Shown: positions 1 through 64,000 of the stretch, piece by piece
Position numbering within the stretch: position 1 is the stretch's first letter
Layout: each line of letters begins with the position of its first letter
NCBI GenBank assembly: GCA_963665115.1
Contig: OY762007.1
Span: forward strand, 6,688,001 to 6,752,000
Direction of reading: 5' to 3'
DNA length: 64,000 nt
From: an uncultured Rivularia sp.
GTDB taxonomy: Bacteria > Cyanobacteriota > Cyanobacteriia > Cyanobacteriales > Nostocaceae
The notes under the pieces: generated by a model
Databases searched by the model: none
What the model was told of the DNA's origin: nothing
Seen by the model: only the letters and a program-made list of their open reading frames with translations
Translations under genes and position numbers: made by a program

Positions 1-22
1 TTGGTAATTGGTAATTACAGTT

Positions 23-210
23 TGTAGGTTGGGTTAGGCACTCAAAAAATATTGGTTTTAAGCAAGAAATTGATCTGTATTGCCGTAACCCAACATCCGG
101 ATGCCGATAGCAACACGCGGATAATCTCTTGCTGAAGACGTTGGGTTACGGCGCATCAGAAATCGTCGTTAACCATCTTCTTTATTTATGCGCCTTTAAC
201 CCAACCTACA
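23..210. repeat. REP/MITE-like palindromic element with GTAGGTTGGGTT...AACCCAACCTAC ends and internal copies of the same arms
   Basis: Terminal inverted repeat tgtaggttgggtta / taacccaacctaca; internal aacccaac and gttgggtt arms. Confidence 0.6.
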
Positions 211-337
211 ATCTATATAGAAAGATATTGTAAATATCGGGCTTGCTTGCACTTTTTTATATGCAAGGAAGCCTAATAATTGCAAATTATGTTAATTATA
301 ACTTTTGAATGAGAAAACACTATTAAGCTGATATTAA

Positions 338-3300
338 TTAACGTTGAGTGCATATCTTTCGTAATTCTTTCTCTTGTGGATTACTCAATAAATAATCTCG
401 CAACCAATCACAACCCATTTTCATTAAGTCCTTTTTTTCTAAATCTAATTTCCACAATTTGACGGTGTTATCGTAACTAGCCGAAACAAGACTTTTACTA
501 TCGCGGCTAAAGCTAAGACTAATAATTGTGTTGCGATGTCCTTCTAAAGTATTGAGTAAATTCCCTAAAGGAATACTCCAAATTTTAATAATATTGTCGC
601 TGCTAGCAGATGCTAAAGTTTTACCGTCGGGACTAAATTTTACTCTTCTAACATCGCTATCATGAGCTTCAATGGTTTTAATTAAACTACCATTTTGACG
701 ATTCCATAATTTAATAGTGCTGTCATTTCCCCCCGACGCTAAAAACTTTCCGTCGGGGCTGAAATCAACGGTCATGACTCCACCACTATGACCTTTTAAA
801 GAAAATAAAGCATTACCTGTATTTACATCCCATAACTGAGCTTTTTGAGTTCTACAAGCTGCTACTATTTGTTTGCTATCGGGACTAAAGTTAATGCTAC
901 CGATGGTACAGGGATTCATCGGTTCATCTTGAATTATTTTGTATAAACTACCGTCAGCTAAATTCCATATTTTGATTACTTTACCGGAACCACCACCAGC
1001 GGCTAAAATTTTTCTATTTGGACTAAATCGGACGCTACCAAATGAATATTTGGAATTTGCAAAATCAAATTTTATCGAACCGTTTTCGGTGTTCCATACT
1101 TTAACCGTGTTGTCGCTGCTAGCTGTTGCTAAATATTTACCACCCGGACTAAATCTAACGCTGCCAATACCTCTTTTATGACCTTTTAAAGTTTTAATTA
1201 AAGTTTCCGTTTGGAAATCCCAAAGTTTAATTGTTTTATCGTTACTTGCTGTTGCAAAAGTATTACCGTTGGGGTTCATACTAACGCTTCTCAAAAGTTC
1301 TTGCGATACGTTAAAACTTTTCGGATATTGCTTTTCTAAAGACCATAATCTAATAGTTTTATCCCAACCTCCGGAAGCAATCGTTTTTCCGTCGGGACTA
1401 ATATTAATGCTCCAAACTCTACCGTGATGTCCTTTTAAAGTTTGGGGTTTGGTATTGCTATCGGTTGCATTTTCTAAATTCCACAATTTAATTGTACTAT
1501 CAGAACTTGAACTTACTAATTGCTTTCCATCAGGTGTAAATTCAACTGTCCATACGGGGTTACGATGACTTCTTAAAGTTTGCATTTCTTCCCCGGTTTT
1601 GATATCCCATAACTTTATCGAACCGTCCTCACTAGCAGAAGCAAGGCTGAGATTATCGGGATGAAAATCAACGCTTCTGACAGTATGTCTATGACCTTTT
1701 AAAGTTTTTAGTAAACTACCGTCTTCAACTTTCCATAATTTAGCAGTTTTATCGTTACTGGTAGAAGCTATAATTTTACCATTATGATTAAATTTAATTG
1801 ATGTTACCCACCACCTACGACCTTTTTTAGTTCGATGAGCGGGAATCGATTTAATTAAAGTTCCATCTTTAGCATTCCACAACTTGATCCAGCCTAGAGA
1901 ATCGGAAGAAGCTAAAAGTTTACCATCTGGACTAAAATCAACGCTTCTAACCCAAGTTTTATTGTGACCAAAAATAGTTTTTTTTAAAGTTCCATCTGCG
2001 ACATTCCATAGCTTAATAGTACTGTCATAACCACTAGAAGCAAGAGTTCTACCATCTGGACTAAAACGTAAACTCCAAAGTCGTTCTTGATGTCCCTCCA
2101 ATGTTGTTATTAGTTTTCCGGTGGATACTTGCCATAATTTAATCGTTTTATCGAAACTTGCTGAAGCAATAATCTGACCATCTGGGCTAAAATCAACTGC
2201 CATAATTACACTTGTATGACCTTGAAAGCTCCGCATTTCTCTTACGTTATAAACAGTTTTTTCTAAAACCGAAATAATTTGCGATCGCACTTGTTGGGGA
2301 ACCTGAGATTTTGTCTCTAATACACGTAGTTTTTCTCCTGTTTTCAAAGCTTCTAATAATGCTTTAAAGGGACTCGATTCATAAGTTATTTCGGCTTCAC
2401 TCGCTTCTAAAGATAATTTTGCAACTGATAAATCTTCTCTTGCTCTTCTAATCTGTAACCAAACAGCAATTGCGGTTGTTACAGAAATAAATAAAATAAC
2501 TCCACCGACGGTGACAATTTTTTTGGCTTTCTGCTGTGCTTTATTTAAAGTATCGTTAGCTTGAGCTAATATTTGACCTTCTTCTGATTTAATTTGTAAA
2601 TCTAGTTTGATTGTTTGTTTTTCTAAATCTTGACTAGCAGATAAAAAACGATAATCCAAGGAACTCAAATTTTGATTTTTAGCCCAGGATAGAGCGTCTT
2701 GTAATGCTTGTCCTCGTAAAAGTCGAGATTCATCTTGATAGTTAGAATTAACCCAGTTGTTAAAACTTTGAGAATAGGGACGTAATTTTTCTAATTGTTT
2801 TTCAACCCACGCTTTATTAAAAACCAGTTGATAAATCCGATTGTATACTCGTAATTTACCTTGTTCTTGAACTACCAAACCAGATAAACGTAAATCGGTT
2901 TGTTCCAAACTTCCATCTGCAATCACTTCCCCTTGCTGCAAAATCTCTTGATAAATTACCAATAATCTTCCAGATTTTTGTTCGTTACGCAGGATTCTAT
3001 CTCGAATCGTCTTTAAATGTTCGGGTTCGTCTTGTGCTTCCCAATTTTCAATGATTGAATTTTGTACAATCTCTTCAACTAATTGATTTGCACTAATATT
3101 ATTTATATTTTGATTTTTGCTTTTACTTTTAATAATTAACTGACACAGCTTTTGCGATAAAAAAGGTTGTCCACCAGTCCAAGTTAAAATTTCTTTGATT
3201 ACAGCTAGAGGATTATTAACTTTCCCATTTAAACCTTGAGCTAAAGGTTCAGCTTCATCTATTTTAAATCCGTATAACTCTATAGCTTGACCAATATTAA

Positions 3301-3908
3301 AAGGAGTTTGAGTTTTATCAGCAATCAAATCGCTTGGTGTCGCTACTCCCAGAAGTGCAAAAGTCAAACGTTTATATTCTGGATTATCAACACGTTTATT
3401 GTAGAAACAGCGAATTAAAGCGAAAAAATCATCAAGAGAAAAACTTTGGCTCAAAACTCTATCAATTTCATCCACAAAAACTACAATCTTCTGTGGAATT
3501 TCTACCAATAATATTTCATCAATAAATAAATTTAACCGCTGGGACTGGTGACAGTAAATCTCGTCTTTCCTTCCACCAGCTTCGCCAATTTATCTTTTTA
3601 CTTAGCTTACAACTACTAACTAAAGCTTGAACAATTCCAGCGTACCATTTCTCAGCAGTGACATCTTCTTTCCCAATTCCAGTTAAATCAATAAAAGCAC
3701 AAACAAAACCTTGCTCTTGCAACTTTTGCATTGTTTGGACTCTTAAACTCGATTTACCCATCTGTCGGGAATTGAGTACATAACAAAATTCACCTGCTTT
3801 TAAACTTTGATAAAATTCCGCATCCGCTTCACGACTGACATAACTAGAAGCATCAGCAGAGAGACTTCCACCCACCTGATATTCATATTGAGATGGTGAT
3901 TCAGTCAT
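338..3908 (-). CDS. AAA_35 (STAND-like) ATPase + transmembrane helix + ~14 WD40 repeats; frameshifted at ~3541 (ORFs 3519..3908 and 338..3508)
   Basis: YQVGGSL...SRQMGKSSL Walker A, VFVDEID Walker B, QTPFNIG motif, hydrophobic [21 protein letters not shown], repeated GH...FSPDG...IKLW; removing one base at ggg 3541-3543 gives continuous [22 protein letters not shown]. Confidence 0.85.
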
Positions 3909-3978
3909 GATTTTATCGCCGAAACCGTCTTTTTAACTATACTATTTCTACCAATAATTATTTTAATTTCAAATCAAT

Positions 3979-4107
3979 ACCTGATTTTTCCCTATTTTTC
4001 CCCTAAATGCTTCTGTGGTATGGATTTATTAATAGTTGATAACACCTGATTTTGTCCTATTGGTATTTAATTAAATTCAATTCATTATGTATACATGAAG
4101 CGCAAAC
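3979..4107 (+). promoter_or_regulatory. Putative operator/promoter block with CCT-N8 direct repeats (ACCTGA-N6-CCTAT)
   Basis: CCT at 3980/3991/4002 and 4045/4056; block 4043-4107 closely matches 7322-7388. Confidence 0.55.
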
Positions 4108-4155
4108 TAAATCGCTTTTCACCAAATACTCAATTAAATTTCAGGTCAAATTATC

Positions 4156-4509
4156 ATGTTAAAACAAAAATTATCTGCGTCTTTAATAGTTGTTAATGCT
4201 TTAGCTGGATTATCAATTGCAAGCGCAGCTTTTGCAGCAACTCCTCCCTCAACAAAACTTTGTCCTGAAGGTTGGGTTCCCGCTCCAAATCCCCAAATTA
4301 GCTGCATTCCAAATCAAATCAAAAACCCAGGAACAACTCGACCAATCAGGAAAAAGCCACCTTCAAATAGAATTTGTCCTGAAGGTTGGGTTCCTGCGAC
4401 ACCTCCTTTAAATCCTCAACTTGGATGCATTCCAAATCAAATCAAAAATCCAGGAACAACTCGACCAATTAAGAAAACTACACCTGCTCAACAAATAAAA
4501 GTTCGTTGA
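4156..4509 (+). CDS. Small secreted protein with two Cys-Pro-rich tandem repeats
   Basis: Signal peptide ending AAFA; repeat CPEGWVPA...CIPNQIKNPGTTRPI twice, also visible at DNA level. Confidence 0.75.
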   Translation: MLKQKLSASLIVVNALAGLSIASAAFAATPPSTKLCPEGWVPAPNPQISCIPNQIKNPGTTRPIRKKPPSNRICPEGWVPATPPLNPQLGCIPNQIKNPGTTRPIKKTTPAQQIKVR

Positions 4510-4613
4510 TAGATATCAGATAGTTTGAGAAGAAATGAATAGGACTTCCCTCTTCTTATTAAGGCTAAGGTGTACACAGAAGTCCTACCCGTCTTCGTTT
4601 CAGTCTATGACTG

Positions 4614-4685
4614 CCCCCTAAATTCCCCAATTCTGGGGGACGCAGGAAAATATTCTTGTCCCCCCAATTTTGGGGGCTAGGGGGC
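4614..4685. repeat. GC-rich REP-like palindromes (CCCCCTAA...TTCTGGGGGAC / CCCCCAATTTTGGGGGCTAGGGGG)
   Basis: Nested inverted repeats typical of cyanobacterial intergenic repeats. Confidence 0.5.
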
Positions 4686-5150
4686 GATTCGGTGAGGCTT
4701 GATATTACTTATTTTGTTATGACTTAAAAAAAGTCACCATAGGATAAAAACAGGTATTAAAAATAGGTACTTGCCTTCCAAAATAGGGAAAAGTCAGTTG
4801 CAGTATTGTAGGGATTTTTAAACAATAATTCAGACCATTATTTAAAGATTAAGCCAAAATACTTCCACCTATTTGATATTTATGTTTGGATGATGATTTA
4901 ATCACGACGAGAGGAAAAAATATTCCTTTGAGAATAGTATATTGAGTTTTAAATAATTTAAATAAAATTAAATACCTGAGTTTATCCTATTTTGTAAAAT
5001 CAAAATTCAAGACATAATTATATATATCATCTGAATCAAGTTAATGAAAAAGACGGATGATTAAAATATTTCTGAATTATAACTTCAAGGGTGCATAAAT
5101 ATTTGTTCTCGAAAGTATACATAACTAAAGGCTAAATTTTTTGAATCAAT

Positions 5151-7004
5151 ATGAAATTAACTACTTTTGTAACTTCAATTGCAATTGGACTTGTTTTATC
5201 TCCGATTATTTCTAACCCAGTATTTGCAGGAACTATCTCCGACCCCAATGATGTTAATTGGGCATCAATTCGCGGTTTAAGTAGCAATGCATTTGGTAAG
5301 TATTTCCAGAAGAAAAAATCCCAAGGTTATCGCGTTATAGATATTGAAGTAGATAAAATTGGCGGTCAAACTCGTTATTCTGCCATATATCAAAAGAATA
5401 TCGACAAACGGGGCTGGGCTAGCTTACGTAATCTTACTCACGAACAATTTTCTCAACGATGGAAAGATTACCGCGCTAAAGGTTATCGACTCATTGACCA
5501 AGAAGCCTATAAAATTGGCTCTCAGCGTCTTTATGCTGGTGTATGGGAAGAGAACAAGGAAAAGCTAGGTTGGGTATCCTACCGTAACGTAGATAGTGCC
5601 GAATTTTCTAAGCGCTTCAAAAATTACAAGAGCCAGGGGTATCGCATCGTTGATGTGGAAGCATACCCTAGTGGTGGTAAAACAAAATATTCCGCGATTT
5701 GGGTCAAAAATACAGCGGGTTTAGGTTGGGCAGAATATCGAGATATGTCTAAATCAAGCTATGCTTCCAAGTTTAAGGAATTTAAACAAAAAGGTTATCG
5801 AGTTTTAGATATTGAATCCTACAAGCAAGGTTCAACACAAAAATATGCTGCAATTTGGGTGAAAAATACCAACGGTAGAGGTTGGGCTGCTCGTCGGGAT
5901 ATGGATGCTAATTGGTTTGGCAACTGGTGGAAAACTTATAAAGACGAAGGATATCGACTAGTCGATTTTGAAGCCTACCCAACCGCTCAAGGTACCCGCT
6001 ATGCTGGAGTTTGGAGACAGAATGGCAATCGTCTTAATTGGTCTGGAAAAACAACTGTTGATAATGCAATTAAGCAATACAAAAACGAAAATAAACTAGC
6101 TGGAATCAGCGTTGCAATTGCTCGAAATGGCAAGATAATTTATTCCCGTGGATTTGGTTTTGCAGATATTGAAAACAAGAAAGTTTATAGTGCTGATACT
6201 GTTTCCAGACATGCATCGGTTAGTAAATTAGTAACAGCATTGTTAACCATGCGTTTGCTGGATTTAAATCAAATTTCTCTTGATAAATCCACTCGTTCTT
6301 ATGTCTCTAGTTTACCCAACCATCACACCCATACAGTTGAGCAATTGATGCGTCACCGTTCGGGTATTCGACACTATCGAGGTAGCAAACGCAAAAATTG
6401 TGAAGTTCCTAATAATTCAGCTTGGAAAGATTCTAGTAATACGCAATATTCTACCGCTACCCAAGCAGCGACTCTGTTCCAAAGCAATCCATTAATGTTT
6501 TCACCAGGTTCTAAGAGATGTTACACCACTCATGGTTATACAGTCTTAGGAGCAGCTTTAGAAGGTGCTACAAATAAATCATTTTCGGGATTGATTAACC
6601 GTGAAATAAATCAAAGACTTAATATACCAACTCTTAAACCAGAATTTCGCAATCAATCGAATCCGGAACGAGCTAAAATCTACTCTTTATCAAACGGTAA
6701 AAGCGTACCTGCGAAACGCGATAATCTAAGCTGGAAATATCCTGGTGGTGGATTAGAATCATCTGCAATAGATTTGACTCGTTTGGGAATGAAGGTTTTG
6801 GATGGTTCTTTTGTTTCAGAAAAATCACTGAATACTTATTCTACTAATAATAAATTATCCCACAGTGGATCTCAAAGGGGTGCTAAGTCTTATTGGTGGA
6901 TGAATCGCAGCGATAAAACCGTAATTAGTGTTCTTACCAATCAAAGCAGTGGAAATCCTGGGGAATTAACTAAAACCATTGAAGGTATTTTGCAGAAGAA
7001 TTAA
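5151..7004 (+). CDS. Secreted serine hydrolase: ~5 tandem BTRD1/polyglycine-hydrolase-like repeats + beta-lactamase/PBP-family domain
   Basis: Signal peptide; repeats W.....F......K..GYR..D.E.Y......YA.IW; SVSK (SxxK), HRSGIRHY, PGGGL, HSG motifs. Confidence 0.85.
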   Translation: MKLTTFVTSIAIGLVLSPIISNPVFAGTISDPNDVNWASIRGLSSNAFGKYFQKKKSQGYRVIDIEVDKIGGQTRYSAIYQKNIDKRGWASLRNLTHEQFSQRWKDYRAKGYRLIDQEAYKIGSQRLYAGVWEENKEKLGWVSYRNVDSAEFSKRFKNYKSQGYRIVDVEAYPSGGKTKYSAIWVKNTAGLGWAEYRDMSKSSYASKFKEFKQKGYRVLDIESYKQGSTQKYAAIWVKNTNGRGWAARRDMDANWFGNWWKTYKDEGYRLVDFEAYPTAQGTRYAGVWRQNGNRLNWSGKTTVDNAIKQYKNENKLAGISVAIARNGKIIYSRGFGFADIENKKVYSADTVSRHASVSKLVTALLTMRLLDLNQISLDKSTRSYVSSLPNHHTHTVEQLMRHRSGIRHYRGSKRKNCEVPNNSAWKDSSNTQYSTATQAATLFQSNPLMFSPGSKRCYTTHGYTVLGAALEGATNKSFSGLINREINQRLNIPTLKPEFRNQSNPERAKIYSLSNGKSVPAKRDNLSWKYPGGGLESSAIDLTRLGMKVLDGSFVSEKSLNTYSTNNKLSHSGSQRGAKSYWWMNRSDKTVISVLTNQSSGNPGELTKTIEGILQKN

Positions 7005-7046
7005 GCACAACTAGAGAATTCTTATATCTTATTTTGATTGACATAC

Positions 7047-7072
7047 CCACCCAGTAAATGGGTGGAATTTTT
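7047..7072 (+). terminator. Possible intrinsic terminator after the serine hydrolase
   Basis: ccaccca-gtaaa-tgggtgg followed by aattttt. Confidence 0.45.
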
Positions 7073-7246
7073 ATACTTATTTCAAAACATGATATTGATA
7101 GAAAATTAGGAACGGCAAATATTTCTTAATACTACGATTTATTGAATTAATAAACTTATAAATTGTGAAAATTAAGAAACCGGCTTTTGTTAAATAGCCT
7201 GGTTTTATTTTGTTCAATATTAGTCTTGTGATTCGATTAATAAATG

Positions 7247-7388
7247 ACCTGATTTTACCCGATTTTTTCCTATATATTACCTGAAAAGTTTGCATCTTAT
7301 AGAATTTGAGATTATTTATAGAACCTGATTTACTCCTATTGGTATTTTAATTAATTGAATTCATTATATATACATGAAGCAAACAAAC
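7247..7388 (+). promoter_or_regulatory. Putative operator/promoter block with the same CCT-N8 repeats
   Basis: CCT/CCG at 7248/7259/7269/7280 and 7324/7335; near-copy of 4043-4107. Confidence 0.55.
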
Positions 7389-7439
7389 TTGCTTTTTATT
7401 AAACATTTAATTGACGCTAAATTATCTTCAGGAGAAAAA

Positions 7440-8255
7440 ATGAAATTACAAAAATTAATTGCAGCACCAATTGCTCTCGGATTGACTATCGGTAGCTTTC
7501 CCCTAGTAAATTCACCCGCTCATGCAAAAACTGTGAGAGTTCCTATCCCTAAATCAGTAGTTAGTACAGCATTTAACGCAGCATTAAGTTCAACTAAAAT
7601 TCATCTTGATAATTATGGAAGTAAGCGTGGAACTACTTGGCACAAAGACACCAGCTATATTTTATTTCCTAATGGAGTCAAGAAATCAATTCCGATTCCC
7701 GAATACACATTTAAGGTAACAAAATTTCGACAGTTGAAATACTATATAGATGATATGAACACCTCATCTATCAAAAGTACTATCAACGGTAGCCGGATTA
7801 AAACAAATCTCTATTTTGAAAGCCAAGGTGAGGAAGTAAAAGCTAAATGTATCCGCAGAAGATTGAAAAAATGGAATGAATGTTCTCTCAAAATGGAACG
7901 AGATATTCATTTGAATAACTCAATTCTTTCCATGTCTTTGCGACCTGTTGCTTATAAAGGTTCTATTTCCTATGCTAATCCAGCAGTAGACTTTAAAACT
8001 GATTTACGAATTGCTAGTAAACTATGTCAAAGTTTCAAAGGTATTTGTAAAAATATTGAAGGTAGAATAAAAAACGAATTAACCAACAATATTGAAAACA
8101 GACTTGCTAGTGGTCTGAATAGTTCAGCAGTAAGAGCCAAGGTAGCAAGCTCAGTGAAAAATTCACTCAAAGGTAATTTGGGTAAATACAAGAATTGGAA
8201 AATTGTTTCAATTAAGAGTCGGGGTAACAAATTCGTTTTAGAACTGAGTAAATAG
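7440..8255 (+). CDS. Basic secreted hypothetical protein
   Basis: ORF 7374..8255; probable start at ATG 7440 after GGAGA RBS; signal peptide ending PAHA; four Cys. Confidence 0.7.
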   Translation: MKLQKLIAAPIALGLTIGSFPLVNSPAHAKTVRVPIPKSVVSTAFNAALSSTKIHLDNYGSKRGTTWHKDTSYILFPNGVKKSIPIPEYTFKVTKFRQLKYYIDDMNTSSIKSTINGSRIKTNLYFESQGEEVKAKCIRRRLKKWNECSLKMERDIHLNNSILSMSLRPVAYKGSISYANPAVDFKTDLRIASKLCQSFKGICKNIEGRIKNELTNNIENRLASGLNSSAVRAKVASSVKNSLKGNLGKYKNWKIVSIKSRGNKFVLELSK

Positions 8256-8339
8256 AATTTTGTGAAGTAAGCAATAAAGCTAGCTATCGAGACGGCTTTA
8301 TGTTTTTTACAAAATATGTGTAAGTAAAATTCCAACGGT

Positions 8340-8370
8340 TTGTAGAGACGTAGCAATGCTACGTCTCTAG
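8340..8370. repeat. REP-type palindrome GTAGAGACGTAGCAATGCTACGTCTCTA
   Basis: Perfect inverted repeat between convergent genes; related copies near 13071 and 51930. Confidence 0.6.
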
Positions 8371-8425
8371 ACAATTTTGGATATAAACTAATCAATTACC
8401 AATTACCAATTACCAATTACCAATA

Positions 8426-9877
8426 TTAAATCAAAACCCGTTGAAAATAATCTCTATATAAATTACAGCTAGGTTTGACACAATTATCCGATTGTTCTAC
8501 TAAACCAAGACTATGCAATTTATAAATCAAAATTGAATTTAATTCCACCGGTGAAGCTGAATTCACAACAACCTTAAAAGCATCAATCAATTCTAGAGAT
8601 TTTTGTATCAGTTCAAAATATCCCCGTAAATGATTGCTGTAAATCCCCGCTTCTGTAGAAGCTTCTTGCAATATTGTATGCAGGTTTATTTTTTTATAAC
8701 TAACTTCATACATTGCTAATCTAAGTAAAAAGGGATGACCTCCTACTAATTTAATTAGCTGTTCTATCTGTGTTTGATTCCAATTTAAACTGTGTTTTGC
8801 AACTAATTTTTCAACTTGCTGTCGATCAAATTCGACTAATTCTACAGGTACCCCTGCATTAAATGGAGATTGATTAATATCTAAAGGAACGTAAACTTCC
8901 GTAGAATGCGCTATTACTAAACGTAATTTTGTCCAAATTTCCGAAATTTTACCTTTTTCATGCCAACTCCGTAGCATTCCGAAAAAGTCTTCAATAATTT
9001 CTGTATAAGCAAAAATTTTATCTATATTATCTAATGCTAATACTATAGGATAATTTATTTCGGTAAGTAAATATTCTTCAAAATATACAGTACAGTTATC
9101 ATTACTACCTAAAATCTCAGAATCCCAATAATCATTTAATTGATTTTCTAATTTTAATTGTCTGCTAGCCATACAGCAAAGCCAGCGCAGGAATTTATCT
9201 AAATCTGTTAAAATTCTCCGCTCTACGCTACTTAAATCTAAATAAACAGTGTGATAATTTTGGTGATTGGCATTAGCGATAATTCTATTTGTTAAAGAAG
9301 TCTTACCCATTAACTTCGGTGCTTTTATTCTAATTAAAGACCCAGGTTTGGTAATTGTGTCGTAACAAAGATTTTCTAAATTGTTTCTTTCAATATAAAA
9401 ATTAGAATCTGGTGCTACAGAACCCTCTGGAAAAGGTATATTATTTATTTGTTTTTTTATTTGTGGTGTGACAACAAGTAATTCTTCTCTAACTTCGCTA
9501 ACAACAGGATTGTTTTGTTTATGGTTTTGTTTCTCCCAAAGTCTTCTTAATGCTGCTAAAAAATTCTTTTTAGTAACTTTTTCCCCCAAAGACTGGGACA
9601 GTTTATGCCATAATTTATTACCTACATCCTTATTTAAATATTCAGCGCTATAGCCGTAATTAACAGCCATTTCATCATAAGTTTTCTGCATCCAAGAAGC
9701 TTGAAGCACTTTAACTTCAATATCGCTAAGATATTTTCCCGTAGTCTTGAACAAAACACAATCCGCAACTTGTTTTAAATCGCTCCAATCAAAATCAGAA
9801 ATAGAATCAATATTCACTTTTAAATCAGATAAACTATCAGTCATTTGAAGCATAAATTTATCCCCGAACCGTAGCAT
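8426..9877 (-). CDS. N-terminal HTH (vMAP-type) + AAA_35 domain protein, putative STAND-like transcription regulator
   Basis: YLSDIEVKVLQASW..TYDEMA..YGYS..YL..DVG.KLW..LS..LGEKVTKKNF HTH signature; APKLMGKTSL Walker A; QSPFNAG motif. Confidence 0.85.
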   Translation of the reverse strand: MLRFGDKFMLQMTDSLSDLKVNIDSISDFDWSDLKQVADCVLFKTTGKYLSDIEVKVLQASWMQKTYDEMAVNYGYSAEYLNKDVGNKLWHKLSQSLGEKVTKKNFLAALRRLWEKQNHKQNNPVVSEVREELLVVTPQIKKQINNIPFPEGSVAPDSNFYIERNNLENLCYDTITKPGSLIRIKAPKLMGKTSLTNRIIANANHQNYHTVYLDLSSVERRILTDLDKFLRWLCCMASRQLKLENQLNDYWDSEILGSNDNCTVYFEEYLLTEINYPIVLALDNIDKIFAYTEIIEDFFGMLRSWHEKGKISEIWTKLRLVIAHSTEVYVPLDINQSPFNAGVPVELVEFDRQQVEKLVAKHSLNWNQTQIEQLIKLVGGHPFLLRLAMYEVSYKKINLHTILQEASTEAGIYSNHLRGYFELIQKSLELIDAFKVVVNSASPVELNSILIYKLHSLGLVEQSDNCVKPSCNLYRDYFQRVLI

Positions 9878-10147
9878 TGTTTAAATACAGCATGAAAATT
9901 TAGCATTACTGATTTGAAGCAATTATCTGCTGCACTACTTATCTACATCCTGTATGCACTCTTGGATTGTTATTTATGCAAAGCAATATAAAACTTAAGA
10001 TTAAAGGTTAAACGTCAAATATTTTAACTCCTAACTCCTAACTCCAAACTCCAAATTCCTAACTCCAAACTCCCAAATAAACTTTTCTCAAATTAAATTG
10101 TTATTCTCCTCACACAACTGGGTATCTTGTAATTAGTTTACTGCTGT

Positions 10148-11122
10148 GTGTTAGTCATGAAGTCTGTTGAAGAGACTACGTTTTCTGCCGATATAACTCA
10201 AGATTCCCCGGTAGTTCTGACTTCGGAGCTACGAAAGGTTTACCGCACTGGTTTTTGGATGAATCAAAAAATCGTGTCTCTCAAAAGCTGTTCTTTGCAA
10301 GTTTACCGTGGGGAGACTTTTGGCTTGCTGGGACGAAATGGTGCTGGTAAAACTACTCTATTAAAATTATTGCTGGGAATAATTCATCCTACATCCGGAC
10401 GAGGTTTATTGCTGAGTAAACCACTTGGCGATCGCGCTGCCAAACAAAGTATCGGCTATTTACCGGAAAATGCTTATCTATATGATTTTCTCACTGGTTG
10501 GGAATTTCTGGTTTGGAGCGCTCAATTATTCCAAATTCCCAAAAAAGTTCAAAAACAACGCATTCCTCAATTGCTAGATTTGGTTGGATTGTCTAAATTT
10601 GATGCTCGTAAAAAACAGATGCGCCGTTACAGTAAGGGAATGCAACAGCGTGTTGCAATGGCGCAAACTTTAATTAACGATCCAGATTTGATATTTCTGG
10701 ACGAACCAATGTCTGGTTTAGATCCCGTAGGGCGCTACCAGATGCGCGAAATTATTTTAAACCTGAAGCAGCAGGGTAAGACAATTTTTTTCAACAGCCA
10801 CATTCTTAACGAAGTAGAATTGATTTGCGATCGGATTGCGATTCTTAATAAAGGTGAGTTAATTTGTTCTGGCAATGTTTCCCAACTATTAGGAACGCCA
10901 AACACATATCGAGTCAAAGGTAAAGGTGGCGATTGGGAAAGTTTACAAAAGTGGATGCCCAATCTCGAATCTTTATCCGATGGCTGTTGGCAAGGTGAGT
11001 TGGAAGGAGAAATGTACGATTTTCTCGCCAGTCTTCGTTTAATGGGGGGATATTTACTTACATTAACAGCCTACCGACCTTCTTTAGAAGAGTTTTTTAT
11101 GCAAAAAATTCAGGGGCTTTAG
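10148..11122 (+). CDS. ABC transporter ATP-binding protein
   Basis: GRNGAGKT, YSKGMQQR, IFLDEP, SH motifs. Confidence 0.9.
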   Translation: MLVMKSVEETTFSADITQDSPVVLTSELRKVYRTGFWMNQKIVSLKSCSLQVYRGETFGLLGRNGAGKTTLLKLLLGIIHPTSGRGLLLSKPLGDRAAKQSIGYLPENAYLYDFLTGWEFLVWSAQLFQIPKKVQKQRIPQLLDLVGLSKFDARKKQMRRYSKGMQQRVAMAQTLINDPDLIFLDEPMSGLDPVGRYQMREIILNLKQQGKTIFFNSHILNEVELICDRIAILNKGELICSGNVSQLLGTPNTYRVKGKGGDWESLQKWMPNLESLSDGCWQGELEGEMYDFLASLRLMGGYLLTLTAYRPSLEEFFMQKIQGL

Positions 11123-11610
11123 TTTCAGTTATCGTGGCATAGTGGAATCTACATTAATTTTACTGGCTTATGTAGTTTCAAACCCGGTTTTAAATTGTGA
11201 AGATGGTCATCTAAATTACCTAAATTAATTAAAAATAAGAATCATTCTAGATTTTTATTATGTATTCACTAAAAAAACCGGATTTATCTTCATTGAAACT
11301 GCAAAGCGGACATCATATTATCATGTAATCTTATTTAAGAAATAATAAAGCAACTTGTATATTTGAGGAATGTACTTAACACTTCAATCTCAATACAATA
11401 TGATGTATTTATTATCACTAATCCGTAGTTATTCCGTGTCGGGAGGAATGAAACTTTATCTCAACTTTACTAAAAATTCAAACTTAGGAAACAATTTCTT
11501 TATATCAAGTTCCGGTTATTTTAGAAAATAAAAGTGTAATGGAACTTGAATACTTAAGTATAGTCAAGAATATAAAATGTTAAGACGGCGGTTTACAAAT
11601 CTGAATATGA

Positions 11611-13053
11611 ATGGTGAATATGCTTAACACAGGTCTATTAAAATTTTTTGCTCGACCATTATTGGGTGTAATGTTATTAACTGCCGTTACCGTTGCTTTG
11701 GAACCAGTTAATCCAGTGGTGGCACAACAAAGAATTAGGTCAAGCTACGCATTGGGTGGAGGCGATCGCATCAAGGTAAATGTGTTTGAAGTCCCAGATT
11801 ATACTGGTGAATACGTAATTCCTCCTGGCGGAGCGGTCAACCTACCTTTGATTGGTAGCGTTCAGGTTCAGGGACTGACAACGGAACAAGCCGCTGATGC
11901 AATTGCCAGAAGATATGCTCGCTTTCTCAGACGACCGATTATTTCCGTCAATTTACTATCTCCTCGTCCGATCAACGTATTTGTTGCTGGTGAAGTAACT
12001 CGTCCGGGGGCTTATACACTGAGTTTGCAGGGTGGTGCGGGACAAGACCCAGGTATTCAATACCCAACCGTTTTAGCAGCTTTAACCACCGCTCAGGGAG
12101 TAACCCTCAGTGCTGACATCACCGAAGTGCAGTTACGTCGTCAGCTTGGGAATGGAAGACAGCAAACAGTCATTCTTAATTTAGATGACCTGATAAAAAC
12201 AGGTAGGAGTTTTCAAGATATTACCTTGCGTGATGGTGACACCGTTTTTGTCCCAACCAGCCAAAACTTTAACGTTGCAACAGCGCGTAACATCGCAGCA
12301 GCAAACTTTGCAGCCGACCCCACCAGACCCCGCACGGTAGCGGTGGTTGGTGAAGTTCAACGGCCTGGTTCTTATTTGATTACTTCGGGAGCCACACAAG
12401 GTGGTGGCAATCAAGACACTGGTGTGACAACTATCAGCGGCCAGCCAACCGTAACCCGAGCGCTGCAACAAGCTGGGGGAATTACACCACAAGCGAACGT
12501 TCGTAATGTCATAATTAGACGACCAACAAGAACGGGTACCGAGCAAATAATCAATATTGACTTGTGGAGATTGTTAACAAGTGGCGATATTGACCAAGAC
12601 GTAGTTGTTCAAGATGGAGATACAATCGTATTTCCAACTGCAACTGAGGTGAATCCAGCAGAAGCCACCCAGTTAGCGACAACAACTTTGTCTCCTTCAC
12701 AAATTCAGGTCAATGTAGTAGGAGAAGTTAAAAGACCAGGACAAGTAGAAATAAGACCTAATAGCTCTCTTAACCAAGCCTTACTTGCAGCAGGTGGATT
12801 CAACGATGCTAGGGCTACCGACGGTAAAGTCGATTTGATTCGTTTGAATCCCGATGGTTCCGTTACTAAACGTTTGGTAAAAGTAGATTTAAAGGCAGGA
12901 ATCAACGAACAAACTAATCCTATTCTTCGCAGTAATGATGTAGTGTTAGTCAGCCGTTCTGGTATAGCTAAAACTGGTGACACTATCAATACTATTGCTG
13001 GACCACTAGGTACTATTTTCAATGTTCTAAGAGTCTTCGGAATATTTAGATAA
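11611..13053 (+). CDS. Polysaccharide export protein (Wza/OPX family, Poly_export + SLBB domains)
   Basis: LGGGDRIKVNVF...LPLIGSV domain; three V.GEV.RPG SLBB repeats. Confidence 0.9.
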   Translation: MVNMLNTGLLKFFARPLLGVMLLTAVTVALEPVNPVVAQQRIRSSYALGGGDRIKVNVFEVPDYTGEYVIPPGGAVNLPLIGSVQVQGLTTEQAADAIARRYARFLRRPIISVNLLSPRPINVFVAGEVTRPGAYTLSLQGGAGQDPGIQYPTVLAALTTAQGVTLSADITEVQLRRQLGNGRQQTVILNLDDLIKTGRSFQDITLRDGDTVFVPTSQNFNVATARNIAAANFAADPTRPRTVAVVGEVQRPGSYLITSGATQGGGNQDTGVTTISGQPTVTRALQQAGGITPQANVRNVIIRRPTRTGTEQIINIDLWRLLTSGDIDQDVVVQDGDTIVFPTATEVNPAEATQLATTTLSPSQIQVNVVGEVKRPGQVEIRPNSSLNQALLAAGGFNDARATDGKVDLIRLNPDGSVTKRLVKVDLKAGINEQTNPILRSNDVVLVSRSGIAKTGDTINTIAGPLGTIFNVLRVFGIFR

Positions 13054-13127
13054 ACTAAGAAAAGCAAAATGTAGAGACGTTGCCGGGCGCAACGTTTCTT
13101 TAATTGGTTAGCAGCTACCAGTGGTAA

Positions 13128-13432
13128 GGTGTGTTGTCGCAAAGCGCGGCGCACCACAATAAATAATTATTTTTAAACAGCAAAACTCAAAAATCTATCA
13201 AAATCTATCTATCAAGGAACTTTACCGAACTTTCTTTCTTCGTTTGTAAAGTGTTGTAGTGTTAGCGCAACGCACCATAATAAGCTGATGTGTAGCTAAA
13301 TTGAATAAAGGACACAGTTAGAGTTATTGTAGTGCGGGCATCCTGCCCGCTTGCAATATACAAATTAAATGCACAACAGCTTAAATAATTTTTTTAAACG
13401 GCAAAAACTTAAAAATCTATCAAAATCTATCT
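13128..13432. repeat. Duplicated ~85-bp unit with a MITE-like element (13281-13383) inside the second copy
   Basis: aaataatt...aaaaatctatcaaaatctatct at 13161 and 13383; imperfect TIR taagctgatgtg..aaattg / caaattaaatgcacaacagctta. Confidence 0.55.
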
Positions 13433-13564
13433 TTCACCGTTCACCGTCACGTGCGATTACGGAGCAATATTTTTCTCTTTAACTAAAATGCTTTCACGAA
13501 CAAGCAAGTTTTTTTAAGCAACTATAATTAATTTTATTCAGTAAAAATACGAACTAAAAGCAAT

Positions 13565-15220
13565 ATGCTATCTAAAGCCGAACGACGACTTCCTCAAAGG
13601 ATATTTGGTGTCAAAAGTTTATTGTGCGGCTTAACATGCGCTTGTTGCACTTTGCTGGGTATACCTTCTGCCTCTGCTGCTCAAACAATTACTATTCGCT
13701 TTGGTCCTTACGAACAGTCAGTAAAAATAGCCGATTTAGAAGAGTTTGCCAATACAGGTAAGTTGCCATTATCGCTACAAGGTTTATCTCCTATACTACC
13801 TAGTGGGATGCAAGAATTATTACAAAAACGTTTAGAGATAGATCCCCAAGCGGCCGATAATTTTACAGACGAATTACAAAAAACTTCCTTCGGCAGAGAA
13901 TTTATAAATTCATTAAGAACTGCTTTACCGGGTTCGAGCATTGAAAGCGTTCAAGGTGCAATTAGCTTGGCATTAAGACAAGTTAACGGTTTGAGTGTAG
14001 TAGGTTTTTTACAGGCATATCCCCAAGAGAATGTTACTGTCGATGCGACAAAAGCCATTAGTTTAGCAGTAAGGTTTAACCCCAACCGCTTGGAAAGTAA
14101 AGCTTTTGGTTCTTTACTCGCACGAGAATTGTATGTAAACAATGATTCTAGTTCCGATCGAAATTTTAGAAGCTTCAACCCAGCAACTATTGGAAATCTA
14201 GCAGTAGAAAAGCAAACAATTACGCTGCGAGATCCAAACCGAAATCGGACTATTCCCGTAGATATTTATTCAAGTCGAGTAAAACAATCGCAACAGCCAT
14301 TAGTAGTTCTTTCCCACGGTTTTGGTGCAAGTCGATCGAGCTTAAGTTATTTAGCCAATCATTTAGCAACAAACGGTATCAGCGTCGCAGCTATCGAACA
14401 TCCAGGAAGTAATATCAGCGCAATTAATCAAGCTGCAAATGCATCGGATCTAAAAAAATTAATTAGTCCTCAAGAATTTATCAATAGACCTAAAGATATT
14501 AGCTTTTCATTGAATGAATTAGCAAAACTTAACAATCAACCGGGAAGACTGCAAGGAAAATTAAATACTCAGCAAGTAAGCGTTATCGGACATTCTTTAG
14601 GAGGTTATACCGCTTTAGCGATAGCAGGAGGAGAAGTCAACATCGAGCAACTGCGCTTGTTTTGTAACAAATCTTTAAACATAGCTTCCGCACCCGCTGA
14701 CTGGTTGCAATGTTCGGCAGCTTCCCTATCAGAAAAAAAATTACAACTTCAAGATCCGCGAGTGAAAAGTGCGATCGCGCTAAATCCGATGATTGGTAAA
14801 CTCTTCGGTGACAAAGGTTTAAGCAAAATCAATAAGCCAGTTTTGATACTAAGTGGCACTGACGATTCACTGACACCAGCCCTGACACATCAGATACAGC
14901 CTTTCAATCAATTAGGCGGACAAAAGTATTTGTTAACAGCAATTGGTGGAACGCACCTAAGTATAAGTAACGATAGTTTACCTATCTCAACGACAACAAT
15001 CATAAAAGAGCGACAAGGAATAGAAGCTAAACCTTTACGGGAATTACTTCAAGGAGTTAGCGTAGCATTCGTCAAACAGCTTTCACCCGAAGCAAGAAAA
15101 TATCAACCATTTTTAACTTCCGCTTACGCTCAATCTTTCTCCACACCTTCAATTAAATTGCGTTTAAACTCCTCATTACCAGCAAGCATTCAACCTTGGT
15201 TGAAATTAACCAACAGGTAA
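13565..15220 (+). CDS. DUF1400 + alpha/beta hydrolase
   Basis: SHGFG, GHSLGG nucleophile elbow, GGTHLS. Confidence 0.85.
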   Translation: MLSKAERRLPQRIFGVKSLLCGLTCACCTLLGIPSASAAQTITIRFGPYEQSVKIADLEEFANTGKLPLSLQGLSPILPSGMQELLQKRLEIDPQAADNFTDELQKTSFGREFINSLRTALPGSSIESVQGAISLALRQVNGLSVVGFLQAYPQENVTVDATKAISLAVRFNPNRLESKAFGSLLARELYVNNDSSSDRNFRSFNPATIGNLAVEKQTITLRDPNRNRTIPVDIYSSRVKQSQQPLVVLSHGFGASRSSLSYLANHLATNGISVAAIEHPGSNISAINQAANASDLKKLISPQEFINRPKDISFSLNELAKLNNQPGRLQGKLNTQQVSVIGHSLGGYTALAIAGGEVNIEQLRLFCNKSLNIASAPADWLQCSAASLSEKKLQLQDPRVKSAIALNPMIGKLFGDKGLSKINKPVLILSGTDDSLTPALTHQIQPFNQLGGQKYLLTAIGGTHLSISNDSLPISTTTIIKERQGIEAKPLRELLQGVSVAFVKQLSPEARKYQPFLTSAYAQSFSTPSIKLRLNSSLPASIQPWLKLTNR

Positions 15221-15562
15221 TTGGGAATTGGTAATTGGGAATTGGTAATTGGTAATTGGGGAGATAGGGAGAGAATTCTTAACTACTCACTACTCACTAC
15301 TTACTACTCCTAACTCCTAACTTCTAGCTCCTAACTGTTCGCTGTTGCAAAAATAATGCTTTAATAAGCGTGTTATTTAAAATAAGATACCTGTATCATG
15401 TGGGCTGGTACAGGCAATATCTTGTCTGAAGTCGCCGCATCGTGATAATAAAGTTACACGTTGCTTTTTTAATTAAACTAAAAGTAAGAAGAAGTAGTAT
15501 CACTTGTTGATCGCTATTACTTCCTTAAAGTAAATTTCCCTATTGCTGTACAAGGAGCATAA

Positions 15563-16420
15563 ATGGAGCCAATTATTGCTATAGCTTTAGTGTTTATAGG
15601 TTATTCATTAGGGTCGGCAAAGATTATTAATCAAGGTAACGAAGCTTTAGTAGAACGTTTGGGTCAGTATCATCGTAAATTACGACCCGGAATAAACTTT
15701 ATCATTCCTCTTATCGACCAGGTTGTAATGGAAGATACTACACGGGAACAGATATTGGATATTAAACCCCAAAACGTAATTACTAAAGATAATATCTACC
15801 TAGAAATTGATGGAGTTGTGTATTGGCGCATCAAAGATATGGAAAAAAGCTTTTACCAAATCGATGATTTAGCGCAAGGTTTGAATCAAATTACTTCAAC
15901 TTCCCTGCGGGAAATAATCGCTCAGAATACTCTGGAGGAAACTAATGTCTCTAGAGTAGATATGGATAAACAATTGTTGGATAGATTAAATGAAATAACA
16001 GCTGACTGGGGAGTAGAAATTCAAAGGGTAGATATTCAAGATATTACACCTCCCGAAAGCGTGCGGAAGTCAATGGAAGACCAACGCGCTGCTGAAATTA
16101 AAAGCCGTGCTGCCATTTTGGAAGCTGAAGGGGAGCGTCAAGCTGCAATTAAGAAAGCTGAAGGTACTAGCACTAGTATGCAGATTCTTTCCGAAGCTTT
16201 GCGTAGCACTCCTGAAAACAAGGAAATTCTGCGGTATCTAGTGGCTCAAGATTACATTAACGCTAGCTACAGATTAGGTGAAAGCCCTAATTCCAAGGTG
16301 ATTTTTGTAGACCCCGGTTCCGGTCAAAATGAGATTATCGAACAAATAAGCGCTGAAACAGTAGCTGAAGATACTGCAAGAAGACCTAAAAATGGTAATG
16401 GCAATGGTTCGGAATCATAA
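15563..16420 (+). CDS. SPFH/band 7 (stomatin-like) protein
   Basis: ERLGQY..KL.PG..FIIP..D, ITKDN, AEGERQAAI motifs. Confidence 0.9.
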   Translation: MEPIIAIALVFIGYSLGSAKIINQGNEALVERLGQYHRKLRPGINFIIPLIDQVVMEDTTREQILDIKPQNVITKDNIYLEIDGVVYWRIKDMEKSFYQIDDLAQGLNQITSTSLREIIAQNTLEETNVSRVDMDKQLLDRLNEITADWGVEIQRVDIQDITPPESVRKSMEDQRAAEIKSRAAILEAEGERQAAIKKAEGTSTSMQILSEALRSTPENKEILRYLVAQDYINASYRLGESPNSKVIFVDPGSGQNEIIEQISAETVAEDTARRPKNGNGNGSES

Positions 16421-16567
16421 GCCCAAATTTGCATGAATCCGCCGAACAATGAATCTTTAAAACTCCCTCATTGCAAGGAAGTCAATCAATTTGGGAAATT
16501 GGAGGCGATTTATTTTTTCTGATGTAAATCAGCTTTGAGGCTTTACCAATTTTCCCAACTTTGAATT

Positions 16568-17425
16568 TCATCTGCTTTGATTTGGTCGCATAAGGGCATC
16601 AGCGACCATTGAAACATCGCGCATTTGTTCGACATCATGAACTCTGAGGAGATCGGCACCATTAAGAATAGCAGCACAACAAGCCGCAGCAGTTCCCCAA
16701 ACTCGCTCTTTAGGGTCTGGCTGGTTTAAAATACGACCGATGAAGCTTTTACGAGATGGACCAACTAAAATCGGACAGTTGAGCTTTTTAAATTCTGTTA
16801 AACGCCGTAGAATTTCTAAATTTTGTTCTAAATTTTTAGCAAAGCCAATACCGGGGTCGATAATGATGTTTTCCCTTTTTATACCTGCGGCTGTTGCTGC
16901 GGTTATTTGTTGTAATAAAAAATTAGATATTTCTTCGATTACGTCTTGATAATCGGTCATTCGCTGCATTGTCTGAGGAGTTCCTCGGATATGCATTAAT
17001 ACAATAGGCACATTTAAACTCGCAACAGTAGAAAGCATAGACGAGTCAAAAGTGCCTCCAGAAATATCGTTAACGATATCCGCACCGGCATTAACAGCTT
17101 TATCTGCAACAATTGAAGAAGTCGTATCTACAGAAATTGGGATATCGATTTTTGGACGAATAATTTTTATAACCGAAAGCACTCGTTCGAGTTCTTCCTC
17201 TACAGAAATCTGTTCCGCACCAGGGCGAGTAGATTGTCCGCCTACATCGATAATATCCGCACCTTTCTCCGCTAAAGCTTTTGCTCGATTTAAAGCAGTA
17301 GCGGGTTGATCGAACTCACCACCATCGCTGAAACTATCAGGCGTAACATTTAAAACGCCCATTAAATAAGTGCGATTGGCAAAGCCACCGCCCTTTGGGC
17401 GATCGCCCAAATTGAAGTTAAGCAT
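16568..17425 (-). CDS. folP: Dihydropteroate synthase
   Basis: MGVLNVTPDSFSDGG, DPGIGFAK, SRKSFIG, RVHDV; start placed at ATG 17425 because the upstream ORF extension runs through STRR repeats. Confidence 0.95.
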   Translation of the reverse strand: MLNFNLGDRPKGGGFANRTYLMGVLNVTPDSFSDGGEFDQPATALNRAKALAEKGADIIDVGGQSTRPGAEQISVEEELERVLSVIKIIRPKIDIPISVDTTSSIVADKAVNAGADIVNDISGGTFDSSMLSTVASLNVPIVLMHIRGTPQTMQRMTDYQDVIEEISNFLLQQITAATAAGIKRENIIIDPGIGFAKNLEQNLEILRRLTEFKKLNCPILVGPSRKSFIGRILNQPDPKERVWGTAAACCAAILNGADLLRVHDVEQMRDVSMVADALMRPNQSR

Positions 17426-17588
17426 CGCTTGCTCCGTTTTGAAATTTAAAAATGAATGGCCATATGGGTAATAGGTAATAGGTAATAGGTAATGGGATGA
17501 ATAACCGCGAGAAAAAAATGTATAACGGGACTGCATCCCACGATATAACTCTTTCCCAATTACCAATTACCAATTACCAATTACCAAT

Positions 17589-18335
17589 TCACTTAAAATT
17601 GACAATTCTGGCGAAACTTTGCGATTCCAAACTTGCTCCACCAACTAAAGCACCATCAATTTCAGGTTGAGCCATGATTTCATCAACATTATTCGGTTTA
17701 ACGGAACCTCCATATTGAATAGTTACATTTTTATTGCTCAAGAGACTGCGAATTAAACCGATAACCCGGTTAGCTTCGGAAACTTCACAAGTATCTCCAG
17801 TCCCAATTGCCCAAATTGGTTCGTAAGCGACGATCAAATTATTTTGGTCAATACCTACCAATCCTTGCTTAATTTGGTTGGTAATTATTGATTCGGTTTC
17901 TCCCGTATCCCTTTGCTGTTTAGTTTCCCCGACACAAAGAATAGGTTTCATTCCGAACTTCTGAGCGGCTTGAAGACGCAGATTGACGGTTTTATCAGTT
18001 TCACCAAAATATTGCCGTCGTTCGCTATGACCGACAATTACATAACGTACCCCAATTTCAGAGAGCATTAAGCCGGATATTTCACCCGTATAAGCTCCAG
18101 TTTCTTCCCAATGAACATTTTGCGCCCCCAACATGACGCGGCCACCATGCAAATTCTTAGACAAAACGTTTAAGTCAGTAAAAGGAACGCACAGTACCGC
18201 TTCTCTATCTTCGGGAGTCTCTTGTAATAGAGGCATAAATCCTTGTAAAAATTCCTCGGATTCAGCCCTGGTTTTGAACATTTTCCAGTTGCCAGCAATA
18301 ACAATTTTTCGCACAGGTGATTCAGTCAAGTCCAA
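17589..18335 (-). CDS. tpiA: Triosephosphate isomerase
   Basis: [36 protein letters not shown]. Confidence 0.98.
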
Positions 18336-18588
18336 TAAGCTACATTAATGCAATTTTTAGTTTATGACTTTTTCGGAACCATAACCAGCGAACAGTTAGA
18401 GTCATGAGTTAGGAGTTATAAGTTAGAAGTTGAGAGTTATAAATTAAAAAATATTTATCCTTCGCCTTAATCTCCAATACCCAATTGCCAATACAGATTC
18501 AAAAATCATTAGGATAAAAGAAGACGTAACAAAATTTATAATCTAGAGTCTAAAATCTAAAATCTAAAATCTAAAATCTAAAATTTAT

Positions 18589-20028
18589 ATGACTGAACCC
18601 GATCGCAGTAATTCTTATAGCACTGAAGAACTAGATAAGGCGATTTTTACTTTTGAGGAGATTCAAACCGAACTTCATTACAAACAGGCACAAACGGCTC
18701 TGCGTGAGATAGTGGCGAATCTTGATTTGAGTTTATCAGAAACTCAAGGGCTGGAAATGGAAATCGCCGATCTTGAAACTATGCTCGCTAAGTTGGAAAG
18801 TATGGTTATTCAAATTGCTGCTTTTGGTATGGTGGGACGAGGTAAGTCTTCTTTACTCAATGCAATGGTTGGACAGGAGGTTTTTGAAACCGGACCTTTG
18901 CATGGTGTAACTCGCGATGCTCAAACAGTTAATTGGACTATTAGTGAAGAAACTGTTGGTGAATCTCAAAGTGCTTTACGAGTAACTTTCTCTAGCAGCA
19001 GCGGTCAATCGCGGGTGGAGTTGATTGATACCCCTGGTTTGGATGAAGTTGATGGTGAAACTCGAACTGCATTAGCCGAACAAATTGCCCAACAAGCGGA
19101 TTTAATTTTGTTTGTGATAAGCGGGGATATGACGAAACTGGAACACGAAGCTCTTTCCCAGTTGCGAGAAGCCCGTAAGCCAATGTTATTAGTATTTAAT
19201 AAGGTTGACCAATATCCTAAAGCTGACAGAATTGCGGTTTATGAAAAGATTCGCGATGAACGTGTCAAGGAATTAGTTTCACCGGATGAAATTGTTACTG
19301 CTGCTGCTTCACCATTAGTTAGAACGTTAGTTCGCCGCTCGGATGGTACGAAAGGGGTGCAGTTGCGTAAGGGAAAACCCCAAGTTGAGGAACTAAAACT
19401 CAAAATATTGGAGATTCTGCATCGTGAAGGCAAAGCTCTAGTAGCCCTCAATACTATGCTTTACGCTGACGAGGTGAACGATCAATTAGTGCAGCGTAAA
19501 TTAAAATTGCGCGAAACCGCCGCCGATCGGTTGATTTGGAAATCCGTAATGACTAAGGCTTTAGCGGTTGCTCTTAACCCAGTTACTGTATTAGATATTC
19601 TCAGTGCTGCGACTATTGATGTTTTCTTGATTCTAGGCTTATCCCGGCTTTACGGCATTCCCATGACGGAAGCTGGAGCGATAAAATTGCTACAAAAAAT
19701 CGCCCTCAGTATGGGCGGTATCAGTGCTAGCGAACTGCTAGCAAATTTAGGATTGGGTTCTTTAAAGACTTTGCTTGGTATTTCTGCACCTGCTACTGGT
19801 GGAGCAACGCTTGGCCCTTATCTATCGGTAGCACTCACTCAAGCCGGTGTAGCTGGTGTTTCTTCTTATGGTATCGGACAAGTCACCAAAGCATATTTGC
19901 AAGCAGGAGCTACTTGGGGTCCCGACGGGCCAAAAGCGGTTATTAATAAAATTTTGGCTAACCTTGATGAGTCTTCAATTTTGAATCGCATTAAAAGCGA
20001 ATTGCAAGTCAAGCTGAAAAAAGTTTGA
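18589..20028 (+). CDS. Era/MMR_HSR1-like GTPase with DUF697 C-terminus
   Basis: GMVGRGKSS, DTPG, NKVD; hydrophobic C-terminal domain. Confidence 0.85.
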   Translation: MTEPDRSNSYSTEELDKAIFTFEEIQTELHYKQAQTALREIVANLDLSLSETQGLEMEIADLETMLAKLESMVIQIAAFGMVGRGKSSLLNAMVGQEVFETGPLHGVTRDAQTVNWTISEETVGESQSALRVTFSSSSGQSRVELIDTPGLDEVDGETRTALAEQIAQQADLILFVISGDMTKLEHEALSQLREARKPMLLVFNKVDQYPKADRIAVYEKIRDERVKELVSPDEIVTAAASPLVRTLVRRSDGTKGVQLRKGKPQVEELKLKILEILHREGKALVALNTMLYADEVNDQLVQRKLKLRETAADRLIWKSVMTKALAVALNPVTVLDILSAATIDVFLILGLSRLYGIPMTEAGAIKLLQKIALSMGGISASELLANLGLGSLKTLLGISAPATGGATLGPYLSVALTQAGVAGVSSYGIGQVTKAYLQAGATWGPDGPKAVINKILANLDESSILNRIKSELQVKLKKV

Positions 20029-20270
20029 GAATTTAGGAAGTAGAAAGTAGAGAGTAGCAAGTAGCAAGTAGGCAGTAAGTAAGAGGCTGCTTATATCAAC
20101 TAACAACTAACTCATTTCAAGGAAATTGTTTGAAGTATGAAGGATGAAAGTTCTCAATCCATCTGACTGGTGTAGAGAATAGGAAACGAGGAATAGGGAA
20201 CAATCAATCAAATCATTTCCTATATTATTTCAAACTTCATACTTCATAGTCAACCTTTAATCCTTTATGA

Positions 20271-21923
20271 CTATTTGGTCTTAAAAGAATTCAGCCATTG
20301 CTGTACTTGAGTTTTGGCAATATCGCGAGAGCCAAGTCCGAAAGAAAGGGCAATAGCAACCGCTAAAGCACCCAACAACAGACCAAAAGCTAAATTAACG
20401 ATATCGGGAGCAACACCAATTTGTTGTAATGCCATCGCCGAAACTAAGACGATAATGGCAATTCTTGCTACCTGACCTAAAATTCGAGCTTGAGCATTAC
20501 CCGAACTGGTGATGATGCTGAATGCTAAATTCGCTAAGAATAAACCAACAGCAAATACTACCAATCCAGATAAAATTCGTCCCAAAATAATCGTGATACC
20601 TGTTACCAGTGCTGTTAAAGCTGGAATATTCAGGATATCAATCGCGGATATTGCTGCAAACAGCATAATGCCAATAAAGGCAATGAAGCCGACGATTTCT
20701 GATGGGGTACGAGATGTTGCAGAAGGAACTTGTTCTCCAGTCGCGTCATATACTTCTCTTCTAGCAGGTGCGGGTAAACCCAGAATAGAGAAAATATTGT
20801 TGAAACCGATGCTGGTGAGGATGTTTGTTACCAACTCCGATACAAATCTTCCTAAGAAATAGGCAACAGTTAGAATTGCCCCTGCGGTGAAGATTAAAGG
20901 TATAGCGTTGAGAATCTGTTGCAGCATTGCAATTGCAGGTACCGAGATAGCCTGAATTTGCAAAGTATTCAGCGCTGCGATCGCAACAGGAATCAAAATT
21001 AGGACGTAGACAATCGTACCTAAAATCGAAGATAAAGACTGTCCGCTTGTGGAAGCTTGAGAAAGCCCAAACCGGCTTCCTAAATGGTCAACTCCAGTTG
21101 TAGCAAGCAGATTAGTTACAATTCGACGAACAATATTAGCTGCAAACCAGCCAACTGCACCGATAATTACTGCTCCTAAAATATTGGGCAGAATTGCCAG
21201 AATTTCGGAGACTAAAGCGTTTATAGGTCCTAAAGCCTGTCGTAAGCCTAAAGTATCCAAAACTGGCATCAAGAACAGTAAAAAGATGAACCAGTAAAGA
21301 GCAGTACCGATAGTCTGTGAAATCGAAAGCTGATTAGTACTACCAGCTTCTCTATCCTGCTGCGAGTTTAAACGTTCGTCTACGTTAAAAGCATTGAGAG
21401 CATTGACTACCAATGTCTTTACTAAAGTTGCTACCAACCAAGCAGCCCCTAAAAGGATAGCTGCTCCCAACAACTTAGGTAAGAATTCCCCAATCTGATT
21501 AAGAAAAGAATTCAGCGGTTGAGAAGCTACCCGTAGCTGTAACGTATCTAAAACCGCACCAATGGTAAACAGCAGAACGATCCAATACACCAAGCTGCCA
21601 AGAAATTTCTCAACTTGCAGAGAGTCAGTACCTGTTAATCCAGAAGCAATACGGTTATCGATATTAGTGCGATTAAGCAGCCCTTGGACTATTTTTTTTG
21701 CCAAAGAAGCAATCAGCCAACCAACAAGCAGAATTGCAACCGCACCCAGCAAGCGAGGCAATAAGTCTATTACTTGTGCAAAAGCATTCTGAGCAGTATT
21801 TTGAACTTCCCTTGCTGCTTGATTTGCTTCTAATGAAGGCGACGATTGTGCCAAAATTGTCCCTATTCTTATTGACAGATCCGCACCCGCTACTTGGGTT
21901 ATATCTTGCCAAGTTGAAATCAT
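20271..21923 (-). CDS. CmpX-like multi-TM (TM_helix repeat) mechanosensitive-channel-related protein
   Basis: Repeated LP.LLGA..IL..GW..A units; C-terminal ALSFGLGSRD. Confidence 0.8.
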   Translation of the reverse strand: MISTWQDITQVAGADLSIRIGTILAQSSPSLEANQAAREVQNTAQNAFAQVIDLLPRLLGAVAILLVGWLIASLAKKIVQGLLNRTNIDNRIASGLTGTDSLQVEKFLGSLVYWIVLLFTIGAVLDTLQLRVASQPLNSFLNQIGEFLPKLLGAAILLGAAWLVATLVKTLVVNALNAFNVDERLNSQQDREAGSTNQLSISQTIGTALYWFIFLLFLMPVLDTLGLRQALGPINALVSEILAILPNILGAVIIGAVGWFAANIVRRIVTNLLATTGVDHLGSRFGLSQASTSGQSLSSILGTIVYVLILIPVAIAALNTLQIQAISVPAIAMLQQILNAIPLIFTAGAILTVAYFLGRFVSELVTNILTSIGFNNIFSILGLPAPARREVYDATGEQVPSATSRTPSEIVGFIAFIGIMLFAAISAIDILNIPALTALVTGITIILGRILSGLVVFAVGLFLANLAFSIITSSGNAQARILGQVARIAIIVLVSAMALQQIGVAPDIVNLAFGLLLGALAVAIALSFGLGSRDIAKTQVQQWLNSFKTK

Positions 21924-22273
21924 GGTTTTCCAGTTTTAAAGTTTACTGTTATTGCGAAAAACACCTTAGATGTAATGGTGGTTTATTGCCTGAAACAATA
22001 CCATACCCTGACAACTTCGTTTATGTTTTGCAACTTAATTTACCAGTAAATCTTACAAATAATTTATATCAAGGATATTTTTTACTTTTTTTTATTCTTA
22101 TTTACTTTTTTTCCCAAAAAACTAATTTAAATAATTCACAACTACTGATAATAATGTATGTTTATATACTTTCAAGCAAAATATCAAGTAATTCGTAGTA
22201 TTGCTAAAAGGCTTACTAAGAACTGGTTATTTTAAGTTAATCTAATTGCGGAGATGACACGTCTAAATTTGAA

Positions 22274-22726
22274 ATGCCCAACAAAGAAGTTTTTGAGCAA
22301 TCAATTGAAATTAATGCTACATCCACAGTAGTAGAACAATGTATCACAGAGCGCGTTTTAATGCATCGATGGTTAAATCCCGCTTTATGCTGCGAGCCGG
22401 TTGGAGATTGGAGTACGGAAGTCGGTAGTAAAAGTAAGTTTATTATTCAAATACCAGTAATAAAACCTACATTGATTAGTACAGTTGTGGAAAGAGAACC
22501 CGGTCTGATAGTGTGGGGTTTTGAGGGTTATTTTAAAGGATGCGACCGTTGGGAATGCCAGCCAACGAATAACGGAACTCATTTAGTGAATCGTTTTCAA
22601 TTCGAGATTCCTAACCCCATAGTCAGTTGGGGCTTCAAAACCTTCGCCGAGAAATTTACCAAACAAGATATGCAAGCACAATTGCGTCGTTTAAAGCGCG
22701 TCGCAGAGAGTATTGAGGTGCCGTGA
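22274..22726 (+). CDS. SRPBCC/polyketide-cyclase family protein
   Basis: FEQSIEINA...HRWLNP...QLRRLKRVAE. Confidence 0.75.
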   Translation: MPNKEVFEQSIEINATSTVVEQCITERVLMHRWLNPALCCEPVGDWSTEVGSKSKFIIQIPVIKPTLISTVVEREPGLIVWGFEGYFKGCDRWECQPTNNGTHLVNRFQFEIPNPIVSWGFKTFAEKFTKQDMQAQLRRLKRVAESIEVP

Positions 22727-22817
22727 TAGGGAGATAAGGGGATGGGGAGATGGGGAGACAAGGGGACAAGGGGACAAGGGGACAAGGAGAATTTTGACCT
22801 TTAACCTTTAACCTTAG

Positions 22818-23643
22818 TCACTGACTTTTCCCCAATTTCGCCAGCAGGTGCCGAATGGTGGAAGCATCTTGTGCGTCAGGAACTTGTAGTAAATAGGATT
22901 TTAAGTCATCTGCGGCTTGGTTGAAGCGTCCGGTTTGATAGGATAATAAACCGCGATCGCGCAATTCTAATGTTGCACTGGGAAATAATAGTAAAATCCT
23001 CTCGACACAGAATAAAGCTTTTTCTGATTCGTGTTGCTTTAGATAAATATATTTGAGGTTAGTCAGCATTCTTGCTAAAAATTGCTTTTTAGCGATTGGT
23101 GCTAAAAATTCTGGCTGTAGTGTGATGTTTTGCTGATAAATTTGACTTAAGCGTTGCTGGCAGTCTTGGGGAAACATTACTTCGCCATTGTTAAAAGCAT
23201 CTACATAGATTTCCATTTCCGAAATATCTGGACGAATCAGAAAATGTCCCGGCATTCCTATACCTATCATCGGGAAATCTATACGACGGGCAATTTCTAT
23301 ATAAAGTAATGCTAGAGTAATCGGAATTCCGACTCTACGCTCTATGACATCGTTTAAAAAACTGTTTCGCGGGTCATAATAATCTTGATTGTTACCTGTA
23401 AAGTTTAAATCATCATAAAGATATTTATTAATGGATTGAATAATCTTTAAGGGATATTTTTCTACTGGCAAGCGTTTCTTCTAATTCGATTGCCATTGCA
23501 TCAAGTGCATTCAAATATTCATCTATATCTAATTCGGAATATTCCTCTTGAGCGATGTATAAAGCTGCCTTTGCTAAGTCAATATACTCGTCAGGCTGCT
23601 GAATCTCATGATGAAAAAATTGTCGCGCTGACGATAAATTCAT
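22818..23643 (-). CDS. SirB1-family transglutaminase-like/TPR protein; frameshifted at ~23476
   Basis: GN..DYYDPRNSFLN.VIERR.GIPITL, GMPGHFL, ELRDRGL; removing one base in ttt 23475-23477 gives ELEERLPVEKYP. Confidence 0.85.
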
Positions 23644-24672
23644 AAATTTTAATTCTGCGAAACTTCTAATATTATTGATTTAAATCTATAAAGAAATATA
23701 CCTTATAGAATTATCAATGCAGGATTTAGCCGTGAAGTGCCTAAATCTATTTTTTAAATGATAAGAAAATTTTTTAATCCACACAAGTAGTACAAATTCT
23801 CTGTCTTGAGGATGGTTTGGAGCAATTATTTTCGTGAGACAGTGAGAATACAGATAAAATTCATGAGTATTCGTAGTATATCGTACTGTGAATAGCGAAC
23901 GTGAAGAAGTAATTAACCATGTTTTGAATTCAAAATTAAAAATACAAAATTACAATATTAATTTGTAATTATTTAATTAAGGATACAAGCCTCTCCTTTG
24001 AAGGAGAAAAAGATAAAAGAATTATTATGCCGCTTCAAGCCTCAGAGTTTAGGTAATGGTGGTTTTTAATTTTTAATTGATAATTTTGAATTGTTTTGAC
24101 CTTGGTTCAAATATTCTAGATGTTTACATTACTTATCTACGCAAATATTTAGGCAGCGAATTGATTGAAACTGTCAGAGGTATGGGCTATAGCTAACGAA
24201 GATAATATTATTTGAGAAAAGTTATTTATTTATAATTGAATTATGCGATCTTATCATCTAGAAGTAACTTAAAAAGCTTGACTTTCAGCAGAGATTTATT
24301 AAAATTGATTCGGGATGTATGAATATTGGGTGCATAAATGGAATTAAATATTGCTATAGTAGGTGGTTTATAAACCTACGACTATGACTAAATTTTAATC
24401 ATAAACATTCTTCTTGTGTTTGACTAAGGTTTATGGAGGAGAGTATTTACAGGCTTTCTTTATAATCAAGTTTCAATATATATATTTAAGAGGATGTGCC
24501 CTAAAGTAAGTTTTGATATCTGTTCTTTTTACCGCAAGGTATTTGAGAAGGGCAGGGCATAACATCTACCCGAGTTATTCATGACGAATTATTTTGAGAT
24601 AAAACATCATCCGCTTACGGCATTCTTTCCTTGGTAAGGAGAGGATTTGGATGAGGTAAAGCAATAATTTTA

Positions 24673-24795
24673 GGGAGCATCCCGTTGTTGCAAAAGTATA
24701 TCTACAGTCATTCCAATTAATTGATAAGTGTGGAAGCCGAACAACTGCCTGATGTTGTTACGACAAAAATAAGTTTGCACTTTTGGAATGTTCCC
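24673..24795. mobile_element. Degenerate MITE-like element
   Basis: Imperfect terminal inverted repeat gggagcatccc..ttgcaaa / tttgcac..ggaatgttccc. Confidence 0.35.
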
Positions 24796-25065
24796 GAAAT
24801 AGACGCTATTCAACGGAATTGATATAATAACGAGCGTTTATCCTTATGGAAGGTTGAACATATTCGCTGTCGATAACGAATTCTAGTAAATATTTAATCC
24901 TCGTTCAAAACTTATAAATTTTAAATTTATAGGGCAATATTCCATTCTTTTATAGATCGTAGTGGGAACCGAACATCTCGCTATATATGTCTAGGGAACT
25001 GTTCGCCTTCCAATTTATAGAGACAGAAACTTTCGTCTAAATTATATTATTGAGAGATATATCAA

Positions 25066-25959
25066 GTGGAAAACAGTAAATCTTTTCTTATACCGCATAA
25101 ATATTTTTTTGCTTTGCTTCTCTTTACTGCTACTTTATGTTTGAGTTTAGTCGCTCCAGCAAATTTAAATTTATTACACGTATTAGGTATAAATAAACCG
25201 AAATTAAACATTGTTGATGCTTCCTCAAATAGTCAGCAGCAATTTGTGAAATTTCAAACCGCAATGGAGAAAACTTTAAACGAGCAGTTAAAAAGACAAA
25301 GCTTACTTTCTGCTGCTCCATCTAGTTTTAATGGAAAGGTTATTTATGAAATTAAACCTGTTGGAAATAAAAAAGTTATTGCCTTAACTTTTGATGATGG
25401 TCCTTGGAAAAAGACTACTCAACAGACATTAGATATATTGAAAAAAAATAATATTAAGGCAACATTTTTTGTCGTTGGTAGCGCTCTACAAAATCATCCT
25501 CAACTAGGAAAGCAGATAATAGCTGAAGGGCACGCCATAGCCAATCATACTTGGAATCATTGGTATCATTTCATGAATCCCCGAGCTGCTGCGATGGAAA
25601 TTGATCGAACAAGCGATTTAATTTATAAAGTGACTGGAGTTAAAACAAACTTATTTCGTCCACCAGGAGGACATTTAAGTAATGGCTTAGTTGCTCATGC
25701 TAAAAGAAACAAATATGCGACTTTGATGTGGTCTGCTGATTCTCGCGACTTCCAAAGACCTGCACCTGCGACAATGGTCAATACTGTGTTAAAAAACTCA
25801 CGTCCGGGTGGCATCATATTACTACATGATGGCGGTGGCGATCGCACTAACACAATAAAAGCTTTGCCTCAGATAATCGCTAAATTAAAGCAGCAAGGTT
25901 ATAGCTTCGTAACTATCCCCGAACTTTTAGAATTAGAAGAAAAAAAGAAGAAGAATTAG
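25066..25959 (+). CDS. Polysaccharide deacetylase (NodB/CE4)
   Basis: ALTFDDGP, NHTWNH, FRPPGG, ILLHDGGG. Confidence 0.92.
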   Translation: MENSKSFLIPHKYFFALLLFTATLCLSLVAPANLNLLHVLGINKPKLNIVDASSNSQQQFVKFQTAMEKTLNEQLKRQSLLSAAPSSFNGKVIYEIKPVGNKKVIALTFDDGPWKKTTQQTLDILKKNNIKATFFVVGSALQNHPQLGKQIIAEGHAIANHTWNHWYHFMNPRAAAMEIDRTSDLIYKVTGVKTNLFRPPGGHLSNGLVAHAKRNKYATLMWSADSRDFQRPAPATMVNTVLKNSRPGGIILLHDGGGDRTNTIKALPQIIAKLKQQGYSFVTIPELLELEEKKKKN

Positions 25960-26018
25960 GAAAGAGGGAGTAGAGGGAAGAGTTAAAAGTTAGTAATTTT
26001 ATTTCTACCCCCTATCCC

Positions 26019-27056
26019 CTATTCCCTATTCTCTTCACCTCCGAGAACAAAATTGGTAGAGCCATCTTGAGACGGATAAAAATCTTTATACCACCGGACA
26101 AATTTTTCAATTCCTTCCTCAATAGTTGTAGTCGGTTTGAATCCTACATCCTGGATTAATTCGTCAACATCTGCATAAGTACGGGGAACATCTCCGGGCT
26201 GCATCGGTAAAAAATTCTTTTGGGCTTCTTTACCCATTGCTTGTTCAATTACTTTAATAAAGGTCAATAACTCTACAGGCTTATTATTTCCAATATTATA
26301 AATTTTATAGCTAGCATTACTATGTTCTTTATTAATATATGGTTTTGGAGGTTGATGTATAACTCTGACAACACCTTCAATAACATCATCAATATAAGTA
26401 AAATCTCGCTGCATTTTACCGTAATTGAATATATTTATCGGCTCCGAATGTTCAATTGCTCTAACAAATTTGAAATAAGCCATATCAGGTCTGCCCCAAG
26501 GACCATATACTGTAAAAAAGCGCAATCCAGTAATAGGTAAACCGTACAAATGGCTGTAAGAATGTGCCATTAACTCGTTAGCTTTTTTAGTAGCAGCATA
26601 CAGTGAAACGGGATTATCTACATTATCGCTGACGGAGAAAGGAATTTTAGCATTCGTACCATAAACCGAACTAGACGAAGCAAAAACAAGATGTTGTGGT
26701 TGACTGTGACGACAAGCTTCGAGGATATTTGCAAACCCTACTAAATTAGTATCGACATAAGCGAAAGGATTTTCTAGTGAATAGCGTACCCCTGCTTGAG
26801 CAGCAAGATTAACTACACAATTAAAATCTTGCTCTTGAAAAAGTTGTAAAATTTCTTCGCGGTTGTTTAAATCTAAATGTTGAAATTGGAAATTAGTACT
26901 TGGTGTTAACTGTGCCAAACGAGCTTTTTTTAAATTAACATCATAATAATCGTTGAGATTATCAATTCCGTATACTTTTTCGCCATCTGCAAGCAATCTT
27001 TGTGCTAAATGGTATCCAATAAAACCTGCAACTCCAGTTATTAAAATTTTCATCAA
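26019..27056 (-). CDS. NAD-dependent epimerase (UDP-glucuronate 4-epimerase-like)
   Basis: GVAGFIG, LAAQAGVRYS, YAATKK, GPWGRPDMA. Confidence 0.92.
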   Translation of the reverse strand: MMKILITGVAGFIGYHLAQRLLADGEKVYGIDNLNDYYDVNLKKARLAQLTPSTNFQFQHLDLNNREEILQLFQEQDFNCVVNLAAQAGVRYSLENPFAYVDTNLVGFANILEACRHSQPQHLVFASSSSVYGTNAKIPFSVSDNVDNPVSLYAATKKANELMAHSYSHLYGLPITGLRFFTVYGPWGRPDMAYFKFVRAIEHSEPINIFNYGKMQRDFTYIDDVIEGVVRVIHQPPKPYINKEHSNASYKIYNIGNNKPVELLTFIKVIEQAMGKEAQKNFLPMQPGDVPRTYADVDELIQDVGFKPTTTIEEGIEKFVRWYKDFYPSQDGSTNFVLGGEENRE

Positions 27057-27132
27057 AATTCTCCGATTAAATAATATTGTTGTATAAATGATAAATCTGG
27101 GAGTGGGGAGTGGTAAAGAAAATTATTAACCG

Positions 27133-27288
27133 CTACCACTGACTAATCCTAACTCCTCTATTGAACGCTTGTAATATACCGCAATCGCTGTTGGGTTGAA
27201 TTTCTATTGCAGCCCCGATTAAAGCGCGAATGGTGCCACCTTGACTTACTGCTAAAATAGTTAGATTTGGATGATAATGAATTATTAA
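27133..27288 (-). pseudogene. Possible histidine-phosphatase (PGM-family) gene remnant
   Basis: Translates as HHPNLTILAVSQGGTIRALIG-like text, resembling the ILVVSHGGTIRAL motif; interrupted by a MITE. Confidence 0.3.
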
Positions 27289-27409
27289 CTGAAATCTTGC
27301 ACCATTCTCAACAAGCCCAAAAAAACTCGGTTTCTTTTTGTGAAAGCATGATTTTTTCGTTGTGCAACGAGCAAGAAACCCGGCTTCTGACATTGCTGCA
27401 AGATGTGAA
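27289..27409. mobile_element. MITE-like element flanked by a TTATTAA duplication
   Basis: TIR core atcttgca / tgcaagat; ttattaa at 27282-27288 and 27410-27416; internal cggtttct / agaaacccgg arms. Confidence 0.55.
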
Positions 27410-28592
27410 TTATTAATAGAATCTGTATAATAATCCAGTTGGATTTTTTAATAATTCGTCAGGAGGGAGAATAGGAAATGTTGCCAGACAATAAACTAGG
27501 TTCTTCAGTCGTTAGTATGCTAGATAATAGGTAAGTAATCTTCTGCAAGACTTGCTGTGAAGGGACTCCTCCTTCGGGATTAATATTATTTTCTAATATT
27601 CTTCTTTTCCCCGTTCCCTGTTCCCTTTTTTGATATTTAGTAAGCACAGCAAGTAACTAAGAAGCATAAATTAGAGGTATAGCCATAAAAGTATAAAAAT
27701 ATATAATCAGCCTCTAGGAGGAGGGCAAAAATTATAATTAGTCTTTATAAAAATCTTTAATTGAACTCAGCTAAGGTACAAAAAATAATCTTTGAGAAAA
27801 TAATAATAAACTGTTTAATTTTGCGGAATCTTATCGGGAGGATGTGATGGAGATAGTAAGTGAAATGGCATGGCGCATGCTCTCTTTGGGATATAGCAAA
27901 GAGAGCTATTTTCTTTTCTAAGGGAATAATTACTTGTATATAAATTTTATCCGAGCTATACAGATAAGAGTGAAAACCCAGTTTTCGAGTAAAAGCGAAT
28001 TTTTTAAATCTCACTCAATTGATGATTCAGCAGTACTGCACAATTTGATGATGGCGATCGCCCTCAACTGCATTGATGTCTGCAATTATATGACTGATAT
28101 AACTTCTTATTAACCAAAGTTCCAAGACTCTACCCTTATCCCCCCTACGGATTGCGCCACTTCCTCGTGCTGCGGGAGACGACCTACGAGAGTGGCTTAG
28201 CATCTTCCCCGATCCCACTTCCGAATGTTGCTCAAATTAAGCCTAAAAATCGCCCCGTTCGGTGCTAATCTTGAAGATGACATCGCTTAATTTTAACTTT
28301 CTCGACTTTCATCTCAGACTACGCTTACGAGTGAGGTATGAGATAAAAGCCGAATCGAAGTTCATGGTAAAATTCTGGATGGATGTAGGTGTAATCCAAA
28401 TTAAATGTAGAAATGCAGCCTACAATCAGACCCAGAATATTTTTTGTAAATCAAAAGTCCCGCTTGACGTAGGGCTTTAGGCTTATTTCTCAGTTAATGT
28501 CATCATCGATGAGTCACTGAGAAGCCTGCACTTTCCTGACGGATAAGCGTAGGTATGTCACAGTCTCTACAGTTCTAATAGTGAAAATATAG

Positions 28593-30065
<1,473 letters not shown>

Positions 30066-30122
30066 AGATTAGTTGTTAGTTGTTAGTGGATAGTGGTTAG
30101 TGGGAGCCGAACAGCTCCCTAT

Positions 30123-30240
30123 TAGCAAGCGACCAAGATGGTACTAATTAACTACCAAGATGGTAGTAGCAAGCGATCAAGATGGTACTAATTAACTACC
30201 AAGATGGTAGTAGCAAGCGACCAAGATGGTCGCACTACTA
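30123..30240. repeat. 44-bp tandem repeat (about 2.5 copies)
   Basis: tagcaagcgaccaagatggtactaattaactaccaagatggtag starting at 30123, 30167 and (partial) 30211. Confidence 0.85.
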
Positions 30241-30322
30241 ACTATTAACTATATGTTTGTTACTTAAAATGACTACAACTAACAACTAACAACTAACAAC
30301 TATCTACTAACAACTAGCAATT

Positions 30323-30736
30323 ATGACATTAACCGTTCGTGTAATCTCCCCAGATAAAACAGTCTGGGATTCAACGGCTGAAGAAGTCGTTTTACCAAGC
30401 ACTACCGGACAACTTGGTATACTTACCGGACACGCACCAATCTTAAGCGCATTAGATACAGGTGTAATGCGAGTGCGTGCCGATAGCAATCAAAATTGGG
30501 TAGCGATCGCCCTTTCTGGTGGCTTTGCAGAAGTCGAAGATGATGAAGTCACAATTTTGGTTAATGGTGCCGAGCAGGGTGATTCAATTAACCTTGAAGA
30601 AGCCCGTACTGCTTTCAACGAAGCTCAAACTCGTTTGAATCAGGTAGCGCAAGGGGACAGACAAGCCCAAATAAAAGCAACCCAAACCTACAAACGCACC
30701 CGCGCTCGCTTTCAAGCCGCTGGTGGTATGGTTTAA
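30323..30736 (+). CDS. atpC: F0F1 ATP synthase epsilon subunit
   Basis: [22 protein letters not shown]; directly follows atpD. Confidence 0.98.
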
Positions 30737-30763
30737 ATATCTGCCTACTTGGAATTTAAATTA

Positions 30764-30798
30764 AAAACTCCTCCTTAGTGTTTATAAGGAGGAGTTTT
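30764..30798. terminator. Bidirectional intrinsic terminator
   Basis: 14-bp stem aaaactcctcctta / taaggaggagtttt between convergent genes. Confidence 0.8.
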
Positions 30799-30906
30799 AG
30801 TTTTTAGTGGATGGGGACAAGGAGAGGAATAACTTACTTGCTACTTGCTACTTGCTACTTGCTACTTGCTACTTTCTACTTGCTACTTGCTACTCCCCAC
30901 TCTCTT

Positions 30907-31899
30907 CTACTTAAACTCATACTGCAATTTAGGCATCAGTCGCTGTAAATTCTTCAACAATCTTGTTTGCCAAGTCTTAGTACTAGAACCGATAATGTTT
31001 ATCTGAACCGTCTTTTTCTTACGCGCAGTGATAATAAATTTTGATAGCATATCGATTCCAGAACTATTGATAAGTTCCAGGTTTTGTAAATCAAGAGTTA
31101 TTAAATTTTTGTTTCTTTCTAGTACTTTATCGAATAAATCAAAAACAACTGTATACTCTTGCAATCCCCGAAGCCTGACTCTACCAGTGAAGTTAACAGC
31201 CTTACTATTGTTATCATAAACAATATTAAAATGTTCGCCTTTAACTTCTAACGGCTCAATATTGGTTTCAGCTTCAGTCTCAGTTTCAGTTTCTTGGTTT
31301 AGCTGTTCGGTTTGTTGTAACATTAGACGCACTAAAGTAGTAACACTCATCACCAACGAACTTTGATCCACAGTTTGGAACTTCCAGCCTAATTTGGCTG
31401 AATAGTCATTGATTATGCTTAAAAAACCTAATCCAGAACTAGTGTTATCCTCTAATTCTAATTCCGCATTTTTTTCTAACTGCCGAATATAAAGCTCATC
31501 TGGATCTGAATTATCTAATTCATTAATAAATTCTTTTAACCTTTCTGCATTTGCGGGAATAATCGTATTTTCCAGGAAAAATCTGATTTCGTTAGATACC
31601 AGTTCTATATGAAAAGTGATAGGATATTCAGTCTGCTCGTTGCAATACTTCATCCCGTTTTCTAGTAATTCATTCGCGATGTAGCTAGCCGAACTTTTTA
31701 TGTCAGCTAAATACTCGTCATTTTCAGATTCATTATCATCAACGTTTAATAAAGTTGCCAGGTACTCAGCAATATAGTCAGCAGATAAACCATTATTGCG
31801 CCAACGTTCGCTAATTGATACCGAAGAAGGAGAGAATCCTAAAGTTAAATTTTCCTTTTTATGTGTTGATTCAACGAAGTCACCAAATACTTGCACCAC
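30907..31899 (-). CDS. Fusion of an Slr1658/SiaB-like HATPase-fold domain and an Slr1659-like STAS domain
   Basis: WRNNGLSADY, YIANELLEN, SSGLGFL in the N-terminal part; LELINSSGIDMLSKF in the C-terminal part; paralogous to 34410..35045 and 34006..34374. Confidence 0.8.
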   Translation of the reverse strand: MVQVFGDFVESTHKKENLTLGFSPSSVSISERWRNNGLSADYIAEYLATLLNVDDNESENDEYLADIKSSASYIANELLENGMKYCNEQTEYPITFHIELVSNEIRFFLENTIIPANAERLKEFINELDNSDPDELYIRQLEKNAELELEDNTSSGLGFLSIINDYSAKLGWKFQTVDQSSLVMSVTTLVRLMLQQTEQLNQETETETEAETNIEPLEVKGEHFNIVYDNNSKAVNFTGRVRLRGLQEYTVVFDLFDKVLERNKNLITLDLQNLELINSSGIDMLSKFIITARKKKTVQINIIGSSTKTWQTRLLKNLQRLMPKLQYEFK

Positions 31900-31998
31900 T
31901 GCTATATTTCCCTCCCTAATAAATTGTGGCTCTAACTATATTTTTCGATCGGCTTTAGTATAGATTTCGGCAAGTTGATAGCTTGTAACTACTAACTG

Positions 31999-33552
31999 CT
32001 AAACACCAATCGTTTCTAATTTCTCAGACGACTCCAAACTATTAAAAGGAGAACCCGTATCCTTCTGCTTCAACACCAACAGCGTGATATCATCAAACAC
32101 CTCTTGTAAACCAATATGCGATCGCACATCTTCAATTACGGCATCTTTAATTTCCGTAGCACTCAAGTGACGGTTTTGTTTGATAATTTCGCAAAGCTTT
32201 TCGATTCCGTAGAGGTTTTTATTCATGTCTTCAGCTTCGGTAATTCCGTCGGTGAATAGTACCGCAACATCACCAGCACCTAACTGTATCTTTTGCTCAC
32301 CAACAAAATCGGCAATTTCATCATCTAAACCGATAGGGAAACCTAGATCGGTAGTATCCAGAAGTTCAAGTTCCCCATTACTACGTATTACAATGACTTC
32401 CTCATGTTGCCCACTTAATTTGAGTTCCCCATCGCTATAGTCAATGAGAGACAGAGTAAGATTCTTACCGGAATCCATCCGCTGAATATTTTTGTAAATG
32501 GTGCGGTTTAAAATGTCCATAAACCTTATCGGGTTGGTTTCCTCAACTTCTTGCAGAGTGCGGACAGCAGTTTGCACCATCAACATCAGCATTCCACTTT
32601 CCAAACCATGTCCGGTTACGTCACCAATACCAATTTTTATTTTTCCATCAAGATTGAGAACATCATAATAATCCCCACCAACTTCATCAGCAGGTTCCAT
32701 ATATCCAGCAATATCTAGTCCTTCAACTGACTCCAATTCCGAAGACTTGGGTAGAATCATTCGCTGTAAACGTTTGGTAATATCTAATTCCGACTTTAGG
32801 CGAATATTGTCAGCTTGCAAGCGTTCGTTAAGCTGAAGAATTTCTGCATTCGCTGTTTCCAGTTCCTGGTCGGATATTTGCAAGCGCTTAAAGCTACGAG
32901 ATAAGAGGACAAAAAAGTTTGCTAACGCTAAAGCCATCCCCGCAATCTGAATCAGCTGCAAATATCCAGTTTTTGTTTGAGCTATTTTTTCTTGTTCAAT
33001 AGTTAAATCATTCATTAAGTCCAGAAGCTTTAGATTATTCTCCCTCCCATATGCAACAGCAGCTTCCAAATCTTTGAATTGAATTAATCTGTCTGCGTTA
33101 AAAACGGGCTGAAGCTTTTCTTTGTAGGGATTCCAAATTTCCAGAGCTTCTCGGATAATTTGTCTTCCCTTCTCAGTCTCTACTGCCTTTAAATATACAG
33201 ATTCCCCGTCAGCGCCCTTAACGCTTTTTCCTGTTTGAAACGCCTTTAGAACATCGTCAAACAACTGATAAGACTGACTTAATCTTTCTCGGGAATCTTG
33301 AATAGAATCACCAGCTTCTTGTTGATTTTGAACTTCTAATAGCGATTTTGTCATTTTTTGAGAAAGCGTCCTTTGCCTTCCCGCCAAATTGATACTAACT
33401 GTATCTTTTTTCAGCAAAGTTGAAAAAATAAAGGTAGGAATTAAAACTCCTAAGTTAAAACATAAGAACAATCCTGCGGAAATCAAAATTGGTCGATATT
33501 TATTATCGCTGAATATAGCTCTCCACAAAAGTTTATTACTTGCGTCTTTCAT
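31999..33552 (-). CDS. Membrane PP2C/SpoIIE phosphatase with PilJ/NarX-like periplasmic sensor
   Basis: Two TM helices flanking INLAGRQRTLSQKM; VGGDYYD, GDVTGHG, FTDGITE, DDITL. Confidence 0.88.
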   Translation of the reverse strand: MKDASNKLLWRAIFSDNKYRPILISAGLFLCFNLGVLIPTFIFSTLLKKDTVSINLAGRQRTLSQKMTKSLLEVQNQQEAGDSIQDSRERLSQSYQLFDDVLKAFQTGKSVKGADGESVYLKAVETEKGRQIIREALEIWNPYKEKLQPVFNADRLIQFKDLEAAVAYGRENNLKLLDLMNDLTIEQEKIAQTKTGYLQLIQIAGMALALANFFVLLSRSFKRLQISDQELETANAEILQLNERLQADNIRLKSELDITKRLQRMILPKSSELESVEGLDIAGYMEPADEVGGDYYDVLNLDGKIKIGIGDVTGHGLESGMLMLMVQTAVRTLQEVEETNPIRFMDILNRTIYKNIQRMDSGKNLTLSLIDYSDGELKLSGQHEEVIVIRSNGELELLDTTDLGFPIGLDDEIADFVGEQKIQLGAGDVAVLFTDGITEAEDMNKNLYGIEKLCEIIKQNRHLSATEIKDAVIEDVRSHIGLQEVFDDITLLVLKQKDTGSPFNSLESSEKLETIGV

Positions 33553-33666
33553 ATTTTATATATGCTTATATTGAATGGAAAAAATTGAAATTAGCAGATC
33601 GAATGTCGAAATTTAATTTTACGAACTAAAGAATATTGCCATACAAAATAATTAATGAGCTTTAAA

Positions 33667-33872
33667 TCATTTGTTTATTTTCAGAAAGACTTCTGCCATT
33701 TTCCTAACTCATCGTTTCTAGCAAATATTTGTTCTAAAACTTGAGATTGAAAATAACTATTATCCAATCTTGTTGTTGCTGCTGCTAACTCTTTTACTTG
33801 CTCGATATAGAGTAATAATTCCTGAATTTTATTAAAATACAGATTGTTCAATTCGCTCTTATTGGTTGGCAA
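33667..33872 (-). CDS. Small HAMP-like helical protein; probable 1-base frameshift at ~33700
   Basis: Adding one A to the run at 33699-33702 gives RNDELGKMAEVFLKINK*, matching the HAMP DELGxLAxxF motif. Confidence 0.5.
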
Positions 33873-34005
33873 TTGACTCTATTCTTATTTCTAAATCGGC
33901 TTTTTATTATTTAACTTCCAGTAGCTATGTTTCAAGACTTTTTATTTGTGCCAAAAGCCCCGCATTAGATTAAAATTTCTGGGGATATCACTTTTTTAAA
34001 AATAA

Positions 34006-34374
34006 TTATTGTAAATCTAAAGCTAACCCCGGCATTAATCGCTGTAAATTTTTTAATGATTTACCTTGCCAAGGAATACTATTAGAACCAAGAATTTTCA
34101 TCTGGACTGACTTTTTCTTTCGCATCCCAATCACAAATTTGGATAGCATACTAATTCCCGAACTATTGAGAAATTCTAAACGCTGTAGATCGAGAACCAT
34201 ACTAGGTGGTTCAGTAGAAGCTACGTCATTCAATATTTTCAAAATAGGTGCATAATCTTGCATTCCAGTCAATCTTAGTGCGCCATCAAAATTAATAGCA
34301 CCACTATTTTTGTCATACCAAACGTTATAGTTTTCACCCTTAATTTGCATTCCAATAAAGCTCCTTGTATCCAA
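34006..34374 (-). CDS. Slr1659-like STAS-fold (anti-anti-sigma-like) protein
   Basis: LEFLNSSGISMLSKF phospho-Ser loop; WQGKSLKNLQRLMP. Confidence 0.8.
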   Translation of the reverse strand: MDTRSFIGMQIKGENYNVWYDKNSGAINFDGALRLTGMQDYAPILKILNDVASTEPPSMVLDLQRLEFLNSSGISMLSKFVIGMRKKKSVQMKILGSNSIPWQGKSLKNLQRLMPGLALDLQ

Positions 34375-34409
34375 CCTGTTTGTAGATGAAATATTTGTGT
34401 ATAAATACC

Positions 34410-35045
34410 TTAAACAGCCAACTCAACCATAGTTGTTACTGTCATAACTGGAGAATCTTTCTCGACAATATCAAATTTCCACCCTAGCTTGGCAGAATAA
34501 TCGTTAACTATTGTCAAAAAACCCAAACCAGAACTAGAAGTATTTTCATCTTCTGCATTTTCTTCTAATTTACGAATGAAAAGCTCATCTGGGTCAGAAT
34601 TTAGTAATTCCTTAATAAAGTTCTGAAAATTTTCTGCTTGTGAAGCAAGAATACTATTATCCACAAATAGTCGAATCTTATTATTTTCTATCTGGGTATG
34701 TAATGTAATTGGATATAAAGCAGTTGTGTCAGCATATTTCATTGAATTTTCTAACAATTCATTAGCAATATAGCTCACAGCACTTTTCATTTCAGCTAAC
34801 TTATCTATGCTGTCAGGTTCCGAAGGTTTAATTGGAAAAAATGTAGCTAAATAATTAGCAATATAATCCGCTGATAAACCATTATTACGCCAGCGCTTTT
34901 TTATTGGAATAGCGGATGGCGAAAAGCCTACAGTTAGATGTTCATCTTGTTGCGGTCTTTCCACATAATCACCAAAAACCTGAGCTTTTTCTAGATTATC
35001 TTTGGTGAATAAATTTTCTAGAAAGTTTCCAAATATCTGAATCAC
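34410..35045 (-). CDS. Slr1658/SiaB-like HATPase-fold regulator (putative Ser kinase)
   Basis: ANELLENSMKY N-box; SSGLGFLTI G-box. Confidence 0.8.
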   Translation of the reverse strand: MIQIFGNFLENLFTKDNLEKAQVFGDYVERPQQDEHLTVGFSPSAIPIKKRWRNNGLSADYIANYLATFFPIKPSEPDSIDKLAEMKSAVSYIANELLENSMKYADTTALYPITLHTQIENNKIRLFVDNSILASQAENFQNFIKELLNSDPDELFIRKLEENAEDENTSSSGLGFLTIVNDYSAKLGWKFDIVEKDSPVMTVTTMVELAV

Positions 35046-35575
35046 GGTTATCTTATCCCCAGTGACCTGTTCGTGTATAAAAAATTTATGCTCGTTCGTA
35101 TTTTAATCTGATGCTTTAACAAATTAACTGGTTATATTCCATTAGGGTTTTTATCCAGCAACGTCTGTTTGATTGATACTCTGCTAAATATTGCAACTTA
35201 CAATCATATCCCCTGCTAGTATCTATTAACTATATTGCAACCATATTATACTTTCGGCTTCAGTCAATACACTGAATAGCTATGTTTTATTACACGCAAT
35301 CTAATTTAACGAATCGACTTAGGCATATTAACTAATACTACTGATTTCAGATTAGCTACCTAAATATATTTACGTATTTCTATGTAATAAATTAGCTTAA
35401 TTAGTTTACTTAATCTACTAATTACGCAAAAGCTAAAGAACCCGGTTTTTTGAAAAAACCGGGTTCCTAAATTCTCAAGTTGGCGCAGTCCGAAAGTGGG
35501 ATGTATGTGAGAATGCTATTTCAAAGCAAAAATTCTGCACAGTAATTAGCAACAGAAATCAAGTGGGACGCAATC

Positions 35576-35917
35576 TTAATTACTACCTGTAAAGATGACT
35601 TCAGGAAATTTGCCTTGAGCCTCTGTCATTGGTCGTTTTCTACCTTCTTCTTGCCAATAATTAATAACTTCCGTAGCCTTATTAAGCAACTCAACCCGCT
35701 CCACTTCAGCAATCCAGTGTTTCGACTCTAACTCATTTTTTAACTCTTCCCACGCATCAGTACGGGGCCAGAAAAAGTATTTAGTCAAAGGGCTAAAACC
35801 CTTGCCTACGACCTGATCGACAGCCAAAGCCACGTTATCATCCAACCATAGAATCTTCAAAATAAACTTGGATAATAGCTCTTGAGTTTGATTTTGCTCT
35901 TCCATATATTTCAGCAA
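35576..35917 (-). CDS. ycf65: 30S ribosomal protein PSRP-3/Ycf65
   Basis: [16 protein letters not shown]...SPLT.YFFWPR.DAWEELK. Confidence 0.9.
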
Positions 35918-36206
35918 CCATTAATAACGACAGCAATCGACTATTTTAACTTAATACCTTACCATCTGAGCAATTAGGATGGGGAGATTGGGAGATGAGC
36001 GAGTAGCGAGTAAAGAGTAAAAGTATGCTTTCGGGTGAGATGAACATGGTTTCTCAAGAGTTCTGAAGAGGTATCTAATATGCTTTTAACAGAACGATAT
36101 TTTTTTCTACTTGCTACTTGCTACTCACTACTCACTGATAACTCCCTACTGGTAACTGGTCACTGATTACTGTTAACTGTTAACTGTTAACTGTTAACTG
36201 AAAACC

Positions 36207-37013
36207 GTGACTCAAGAAAATTCAATTCCTGCCATTGTTGTTTTTGATATTGATGGTGTAGTGCGCGATGTGTCGGGTTCCTATCGACGAGCGCTAGCAG
36301 ATACTGTAGAGGAATTTACAGCACAAGCATATCGTCCTACAGCAGACGATATTGATGCTCTTAAGTCCGAAGGTGTGTGGAATAATGATTGGGAAGGTTC
36401 TCAAGAATTAATTTATCGTTACTTTGAAACTCAAAAACAATCCCGCCAACAATTAAATCTTGATTACAATTCGATTGTCGCCTTTTTCCAATCGCGTTAC
36501 CGAGGTACCGATCCTAATAATTTGACTGGATATATTTGCGATGAACCATTATTGTTGCAACCGAGCTACTTAAATCAACTTACTGAAGCTGGAATTCTTT
36601 GGGGATTTTTTAGCGGTGCAACTCGCGCTTCAGCTACCTATGTTTTGCAACAACGTCTCAATTTACAATCTCCCGTATTAATTGCAATGGAAGATGCACC
36701 GGGAAAACCAGATCCTACGGGACTATTTTCTACACTTGAGTTACTTGAAAATGGTGTTGATAATATTAATAATTCACCACCAGTAATTTACGTAGGAGAT
36801 ACAGTTGCTGATATGTACACCGTAGAGAAAGCGCAAAATAATCAACCAAATCGTACTTGGATTGGTGTAGGAGTATTACCACCTCACGTACAGCAAACAG
36901 CGCAAAAATGCGATGCATACAAGCAGTCACTTAAAAAAGCCGGAGCAACGATAGTTTTAAGTAACGTGCAAGAATTAACTCCGAGAAAGATTGAGCAATT
37001 ACTTCAGAGTTAG
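36207..37013 (+). CDS. HAD-superfamily hydrolase (TIGR01548-like)
   Basis: FDIDGV, KPDPTG, YVGDTVAD. Confidence 0.88.
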   Translation: MTQENSIPAIVVFDIDGVVRDVSGSYRRALADTVEEFTAQAYRPTADDIDALKSEGVWNNDWEGSQELIYRYFETQKQSRQQLNLDYNSIVAFFQSRYRGTDPNNLTGYICDEPLLLQPSYLNQLTEAGILWGFFSGATRASATYVLQQRLNLQSPVLIAMEDAPGKPDPTGLFSTLELLENGVDNINNSPPVIYVGDTVADMYTVEKAQNNQPNRTWIGVGVLPPHVQQTAQKCDAYKQSLKKAGATIVLSNVQELTPRKIEQLLQS

Positions 37014-37111
37014 GAGTTGAAAAGAACTTCAGCTTCGGTATCGGAGGAAGAGAATATTGCTTCCCCTGCTCTCTTTCGCCCTTTCCCTTCATCCCCCATC
37101 CCCATCTACCC

Positions 37112-38419
37112 ATGTTAAAAAGAGAACTTGCTGCTCACGAGCAAGCAATGGAAATTTTAAATAATCTTGCGGCTTCGTTTCATATTGTGACAATTAGCCG
37201 CATTAAAGGAATTTTGAACGAAGAATTATTAAGAAAAGCGCTCGATATTACCCAAAGTCGTCATCCTTTACTTAATTCAGCAATTGTTGCAAAGTCAAAT
37301 AGTTTTTGGTTTGAAGAAGGAGCAGATAAAATTCCATTATTAGTTGTGAAAAAGCAGCAAATACAGCAGTGGCAAGAAGTTGTTATCGAAGAATTAAATC
37401 AAAAAATTAATAGTGATAAAAATCTGCTGCGAGTAACACTTGTTAACTTTAAAGAAGAAGAAAATATTTGTTATCTCATCACAACCATACACCATGCAAT
37501 CGCAGACGCTTCATCATGTATCCAATTGCACTCAGAAATATTAACTAATTGTCAAACAATTACAGAAGGGAAAGCGGGAAGCAATGTTACTCAGTTACCT
37601 CAATTACCTTCTATTGACAAATTAATACCAGAATACCTTCAGGGTTTTACTGGAAAAATAGGTAATATTCTTTATCTATTGAACTTGAAACTACAGTTAT
37701 TGCGTTATCAACCTATAACTGTAGGTTTTGAAAAAAGCATACAAATACAATCTCGTAGCTGCGGTATGGTGCATAGAAAGCTCAATTCAGAATTAACTGC
37801 ACGCTTAGTAGATGTTTGTCGGCAAGAAAAAACGACAGTACAAGCTGCTTTGGGTGCTGCAATGTTGTTTGCAGTTGCCAAAAAAACTAATCTTTCTCAA
37901 AGAAAAAATACTTGTTTAAGCTTTCGCTCATCTATCAATTTACGTCCGCGTTTGCAACCACAAATAAATAAAGAGCATCTAGGTTCAATTGTTTCTAGTC
38001 TATTTTCTTTTCATAATTTAAAAGAAAATAATAATTTCTGGGATTTAGCACAAGATATTAAACAAAAACTTGAAAAAGGTTTAGCAACTAGCGATGCATT
38101 CAGATTCCTTTTAGTATCTAAAAAGCTTTTAACATCTTTTTTAAATAATCCTTCTCAATCACCGGGTAGCGCTTATTTAACTAATATTGGTCGCATTACA
38201 ATTCCACACGATTACGGTCAATTTCAATTAGAAGAAATTAGCTTTGTTCCAGGGCAAGCAGCATTTGGAGGTATTTTTACTGCTGCTGTTTCTACTTTTC
38301 GAGGAAGTATGTTATTGAATTTTATGTTTTCTCAACCTTCAATTAGTACCGAAACGGTAGAAACTTTGGCTTCGGATATGATTTGTATGATTTCTGATAT
38401 TTGTAATCCAAAAAAATAA
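37112..38419 (+). CDS. Stand-alone condensation/alcohol-acyltransferase (PapA5/AATase-like) protein
   Basis: RHPLL, HHAIAD (HHxxxD), LTNIGR. Confidence 0.8.
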   Translation: MLKRELAAHEQAMEILNNLAASFHIVTISRIKGILNEELLRKALDITQSRHPLLNSAIVAKSNSFWFEEGADKIPLLVVKKQQIQQWQEVVIEELNQKINSDKNLLRVTLVNFKEEENICYLITTIHHAIADASSCIQLHSEILTNCQTITEGKAGSNVTQLPQLPSIDKLIPEYLQGFTGKIGNILYLLNLKLQLLRYQPITVGFEKSIQIQSRSCGMVHRKLNSELTARLVDVCRQEKTTVQAALGAAMLFAVAKKTNLSQRKNTCLSFRSSINLRPRLQPQINKEHLGSIVSSLFSFHNLKENNNFWDLAQDIKQKLEKGLATSDAFRFLLVSKKLLTSFLNNPSQSPGSAYLTNIGRITIPHDYGQFQLEEISFVPGQAAFGGIFTAAVSTFRGSMLLNFMFSQPSISTETVETLASDMICMISDICNPKK

Positions 38420-38491
38420 ACTCCCCATTCCCTTGCAGAGAAGGGGGCTGGGGGGTTAGGTTTCCGAGATGTTGATATTAATAAACAAAGT

Positions 38492-39739
38492 TTAGCTATT
38501 ACTTTTCCAAATATTACGCCAACCTAACGTATATAGCAAACTTTTCAAAACACCGTAAATTCCTTGAATTTGATATCCTAAAAATGCTCGAATAATCCAT
38601 GTTTTCAAGGAATTCTTAGGATAATAAATCAAGATGAACTTAAGCATTCCCCATATCCCTTGAGTAATGCGAGTAGTATAAACAGCGTCGCCATAACTTT
38701 TGAAAGACTTGGGTTGTACTGGATCTCCTATGTGTAAAAGCGGTACGCTGTTCCAAGGATCGAATTCTGCAAATTTTTGAGAAAAATTCCAAGTTGGACG
38801 AACAAACTTTGTAGCCTGCTCGTTTAACATACAGGCGGTGAAACTAAATATGCTATTGCTGATACCTGCTATATCGCAGTTGCTGAATAAGAAAAAGTCG
38901 ATGTAAAACCCAATCCCTGAGTCTTTCATCCTTTCGGGTAGCTCGATATTCAAATCTTTATAGGTGATAGGCGAAAATTTTTGAAAATCATCAATTACAC
39001 TATCCAAATCATCGCTACACAGAAAAAGAACCGGATTTTCTAATTCATCCCAGATACTTTCAAGCCATTCGCACCACCATTTTGAAGGAACCACAAGAGT
39101 AAACCCAGCCATTGGCACTGAAAAAAAATCACCCCGCCTAATATGAACTCCAACTATTGTTTTACCTTGGGAACGAAGAACTTCTAATCCATCTAATAAC
39201 GCTGACTTTAAATCGTTAACAGGTTGAAACCAGGAGCGAATTTCTTCTTTATATGGTTGTAAATAATGAGTGTGAACCTGAAAAAAACCCCATAAATCAA
39301 CATTCGTCAAATTATTTTCAATTATTTCTTCTCCTGGAATCCGAAAACTGTTTTGATGTGATAGTTTCTCTATGTAAGGAATGAATTCGGGAATATAGTC
39401 AAAAAGATTGGGACCATAATACGATTTTTCAACAGCTAAAGGTAAACGCTTAGAAATTGGTGCATCCTCAAGTCCGAATAAAGTTTGCCCTATCCAAGGA
39501 GAGCATTCCATTTTAGAATTAGTTTTTTTAGCACAGACTTTTAGAAAAGCATATTGTAATAGCTGGTTTCCAAATCTTCCTAAATCACCTAAAGACGACA
39601 TAGTAATAACAGGTTCGTTAGAAACTATAGCGTCATTGGTCGATGATTTTATAATTTTATCAGCATCTTTTTTAAAAGTTTTAAAGACACTAAATCCTCT
39701 ATCCGTCTCGCTTTTACGAGCATATTTATCTTTTGCCAT
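38492..39739 (-). CDS. GT11 alpha-1,2-fucosyltransferase-like protein
   Basis: GRFGNQLLQYA, GVHIRRGDF, SNSIFSF. Confidence 0.8.
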   Translation of the reverse strand: MAKDKYARKSETDRGFSVFKTFKKDADKIIKSSTNDAIVSNEPVITMSSLGDLGRFGNQLLQYAFLKVCAKKTNSKMECSPWIGQTLFGLEDAPISKRLPLAVEKSYYGPNLFDYIPEFIPYIEKLSHQNSFRIPGEEIIENNLTNVDLWGFFQVHTHYLQPYKEEIRSWFQPVNDLKSALLDGLEVLRSQGKTIVGVHIRRGDFFSVPMAGFTLVVPSKWWCEWLESIWDELENPVLFLCSDDLDSVIDDFQKFSPITYKDLNIELPERMKDSGIGFYIDFFLFSNCDIAGISNSIFSFTACMLNEQATKFVRPTWNFSQKFAEFDPWNSVPLLHIGDPVQPKSFKSYGDAVYTTRITQGIWGMLKFILIYYPKNSLKTWIIRAFLGYQIQGIYGVLKSLLYTLGWRNIWKSNS

Positions 39740-39842
39740 TAAGCCCCGAATTATTGAAATAAATACTGTTTACTAATCAGAATTTATTCTTAATTGCAGG
39801 GTCTTAATGTTAGTTCATAACACGAAAAAAAATCTTATGTTG

Positions 39843-41120
39843 CTATCTTTGAACTATCACTGGTTTCCTTGTAGTTACAGCTTTTTCAATAATATCCGCA
39901 GCACGTTTTACACCTCCAGCATTACGAATTGCTGTTTGTAATTTCAAAGCATTTTGTTTGTAAGAATCTTCTGTTAATACCCGCTTAATACTTTCTCGCA
40001 AACTAGAAACATTCAATTTTTTCAAGGTAATAGCTTCTCCCGCACCACTCCAAGCTGTACGTGCTGCAACTCCAGGCTGGTCATTAGTAACGGGTATGGC
40101 TACCATTGGAACTCCATACTTCAAACATTCCATCGTTGTATTCATTCCAGCATGAGTAATCATCAAAGTAGCTTTTTCGAGTAGTTCTAATTGAGGTGCA
40201 TACTCAACAACTAAAGGATTTCCTGGCAAATTTGGTAATGATTCTGGTTTTGCGGAACCCCCTAAAGAAATTACCAACTGAACATCTAATCCCTCACAAG
40301 CTGAGGCTATTTTGTAAAAAACTGGAATTAAACGATTTTGTAAGGTTCCCATCGAAGCGTAAATCAATGGTTTTTCTGTTAACTTTTCATAAGGAAAAGG
40401 AACGGGTGCCCGACTAGCTGAAGAATGGTAGGTTCCGGTGAAATGAAACCACTTAGGTAATTGCTTTCTAGGAAATTCAAATTCAGCAGGTGCTTGACTT
40501 ATTTGAGCTAATTGTGAGTAGGCTTCATTAGGGTGAGAATGTAAAGGTAAGTTCCACTTTTTACGATACTCGTCAATTACGTCTCGAATTGGTTTGGCAA
40601 CTTGATTAACTAAGGTATAACCCATTTGGTTACGTAAACGTGCCCAAAAATTTGGGCTATACTCCCACAAAGTATTAAAAGGAGGAATGCTAGGTTCTCG
40701 GTTCAGTACCACTGCACTACAAACCGTAACGAAAGGAATATCGATAATATCTGCAACAGTCCCTCCCTCAATCGAACCTTGGTTTACCAACAAAGCTTCT
40801 ACACCTGTTTCTTTGAGTAACTCAGGAGCATCACGAAGTTTTACAGCTGCCATATTTTTAAGTAATTCAACTGTATACCTTAATGCAGCTAGTCCGCGCA
40901 TATCCCCCAACTTGGCAAATGATTTTGCTGTCGAACCAGATGGAAAATCTTTCTCTCCTACCGCTAAGAATTCTATCCCTGCTGCTTCCACCTTGGATTG
41001 AGTATCTATTTCTCCGCAAAAAGTCACACGATGACCGCGCTGCTGAAGTTCCTGTCCCAACGGAAGCATAGTATTTAGTGGACCAGTTGAGCCAGGACAA
41101 AGAATACCATAATGAGTCAT
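39843..41120 (-). CDS. GT1 (MGT-family) glycosyltransferase
   Basis: YASMGT, APQLELL...ITHAGMNTT.E...GVPMVAIP..NDQ UDP-sugar signature. Confidence 0.9.
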   Translation of the reverse strand: MTHYGILCPGSTGPLNTMLPLGQELQQRGHRVTFCGEIDTQSKVEAAGIEFLAVGEKDFPSGSTAKSFAKLGDMRGLAALRYTVELLKNMAAVKLRDAPELLKETGVEALLVNQGSIEGGTVADIIDIPFVTVCSAVVLNREPSIPPFNTLWEYSPNFWARLRNQMGYTLVNQVAKPIRDVIDEYRKKWNLPLHSHPNEAYSQLAQISQAPAEFEFPRKQLPKWFHFTGTYHSSASRAPVPFPYEKLTEKPLIYASMGTLQNRLIPVFYKIASACEGLDVQLVISLGGSAKPESLPNLPGNPLVVEYAPQLELLEKATLMITHAGMNTTMECLKYGVPMVAIPVTNDQPGVAARTAWSGAGEAITLKKLNVSSLRESIKRVLTEDSYKQNALKLQTAIRNAGGVKRAADIIEKAVTTRKPVIVQR

Positions 41121-41327
41121 GATAAATGCTTTTTACTCCAACTATTTTGTTATATTCCTAATATTTATTTAGGTGCATTCCTAACTAACTTATGCACAAA
41201 TTACTAACAGAAAATAAATTAGTGGAGTTTTCAATGTATCAATCCAATTTTAAGTATAAAAATATTAAAAGCACATGATGCAAAAGAGCAACAAGTGCAT
41301 TTATTTAAACATTATCAATAAGTAAAA

Positions 41328-42143
41328 TCACTGCAATTTCAAAAACTTATCTAAAGCAGCGACCATACTATCGGGCCAGCGTCGCACGTTTTTCACCCAA
41401 TCAATATCTTTATAACGACGATCTAATCCATAAGCTGCTACCCAATTGCTCTCGGCTTCACCTTTTTCTCCTTTTGCCCAAAGTGCTGCGGTAAGGGATG
41501 CGCGTACATCGGGAAACTGAGGATATTTACGGATAATATTTTTCATCTCTCGTATAGCTTCATCTTTTTGACCAGTCTCATAAAGCGCGAGAGCATAATT
41601 AGCACGAGCAAAAGCGAAATTTGGAGCTTTTTCCGCCGATTTTTGATAGTCTGCTATAGCTTCATACCATTGTCCCAAACCAGCTTTGGCATTTCCCCGA
41701 TTATTGTACGCCATTGCATCCGACGGATCTAATTTTAGAATATAGTCATAATCAGCGATCGCCTCATCCCATCTTCCCAAACCTTCTAAAGCAGCTCCTC
41801 TATTTAAATAAGGATCTGTCACATTAGGAGCAATTTCTATAGATTTGTTAAAATCTGTTAGCGCTTCTTCTAACTTGTTTTGACTAATTCTAGAATTCCC
41901 TCGATTACTCCAAACTGCGGGATTGTCAGGGAATTTCTCAATGATTTTTGTCCAATACTCTTCAGCTTCAGCAAAATCACCTTTATTAGTAGCAGCGAAA
42001 GCTTTATTCCCTAACTCATCTAGCTGTTTTAATTCTTCTTTTGTTGGTTCAGAAGTTTGAGTGGTTAGAGCGAAAACAGGCTCAACCCAGCTAAATAATA
42101 AAAGTAAACTTAGTAATATTCCGATTAGTTTCATCATAATCAA
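41328..42143 (-). CDS. Exported TPR-repeat protein
   Basis: Signal peptide; repeated NRG..A.LG..EA..D TPR units. Confidence 0.88.
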   Translation of the reverse strand: MIMMKLIGILLSLLLLFSWVEPVFALTTQTSEPTKEELKQLDELGNKAFAATNKGDFAEAEEYWTKIIEKFPDNPAVWSNRGNSRISQNKLEEALTDFNKSIEIAPNVTDPYLNRGAALEGLGRWDEAIADYDYILKLDPSDAMAYNNRGNAKAGLGQWYEAIADYQKSAEKAPNFAFARANYALALYETGQKDEAIREMKNIIRKYPQFPDVRASLTAALWAKGEKGEAESNWVAAYGLDRRYKDIDWVKNVRRWPDSMVAALDKFLKLQ

Positions 42144-42245
42144 TGAAATTGATAGTAGTTAGTAGATAGTAATTAGTCGATAGTAGTTTAGAAATTGAAC
42201 AATCAACTACTAACAACCAACCACTAACAACTAACTATTTTGACG

Positions 42246-43357
42246 TTAGGAGAGCAAAGACAACTGTTCGTTTGGTGGTTTAAAACCCAGATGCTTGTAA
42301 GCCGCAGGTGTTGCTACCCTACCACGAGGAGTCCTTTGTAAATAACCAATTTGCATCAAATATGGTTCGTATACTTCTTCAATTGTTTGGGTATCCTCAC
42401 CCGTAGCGGCGGCAATCGTGTCTAATCCTACCGGGGCCCTCCACTAAACTGTTCTACTATCACGCTTAACATTGTTCTGTCAGTCCAATCTAAGCCGCAG
42501 GGATCTACCTGGAACAGTTGTAGCGCCTCTCCTGCGACATTTTCATTTATTTTACCGGATGATTTAACCTCGGCATAATCGCGAACTCGCTTGAGCAATC
42601 TATTGGCAATACGCGGCGTTCCTCTGGCTCTACGTGCAACTTCTAATGCCCCATCTTTAGTTACTTCGGTTTTGAGTACTTGAGCAGTTCGTAAGACAAT
42701 TTGACTGAGTTCTTCTACTTCATAAAATCTCAGTTTTTGAATTAAACCAAAGCGATCGCGCAAGGGAGAACTCAGCGCTCCGACACGGGTTGTTGCTCCA
42801 ACTAAAGTAAACTTTGCTAAAGGTATACTGCGGGTACGAGCGCTAGAACCTTTGCCTACAGTAATATCTAAACGATAATCCTCCATCGCCGGATATAATA
42901 TTTCTTCAGTCATCCGAGAGAGGCGATGAATTTCATCAATAAAGATAATATCTCCAGGTTTAAGATTAATGAGCAGTCCCATAATATCTCTAGGACGTTC
43001 CAAAGCGGGAGCGCTGGTAATTTTGTAGTTTACTCCCATTTCAGATGCTAAAATCATTGCCATTGTAGTTTTACCCAGCCCCGGAGGACCATAAAGCAGC
43101 AGGTGATCTAATACTTCACCTCTGGATTTAGCTGCTTTGATTGCAATGTCAAGTACATCTTTTAAATCTTTTTGCCCAATATAATCGGCAAATTGCTGTG
43201 GACGAATAGCAACTTCACTATTATCAATATCATCTGTAGCTGCTTGGGGTTGCAAAAGTTTTTCGTCACTTGGTTTTTTCGCAGCTTTTTTCAGATGACT
43301 CTTTTCCTTGTCTGGTTCTTGAGGCTGGGGCTGTTTTTTAGAGGAGATAATCGCCAT
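42246..43357 (-). CDS. ruvB: Holliday junction branch migration helicase; frameshift at ~42433-42439
   Basis: [26 protein letters not shown]-terminus [40 protein letters not shown] continues in another frame to TAA at 42246. Confidence 0.95.
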
Positions 43358-43530
43358 AGTCCGCTCATAGATAGTGTTTTACTTGTTCTAAAAGTGAGAG
43401 CAATGCTTGTTTTCATCACCGTAAAAAATGCGAGAAAACACTGATGCCAAAATTTTTTTTGTCGAGTAAGCTTCGTCAGCTTTAAAATTTATATTTCAGG
43501 TAAATACGATGGGAGTGCTTTCATAAAATC

Positions 43531-44298
43531 ATGCTAGCTAAGAGAATCTTACCGTGCTTAGATGTCAAGGCGGGACGTGTTGTAAAAGGAGTTAATTTTG
43601 TAGACCTTAAAGATGCTGGCGATCCAGTAGAGTTAGCAAAGGTTTACGACGAAGCTGGTGCAGATGAGATAGTGTTTCTGGATATTACAGCTACTCATGA
43701 AGATCGAGGCACCATTATCGACGTAGTTCACCGAACCGCAGAACAGGTATTTATTCCACTCACCGTAGGTGGAGGAATCCAAACCTTAGAAAATGTTAAA
43801 GAACTGTTACGAGCTGGCGCAGATAAGGTTAGTATTAATTCAACAGCGGTACGAAATCCAGACTTTATTAATCGGGCCAGCGATCGCTTTGGTAATCAAT
43901 GTATTGTTGTAGCTATTGATGCTAAACGAAGGTCAGATACAGAGAACTTTGGTTGGGATGTCTATATTCGTGGTGGACGGGAGAATACTGGTTTAGATGC
44001 CCTAAAATGGGCCAAAGAGCTTGAAGAAAGAGGCGCAGGAGAACTATTAGTAACAAGCATGGATGCTGATGGAACTCAAGCCGGTTATGACATTGAATTA
44101 ACAAAGTCAATCGCAGACTCTGTAGGAATTCCAGTAATCGCTTCCGGCGGCGCTGGAAATTGCGAACATATATACTCAGCCGTTACCGAAGGTCAAGCGG
44201 AAGCGGCACTATTAGCATCGCTTTTGCACTACGGACAGCTTAGTGTAGCGCAAATCAAGAACTACTTAAATGAGCGAAAAATTCCAGTGCGAAATTAG
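43531..44298 (+). CDS. hisF: Imidazole glycerol phosphate synthase cyclase subunit
   Basis: [29 protein letters not shown]. Confidence 0.98.
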
Positions 44299-44405
44299 CT
44301 TTAGAAAGAAAAAATGAAGCGATTATCAATATCTAAATTAGCTCAACACGGTTCTTAGAAAGGATGTTAATATAAATTAACAATAATTAATATAAATTAA
44401 GAAAT

Positions 44406-44600
44406 ATGTTGATTCCAATTTTAGTATTTGATGTAGCTTTAGTAGCTTGGTCTTTACACCTAATGGAAAGGGCTGTTGAAGACAAAGAATTTTCATTGAT
44501 GTTGGCTGGTATGTTGGTTGCCCTAGCAGCCGCCGCGATGATGGTAGTTTACTTCCTGATGGGGCACTGTATGAGCTACTTACTACAAGCTTCATCATAA
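44406..44600 (+). CDS. Small two-TM hypothetical protein
   Basis: 64-aa ORF with two hydrophobic helices. Confidence 0.6.
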   Translation: MLIPILVFDVALVAWSLHLMERAVEDKEFSLMLAGMLVALAAAAMMVVYFLMGHCMSYLLQASS

Positions 44601-44700
44601 TTTTTTAATTGCTAAATAATTAGTGTTATTGTTATTTTTCTTAAAACTTGTATATTGACAAATAGTAGAGAATTAAGGCATCATTAAAGATGCATTTTGC

Positions 44701-44773
44701 GGGGTTATAGCTCAGTTGGTAGAGCGCCTCAATGGCATTGAGGAAGTCAGCGGTTCGAATCCGCTTAGCTCCA
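44701..44773 (+). tRNA. tRNA-Ala(GGC)
   Basis: GGGGTTA acceptor with G3:U70, AGCTCAGTTGGTAGAGC D-arm, CCTCA-ATGGCAT-TGAGG anticodon arm, GGTTCGAATCC T-arm. Confidence 0.97.
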
Positions 44774-44804
44774 TATTTTGAGTAAGTTATAGATTAAAAC
44801 CTGG

Positions 44805-44877
44805 TGTGACTTTACCCATAACTTTGCCGCAACGGCAAGCTTATGCTTCCAATAAAATGTGGCAAACTTATGGTTCC
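44805..44877. repeat. Transposon end with three putative TnsB-binding sites
   Basis: ttacccataactttgccgc (44812-44830) plus inverted copies ggaagcataagcttgccgt (44832-44850) and ggaaccataagtttgccac (44859-44877). Confidence 0.8.
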
Positions 44878-45047
44878 ATTTTTTCGTTATAATTTTTAAC
44901 ATATGTTCTGTGCTTCATCTTGTCTTACGAAGTAACACATTAATTATGGTTAGCTTAGTGATTTTTTACTTATAAATACTTGACTTTTTCAAATCTTGTG
45001 AAATGAACCGTATTACATAGTGAAGTACATAATGTGGGTTTTAAGCT

Positions 45048-46415
45048 TCATAACCCAAGTTCGCGATTTGCTTCTTTAAGAGCTAATCTAACCTTCTTGT
45101 ATCGGAAGTAACCTGGCTTGGAAACTAGTTTTGAAACAGCAGATTCAGAGGGATATTTACCTTGATTATGTAGCTTTAAAGCAACTAGCCGCACTTCCTG
45201 GCAGCACTCCTCTAATGTTTTTTTATGGTAATCTTTCTGATAGCTGATATACCTGGCAGAAATAGCGCGACATAAATCTGGAAAATATTTGTAAATCGTT
45301 CTTCTATCAATTCCTAACCGTCTAGCTACTTCTTCCATCGATAAAACAGGAGACTCATCATTTGTGAGTAAAGCTTCTAAGTCGGATTTAACTTTCTCAG
45401 AATTAAATGGCTTACTCTTTTTTCTTGATTTGCTTTTAACTTCAGTTGTTAATAATTTCTTTGAGATGCATAAATTATTAGGTTCTTCTGTCAAAAAGCT
45501 GAGAATTGATACTCCAAGAAAGTAACAAATATTTGTTAGTGCTTTAAGAGAAGGTGAATTTTTACCTTTACACCAGAGCCAAACAGTATTTCTGGGAATA
45601 TTAATTTGACGAGCAAATTCAGCTATATTTCCTTCTGCAATTTGCTCAACCCATTTAGATAGATTGAGAGCGATTGTATTAGAAGATAAAGAATCATTCA
45701 AATATGGAGTAGCAGCAATCAATTCTCCAATAGTTTTAGCAATCCATATTTTCTGTTCTAGCTCATTTTTTTTCAAAGTGTTCCTGTTGGCTGATTCTTG
45801 GGATAGAGTCTGCCCTAACCACTTTCCACATTTTGAACAATATCCTGGTTGCGATCGCCAAGCCAGCGTAGTGTTTTTTTGATGACAATTACGACACTCA
45901 AAAATTAATTGATAGTTGTGATATGGGCATATTTCCACTACATCTAGCGACCAAAGTAAAGGCTCATAAATTAATTGTTTTTTCTCGTACCATTCTTGGT
46001 AACAAATTGGACACCAAGCCCTAACAGGGCGCAGTAAATTTCTAGAAGGGAATAATTTACACCAAGTTAGTAAAGTGAGAAAGCATAAATTGTCACGTAG
46101 TGTTAATTTCTGTAGAGCTTGAACTAAGTCCTGTGCCATGACACCGCTACCGTTTAGCGCAGTAGTGTATTTATAGATTTTGTGTAAATTAGCACTTCCA
46201 TACTTTTTGTTAACAAGTGCTGCGAGTTCCTTTTCCATTAAAACCCCTGGATTAACACAATGAGCCTCAGCTAATCGAGATATGTAACCAGTTAAGCTTT
46301 CCACTAATGGAGTGCCAATACCAACAGGCTCTAATTGATATAACCGACTACGAGATGGAATAGCAAGCTTCTTTAAATCCCAAGTTTCGTATGTTTCTAA
46401 TGCACTAGCTAACAT
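45048..46415 (-). CDS. tnsD: Long TniQ/TnsD-like target selector with C-terminal HTH domains
   Basis: ESLTGYISRLAEAH, WCPIC, CPYH, CRNC, CSKC; HTH-like IAEFARQINIPRNTVWLW and MEEVARRLGIDRRTIYKYFP; start set at ATG 46415 overlapping the tnsC stop. Confidence 0.85.
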   Translation of the reverse strand: MLASALETYETWDLKKLAIPSRSRLYQLEPVGIGTPLVESLTGYISRLAEAHCVNPGVLMEKELAALVNKKYGSANLHKIYKYTTALNGSGVMAQDLVQALQKLTLRDNLCFLTLLTWCKLFPSRNLLRPVRAWCPICYQEWYEKKQLIYEPLLWSLDVVEICPYHNYQLIFECRNCHQKNTTLAWRSQPGYCSKCGKWLGQTLSQESANRNTLKKNELEQKIWIAKTIGELIAATPYLNDSLSSNTIALNLSKWVEQIAEGNIAEFARQINIPRNTVWLWCKGKNSPSLKALTNICYFLGVSILSFLTEEPNNLCISKKLLTTEVKSKSRKKSKPFNSEKVKSDLEALLTNDESPVLSMEEVARRLGIDRRTIYKYFPDLCRAISARYISYQKDYHKKTLEECCQEVRLVALKLHNQGKYPSESAVSKLVSKPGYFRYKKVRLALKEANRELGL

Positions 46416-47556
46416 CTTCCTGTACTCCGATAGGATCTCTTTTAGGTTTGCGTTTGCCAACCTTTTTTGAAGGACGGGTAGTTTTTGGAGTTTCTTCTGG
46501 TGGCGCGATTGATTTTGCGCCAAGTCCTAATGCAGAACGTAAGTTTTGTACATCTGCTTCTGTTTCAGATAATTGTCTTTCTCCTTCTTGAATTTCTTTA
46601 AACATCCTCTTACATTGAGCAACCGACCAAGCGCGTTGTTGCAAGTATTTGAGCGAAACGGTTGCTGCTTCTCTATTGAGAGCATCTTTAAAAGCGCGTG
46701 TTAACCAATTTTTCAGTATGCCAACACATCCTAAAGTACGCTCATAAAAATATTCCCAATGACTAACTAAATCTGGAGTTTGTGCTAGCGGCATATGCTG
46801 TTGGAAAGTTAACAATACGCTTTTGAAAGCCTTTACGTCTTCTGGATTATCAGCACAATAGCGGCGAAAATGAATATCAACGCTACGCCGCGAGAGTTGA
46901 CCGCTTAAATTACGAAATGTAAGTAGTTCGTATGTTCCTAATAGACAGTGCAAAATCCCTGTCATATTTGCTAGAGATTTGAGACAATCTAATTGATCTT
47001 GAAGCTTGTGTCCGCTTGCCATCTTGCTAAAATGTTGTGCTTCATCTACAAAAAATACGTCAGGATGGCGATGCTTGAGAGCATTTTCTAAAGCTCTGCG
47101 TAAAGCAGGTGCATATACTTTCGACCCAAAATTTATTTTGCCAAAATTATCGCGAGAGATACCACGCACACCATAATCAAACTTGTAATCGATTAAAGGT
47201 TCTTCTAAGGCGATTAAGGCACGTGTGTAGTAATCTTTCCAATTAAAGTTTCTCGATTCTGGGGCTACGGCTTCAACACCAACAACAGGAACACGACCGC
47301 GATCGCTTTCCAGTAATGATAATGCTAGTTCTGTTAATTTCTGCTCAACACGGAGTCGCAAAGTTGTTTTACCGACACCGCTAGCACCGTAAACAAAGAT
47401 AAATGATGCCCCTGCGGGTTCGGCAATTGTTCGCATGAGGATGTCATAGACTTCCATAAGTCGAGGATGCGCTACGGTGTAATTCTCAAAGTAAGCAAGC
47501 CTTTCTGTAGGAGGTTGTTTGAGGAGTTCAGGCGAAAATCCAGTAGATTTTGTCAT
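46405..47556 (-). CDS. tnsC: Tn7-like AAA+ regulator
   Basis: HPRL, GASGVGKT, FFVDEAQH, QLSRR; lies between transposase and tniQ. Confidence 0.9.
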   Translation of the reverse strand: MTKSTGFSPELLKQPPTERLAYFENYTVAHPRLMEVYDILMRTIAEPAGASFIFVYGASGVGKTTLRLRVEQKLTELALSLLESDRGRVPVVGVEAVAPESRNFNWKDYYTRALIALEEPLIDYKFDYGVRGISRDNFGKINFGSKVYAPALRRALENALKHRHPDVFFVDEAQHFSKMASGHKLQDQLDCLKSLANMTGILHCLLGTYELLTFRNLSGQLSRRSVDIHFRRYCADNPEDVKAFKSVLLTFQQHMPLAQTPDLVSHWEYFYERTLGCVGILKNWLTRAFKDALNREAATVSLKYLQQRAWSVAQCKRMFKEIQEGERQLSETEADVQNLRSALGLGAKSIAPPEETPKTTRPSKKVGKRKPKRDPIGVQEDVS

Positions 47557-47558
47557 AA

Positions 47559-50273
47559 TTAAAACTCCTCGTAAACTACAAGTGTATCTGGGACAATCAC
47601 TTCATCTTCAGCCATTTGAGTATCAGTATTTTCAAAACTAGCTTGAATAATTTTTGCTTGTTCGTTACGGCTTGTTGTTGTTTTCCCGCCGTCAATTACC
47701 CTAAAGACTTCCCTAACTTCTGCATCATAGGAACGCTGTTCTAGTAGAGCTTCTTGTGCTTCTACTGATGCTAAAAATTCTGCTAGATTCTTAGCAGAAA
47801 CTTGAGATTGCCGTCCATGATTTGAGGAGCGTTTGCGTAACTCAGCACTAGCTAACTTCAATTCCTTTTCTGAACGACCTTGGAATTCTGCATAATATTG
47901 AGAAATACACTCTACCCACTGTTTTCCAACAAAAGCGTGAGCGATACCAATATTAAATGGGTCGTATCTTATCTTCACAGAAGTATTTTCAATTTGGGGG
48001 TCGCGAAAACTATTAGACCAGTAGTAGATTGAGTTAATTTTTACACCACGTCCAATTTGAACTTTTGCTTTCCCACTTGAAGTTGTAGGTAGGGTAAGAA
48101 TCTGAAAGTTTTCGTCGTAAGAAATCATGCGGTGAATCCGACTGCCACCAATTGCTATCCCCGCAGCAAATGCATCTCTCGGACTCTGGAAAAGTGCTGG
48201 GTGTTCGTTTGTATCGTAAACTTTGTAAGCCCAAGTACAAAGATGTTCATAAAGTGAACCAAGTGTCCATACAGCAAGATTTTTAGGGTTCACTGATTTG
48301 GTTACTTGGCGGACGTTACGGGTTATTTGTGTATTACCGAGTAAGTTATGGACAAATTGAGTATTGGATGTGCCAAATAGGCGTTCGCAAACCGAACCAA
48401 AACGAGCTTTGGCTGGGGGTCTTTGTTTTTTCGTACATTCAAAAGTAGCTAGTAGTGTTTCAAAGTAAACGCTGTGAAACTCTGTACCGTTGTCTACGAC
48501 TACAATTTGGGGAAGCCTACCGTGACGCTTAACACAAATTCTTAGCGCCATTAAGCAAGAACGATATGAAGGTGAGTCAAAGGTTAGGTAAACTGCCAGC
48601 AATCGCCGTGAGTAAGCATCTACAAGAAATGTCGCCCAAGGTCTGCCAAGATTGCGACCTGTACGAGAGCAAACTAGCTCTACATCTAACTCGGTATGAT
48701 CTATATGTCCAATTTCAAAGGGGCGATCGCCATGTCTTGGGGTAGTTGTAGTCAGTTCATAATAGAAGGATTCATGCTTGTAAGCGGCACGACGACCTTG
48801 ACGTTTTTTAGTTTGTTCGTAACCAGTACGGCGTTTTACTTCTTTGGTAAATGCTTTGTAACTCGGAGCAATTACACCAGATTGTTCGCAAGCTCGAACT
48901 AAAGCCCCGTGAACCTCCCGCATTCTTTTTTGTTTTAAAGTTTCATAGTCTTCTAAAATAAATTTCTCCATAATTGCTAAGGTGTCTTCGGGCAACTTGC
49001 GCTGACGATTACCTTTGACACTGCGATGGGACAAAAGCCCAATGTAGCCGCAACCGTATTTTTGCTGTGCAGTTAGATATTTAGCTTTCCAGTCACGAAT
49101 GGTACGGGCTGATGTTGTTTCGTTTTCTGGGGGATGTCCGTTTAAGTAAGGTTCGATAGTTTTGTAGCGTTCAAGGGCTTCTGCTTGGTCTTCTGGACTA
49201 GCTTGATAAAATCGCTGCCAAGATTCTTTGCTAATAGCTGTTGTTTCTGGTGTTTGGAGACTTGTGATTTTTCCTTGGCGAACCAGATTCTCAAATACAG
49301 CTTTTTTGAGTTCAATTAACTGATTATTTTCTGCGCCAAGTATAATCTCTGTTTTGCCTACGTGGATGATATTTAAACCTTTGCCGTCCCAAATAACAGG
49401 TGTTCCAATGGTTAGATTGATTACAGGAGAGATAGCCGGAAGACTTACACTTGGCTGCTCAACCATTAATCTATAAGCGCTGGCAGTTTCTTCGTCACGA
49501 AAGATGAGACATCTTTCTGGTTCTGCAAGTGGTGTAGTATTTAAATCAAAATAGATTTGCTCTTGCGTAATTAAGGTGTAGATGTCGTCAGATTTAGCAC
49601 CTGTTGACTGTTCGAGTAATTCGGCTAAAGTGATTCCTGGTTGAGACGAAACAATTTCCACTAATGATTGAGCGATCACTTCTTCCACTACTAGGGATTC
49701 GGTTCGGTAATAATCTTCTAAAAATTGCAAATTACGTTGCAAGACCCAATTAATTTCCCTATCTGAACGAATGTGGTAATAAAGCCCAATCTTTTCAGCA
49801 TATACTTCTCCTGGCGGACAATGCCATTGATTATCTTCTTGAGAGTAAAAGTAACGATTGGGGTTTTTCTCTGCTAGTTTTTTCAAATCCTGCTCAGTTT
49901 TACACTCTTCCCAACCAGCAGAATTAGTTCGGATGACAAAGAAATCCGGGGTATGGAAAACGCCTAATTTACGTCCGTTACTTCCTTGATAGTCAAGTTT
50001 AATTTGTGGTGGTTGATCGTAGAATTCTAAAACATCTCGATTGTGTTCTAACTGATAAATAATTGGCAGTTCAACCCGATGAGACTCAAATTGAATTGTG
50101 AATCCCATCTTGCGACTAGGGTAGCGTCCCGAAACATTCTTGCTACCGCCACCAACGCGACGGGATGGTTCAGATGAGCGAACTTTCTCAATTATTTTTT
50201 GCCCTGCCTCGGATATTTGAAGGCGAGCAACCCATTGTTCAAATTGCTCTTTCATATAGTCTTTACTAAGCAC
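47559..50273 (-). CDS. tnsAB: TnsA endonuclease-TnsB DDE transposase fusion
   Basis: N-terminal FESHRVE...YDQP...TPDF...ECK (PD-D/ExK); HIDHT, VDNGTEF, CERLFG DDE triad; Mu-type C-terminus RYDPFNIG. Confidence 0.9.
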   Translation of the reverse strand: MLSKDYMKEQFEQWVARLQISEAGQKIIEKVRSSEPSRRVGGGSKNVSGRYPSRKMGFTIQFESHRVELPIIYQLEHNRDVLEFYDQPPQIKLDYQGSNGRKLGVFHTPDFFVIRTNSAGWEECKTEQDLKKLAEKNPNRYFYSQEDNQWHCPPGEVYAEKIGLYYHIRSDREINWVLQRNLQFLEDYYRTESLVVEEVIAQSLVEIVSSQPGITLAELLEQSTGAKSDDIYTLITQEQIYFDLNTTPLAEPERCLIFRDEETASAYRLMVEQPSVSLPAISPVINLTIGTPVIWDGKGLNIIHVGKTEIILGAENNQLIELKKAVFENLVRQGKITSLQTPETTAISKESWQRFYQASPEDQAEALERYKTIEPYLNGHPPENETTSARTIRDWKAKYLTAQQKYGCGYIGLLSHRSVKGNRQRKLPEDTLAIMEKFILEDYETLKQKRMREVHGALVRACEQSGVIAPSYKAFTKEVKRRTGYEQTKKRQGRRAAYKHESFYYELTTTTPRHGDRPFEIGHIDHTELDVELVCSRTGRNLGRPWATFLVDAYSRRLLAVYLTFDSPSYRSCLMALRICVKRHGRLPQIVVVDNGTEFHSVYFETLLATFECTKKQRPPAKARFGSVCERLFGTSNTQFVHNLLGNTQITRNVRQVTKSVNPKNLAVWTLGSLYEHLCTWAYKVYDTNEHPALFQSPRDAFAAGIAIGGSRIHRMISYDENFQILTLPTTSSGKAKVQIGRGVKINSIYYWSNSFRDPQIENTSVKIRYDPFNIGIAHAFVGKQWVECISQYYAEFQGRSEKELKLASAELRKRSSNHGRQSQVSAKNLAEFLASVEAQEALLEQRSYDAEVREVFRVIDGGKTTTSRNEQAKIIQASFENTDTQMAEDEVIVPDTLVVYEEF

Positions 50274-50468
50274 TTAACGCTTTATTTTTTGGATCTATCA
50301 AACCAGGAACTGCTACGTATTTAGTTTTTATAGTACTAGCGAACTATCGGATATACGCTACGCGCAAGCTGCGGCTAACGCAATACAAGTTTTTCAAATT
50401 TTTGTATTATTCAATGCCCGCTCCACATCAGCTTAAGACCTTGTTTAGCTGATGTTATATTATTTTAA

Positions 50469-50500
50469 CACTTATAGTGTGCAAAACTTCACTGATAGTA
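50469..50500 (+). promoter_or_regulatory. C-box-like tandem operator (CACT-TAT-AGTG ... CACT-GAT-AGTA)
   Basis: Two palindromic boxes 21 bp apart, directly upstream of the Xre gene. Confidence 0.55.
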
Positions 50501-50537
50501 GGTAGATTTTACAGCGATACTAGTTCACTATTATTTT

Positions 50538-50798
50538 GTGGCACTAAAACACTTCAGTATTGAGTACCGTTTTGGCAGAGCGATTAGGCGGCGAAGGCGA
50601 GAGCTAGATTTGTCCCAAGAGGAACTGGCTGAGAAGTCAGGGCTTCATCGCAACTACATCTCAGGTATAGAAAACGGAGAGCGGAACCCTTCATTGAAAA
50701 ATATTGCTAAGTTAGTGGCAGCTTTGGAGATATCTGTCTCCGATCTGTTTGTGAATTACCGCATCGAGGTTAAAGGTGAATCAGAAGCTAGTTCCTGA
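50538..50798 (+). CDS. Xre/C-protein-like HTH regulator
   Basis: LSQEELAEKSGLHRNYISGIENGERNPSLKNI. Confidence 0.9.
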   Translation: MALKHFSIEYRFGRAIRRRRRELDLSQEELAEKSGLHRNYISGIENGERNPSLKNIAKLVAALEISVSDLFVNYRIEVKGESEASS

Positions 50799-50848
50799 CA
50801 TTTGGCTTTTAAAACTAAAGTGCGAGCGTTTAGGTTAATCCCAGAGGG

Positions 50849-51846
50849 ATGACTATGACTATTTACTTAGAACATTGGAACCTAAAACCTCCAGAAATAC
50901 CGCAACGGAGTAGGTTATTTTGTCTTGAACCTGTGGCGGTGGGAACTCCCTATGCAGAAAGTCTTAGTAGTTATCTTCATCGTTTAGCGCAGGAGCATTG
51001 TTTAACCTCTCAAAAACTGGTTATGGGAGAAATTGCGCCACTTATCCTCAAAAATGAAGATAAATCTGAGCTATTGAAAAAAAATGTGAGTCACCTGTTG
51101 GGAAATAGCGACGCTAAACCAGCTATCAACGGAATGCGAGAAATGACAGGACAGTTAGTCACTGTCTTAGAAGAGTTAACAATGCGTCAAGATTTACGCT
51201 TTTTGACCCTTTTAAGCTGGAAAGGAATGATTCATGACAAGGGGTTATTTCGGAACCATCGCGCTTGGTGTCCCCTTGTTGTTTGGAAGAGTGGAAGCAG
51301 GAGAACAAAACTATCTATGAGCCGTTATTATGGTCATTTAAGGACGTAGAATTTTGTTTGATTCACAAACAGCGATTAATAGAAGAATGTCCTCATTGTG
51401 GTTCGCATTTACCTGCGATCGCTAAGTTGTCATCTGCGGGATTTTGTTCTCGTTGTTACGGGTGGTTAGGACAGGAAATTAAAGGCGAAGAGGAAATTGA
51501 GAAATATCGAGTTAAGATTCAAGGAATTAGCGAATTAATTGCACTTACTCCACAATTAGGATATGAACCCATCCCAATCGAGTTAACCCGAAAATTACAA
51601 CTAATTTTGTTAGTGTTTGAACAAGCAATTGGGAAAGATTTGCTGTTATTGGGAGATTTAGGGAGAATTATGGAATCTTTGAAGATAGCCTCAAAAACAA
51701 ATCAAAATCAACCTTATCATTTGGTAAAGTTGATTATTCCCGTGTGCGAGAAGGCGAAGATTAGTGTATCCCAGTTGTTTGGGTCAGATTTTAAGGAATT
51801 GGGCAAGATATTATTCGAGAATTTTGGTCTGGAATTAAAGTTGTAG
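50849..51846 (+). CDS. tniQ: Short TniQ (~330 aa when restored); frameshift at cccc 51272-51275
   Basis: RSRLFCLEP...ESLSSYLHRLAQEH; restored RAWCPCC, CLIH, CPHC, CSRC; no long C-terminal HTH extension. Confidence 0.85.
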
Positions 51847-52414
51847 AAATTTTTAAATAACATTACACCCCAATTCGGGTTTTGCTGAATCGTGCGGATG
51901 AATTGGGAATTTCACATTATATCGGAAAGTGCAGTGCTACGTCTCTACATAGGGTTTGCTGAAAATACTTTGGTTGGAGTTAGGAATGGGAAATACTTTA
52001 ACCTCTATGTGTTGACAGTTTTTTGAAGTCCACAAAATTAGAGATACCTTTGTTTTAAGCCTTATACTCCTATAAAGATTTCACTTTCTTGTCGAAAAGT
52101 CTTTTGAAACGCTTATAGTGCTGCTTGCTATGCAGAATCTCCCTATCATCGAATCGAGTGGCAGTTTCAGAAGATGGGGGGATGCGATCGCCATTCCCTA
52201 TAACAGAACCGCAGTAACAAATAAACTATTATTAGCTGCGATTAAACCCAGGCATGAACGTCACAATCACATAAGAATCACAAAGAACTAAACATACAAA
52301 GTCTAATGATAATAAGGCTTTCCGCCTTTTATATTTTTAAAATGCAATGCTTATGCAGCGTCTCAGTCACATAACAGTGACATAAGAATTATACAAAGTA
52401 GGCTTCAAGACGAT

Positions 52415-53872
52415 TCATGCCCAAAATGGTACATACTTTGCGTGCTTTTTAGAAGTATTTTCTGGATCGTAAGGTTTTACTAAGTCCGCATCTATTGTGT
52501 CTGAAATAATACGAGATGCCATTGAGTAATTCTTATCTTTTATAGAAAAACGCTCTCTTAGCGATGAATTGGTCATGTAATCATGTGACACATAGCGCAA
52601 GCAAGCGTGTTGGTAACAAGCTCTAACTCTATCTGCTTTATCCATATCTGACAATTTTTTGTAAGCAAAAAGTGTTGCTTTCGTATGGTTGCTTGTGACT
52701 ACAAACTCAGGGGCTGGTAACTGGAAAAGTTCTACTGCGTTGATAACTTTATCAATACCAGTTCCTCGTTCTTCACAAATATTTATACGACGCATAAAAG
52801 CAGCTAAGTCCTCATTACGAGAACGAGGTGGTTCATCAATAAACCGCATTGTATCTATAAGTGGCACTCCTGGATTGGTAATCTCAATCCGATCCGAAAA
52901 AATTTCAATTATCGATCCGGTGCCAGTCATATTAAAATCTTGGTGAATAATTGCGTTTGCAACTAATTCTCGAATGGCAATTTCTGGATACATTCTTTGT
53001 TCTTCACGAAAAGCTTTACCAATCCGTTCATTTTTAGGTAATTGATTATTAATAAATTCCACTACTTCTTCATAATCAATAGCATAGCCTTTAAAACCTG
53101 TTCGTTCTCGCTGAGTTTCAATCCTATTTTTTCCTTTATAAATTACAACCCGGATTGCTTTTCGTGACAATCGCTCAAACATTTGTAAGTCTTTAGCGAA
53201 AAGAATAGCACCTAAATTTGTTATATCAAAAAAAACATCGGTTTTTTTGACAATAAGCTTTTCTGAAATTAATCGGTTTAATATGCCATCTCTATTTTCT
53301 GGTAATGGCTGTTTTGTTAAATCAAAATAGGCTGGGTAATTTATATTTTTGATTACCTCATCTACCATTAATTTTTCTAAAGCAATGCTTTTTTCAAATG
53401 GTTCTAGAGAAAATAAAACCCATAGTTGTCTTTCTTTTTCTTCAAAATCTCGAAGCTTTTTTTTGTAAGTTCCTATACGAATATATTCAATCCCTTTAAA
53501 ACGTACAGGAACGTGAGTCGCTTTAGGTATTTCAAAAATGACTATATCCTTACCTTCATAAGGGAATTCATGTATTTTAAAATTGATTCGAGGAGATAAT
53601 TGTGTCGCTAACCAGTTTTCTAATTCTTGATTTCCAATTTTTTCTAATCGAGGCTTAAAATTAGTACCAACAATATCATGGTTATCGTTATTGATACCCC
53701 AAACTAAATAAGCAGTATTTTTACCATGCAGAGTAGCTGAATTTGATAACGCCGATAAGTATTCACCTATGTCTTCTGGGCTACTATTATTTACTTTAAA
53801 TTCAACCCATTCTGTTTCATGGGGTAGAGATGTTAATCCTGCCAACAATGATTCTAAATAATCTGCGTCCAT
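52415..53872 (-). CDS. AlbA_2 (Schlafen-like) + HATPase_c_4 + winged-helix protein
   Basis: ETEWVEFK, ALSN, AIRELVANAIIHQD, RNEDLA, EERGTGIDK. Confidence 0.85.
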   Translation of the reverse strand: MDADYLESLLAGLTSLPHETEWVEFKVNNSSPEDIGEYLSALSNSATLHGKNTAYLVWGINNDNHDIVGTNFKPRLEKIGNQELENWLATQLSPRINFKIHEFPYEGKDIVIFEIPKATHVPVRFKGIEYIRIGTYKKKLRDFEEKERQLWVLFSLEPFEKSIALEKLMVDEVIKNINYPAYFDLTKQPLPENRDGILNRLISEKLIVKKTDVFFDITNLGAILFAKDLQMFERLSRKAIRVVIYKGKNRIETQRERTGFKGYAIDYEEVVEFINNQLPKNERIGKAFREEQRMYPEIAIRELVANAIIHQDFNMTGTGSIIEIFSDRIEITNPGVPLIDTMRFIDEPPRSRNEDLAAFMRRINICEERGTGIDKVINAVELFQLPAPEFVVTSNHTKATLFAYKKLSDMDKADRVRACYQHACLRYVSHDYMTNSSLRERFSIKDKNYSMASRIISDTIDADLVKPYDPENTSKKHAKYVPFWA

Positions 53873-54182
53873 TTTGTTAATTCAGACTTACCATAAATAA
53901 TTAACTACTAAAAAATTTTGCTCCAATTTGATTGGAATAATTAATTCAGCTAAAATCACATACTCTGCTTTGCTCAAATAGGTTTTTAAGCAGAAATAAA
54001 TTATTTTTAATTACCCAAATAAATCTCTAAAGAGAAAACGTTTCTCAAAATTTTGGGAATTGCGATTTTACGGGGGAAATTGCAAAATCAGTTATTAATT
54101 ATATCTTATGGCTACTACATACCTTACCTAAAAGGCTATTTAAAAAGTATTTTGAAATTAGTCAAAATCTTCCCCTACCTAT

Positions 54183-57153
54183 TTAGTAATACTGCTTTAT
54201 GTATTCGTAAGCTTTCTCAAACAACTCTTTATCCTTGTGGAGCGTATATTTCAACAGCGTTTTTCGTAATGCTTGCTTAACTTCCCTCTCCCCAGCGCTG
54301 GTTTGCTGCCAACCGGGAAACCTGACCAGACGCACGATTTCATCGATATCATTGACTATTCGTTCAACCATTTTCGGGGTTTGGTCGTTGCGAACTTCTG
54401 TAAATAATTCGGTTAGTGCTGCTTTACCCCTGTCTTCGTCTTTTTCAACGGGATTATCTTTCTCTGCTAGAAGTAAATCCTTTGCTAAGTCAAGTAATTC
54501 TTTAAGAAAGGTAACGCTATAGATTTGTCCTTGTTCGTGACGTTCTTTCATCGCTTCTAAGCGTTCTGATAATTCTCGGAAGCGGGGATTCCCGATATGT
54601 TTACGAAGACGATTAGCGATTTTTATCTCGATTTCTTGCGACTTTTTGCGGGGATTGGGAGAATCAAGAACTATTTCTAATACTTCGGCATTAAGGACTA
54701 TTTCGTCTAGGTCATCGCGAACTGCTTCTACACTAATATTTTCGTGGATGAGTTCGATGGTTTTTGCCCCTAATGAATGCCAAATAAGTCTACCCATACC
54801 TGTTGTCGGTTGTACGGACACGTAAACTTGGGACAGCCATCTGTAATCAACTTCGTATTGTTGCAAAATCGGGTCAGGTGAAATTGCTTCCCACAGGTTA
54901 GAAAGGTAGCTGTAATCTTCTGCGAAAGTATCGCGGGTATTGTTATTAGGCAAACACTCCTGTGCTGCTATAAGCCCTTCATAACCTGTAAGGCTACGGT
55001 CTACTCCCAAAAAGTAACCAAGGCATTTTTGTATTGCTCCTGGTAGCTTGTTTTTTAAGATGGAAATTCCGGATACTACTTGTTGAAACCCTTCCTCGTC
55101 AAACTCTAGCGCTTGGGCGACATCATCAAATACACCCAAATAATCTACTACTAAACCGTGGCTTTTTTGATTGCCGTAGGTGCGGTTGGTGCGGCAAACG
55201 GCTTGCAGTAAGGTATGTGCTTTAAGGGGTTTATCTAAATACATCGCTTGTAAAATAGGTGCATCAAACCCTGTCAGCAGTTTGGCTGTGACTACCAAGA
55301 TTTTCATTGGGGTCGGTGGAATCGCGGAATCGATCCAGGAGTTTTTCTTCTTGGTCGCGGGTGCGTTGATAGGGTTTGAAGCGTTCGTCCTTACCTGTGG
55401 CAGAGATTATAATTTCGATGGCTTCGCTGGGCAGGTGTTTTTCTAGTTCGGCTTTATAGAACAAGCAACATTCTTGATCGTAGGTGACGACCATTGCTTT
55501 AAAGCCGTTGGGAGCGACTTTTTCTTTGTAATGTTGGGCAATGTCGGCACAGATGTTTGTTATTCGATCGGGGACTTTTACCAGCACCGCCATTCTTGAT
55601 GCTGTTTTGGCAAGGTTGTCCCGGTCTAAATCGGATAATCCTCCAGTTAACTCAGCGTAAGCTTGGTCAATTGCATCATGGTCAATATGTATTTCCACCA
55701 AACGTGGCTCAAAATGTAGAGGTAAGGTTGCTCCGTCGCGGATGGATTCTTCAAAGCCGTAGCGACTCATGTAACCGCGTTCGTCTTCTTCTGCACCAAA
55801 AGCATAAAAGGTGTTTCTGTCCCTTTGGTTAATTGGTGTACCTGTAAAGCCAAACAGAAAAGCATTCGGTAGTGCTGCTCGCATTTTAATTCCCAAGTTG
55901 CCTTCCTGAGAACGGTGTGCTTCATCTACCAGAACAATGATATTTTCACGAGGGTTGAGAACTCCGTCGGCTTCTCCAAATTTAAAAATAGTGGTGATAA
56001 TAATCTTGCGCGTGTCCTGCTTGAGCAACCTTTCTAGCTCTTCACGGGTTTCTGCTTTCACCAAGTTGGGTATATCTGAAGCATGAAAAGTGGCGCTAAT
56101 TTGGGCATCTAAATCAATGCGGTCTACAACAATCAGTACTGTGGGGTTACGCAGTTTGGATTGTAAACGCATTTTTTGAGCCGCAAATACCATTAATAGC
56201 GATTTACCTGACCCTTGGAAATGCCAAATTAAGCCTTTTCTGGGTCTACCCGCAATAACGCGGTCAATAATCAGATTAGCAGTTTCGTATTGTTGATAGC
56301 GGCAGATAACTTTGATGCGGCGCTTTTTCTTATCGGTAGCAAATAATGTGAAGTGATTGAGAATATCAAGAATAACGCTGGGATTAAGTAGAGAAGCAAT
56401 CGTATGTTTGAGGGCTGCAAGGCTAGTAGGAGGTGCGTCATCATCAAGTCGCCAAGGACACCAGAGGTCTAAGGGCATACGAATGGAACCGTAGCGTAAT
56501 TCTTTGCCTTCTGTGGCTACGCTGAAGACGTTACAGGCAAATAATTCGGGGACATATTTTTCATAATCATCATGCACCTGCAATGCTCCATCTACCCAAC
56601 TAACTGCTTTTCGCACCGGAGTTTTGGCTTCTATTAGGATAAGGGGAAAGCCGTTAACCAGCAGCACTAAATCGGCTCGGCGTTCTTCTGCACCAGCGCG
56701 GTAAGTGTATTGGGTGGTGAGAATATATTGATTATTTTCTAGATTGTCAAAGTCAATCAGGCGGACGGGTGTGTGTTCGTAGTTGGTGCCAAAAGGCATG
56801 GTGCGATCGCCACGCAACCAAGTGGTAAATTCTTCGTTAGCGCGGATGAGTCCATCACTGCGGACTGACAGTACTATTGCCCGTAAGCGGTAGAGAACTT
56901 CTTCTGCTCGGTTAGGGTTAGCGGCGATTTCAGGATTGAGCCGAATTAAGGCATCGCGGACAAAGCTTTCAACGAATACTTCTTGTGGTTGGCGGGGGAT
57001 ATTTTGTGAGGGGAGATAGTGCCAACCTACACCGTTGATTTTTTGATTGGTGCATGATAAGCCAGGTTGAAGTGATGCGGTTTGGGTCACTTTACCGCAG
57101 AGGATATCACGGACAAAGGCTTCGACGGTGTTGGATTCGTTGAAATTATTCAT
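54183..57153 (-). CDS. hsdR: Type I restriction endonuclease subunit R; frameshift at gggg 55309-55312
   Basis: ADLVLLVNGFPLILIEAK, QGSGKS, DEAHRSQ, FTGTP, LLTGFDAP, QAVCRTNR; one-base removal gives DPMKILVV. Confidence 0.92.
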
Positions 57154-57905
57154 GCTTTATCTATTAAGAACAAAACCTAGAACTTTTTTTTTGAATTCTT
57201 GCAATAAAAATAATCTTTTTTTGAATTTTTTTTCAGTAGACTTTAAATTACATAAATTAGCTACTACTTCCTTTTGTCGCTCTAGATTGGGAATAGGGAC
57301 ATTTTGCGCTAAAAGTTCTGAACCACTAATATTTTTTTGAACACCACCGCGTGCCAATGAAGATGTTAGTTGCTGTCCTATAGGAGACAAAAAAAATTCA
57401 TTCAAGTATTCCGGTAACATCTTTTTATTAAGACGTAATCTGATGAGGAAAGCCGCCGCAGGAATGGTAGGAACATTTTGAGAACGATAAACTGCTGTAA
57501 TTCCACAAGTACCGCTACGACTAATCACAATATCCCCTTCTTTTAGCAAATGCTCCTTGTATTGCTCAGTAACTAGTTTTACTCGTGGAATTGTAGAGTA
57601 GTTAATATTTCCATCGCCATCTAAATCGGTCGTGCGAAGTTGCCAAAGTTCTCCATTATCGTCATAGAGTGAGTTACTAAATCGAGGTCCATAACGGGAA
57701 TCCTCAATTACTTGCTTTAGCTTAATAGTTTTTAAGTTTTGATCGGCAGAGAATGAATAGTGAGCAAATGATTTCCGAGTAGTTTGCGTCACTAAAATAG
57801 TCTCTACATAAGATTCGATAGTTTTTTCAACTGCACAAATAAGGTCTTTAATTCGTATCCCCTCAAAATTTCGGGGTATCGGCTGTCTTGAATGTCAACT
57901 ACGAT

Positions 57906-58065
57906 AAAAAAAAGCAGCGGCGCAACTGGGGAACCGCTACGCTGATTTGACGGTACCAGGTAGGGGCAGATAGATTTTACATAGGCACAGAAAATAATCG
58001 TGCCCCCACCTGGCACTCCGCTGTCGCCGCCAAATCTTCCCCAGTTGCTGGATCTCTCGTGAGAG
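57906..58065 (-). ncRNA. Putative structured RNA in the 3' non-coding part of the IS66 element
   Basis: Nested stems 57922-57933/58037-58048, 57944-57952/58028-58036, 57953-57968/58001-58016; mismatches are G-U only on the minus strand; ends in U8. Confidence 0.55.
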
Positions 58066-58276
58066 CAACAAATAAATAAAAATAATCAAAATCAAGAAAT
58101 TGATTAATAGCGGAAGTTGCAAATAAGGTAAATTGTAAATATGCTATCAAAGTAACTAAAAAAGTTTCAATCGCTTATAAAAACTATGAAGAAATAGATG
58201 TGGTTAATCCATGCACTTTACAGTATTCTACAACCAAGGATATGAGGGTTTAGCACAGTCTTAATATACAGGGGTG

Positions 58277-59965
58277 TTATTGAGGCATCCATGACCAACC
58301 ATAGGAATTAGAAGAAGATTTCTTCCGAATAATTGTCCCCAAAGATGGAATATTTTCAACTTGAGAAATGCGGTCACGCATATACTCATAAAAACTGATA
58401 CCCAACTTACGAGTAGTGTCAACAAGGGACATAAAAACATCCCACGCTTTTGTGCCTTGTTTTGTCTGGGTTGCGTAACTGATGTTACGTCGTTGTACCA
58501 TAGTCCTAGCAGCTAATTCGGCAGGGTTGTTATGCAATAGTAATTCTGGATGCTCCAACACGAGAAGCAACTCGTTTACTTTCAAAGTAGTTAATCGTTT
58601 TCGCTCATCTAACTGTTGATAACCACTTTTTTCTGTAAAAAGTGTCCAAAATTCCATTTCTAGTTCGTGAGCTTTATCCCAACTTGGAGAATCTCGATAA
58701 GATAATAATTTTCTGTAATATTCCCAGAATCTTTCTAGAAAATTATCTAAAAGTTTTTGATGGCAAGGTATAAGCGGACTTAATTTCTTATAATGTCGTC
58801 CTTCATGCACCCAACAAAGAGCCAAATCCGATGTTATTAACTTGAACTGCGGAGCATCATCGCATACTAGAGTTGTAATTACTGGTACAGTTGATTGCTG
58901 ATGATAAAAAGCAATTGCTGCCGATTCATATATGCGAGAACGGTGTTGAGAACCAAGTCTACTTAAGTACTCACCAATCAAAAAATTAAACTCAGTTTCG
59001 GTAAAAGCCTTCTGTTGAGATAGTAATTTTAGTTTATTAACCCACTTAATTGGAACTTTAAAAGTCTCCAAAAGTTCATAGGTCATCTCGTTGAGAACAA
59101 AGGAGAGTTCGGTTGTGTTTTGAAATACTTTTAATACAGTCAAACGGTCTTTGTATCGCGTTGTTTGGTAAATTGTGTACAAGGGGTTACAAATCACATT
59201 TGTTGTATGGTTCACTCCTGCAACACGCGCACCTGTTTGGTCAAAGTGTTGCCAAGGACTGCTGGCTAACCCTTCCTTGTATACTTCTTCGTATTCAGCT
59301 TCAAAATATTCTTGGTTTTTAATTAATAAATTTGATATTGTTCCTGCACTAATCGAGATACCAATATCTTCTAAAAATTCTAATAACTTCCCTTGGGTCA
59401 TGTTTCCACCATAATATAGACTCATGACCAAAGCTTTTACTCCTGGACCAAATTCACCTTCGTAACCTGTTGGTAGTTCCGCTAAATAAGTTTTTCCTGT
59501 TTCTGGTGAGTAGTATTTTTGCTTGCGGAACAGTATGTTATCTGGCTTAAGTAAAATGTCTTGGACTACTACTTCCTCATAACCCTTGAACTGTGCGTCT
59601 GCTGGTAATTGTTCTTGTGGGTAAACTACAATCTCTTCTCGGTTTATCTTGATAGACTCGTTTTTACTTGCTTTACTGTGTTCTTTTGCTATTTTTCGTT
59701 CTTTTTCTGATGAATAGTTTTTCTTAAACCCTTTGTTTTTATTCGCTTTGATGTCTGGTTTACCTTGTTCACCTTTTAAGCGGTTGTTTTCATCACGTAG
59801 TTTTTGATTTTCTTCTTCTAATTCTTTGATTTTTACATTTAGCTGTTCTATTAAGTTGAGTAATACTTCTACCGTTTGACGCACGTCCTCGTCTGCAATC
59901 TGTTTTGGGTCGATTGATTGCAATAATGCTGTGACTAATTTTTTAGATGATCGTTTTTGCGTCAT
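58277..59965 (-). CDS. IS66-family transposase
   Basis: N-terminal coiled coil; HFDQTG, LVCDD, LCWVHEGR, HNNPAELAAR. Confidence 0.9.
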   Translation of the reverse strand: MTQKRSSKKLVTALLQSIDPKQIADEDVRQTVEVLLNLIEQLNVKIKELEEENQKLRDENNRLKGEQGKPDIKANKNKGFKKNYSSEKERKIAKEHSKASKNESIKINREEIVVYPQEQLPADAQFKGYEEVVVQDILLKPDNILFRKQKYYSPETGKTYLAELPTGYEGEFGPGVKALVMSLYYGGNMTQGKLLEFLEDIGISISAGTISNLLIKNQEYFEAEYEEVYKEGLASSPWQHFDQTGARVAGVNHTTNVICNPLYTIYQTTRYKDRLTVLKVFQNTTELSFVLNEMTYELLETFKVPIKWVNKLKLLSQQKAFTETEFNFLIGEYLSRLGSQHRSRIYESAAIAFYHQQSTVPVITTLVCDDAPQFKLITSDLALCWVHEGRHYKKLSPLIPCHQKLLDNFLERFWEYYRKLLSYRDSPSWDKAHELEMEFWTLFTEKSGYQQLDERKRLTTLKVNELLLVLEHPELLLHNNPAELAARTMVQRRNISYATQTKQGTKAWDVFMSLVDTTRKLGISFYEYMRDRISQVENIPSLGTIIRKKSSSNSYGWSWMPQ

Positions 59966-60522
59966 GCTTCATATTCTACGACGCAAGGTGTACCTTTACC
60001 CCATTTTTTTGAGCGGATACTTTAATTCTATACTGTTCTTCTAAAGAAGGTAAATAAAACTCAAAATTCGCCAGACTCGTCCAATTTGTTCTCGGAGAAA
60101 GTGACCCAGATGAAGTCCCTACAGCATATTCAAAAAACCGCTCCGTTTGACAAATAAATGGCACTAGTTCAGGAAGTAGCACTTTAGGATCAGCGCTTTC
60201 CAACACATAAATATCACCAGAGCAAACACCTTCAAAATCAGCAACAGCAACCTTTCGCTGATAGGCTCGACGCTTACCAAATAAAACTTGTCCCGGCTTA
60301 AATTTGCTAGTAAAAGTTATTCCTTCAGCCACAAGACCCCAACGCCGAATGCGTAAATCATTGGGGTCAATATGCTCAAGTCCCACATATCGCTCAATAC
60401 CTTCTGCTTCTGGGTTCGCAGCACGGTCTTTACATAGACGTACCACATCGCCAAATTTTACCAATTTACACCCTGTTTTCAATGCATCAGCTTGTATCAT
60501 TACCTACTAATTCTAATAACCT

Positions 60523-61620
60523 TTAAAAACGCAAATTTATCTTAAATTCATGCATCCAAAATATAGGAATCAACTTATCATGTTGTAATCGTCCTACAAC
60601 AATACCGGGATGAATACTAATACGCTGTGCAAAATCAGTCACACGTTTTTTAGATTTAAGTCTTCTTAATTCTACTTCATACTGAGGTGGTATCAAGAAA
60701 TCCCGCGCCCATTTATCGGCTTCGCGTTCTTGTTCCGATTCCAAACTTTCTCCACTATCCCATTCATCTAGAAAAATCTTTTCTTTATCATGAAGCAGAA
60801 TATGCGCTGCTTCATGGAAAAAATTAAACCAGAAGCGGTCGTTGGTTTTACCGTAAAGTGAAAGTTGAATCATTGCTTTATGGGGATTCAACCACCTGGC
60901 TACACCACTAACGTGCGCTCCTTTAATTGATGGTACTAAGACAAGCACAACCCCAGCTTCCCAACACAACTTTTGCATCTGTTGTTTAAATTCTTCTGGT
61001 GGCAATAGTGTCAACTTGCGAATTTCCCACACCGCTTTTTTAAATTGGGCTTCATTGTATTTGGGACAATCCTGTTGTTCTGCTTCTATTTCTCCCAAAC
61101 GCAACCAAGCAGAAATAGCACCAACGTCACTTTGTTCTTTGCGAGTGCGACGAAAGCGACCTTCCATGCCTGCATAGTAATTCTCCCACTCTTCCGGGGA
61201 AGCAACACCAAAAAGTTGCAGTAACTTTTTTACTAAAGCTGGTTTATTATTAGGGATTATACGGCACTTAGGAATCACACCTTGGTTCATCAATTCCTTG
61301 ACTGGTAATTTTTCCAACCACCACGTCCACTTTTTTAAACAGTTCTCTTCTTCTTCTTTTTTTGCTAAGGCTGCACGATATTGGGCTTCACGACTAAGCC
61401 AAAATGCTGCTGTACTTCCTAAAACCCGTTCTAGCTTTAAGGCAGTTTCTTGATTGATCGGCGCTTTACCATTGATGAGTTGGCTAACGTGTTTTGTAGT
61501 GTAGCCTAACCGCTCTGCTAACTGTGCTTGTGTCCAATCACGCTCTTCCAATAAATCAGCGATAGTATCACCGGGAGGAGATACCCAATCTGGAGTAAAG
61601 GAACGGGTTGTCTCAGTCAT
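60523..61620 (-). CDS. higA: HigA-type HTH antitoxin fused to an ImmA/IrrE (peptidase M78)-like domain
   Basis: SPPGDTIADLLEER..TQ..LAERLG...FWL; FFHEAAH (HExxH), EREAD; start ATG 61620 overlaps the toxin stop. Confidence 0.85.
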   Translation of the reverse strand: MTETTRSFTPDWVSPPGDTIADLLEERDWTQAQLAERLGYTTKHVSQLINGKAPINQETALKLERVLGSTAAFWLSREAQYRAALAKKEEEENCLKKWTWWLEKLPVKELMNQGVIPKCRIIPNNKPALVKKLLQLFGVASPEEWENYYAGMEGRFRRTRKEQSDVGAISAWLRLGEIEAEQQDCPKYNEAQFKKAVWEIRKLTLLPPEEFKQQMQKLCWEAGVVLVLVPSIKGAHVSGVARWLNPHKAMIQLSLYGKTNDRFWFNFFHEAAHILLHDKEKIFLDEWDSGESLESEQEREADKWARDFLIPPQYEVELRRLKSKKRVTDFAQRISIHPGIVVGRLQHDKLIPIFWMHEFKINLRF

Positions 61621-61942
61621 GATAATTACCAATGAAAATAATGCAAACAGCAGTAACTTTCGACCAATCAATACTTCCATCCTTGGTTAAAGGTATGGGG
61701 TCGTCATATGGCTTGAATACAAGTCTTATACCACCTTCTAGGCATATTGCGAATTCACCAGCCCTATCTCCTGTTAAAGGATGGGGACGACCTGCAATTA
61801 ATTCCCTGACACAATTAACACCAGCAAGGTCAGCTATCCGGGCTTTCAATTTCTTAGCACAGTTTGCACCCAATTTTCTTTGCGCTAGTTTTTCTTCTTC
61901 GCATAATTTTTGCAATTTGCAATCGCCGAAAGTGATTTTCAT
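61613..61942 (-). CDS. higB: HigB/RelE-like toxin
   Basis: HPLTGDRAGEFAICL.GG.RLVF; upstream of and overlapping higA. Confidence 0.8.
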   Translation of the reverse strand: MKITFGDCKLQKLCEEEKLAQRKLGANCAKKLKARIADLAGVNCVRELIAGRPHPLTGDRAGEFAICLEGGIRLVFKPYDDPIPLTKDGSIDWSKVTAVCIIFIGNYHD

Positions 61943-61963
61943 GCGCTAGCATATTAGTACAAT

Positions 61964-62098
61964 TTTACCATCTCAAATAACAAAGTGGTTATGTCCAGAA
62001 AACATATCATGTCAACTGATGCTTTACCGTTTTGGTAAATCAATTTTTTATACTGTATTCAAACTAGTTGTATTAAAAAACTTTACCATTTTGGTAAA
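61964..62098. promoter_or_regulatory. Palindromic operators TTTACC-N5-GGTAAA upstream of higBA
   Basis: Full sites at 62023-62039 and 62082-62098; half site at 61964. Confidence 0.65.
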
Positions 62099-62107
62099 TA
62101 AATTTTT

Positions 62108-63601
62108 CTACAAGGAATCGAGCATATCAACTAAGGCATCCATTTCTTGCCAAAAAGCTCTACTACCTTGTTCCCAATCTGACCAAGCTTCAGTCAGGGT
62201 TTTTACTTCCTCGTTTTGATTATTAACTGTTATTCGCCGCACATAAAGCGGAATAGATAAACTGTAATCTTGAGCAGCAATATCTTCGACAGTCGCCACT
62301 TTAGCAAAGCCGGGGTCATCTGTATAACTTTGATACGCATTGAGAATACGTGACTGATGGTCTGGCTTGAGGAAGCTTTGCCCCTGCATACGGGCTACTT
62401 CATTTACTGCATCAATAAATAAAATTCCTCCTTGCCGTTCTGCGGGCTTAGAAGTACGGCAAATAATGATACAAGCTTCCATTGGTGAGTTATAAAACAA
62501 GTTTGGTGCCAAACCAAGGACACATTCGACCAAATCAGCTTCAACCAACTTCTGCCGCATCTGGGCTTCTTCTTTGCGGAATAATACCCCATGCGGAAAG
62601 AGAATTGCACAGCGTCCCGTTTTTGGGTCAAGACTTTTGAGAATGTGCTGAAAAAAGGTATAGTCAGCCCTTCCTTGAGGTGGTGTCCCTAAAAAGTTAC
62701 GTTGCCAGGAGTCAGTTTGAAATGCTTCCCGGTTCCACTGTTTAATCGAGTAGGGTGGATTGGCAAGAACTACATCAAAAGTCCGCAACTGGTCATTTTC
62801 GGTAAAAGCAGGATATTCTAGGGTGTCACCGCGCATAATTTGGTAATCATCAACACCATGTAGTACCAAATTCATGCGGGCAATGGAAGCGGTCATGTGG
62901 TTGCGCTCCTGTCCGTAAAGCTTGAGGGTACGATGTTCTTTCCCTGTACGCTTCACCTCAGTTAATGCCGAAATCAACATTCCACCCGTACCGCAGGTTG
63001 GATCGTAAATGCGATCGCCAGATTCAGGTGCGAGCATCTGCACCATCAAATATACAACTGTACGGTTTGTGTAAAATTCTTGGGCTGTATGTCCGCTATC
63101 GTCAGCAAATTTTTTAATTAAATACTCGTAAGCATTACCTAGTTCATCTTCAGGAACATTCTCTAAGGACAATACCACAGTAGAAAAATGCTCTAACAGA
63201 TTTTTGATAACCGAATCAGGTAAACGTTCTTTATTTGTCCAGGGGGCATCTCCAAAAATACCATCTAACCGACCGGGGTTAGCGGTTTCAATAGCTCGCA
63301 TCGCATCTTGTAAAGCTTTACCAACATCTTTGGCAACAATGCGAACATCTTTCCAGTGAGCATTATCAGGGATAATAAAACGGTCATTGGCAGTATCGCG
63401 GGCATAATTAACATCATCCGTATCAGCTAAAGCTTGAGTAAATTCCTCATCCCAAACATCAGATAGCCGCTTGTAAAACAGCAAGGGAAAGACATATTGT
63501 TTGTAGTCACCCGCATCAACTAGCCCACGCAAAATGGTGGCTGCTCCCCATAGATAACTCTCCAGGGCTTGTTGTGTAATTTGTTCGCTCACTCCAGCCA
63601 T
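62108..63601 (-). CDS. hsdM: Type I methyltransferase subunit M with NPPY motif IV
   Basis: LW.AA.ILRG, YDPTCGTGGML, VLANPPYS, PHGVLFR. Confidence 0.93.
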   Translation of the reverse strand: MAGVSEQITQQALESYLWGAATILRGLVDAGDYKQYVFPLLFYKRLSDVWDEEFTQALADTDDVNYARDTANDRFIIPDNAHWKDVRIVAKDVGKALQDAMRAIETANPGRLDGIFGDAPWTNKERLPDSVIKNLLEHFSTVVLSLENVPEDELGNAYEYLIKKFADDSGHTAQEFYTNRTVVYLMVQMLAPESGDRIYDPTCGTGGMLISALTEVKRTGKEHRTLKLYGQERNHMTASIARMNLVLHGVDDYQIMRGDTLEYPAFTENDQLRTFDVVLANPPYSIKQWNREAFQTDSWQRNFLGTPPQGRADYTFFQHILKSLDPKTGRCAILFPHGVLFRKEEAQMRQKLVEADLVECVLGLAPNLFYNSPMEACIIICRTSKPAERQGGILFIDAVNEVARMQGQSFLKPDHQSRILNAYQSYTDDPGFAKVATVEDIAAQDYSLSIPLYVRRITVNNQNEEVKTLTEAWSDWEQGSRAFWQEMDALVDMLDSL

Positions 63602-64000
63602 CCCCCTTCTTGCATTACCTGCCGCAGACGTTCCTCAGCTTCTCGGCATTGTACCAGAGCATCTTTAAAAGATGCGATGGCTTCGTCTAAAGGTGGAATA
63701 TCGGCTCCTATTGGCGGTAAAACATAACGAGAAATGTTGAGCGTCCATCCTTCTTTTTCAATTTCCTCCAGAGAAACCACACGCACGCGGTCTTGTACAT
63801 CTGTAAATTTCTGATACCAACTTAGAATTTCGGTAGCGTGTTTCGGTTCTAAGAAATTTTGGGCGCGTCCTTTACGAAACAGTGTTGAAGCATCAACAAT
63901 TAATACCTTACCTGCTCGTGCTTCAGCTTTACGCTGACGCAGTACCAATACACAAGCAGCCAAGCCAGTGCCGTAAAACAAGTTTGGTGCTAATCCAATA
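63589..64000 (-). CDS. hsdM: C-terminal part of a second type I methyltransferase subunit (truncated by window edge)
   Basis: IGLAPNLFYGTGLAACVLVL, IVDAS, WTLNISRYV; overlaps the start of the next hsdM. Confidence 0.85.
   Translation of the reverse strand, partial: IGLAPNLFYGTGLAACVLVLRQRKAEARAGKVLIVDASTLFRKGRAQNFLEPKHATEILSWYQKFTDVQDRVRVVSLEEIEKEGWTLNISRYVLPPIGADIPPLDEAIASFKDALVQCREAEERLRQVMQEGGWLE

Follow-up and report, generated by a model that had tools for sequence, protein, structure and literature searches.

Genes, ends and cargo of the element

The window analyzed in this study is a 64,000-nt stretch of DNA from an uncultured Rivularia sp. A tRNA-Ala gene (anticodon GGC; ARAGORN), the attachment-site gene, was located at 44701..44773 on the + strand. 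The TGT terminus of a mobile element begins at 44805, 31 bp 3' of tRNA-Ala, immediately after CCTGG at 44800..44804. This first copy of the target-site duplication was read directly, and the same pentamer stands after the other end. The initial annotation had reported a TGT end 31 bp after tRNA-Ala, with tnsAB, tnsC and a long tniQ pointing at the tRNA and an xre gene and a short tniQ divergent from them; the end and all of these genes were confirmed in place.

The genes tnsAB, tnsC and long tniQ (tnsD) are all on the - strand and read toward tRNA-Ala. tnsD (45048..46415, -; Pfam TniQ and HTH_3) encodes a predicted tRNA-Ala selector of 455 aa with a TniQ domain and C-terminal HTH DNA-binding domains. 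Its open reading frame spans 45048-46523 (491 aa), and translation probably begins at the ATG at 46415; residue 37 of this frame aligned to residue 1 of PmcCAST TnsD (8v32_J). tnsC (46405..47556, -; Pfam AAA_22/TniB) encodes an AAA+ regulator of 383 aa, and residues 1-383 aligned to PmcCAST TnsC (8fcu_Q) with 748 bits. The fusion transposase gene tnsAB (47559..50255, -; 898 aa from the aligned start) showed TnsA N- and C-terminal domains, rve and the Mu-transposase C-terminal domain in Pfam. The tnsAB frame 47559-50273 gives 904 aa, with TnsA and TnsB domains in one polypeptide, and residues 7-904 aligned to residues 1-898 of the PmcCAST chain 9bw1_M with 1846 bits.

Divergent from tnsAB and upstream of tniQ is an xre-type HTH gene (50538..50798, +; 86 aa; Pfam HTH_3, E 2.6e-19). 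Its product is a probable regulator, and the gene is kept with 86% identity in a related element of genome G187. The short, Cascade-coupling tniQ (50855..51846, +; about 329 aa) reads in the assembly as two overlapping frames, 50849-51349 and 51265-51846 (+), and PADLOC called TniQ_IB on both pieces. Compared with the intact G187 element, tnsAB, tnsC, tnsD and cas7 are full length, and tnsD is open.

The sequence beyond the window was read as locus L001 (G000:C1:6752001-6768000), where an L001 position plus 64000 gives the extended window coordinate. The element is 29.8 kb long, from window 44805 to 74572, and runs 10.5 kb (10,572 bp) past the window end. The second end, AAGTCACA, has its last base at window coordinate 74572, with the second CCTGG directly behind it (L001 10573-10577), so the predicted second end was indeed present beyond base 64000. 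The terminal inverted repeat is common to both ends over 26/26 bp, and several copies of a ~20-bp repeat occur at each of the two ends. The left end (44805..44878) carries the 26-bp repeat, starting TGTGAC, and three ~20-bp repeats (candidate TnsAB sites), one of them opposite to the other two. The right end (L001 10417-10572) carries the same 26-bp repeat and four ~20-bp repeats in one orientation. It is therefore the tRNA-proximal end that has sites in both orientations, and a left end of this kind is described in the available part of the CAST paper. The 24-nt terminus occurred only twice in the 8.69-Mb genome, both times as an end of the element, so the pairing of the ends is more than chance. 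A search of the genome for TnsAB matched only the tnsAB of the element, which is thus single-copy. In three genomes of the same genus (G344, G348 and G349) the site is empty: tRNA-Ala(GGC) is followed within ~40-120 bp by the right-flank sequence, with no element between. One read-derived junction joins a CAST end to an insertion sequence (IS), and it was counted against the best explanation.

The element carries ~16 kb of defence-type cargo, including type I restriction-modification, Schlafen/AlbA_2 and GmrSD genes. A 485-aa protein with Schlafen/AlbA_2 and HATPase_c_4 domains (Pfam) is encoded at 52415..53872 (-). The type I restriction gene hsdR (54183..57153, -; Pfam HSDR_N, SWI2_SNF2, T1R_D3-like) has 1 extra letter at 55309 in the assembly, which splits the frame. 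hsdS (57157..60500, -) is broken by an IS copy at 57855-60020 with the 8-bp duplication GAATTAAA; Methylase_S was found on both flanking frames and DDE_Tnp_IS66 between them. A protein with HTH_3 and Peptidase_M78 domains (Pfam; ImmA/IrrE-like) is encoded at 60523..61680 (-). Two tandem hsdM genes (-), both with Pfam N6_Mtase and HsdM_N, occupy 62108-63601 and 63589 onward to about L001 1100. A GmrSD/DUF262 gene (Pfam) is located at L001 1801-3567 (+).

Cascade genes and assembly errors

The remark in the initial annotation that no cas gene was in view is true within the 64-kb window. It had offered two alternatives, either that cas genes and an array lie past 64000 or that the short TniQ is an orphan or uses a different partner. 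The former was correct: a cas6-cas8-cas7-cas5 operon and an array are inside the element at window coordinates 67917-74339, reading inward from the far end. The genes were identified by Pfam and typed by PADLOC. cas6 (L001 7506-10339, -; Cas6b2) is broken by an IS copy at 7923-10088 with the 8-bp duplication TATAATAA. cas8 (L001 5923-7500, -; Cas8b) has an in-frame TAA at 7084-7086. cas7 (L001 4986-5945, -; Cas7b) is intact with 319 aa, and residues 1-319 aligned to PmcCAST Cas7 (8fcj_C) with 678 bits. cas5 (L001 4341-4980, -; Cas5b) has a 1-nt shift near 4662. The array (L001 3917-4094, -), ~250 bp past cas5, has a 35-nt repeat in three identical copies, separated by two spacers (39 and 34 nt).

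No Cas10d was detected by PADLOC or Pfam, and no large Cas10d-like frame was found in the element. Since the typing was Cas6b2/Cas8b/Cas7b/Cas5b, Cas10d was lacking and Cas7 matched PmcCAST Cas7 over its full length, the system was assigned to I-B2 and not to I-D. A type I-D CAST was ruled out, as PADLOC and Pfam gave only I-B proteins; of the earlier label "I-B2/I-D-like core", only the I-B2 part holds. Pfam scans of the larger frames of the element gave no Cas1, Cas2 or Cas3 domains, and the three cas1 genes of the genome are all outside the element. Neither spacer had a convincing target in the genome itself or in the plasmid collection.

The break in tniQ is due to 2 extra letters (CC) at 51272-51273, which are missing from runs X17, X1 and X2 (three of the four sequencing runs compared) and from G187. 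The extra letter at 55309 in hsdR is missing from the same three runs. An extra letter at 42436 in the housekeeping gene ruvB is missing from X17 and X2, with X1 lacking cover there. Among the four runs, only X16 matches the window at 42436, 51272 and 55309. The assembly is thus demonstrably imperfect, since all three testable indels were errors, and all three lie within GGGG or CCCC runs. The tniQ frameshift, suspected earlier to mark a dead second pathway, is an assembly error and not a dead gene.

Three of the four cas genes (cas6, cas8 and cas5) are disrupted in the assembly; the breaks were mapped against the intact G187 proteins. The RNA-guided pathway is probably disabled in this copy, by a recently active IS in cas6. 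The cas5 shift, the cas8 stop and the cas6 IS rest on an assembly with proven indel errors, so it is uncertain whether the RNA-guided arm is really damaged.

Predicted homing to tRNA-Ala and weighing of the explanations

Besides that of the window, 29 TnsD loci were compared; they come from related genomes and are not independent. Fourteen are beside tRNA-Ala(GGC), one beside tRNA-Ala(TGC) and six beside tRNA-Val(GAC), and the eight with no tRNA in the sequence retrieved for the locus were excluded from the tree. Of the 29 loci, 14 showed the terminus motif, and in all 14 the end was 29-32 bp past the tRNA, with unrelated spacer sequence. Compared with this element, the tRNA-Val(GAC) elements have TnsC 84-91% identical but TnsD only 48.5-50% identical, while TnsD identity is 54-58% for tRNA-Ala elements whose chassis is distant. 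The gap in TnsD identity between Ala and Val elements is consistent but modest. In the TnsD tree (22 rows), Ala and Val elements split on one branch with support of 100/100. As far as the accessible text of the source goes, McCAST TnsD directs insertion 29 +/- 1 bp past its tRNA, the left end lying next to the tRNA, and PmcCAST behaves similarly. These sequence comparisons make tRNA-Ala homing by the long TniQ a well-supported prediction. The chassis and Cascade are highly conserved relative to PmcCAST and the TnsD selector is not, and it looks like the homing selector has been swapped, with tRNA-Ala replacing tRNA-Val as the site.

If the element works like PmcCAST and McCAST, the C-terminal HTH region of TnsD would bind the tRNA-Ala gene. 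TnsD would then recruit the TnsC ring and next TnsAB, and the element would insert at a fixed distance downstream of the tRNA with its left end tRNA-ward. In the second pathway, TniQ bound to crRNA-loaded type I-B Cascade may reach mobile DNA.

The element shows a fused TnsA-TnsB, a PmcCAST-type TnsC, a long and a short TniQ-family protein, I-B Cascade genes, an array beside the cas operon, a left end ~30 bp (31) past the tRNA and the 5-bp duplication CCTGG on both sides. It is very probably a complete type I-B2 Tn7-like CAST and a close relative of PmcCAST, and its position 31 bp past tRNA-Ala(GGC) is most likely the result of homing directed by its own TnsD. An element without cas genes, whose short TniQ is orphaned or paired with a non-Cascade targeting partner, would fit the 64-kb window, where no cas gene is visible, and the portion of Hsieh & Peters at hand reports TnsAB elements whose second TniQ has no Cas linkage. 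The cas operon between the two ends refutes such an orphan or new partner, which keeps hardly any probability. The C-terminal part of TniQ also aligned, with 372 bits, to residues 140-329 of PmcCAST TniQ (8fcu_P), which binds Cascade. In the PmcCAST family tniQ adjoins tnsAB, and the cas operon is at the opposite end of the element; TniQ2 is beside TnsAB in the row for the PmcCAST host strain (Hsieh & Peters, Supplementary Table 1). It is just as improbable that the tRNA-Ala site was reached through a homing spacer, RNA-guided as in I-F3 or V-K CASTs, and not by TnsD. Dedicated spacers do home other CAST types to tRNA genes, according to the available part of a review (PMC11406308), but neither spacer here matches the genome a second time except for short chance words. 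Moreover, a long TnsD with DNA-binding domains is kept, site choice tracks the TnsD clade, and the 29-32 bp spacing is that of the TnsD pathway in the accessible part of the published description.

Two further explanations concern the activity of the element. The RNA-guided pathway could be fully alive in the organism if all lesions of the cas region were assembly errors, as the three testable indels were; the cas5 shift is a 1-nt change in a short A run. This is improbable. The cas6 break is not an indel-type error, since an IS of 2,166 bp is inserted there. It is one of ten copies with at least 99.8% identity, each flanked by an 8-bp duplication of its own. GGGG or CCCC runs hold the proven errors but not the cas5 site, and the cas8 lesion is a substitution; the long contigs of X16 and X17 had no letter differences over 15.1 kb (42001-57137) besides the three indels. 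Somewhat less improbable, though still unlikely, is that the whole element is an immobile fossil that came by TnsD homing and now moves by neither pathway. IS copies in two of its genes, the damaged look of the RNA-guided arm and its single occurrence in the genome agree with this. Against it, the tnsAB, tnsC and tnsD frames are uninterrupted over their full length, TnsAB and TnsC gave very high scores with chains of PmcCAST, an element shown by experiment to be active, and the perfect 26-bp inverted repeat and internal repeats are kept at both ends. An independent metagenome study also contains a nearly identical copy, which differs in 11 of 5,160 letters.

Comparison with known systems

Since the cas genes and a small array are just beyond the window's end, the element of the preferred explanation, a TnsD-homed I-B2 CAST, is an ordinary member of a known family, and the novelty raised in the initial annotation is gone. 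The predicted homing site of its long TniQ (TnsD) is tRNA-Ala and not tRNA-Val.

PmcCAST (Tn7744), a type I-B2 CAST, comes from the Peltigera membranacea cyanobiont 210A (PMC11915506). Both elements have a TnsA-TnsB fusion, TnsC, TnsD with a short TniQ, a type I-B Cascade and a tns half with its genes in the same order, and both have their home downstream of a tRNA gene. Their termini are identical over the 18 nt searched. In Supplementary Table 1 of PMC9881144, this 18-nt terminus matched 16 rows with 26 end sequences between them, and one of these rows is Nostoc sp. 210A, with the same gene order. TnsAB, TnsC, TniQ (C-terminal part) and Cas7 aligned with the solved PmcCAST chains with very high scores, whereas TnsD has diverged much further (448 bits for its 455 aa; about 49% identity in the tRNA-Val relatives). 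The site here is tRNA-Ala(GGC) in contrast to tRNA-Val, which is carried on pTarget(PmcCAST) in the available part of the source. The cargo also differs, as does the state of the cas genes: in the assembly of this element, cas6 holds an IS and both cas8 and cas5 are broken.

The G187 element (loci L033 and L034) shows the whole layout, cas operon included, with ~89% DNA identity over the tns and cas modules. It shares the tRNA-Ala(GGC) site, the end 31 bp from the tRNA and the array repeat family. Unlike this copy, all nine of its genes are open, with no IS in the compared cas and tns genes; the 4 spacers between the 5 repeats of its array are all absent from this element, and its cargo is unrelated.

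McCAST (Tn7575) and CyCAST belong to the same TnsAB-fusion clade and also home to tRNA genes by TnsD, but they use a type I-D Cascade with Cas10d, whereas the effector here is I-B. Identity between their core proteins and those of PmcCAST is only about 50%, according to the accessible part of the source. In Tn7 (TnsABC plus TnsD), too, a DNA-binding TniQ-family selector reads a conserved gene, and insertion occurs at a fixed distance downstream with a 5-bp duplication. However, TnsA and TnsB of Tn7 are separate, its site is glmS, its second pathway is TnsE and not Cascade, and its end sites have a single orientation, unlike those of this element.

Ends and gene content of the element

The only tRNA gene found by ARAGORN in the window was tRNA-Ala(GGC) at 44701–44773. 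The target duplication CCTGG was located at 44800–44804, read directly, and was followed from 44805 by the terminus TGTGACTTTACCC, which therefore started 31 bp after the tRNA gene. The reverse complement of the terminus had a single occurrence within the following 30 kb, ending at 74572 and followed by CCTGG, and the second end predicted by the initial annotation was thus present. The inverted repeat common to both ends was perfect over 26 bp, and the 24-nt terminus occurred only twice in the 8.69-Mb genome, at the two ends of the element. Of the three ~20-bp repeats at the tRNA-proximal end, two had one orientation and the third the opposite one; the far end carried four ~20-bp repeats in a single direction. 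Hsieh and Peters (PMC9881144) describe binding sites in both orientations at the left end in the TnsAB clade, and McCAST, a type I-D CAST, inserts with its left end beside the target. The tRNA-proximal end was therefore assigned as the left end. The interval 44900–45038, some 139 bp that separate the left-end repeats from the stop codon of tnsD, had no counterpart in the related element of genome G187, whose end lies much nearer tnsD.

The tns genes were on the minus strand and read toward tRNA-Ala. A 904-aa ORF contained the TnsA N- and C-terminal domains, the rve integrase core and the Mu-transposase C-terminal domain (TnsAB). TnsC was an AAA+ protein (AAA_22/TniB) of 383 aa. The TnsD ORF, 491 aa long, had a TniQ domain followed by HTH domains in its C-terminal part; from the alignment with PmcCAST TnsD, the true start is predicted to be the ATG at 46415, for a protein of 455 aa. 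An HTH_3 gene of 86 aa and a short tniQ, the latter present as two overlapping ORFs in the assembly, were divergent from the tns genes. ARAGORN, ORFs, domains and sequence agreed with the earlier description of the ends, tRNA-Ala, the tns genes and the xre-tniQ pair.

The initial annotation saw no cas genes and considered either that these and an array lay beyond 64000 or that the short TniQ might be orphaned or use a novel partner. The window was indeed free of cas genes, as an edge effect: the cas operon and the array lie beyond 64000, and the orphan or novel-partner reading falls. Inward from the right end, the order was cas6 (Cas6b2), cas8 (Cas8b), cas7 (Cas7b) and cas5 (Cas5b). The CRISPR array was ~250 bp further inward than cas5; its three 35-nt repeats were all identical and enclosed one spacer of 39 nt and one of 34 nt. 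The repeat did not occur in the genome outside this array. Elsewhere in the genome, no full match to either spacer was found. Against the plasmid collection, spacer 1 gave weak partial matches only (best 87.5% over 32 nt, E 0.04) and spacer 2 gave none; no target was found for either spacer in the genome or the plasmid collection. The element contained no cas1, and three cas1 genes were located elsewhere in the genome, consistent with the published view that spacer acquisition by I-B2 CASTs occurs in trans (PMC11406308).

The cargo between tniQ and the array was ~16 kb. Part of it was a type I restriction-modification system that included two hsdM genes in tandem, and there was one gene each for a Schlafen/AlbA_2, an HTH-M78 and a GmrSD-type protein. 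The tandem hsdM genes overlapped (62108–63601 and 63589–64000, the latter continuing to position 1100 of L001, the 16 kb beyond the window), and both had HsdM_N and N6_Mtase domains. The gene with HTH and M78 (ImmA/IrrE-like) domains was in the same restriction-modification locus, at 60523–61680.

Assembly errors and possible lesions

The element was compared with its intact relative in G187, in which all the genes compared were open (Cas6 220 aa, Cas8 543 aa, Cas7 322 aa, Cas5 212 aa, TniQ 329 aa, Xre 95 aa, TnsAB 898 aa, TnsC 383 aa, and a 491-aa ORF for TnsD). TnsAB, TnsC, TnsD and Cas7 were full length by this comparison. Frame changes were found in tniQ at 51274 and in cas5 near 68662. 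Cas8 was in a single frame, with TAA at 71084–71086 where G187 has CAA, and cas6 was cut after about codon 84. The control gene ruvB beside the element was also frameshifted: its C-terminal domain was encoded in a different frame.

Contigs of four public sequencing runs were aligned to 42001–62000. Runs X16 and X17 were both from a single organism, and an independent study of a biofilm metagenome supplied X1 and X2. Two assembly letters in ruvB (42436) were absent from X17 and X2, with no cover in X1 at this position. Two letters in tniQ (51272) and one letter in hsdR (55309) were absent from X17, X1 and X2. The window letters at all three indels were matched by X16 only. Over 15.1 kb (two long contigs, 42001–57137), these five gap letters were the sole difference between X17 and the window. 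All three errors sat in GGGG or CCCC runs. Removing the extra letters gave single reading frames, by ORF-coordinate arithmetic and three-frame translation, and the resulting tniQ junction agreed with the PmcCAST and G187 proteins. The results showed that the organism has intact tniQ, hsdR and ruvB genes and that indel errors in G/C runs are present in the assembly. The apparently dead tniQ thus traces to an assembly error, the extra letters being absent from X17, X1 and X2. Since such indels create false pseudogenes even in the housekeeping gene ruvB, other apparent pseudogenes of this genome should be treated with caution. At the cas5 site the sequence is GGAAACG, unlike the G/C runs, and in cas8 the change is a substitution; these two lesions may be real.

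The insertions in cas6 (71923–74088, L001 7923–10088) and hsdS (57855–60020) were copies of one 2,166-bp IS, which encodes a 562-aa IS66-family transposase and has the terminal repeats GTATCCGCTCAAAA... and ...TTTTGAGGGGATAC. The 8-bp duplications were TATAATAA in cas6 and GAATTAAA in hsdS. The genome had 10 copies at ≥99.8% identity, eight of them outside the CAST, with an 8-bp duplication at each, which indicates that the IS was recently active. Two of the 10 copies landed in the one 29.8-kb element. The IS in cas6 is a structural feature, unlike the indel errors. TniQ of I-B2 systems contacts Cas11, Cas7 and Cas6 according to a review (PMC11406308), so loss of Cas6 would be expected to disable RNA-guided targeting. 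The RNA-guided arm was probably disabled through the IS in cas6. The element would be an example of a CAST that probably lost its RNA-guided arm to a resident IS and kept its protein-guided arm.

Each of the organism's two runs yielded a contig, of roughly single-copy depth, that joined the left-end repeat (44830), just after ...CATAACTTTGCCGC, straight onto the first base of the IS terminus at 57855. This junction was absent from the one-contig assembly, and its short side was only 28 letters. A rearrangement inside the element was considered, but 44830 and 57855 have no sequence in common; given this and the 28-letter side, the joint was not used as evidence. It is possibly a third, IS-hit CAST end on DNA outside the assembly, perhaps a plasmid, or an alignment quirk.

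Homing site and specificity of TnsD

TnsD was searched in 389 same-family genomes, and matches were found in 172, the window's own included. Among the best 29 non-self loci, the tRNA beside tnsD was tRNA-Ala(GGC) in 14, tRNA-Ala(TGC) in 1 and tRNA-Val(GAC) in 6, and 8 had no tRNA in the stretch. The terminus motif (≤6 mismatches) was present in 14 of these loci. The end was 29–32 bp after the tRNA in 14/14, with unrelated spacer sequences between tRNA and end. PmcCAST, the structurally solved type I-B2 CAST, has TnsD-only homing with a target plasmid carrying tRNA-Val (PMC10293859), and TnsD-only homing of McCAST is published at 29 ± 1 bp after tRNA-Leu. The insertion at tRNA-Ala(GGC) was most likely made by the element's own TnsD.

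Elements at tRNA-Val had TnsC 84–91% identical to that of this element, with TnsD only 48.5–50% identical. A second family at tRNA-Ala (L014–L017, L019, L020, L022 and L029) had a different terminus, TGCGACAACAAGC...; its TnsC was 43% identical or not adjacent, and its TnsD was 54–58% identical. A second TniQ-like gene adjoined tnsD in several of these elements. A maximum-likelihood tree of the 22 tRNA-labelled TnsD rows, which left out the 8 loci without tRNA and included related genomes that are not independent samples, placed Ala and Val on opposite sides of a single branch with 100/100 support.

Three same-genus genomes (G344, G348 and G349) had tRNA-Ala(GGC) followed by the right-flank homologue within about 40–120 bp, and these loci are empty sites. 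A single-copy CCTGG was not demonstrable in this comparison, because the post-tRNA spacer is not conserved between genomes. The first ~250 bp of the right flank (L001 10573–10820) carried short dispersed repeats of ~40–55 nt, which recurred at numerous positions in this genome and in same-genus genomes; these repeats prevent a base-for-base alignment of the empty sites.

A full-text search found no paper on a tRNA-Ala site for Tn7-like/TnsD elements. Figure 1C of PMC9881144, whose legend states that TnsD clades are labelled by tRNA, may show tRNA-Ala; Supplementary Table 1 of that paper has no attachment-site column.

Comparison with PmcCAST

All the proteins compared matched solved PmcCAST-system chains: TnsC with 8fcu_Q (1–383, 748 bits), Cas7 with 8fcj_C (1–319, 678 bits), the C-terminal piece of TniQ with 8fcu_P (chain residues 140–329, 372 bits), TnsAB with 9bw1_M (7–904 to 1–898, 1846 bits) and TnsD with 8v32_J (37–491 to 1–462, 448 bits). 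In Supplementary Table 1 of PMC9881144, 16 rows contained the 18-nt terminus, with 26 matches in total. Among them was the row of Nostoc sp. 210A, with TniQ1, TnsC and TnsAB on one strand and TniQ2 divergent, ~485 bp away; the source of PmcCAST is the Peltigera membranacea cyanobiont 210A (PMC11915506). The G187 element shared ~89% DNA identity over the tns module (45039–51848) and the cas module (67916–71922 and 74094–74572), while its cargo was unrelated. Since tniQ lies beside tnsAB in the 210A row and the cas operon lies at the far end in G187, the layout is normal rather than anomalous. The element is identified as a type I-B2 CAST of the PmcCAST family, complete and located at tRNA-Ala(GGC).

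Compared with PmcCAST, the feature of note is the swapped selector. It is fairly probable that a near-PmcCAST chassis and Cascade were retained and TnsD alone was exchanged, moving the site from tRNA-Val(GAC) to tRNA-Ala(GGC), and that TnsD proteins cluster according to their target tRNA even where the transposase chassis differ greatly, so that natural matched sets exist. If so, these sets could be used to read how TnsD recognizes tRNA genes, and could provide orthogonal protein-guided safe-site integrators with interchangeable selectors. The value of the element is modest but real: it is a well-delimited I-B2 CAST with both ends, the duplication and empty-site controls, and a tRNA-Ala(GGC)-tied TnsD clade on a near-PmcCAST chassis is convenient for dissecting and swapping TnsD specificity. 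The selector swap fits the modularity already described for the TnsAB clade, and the element is thus judged a member of a known family.
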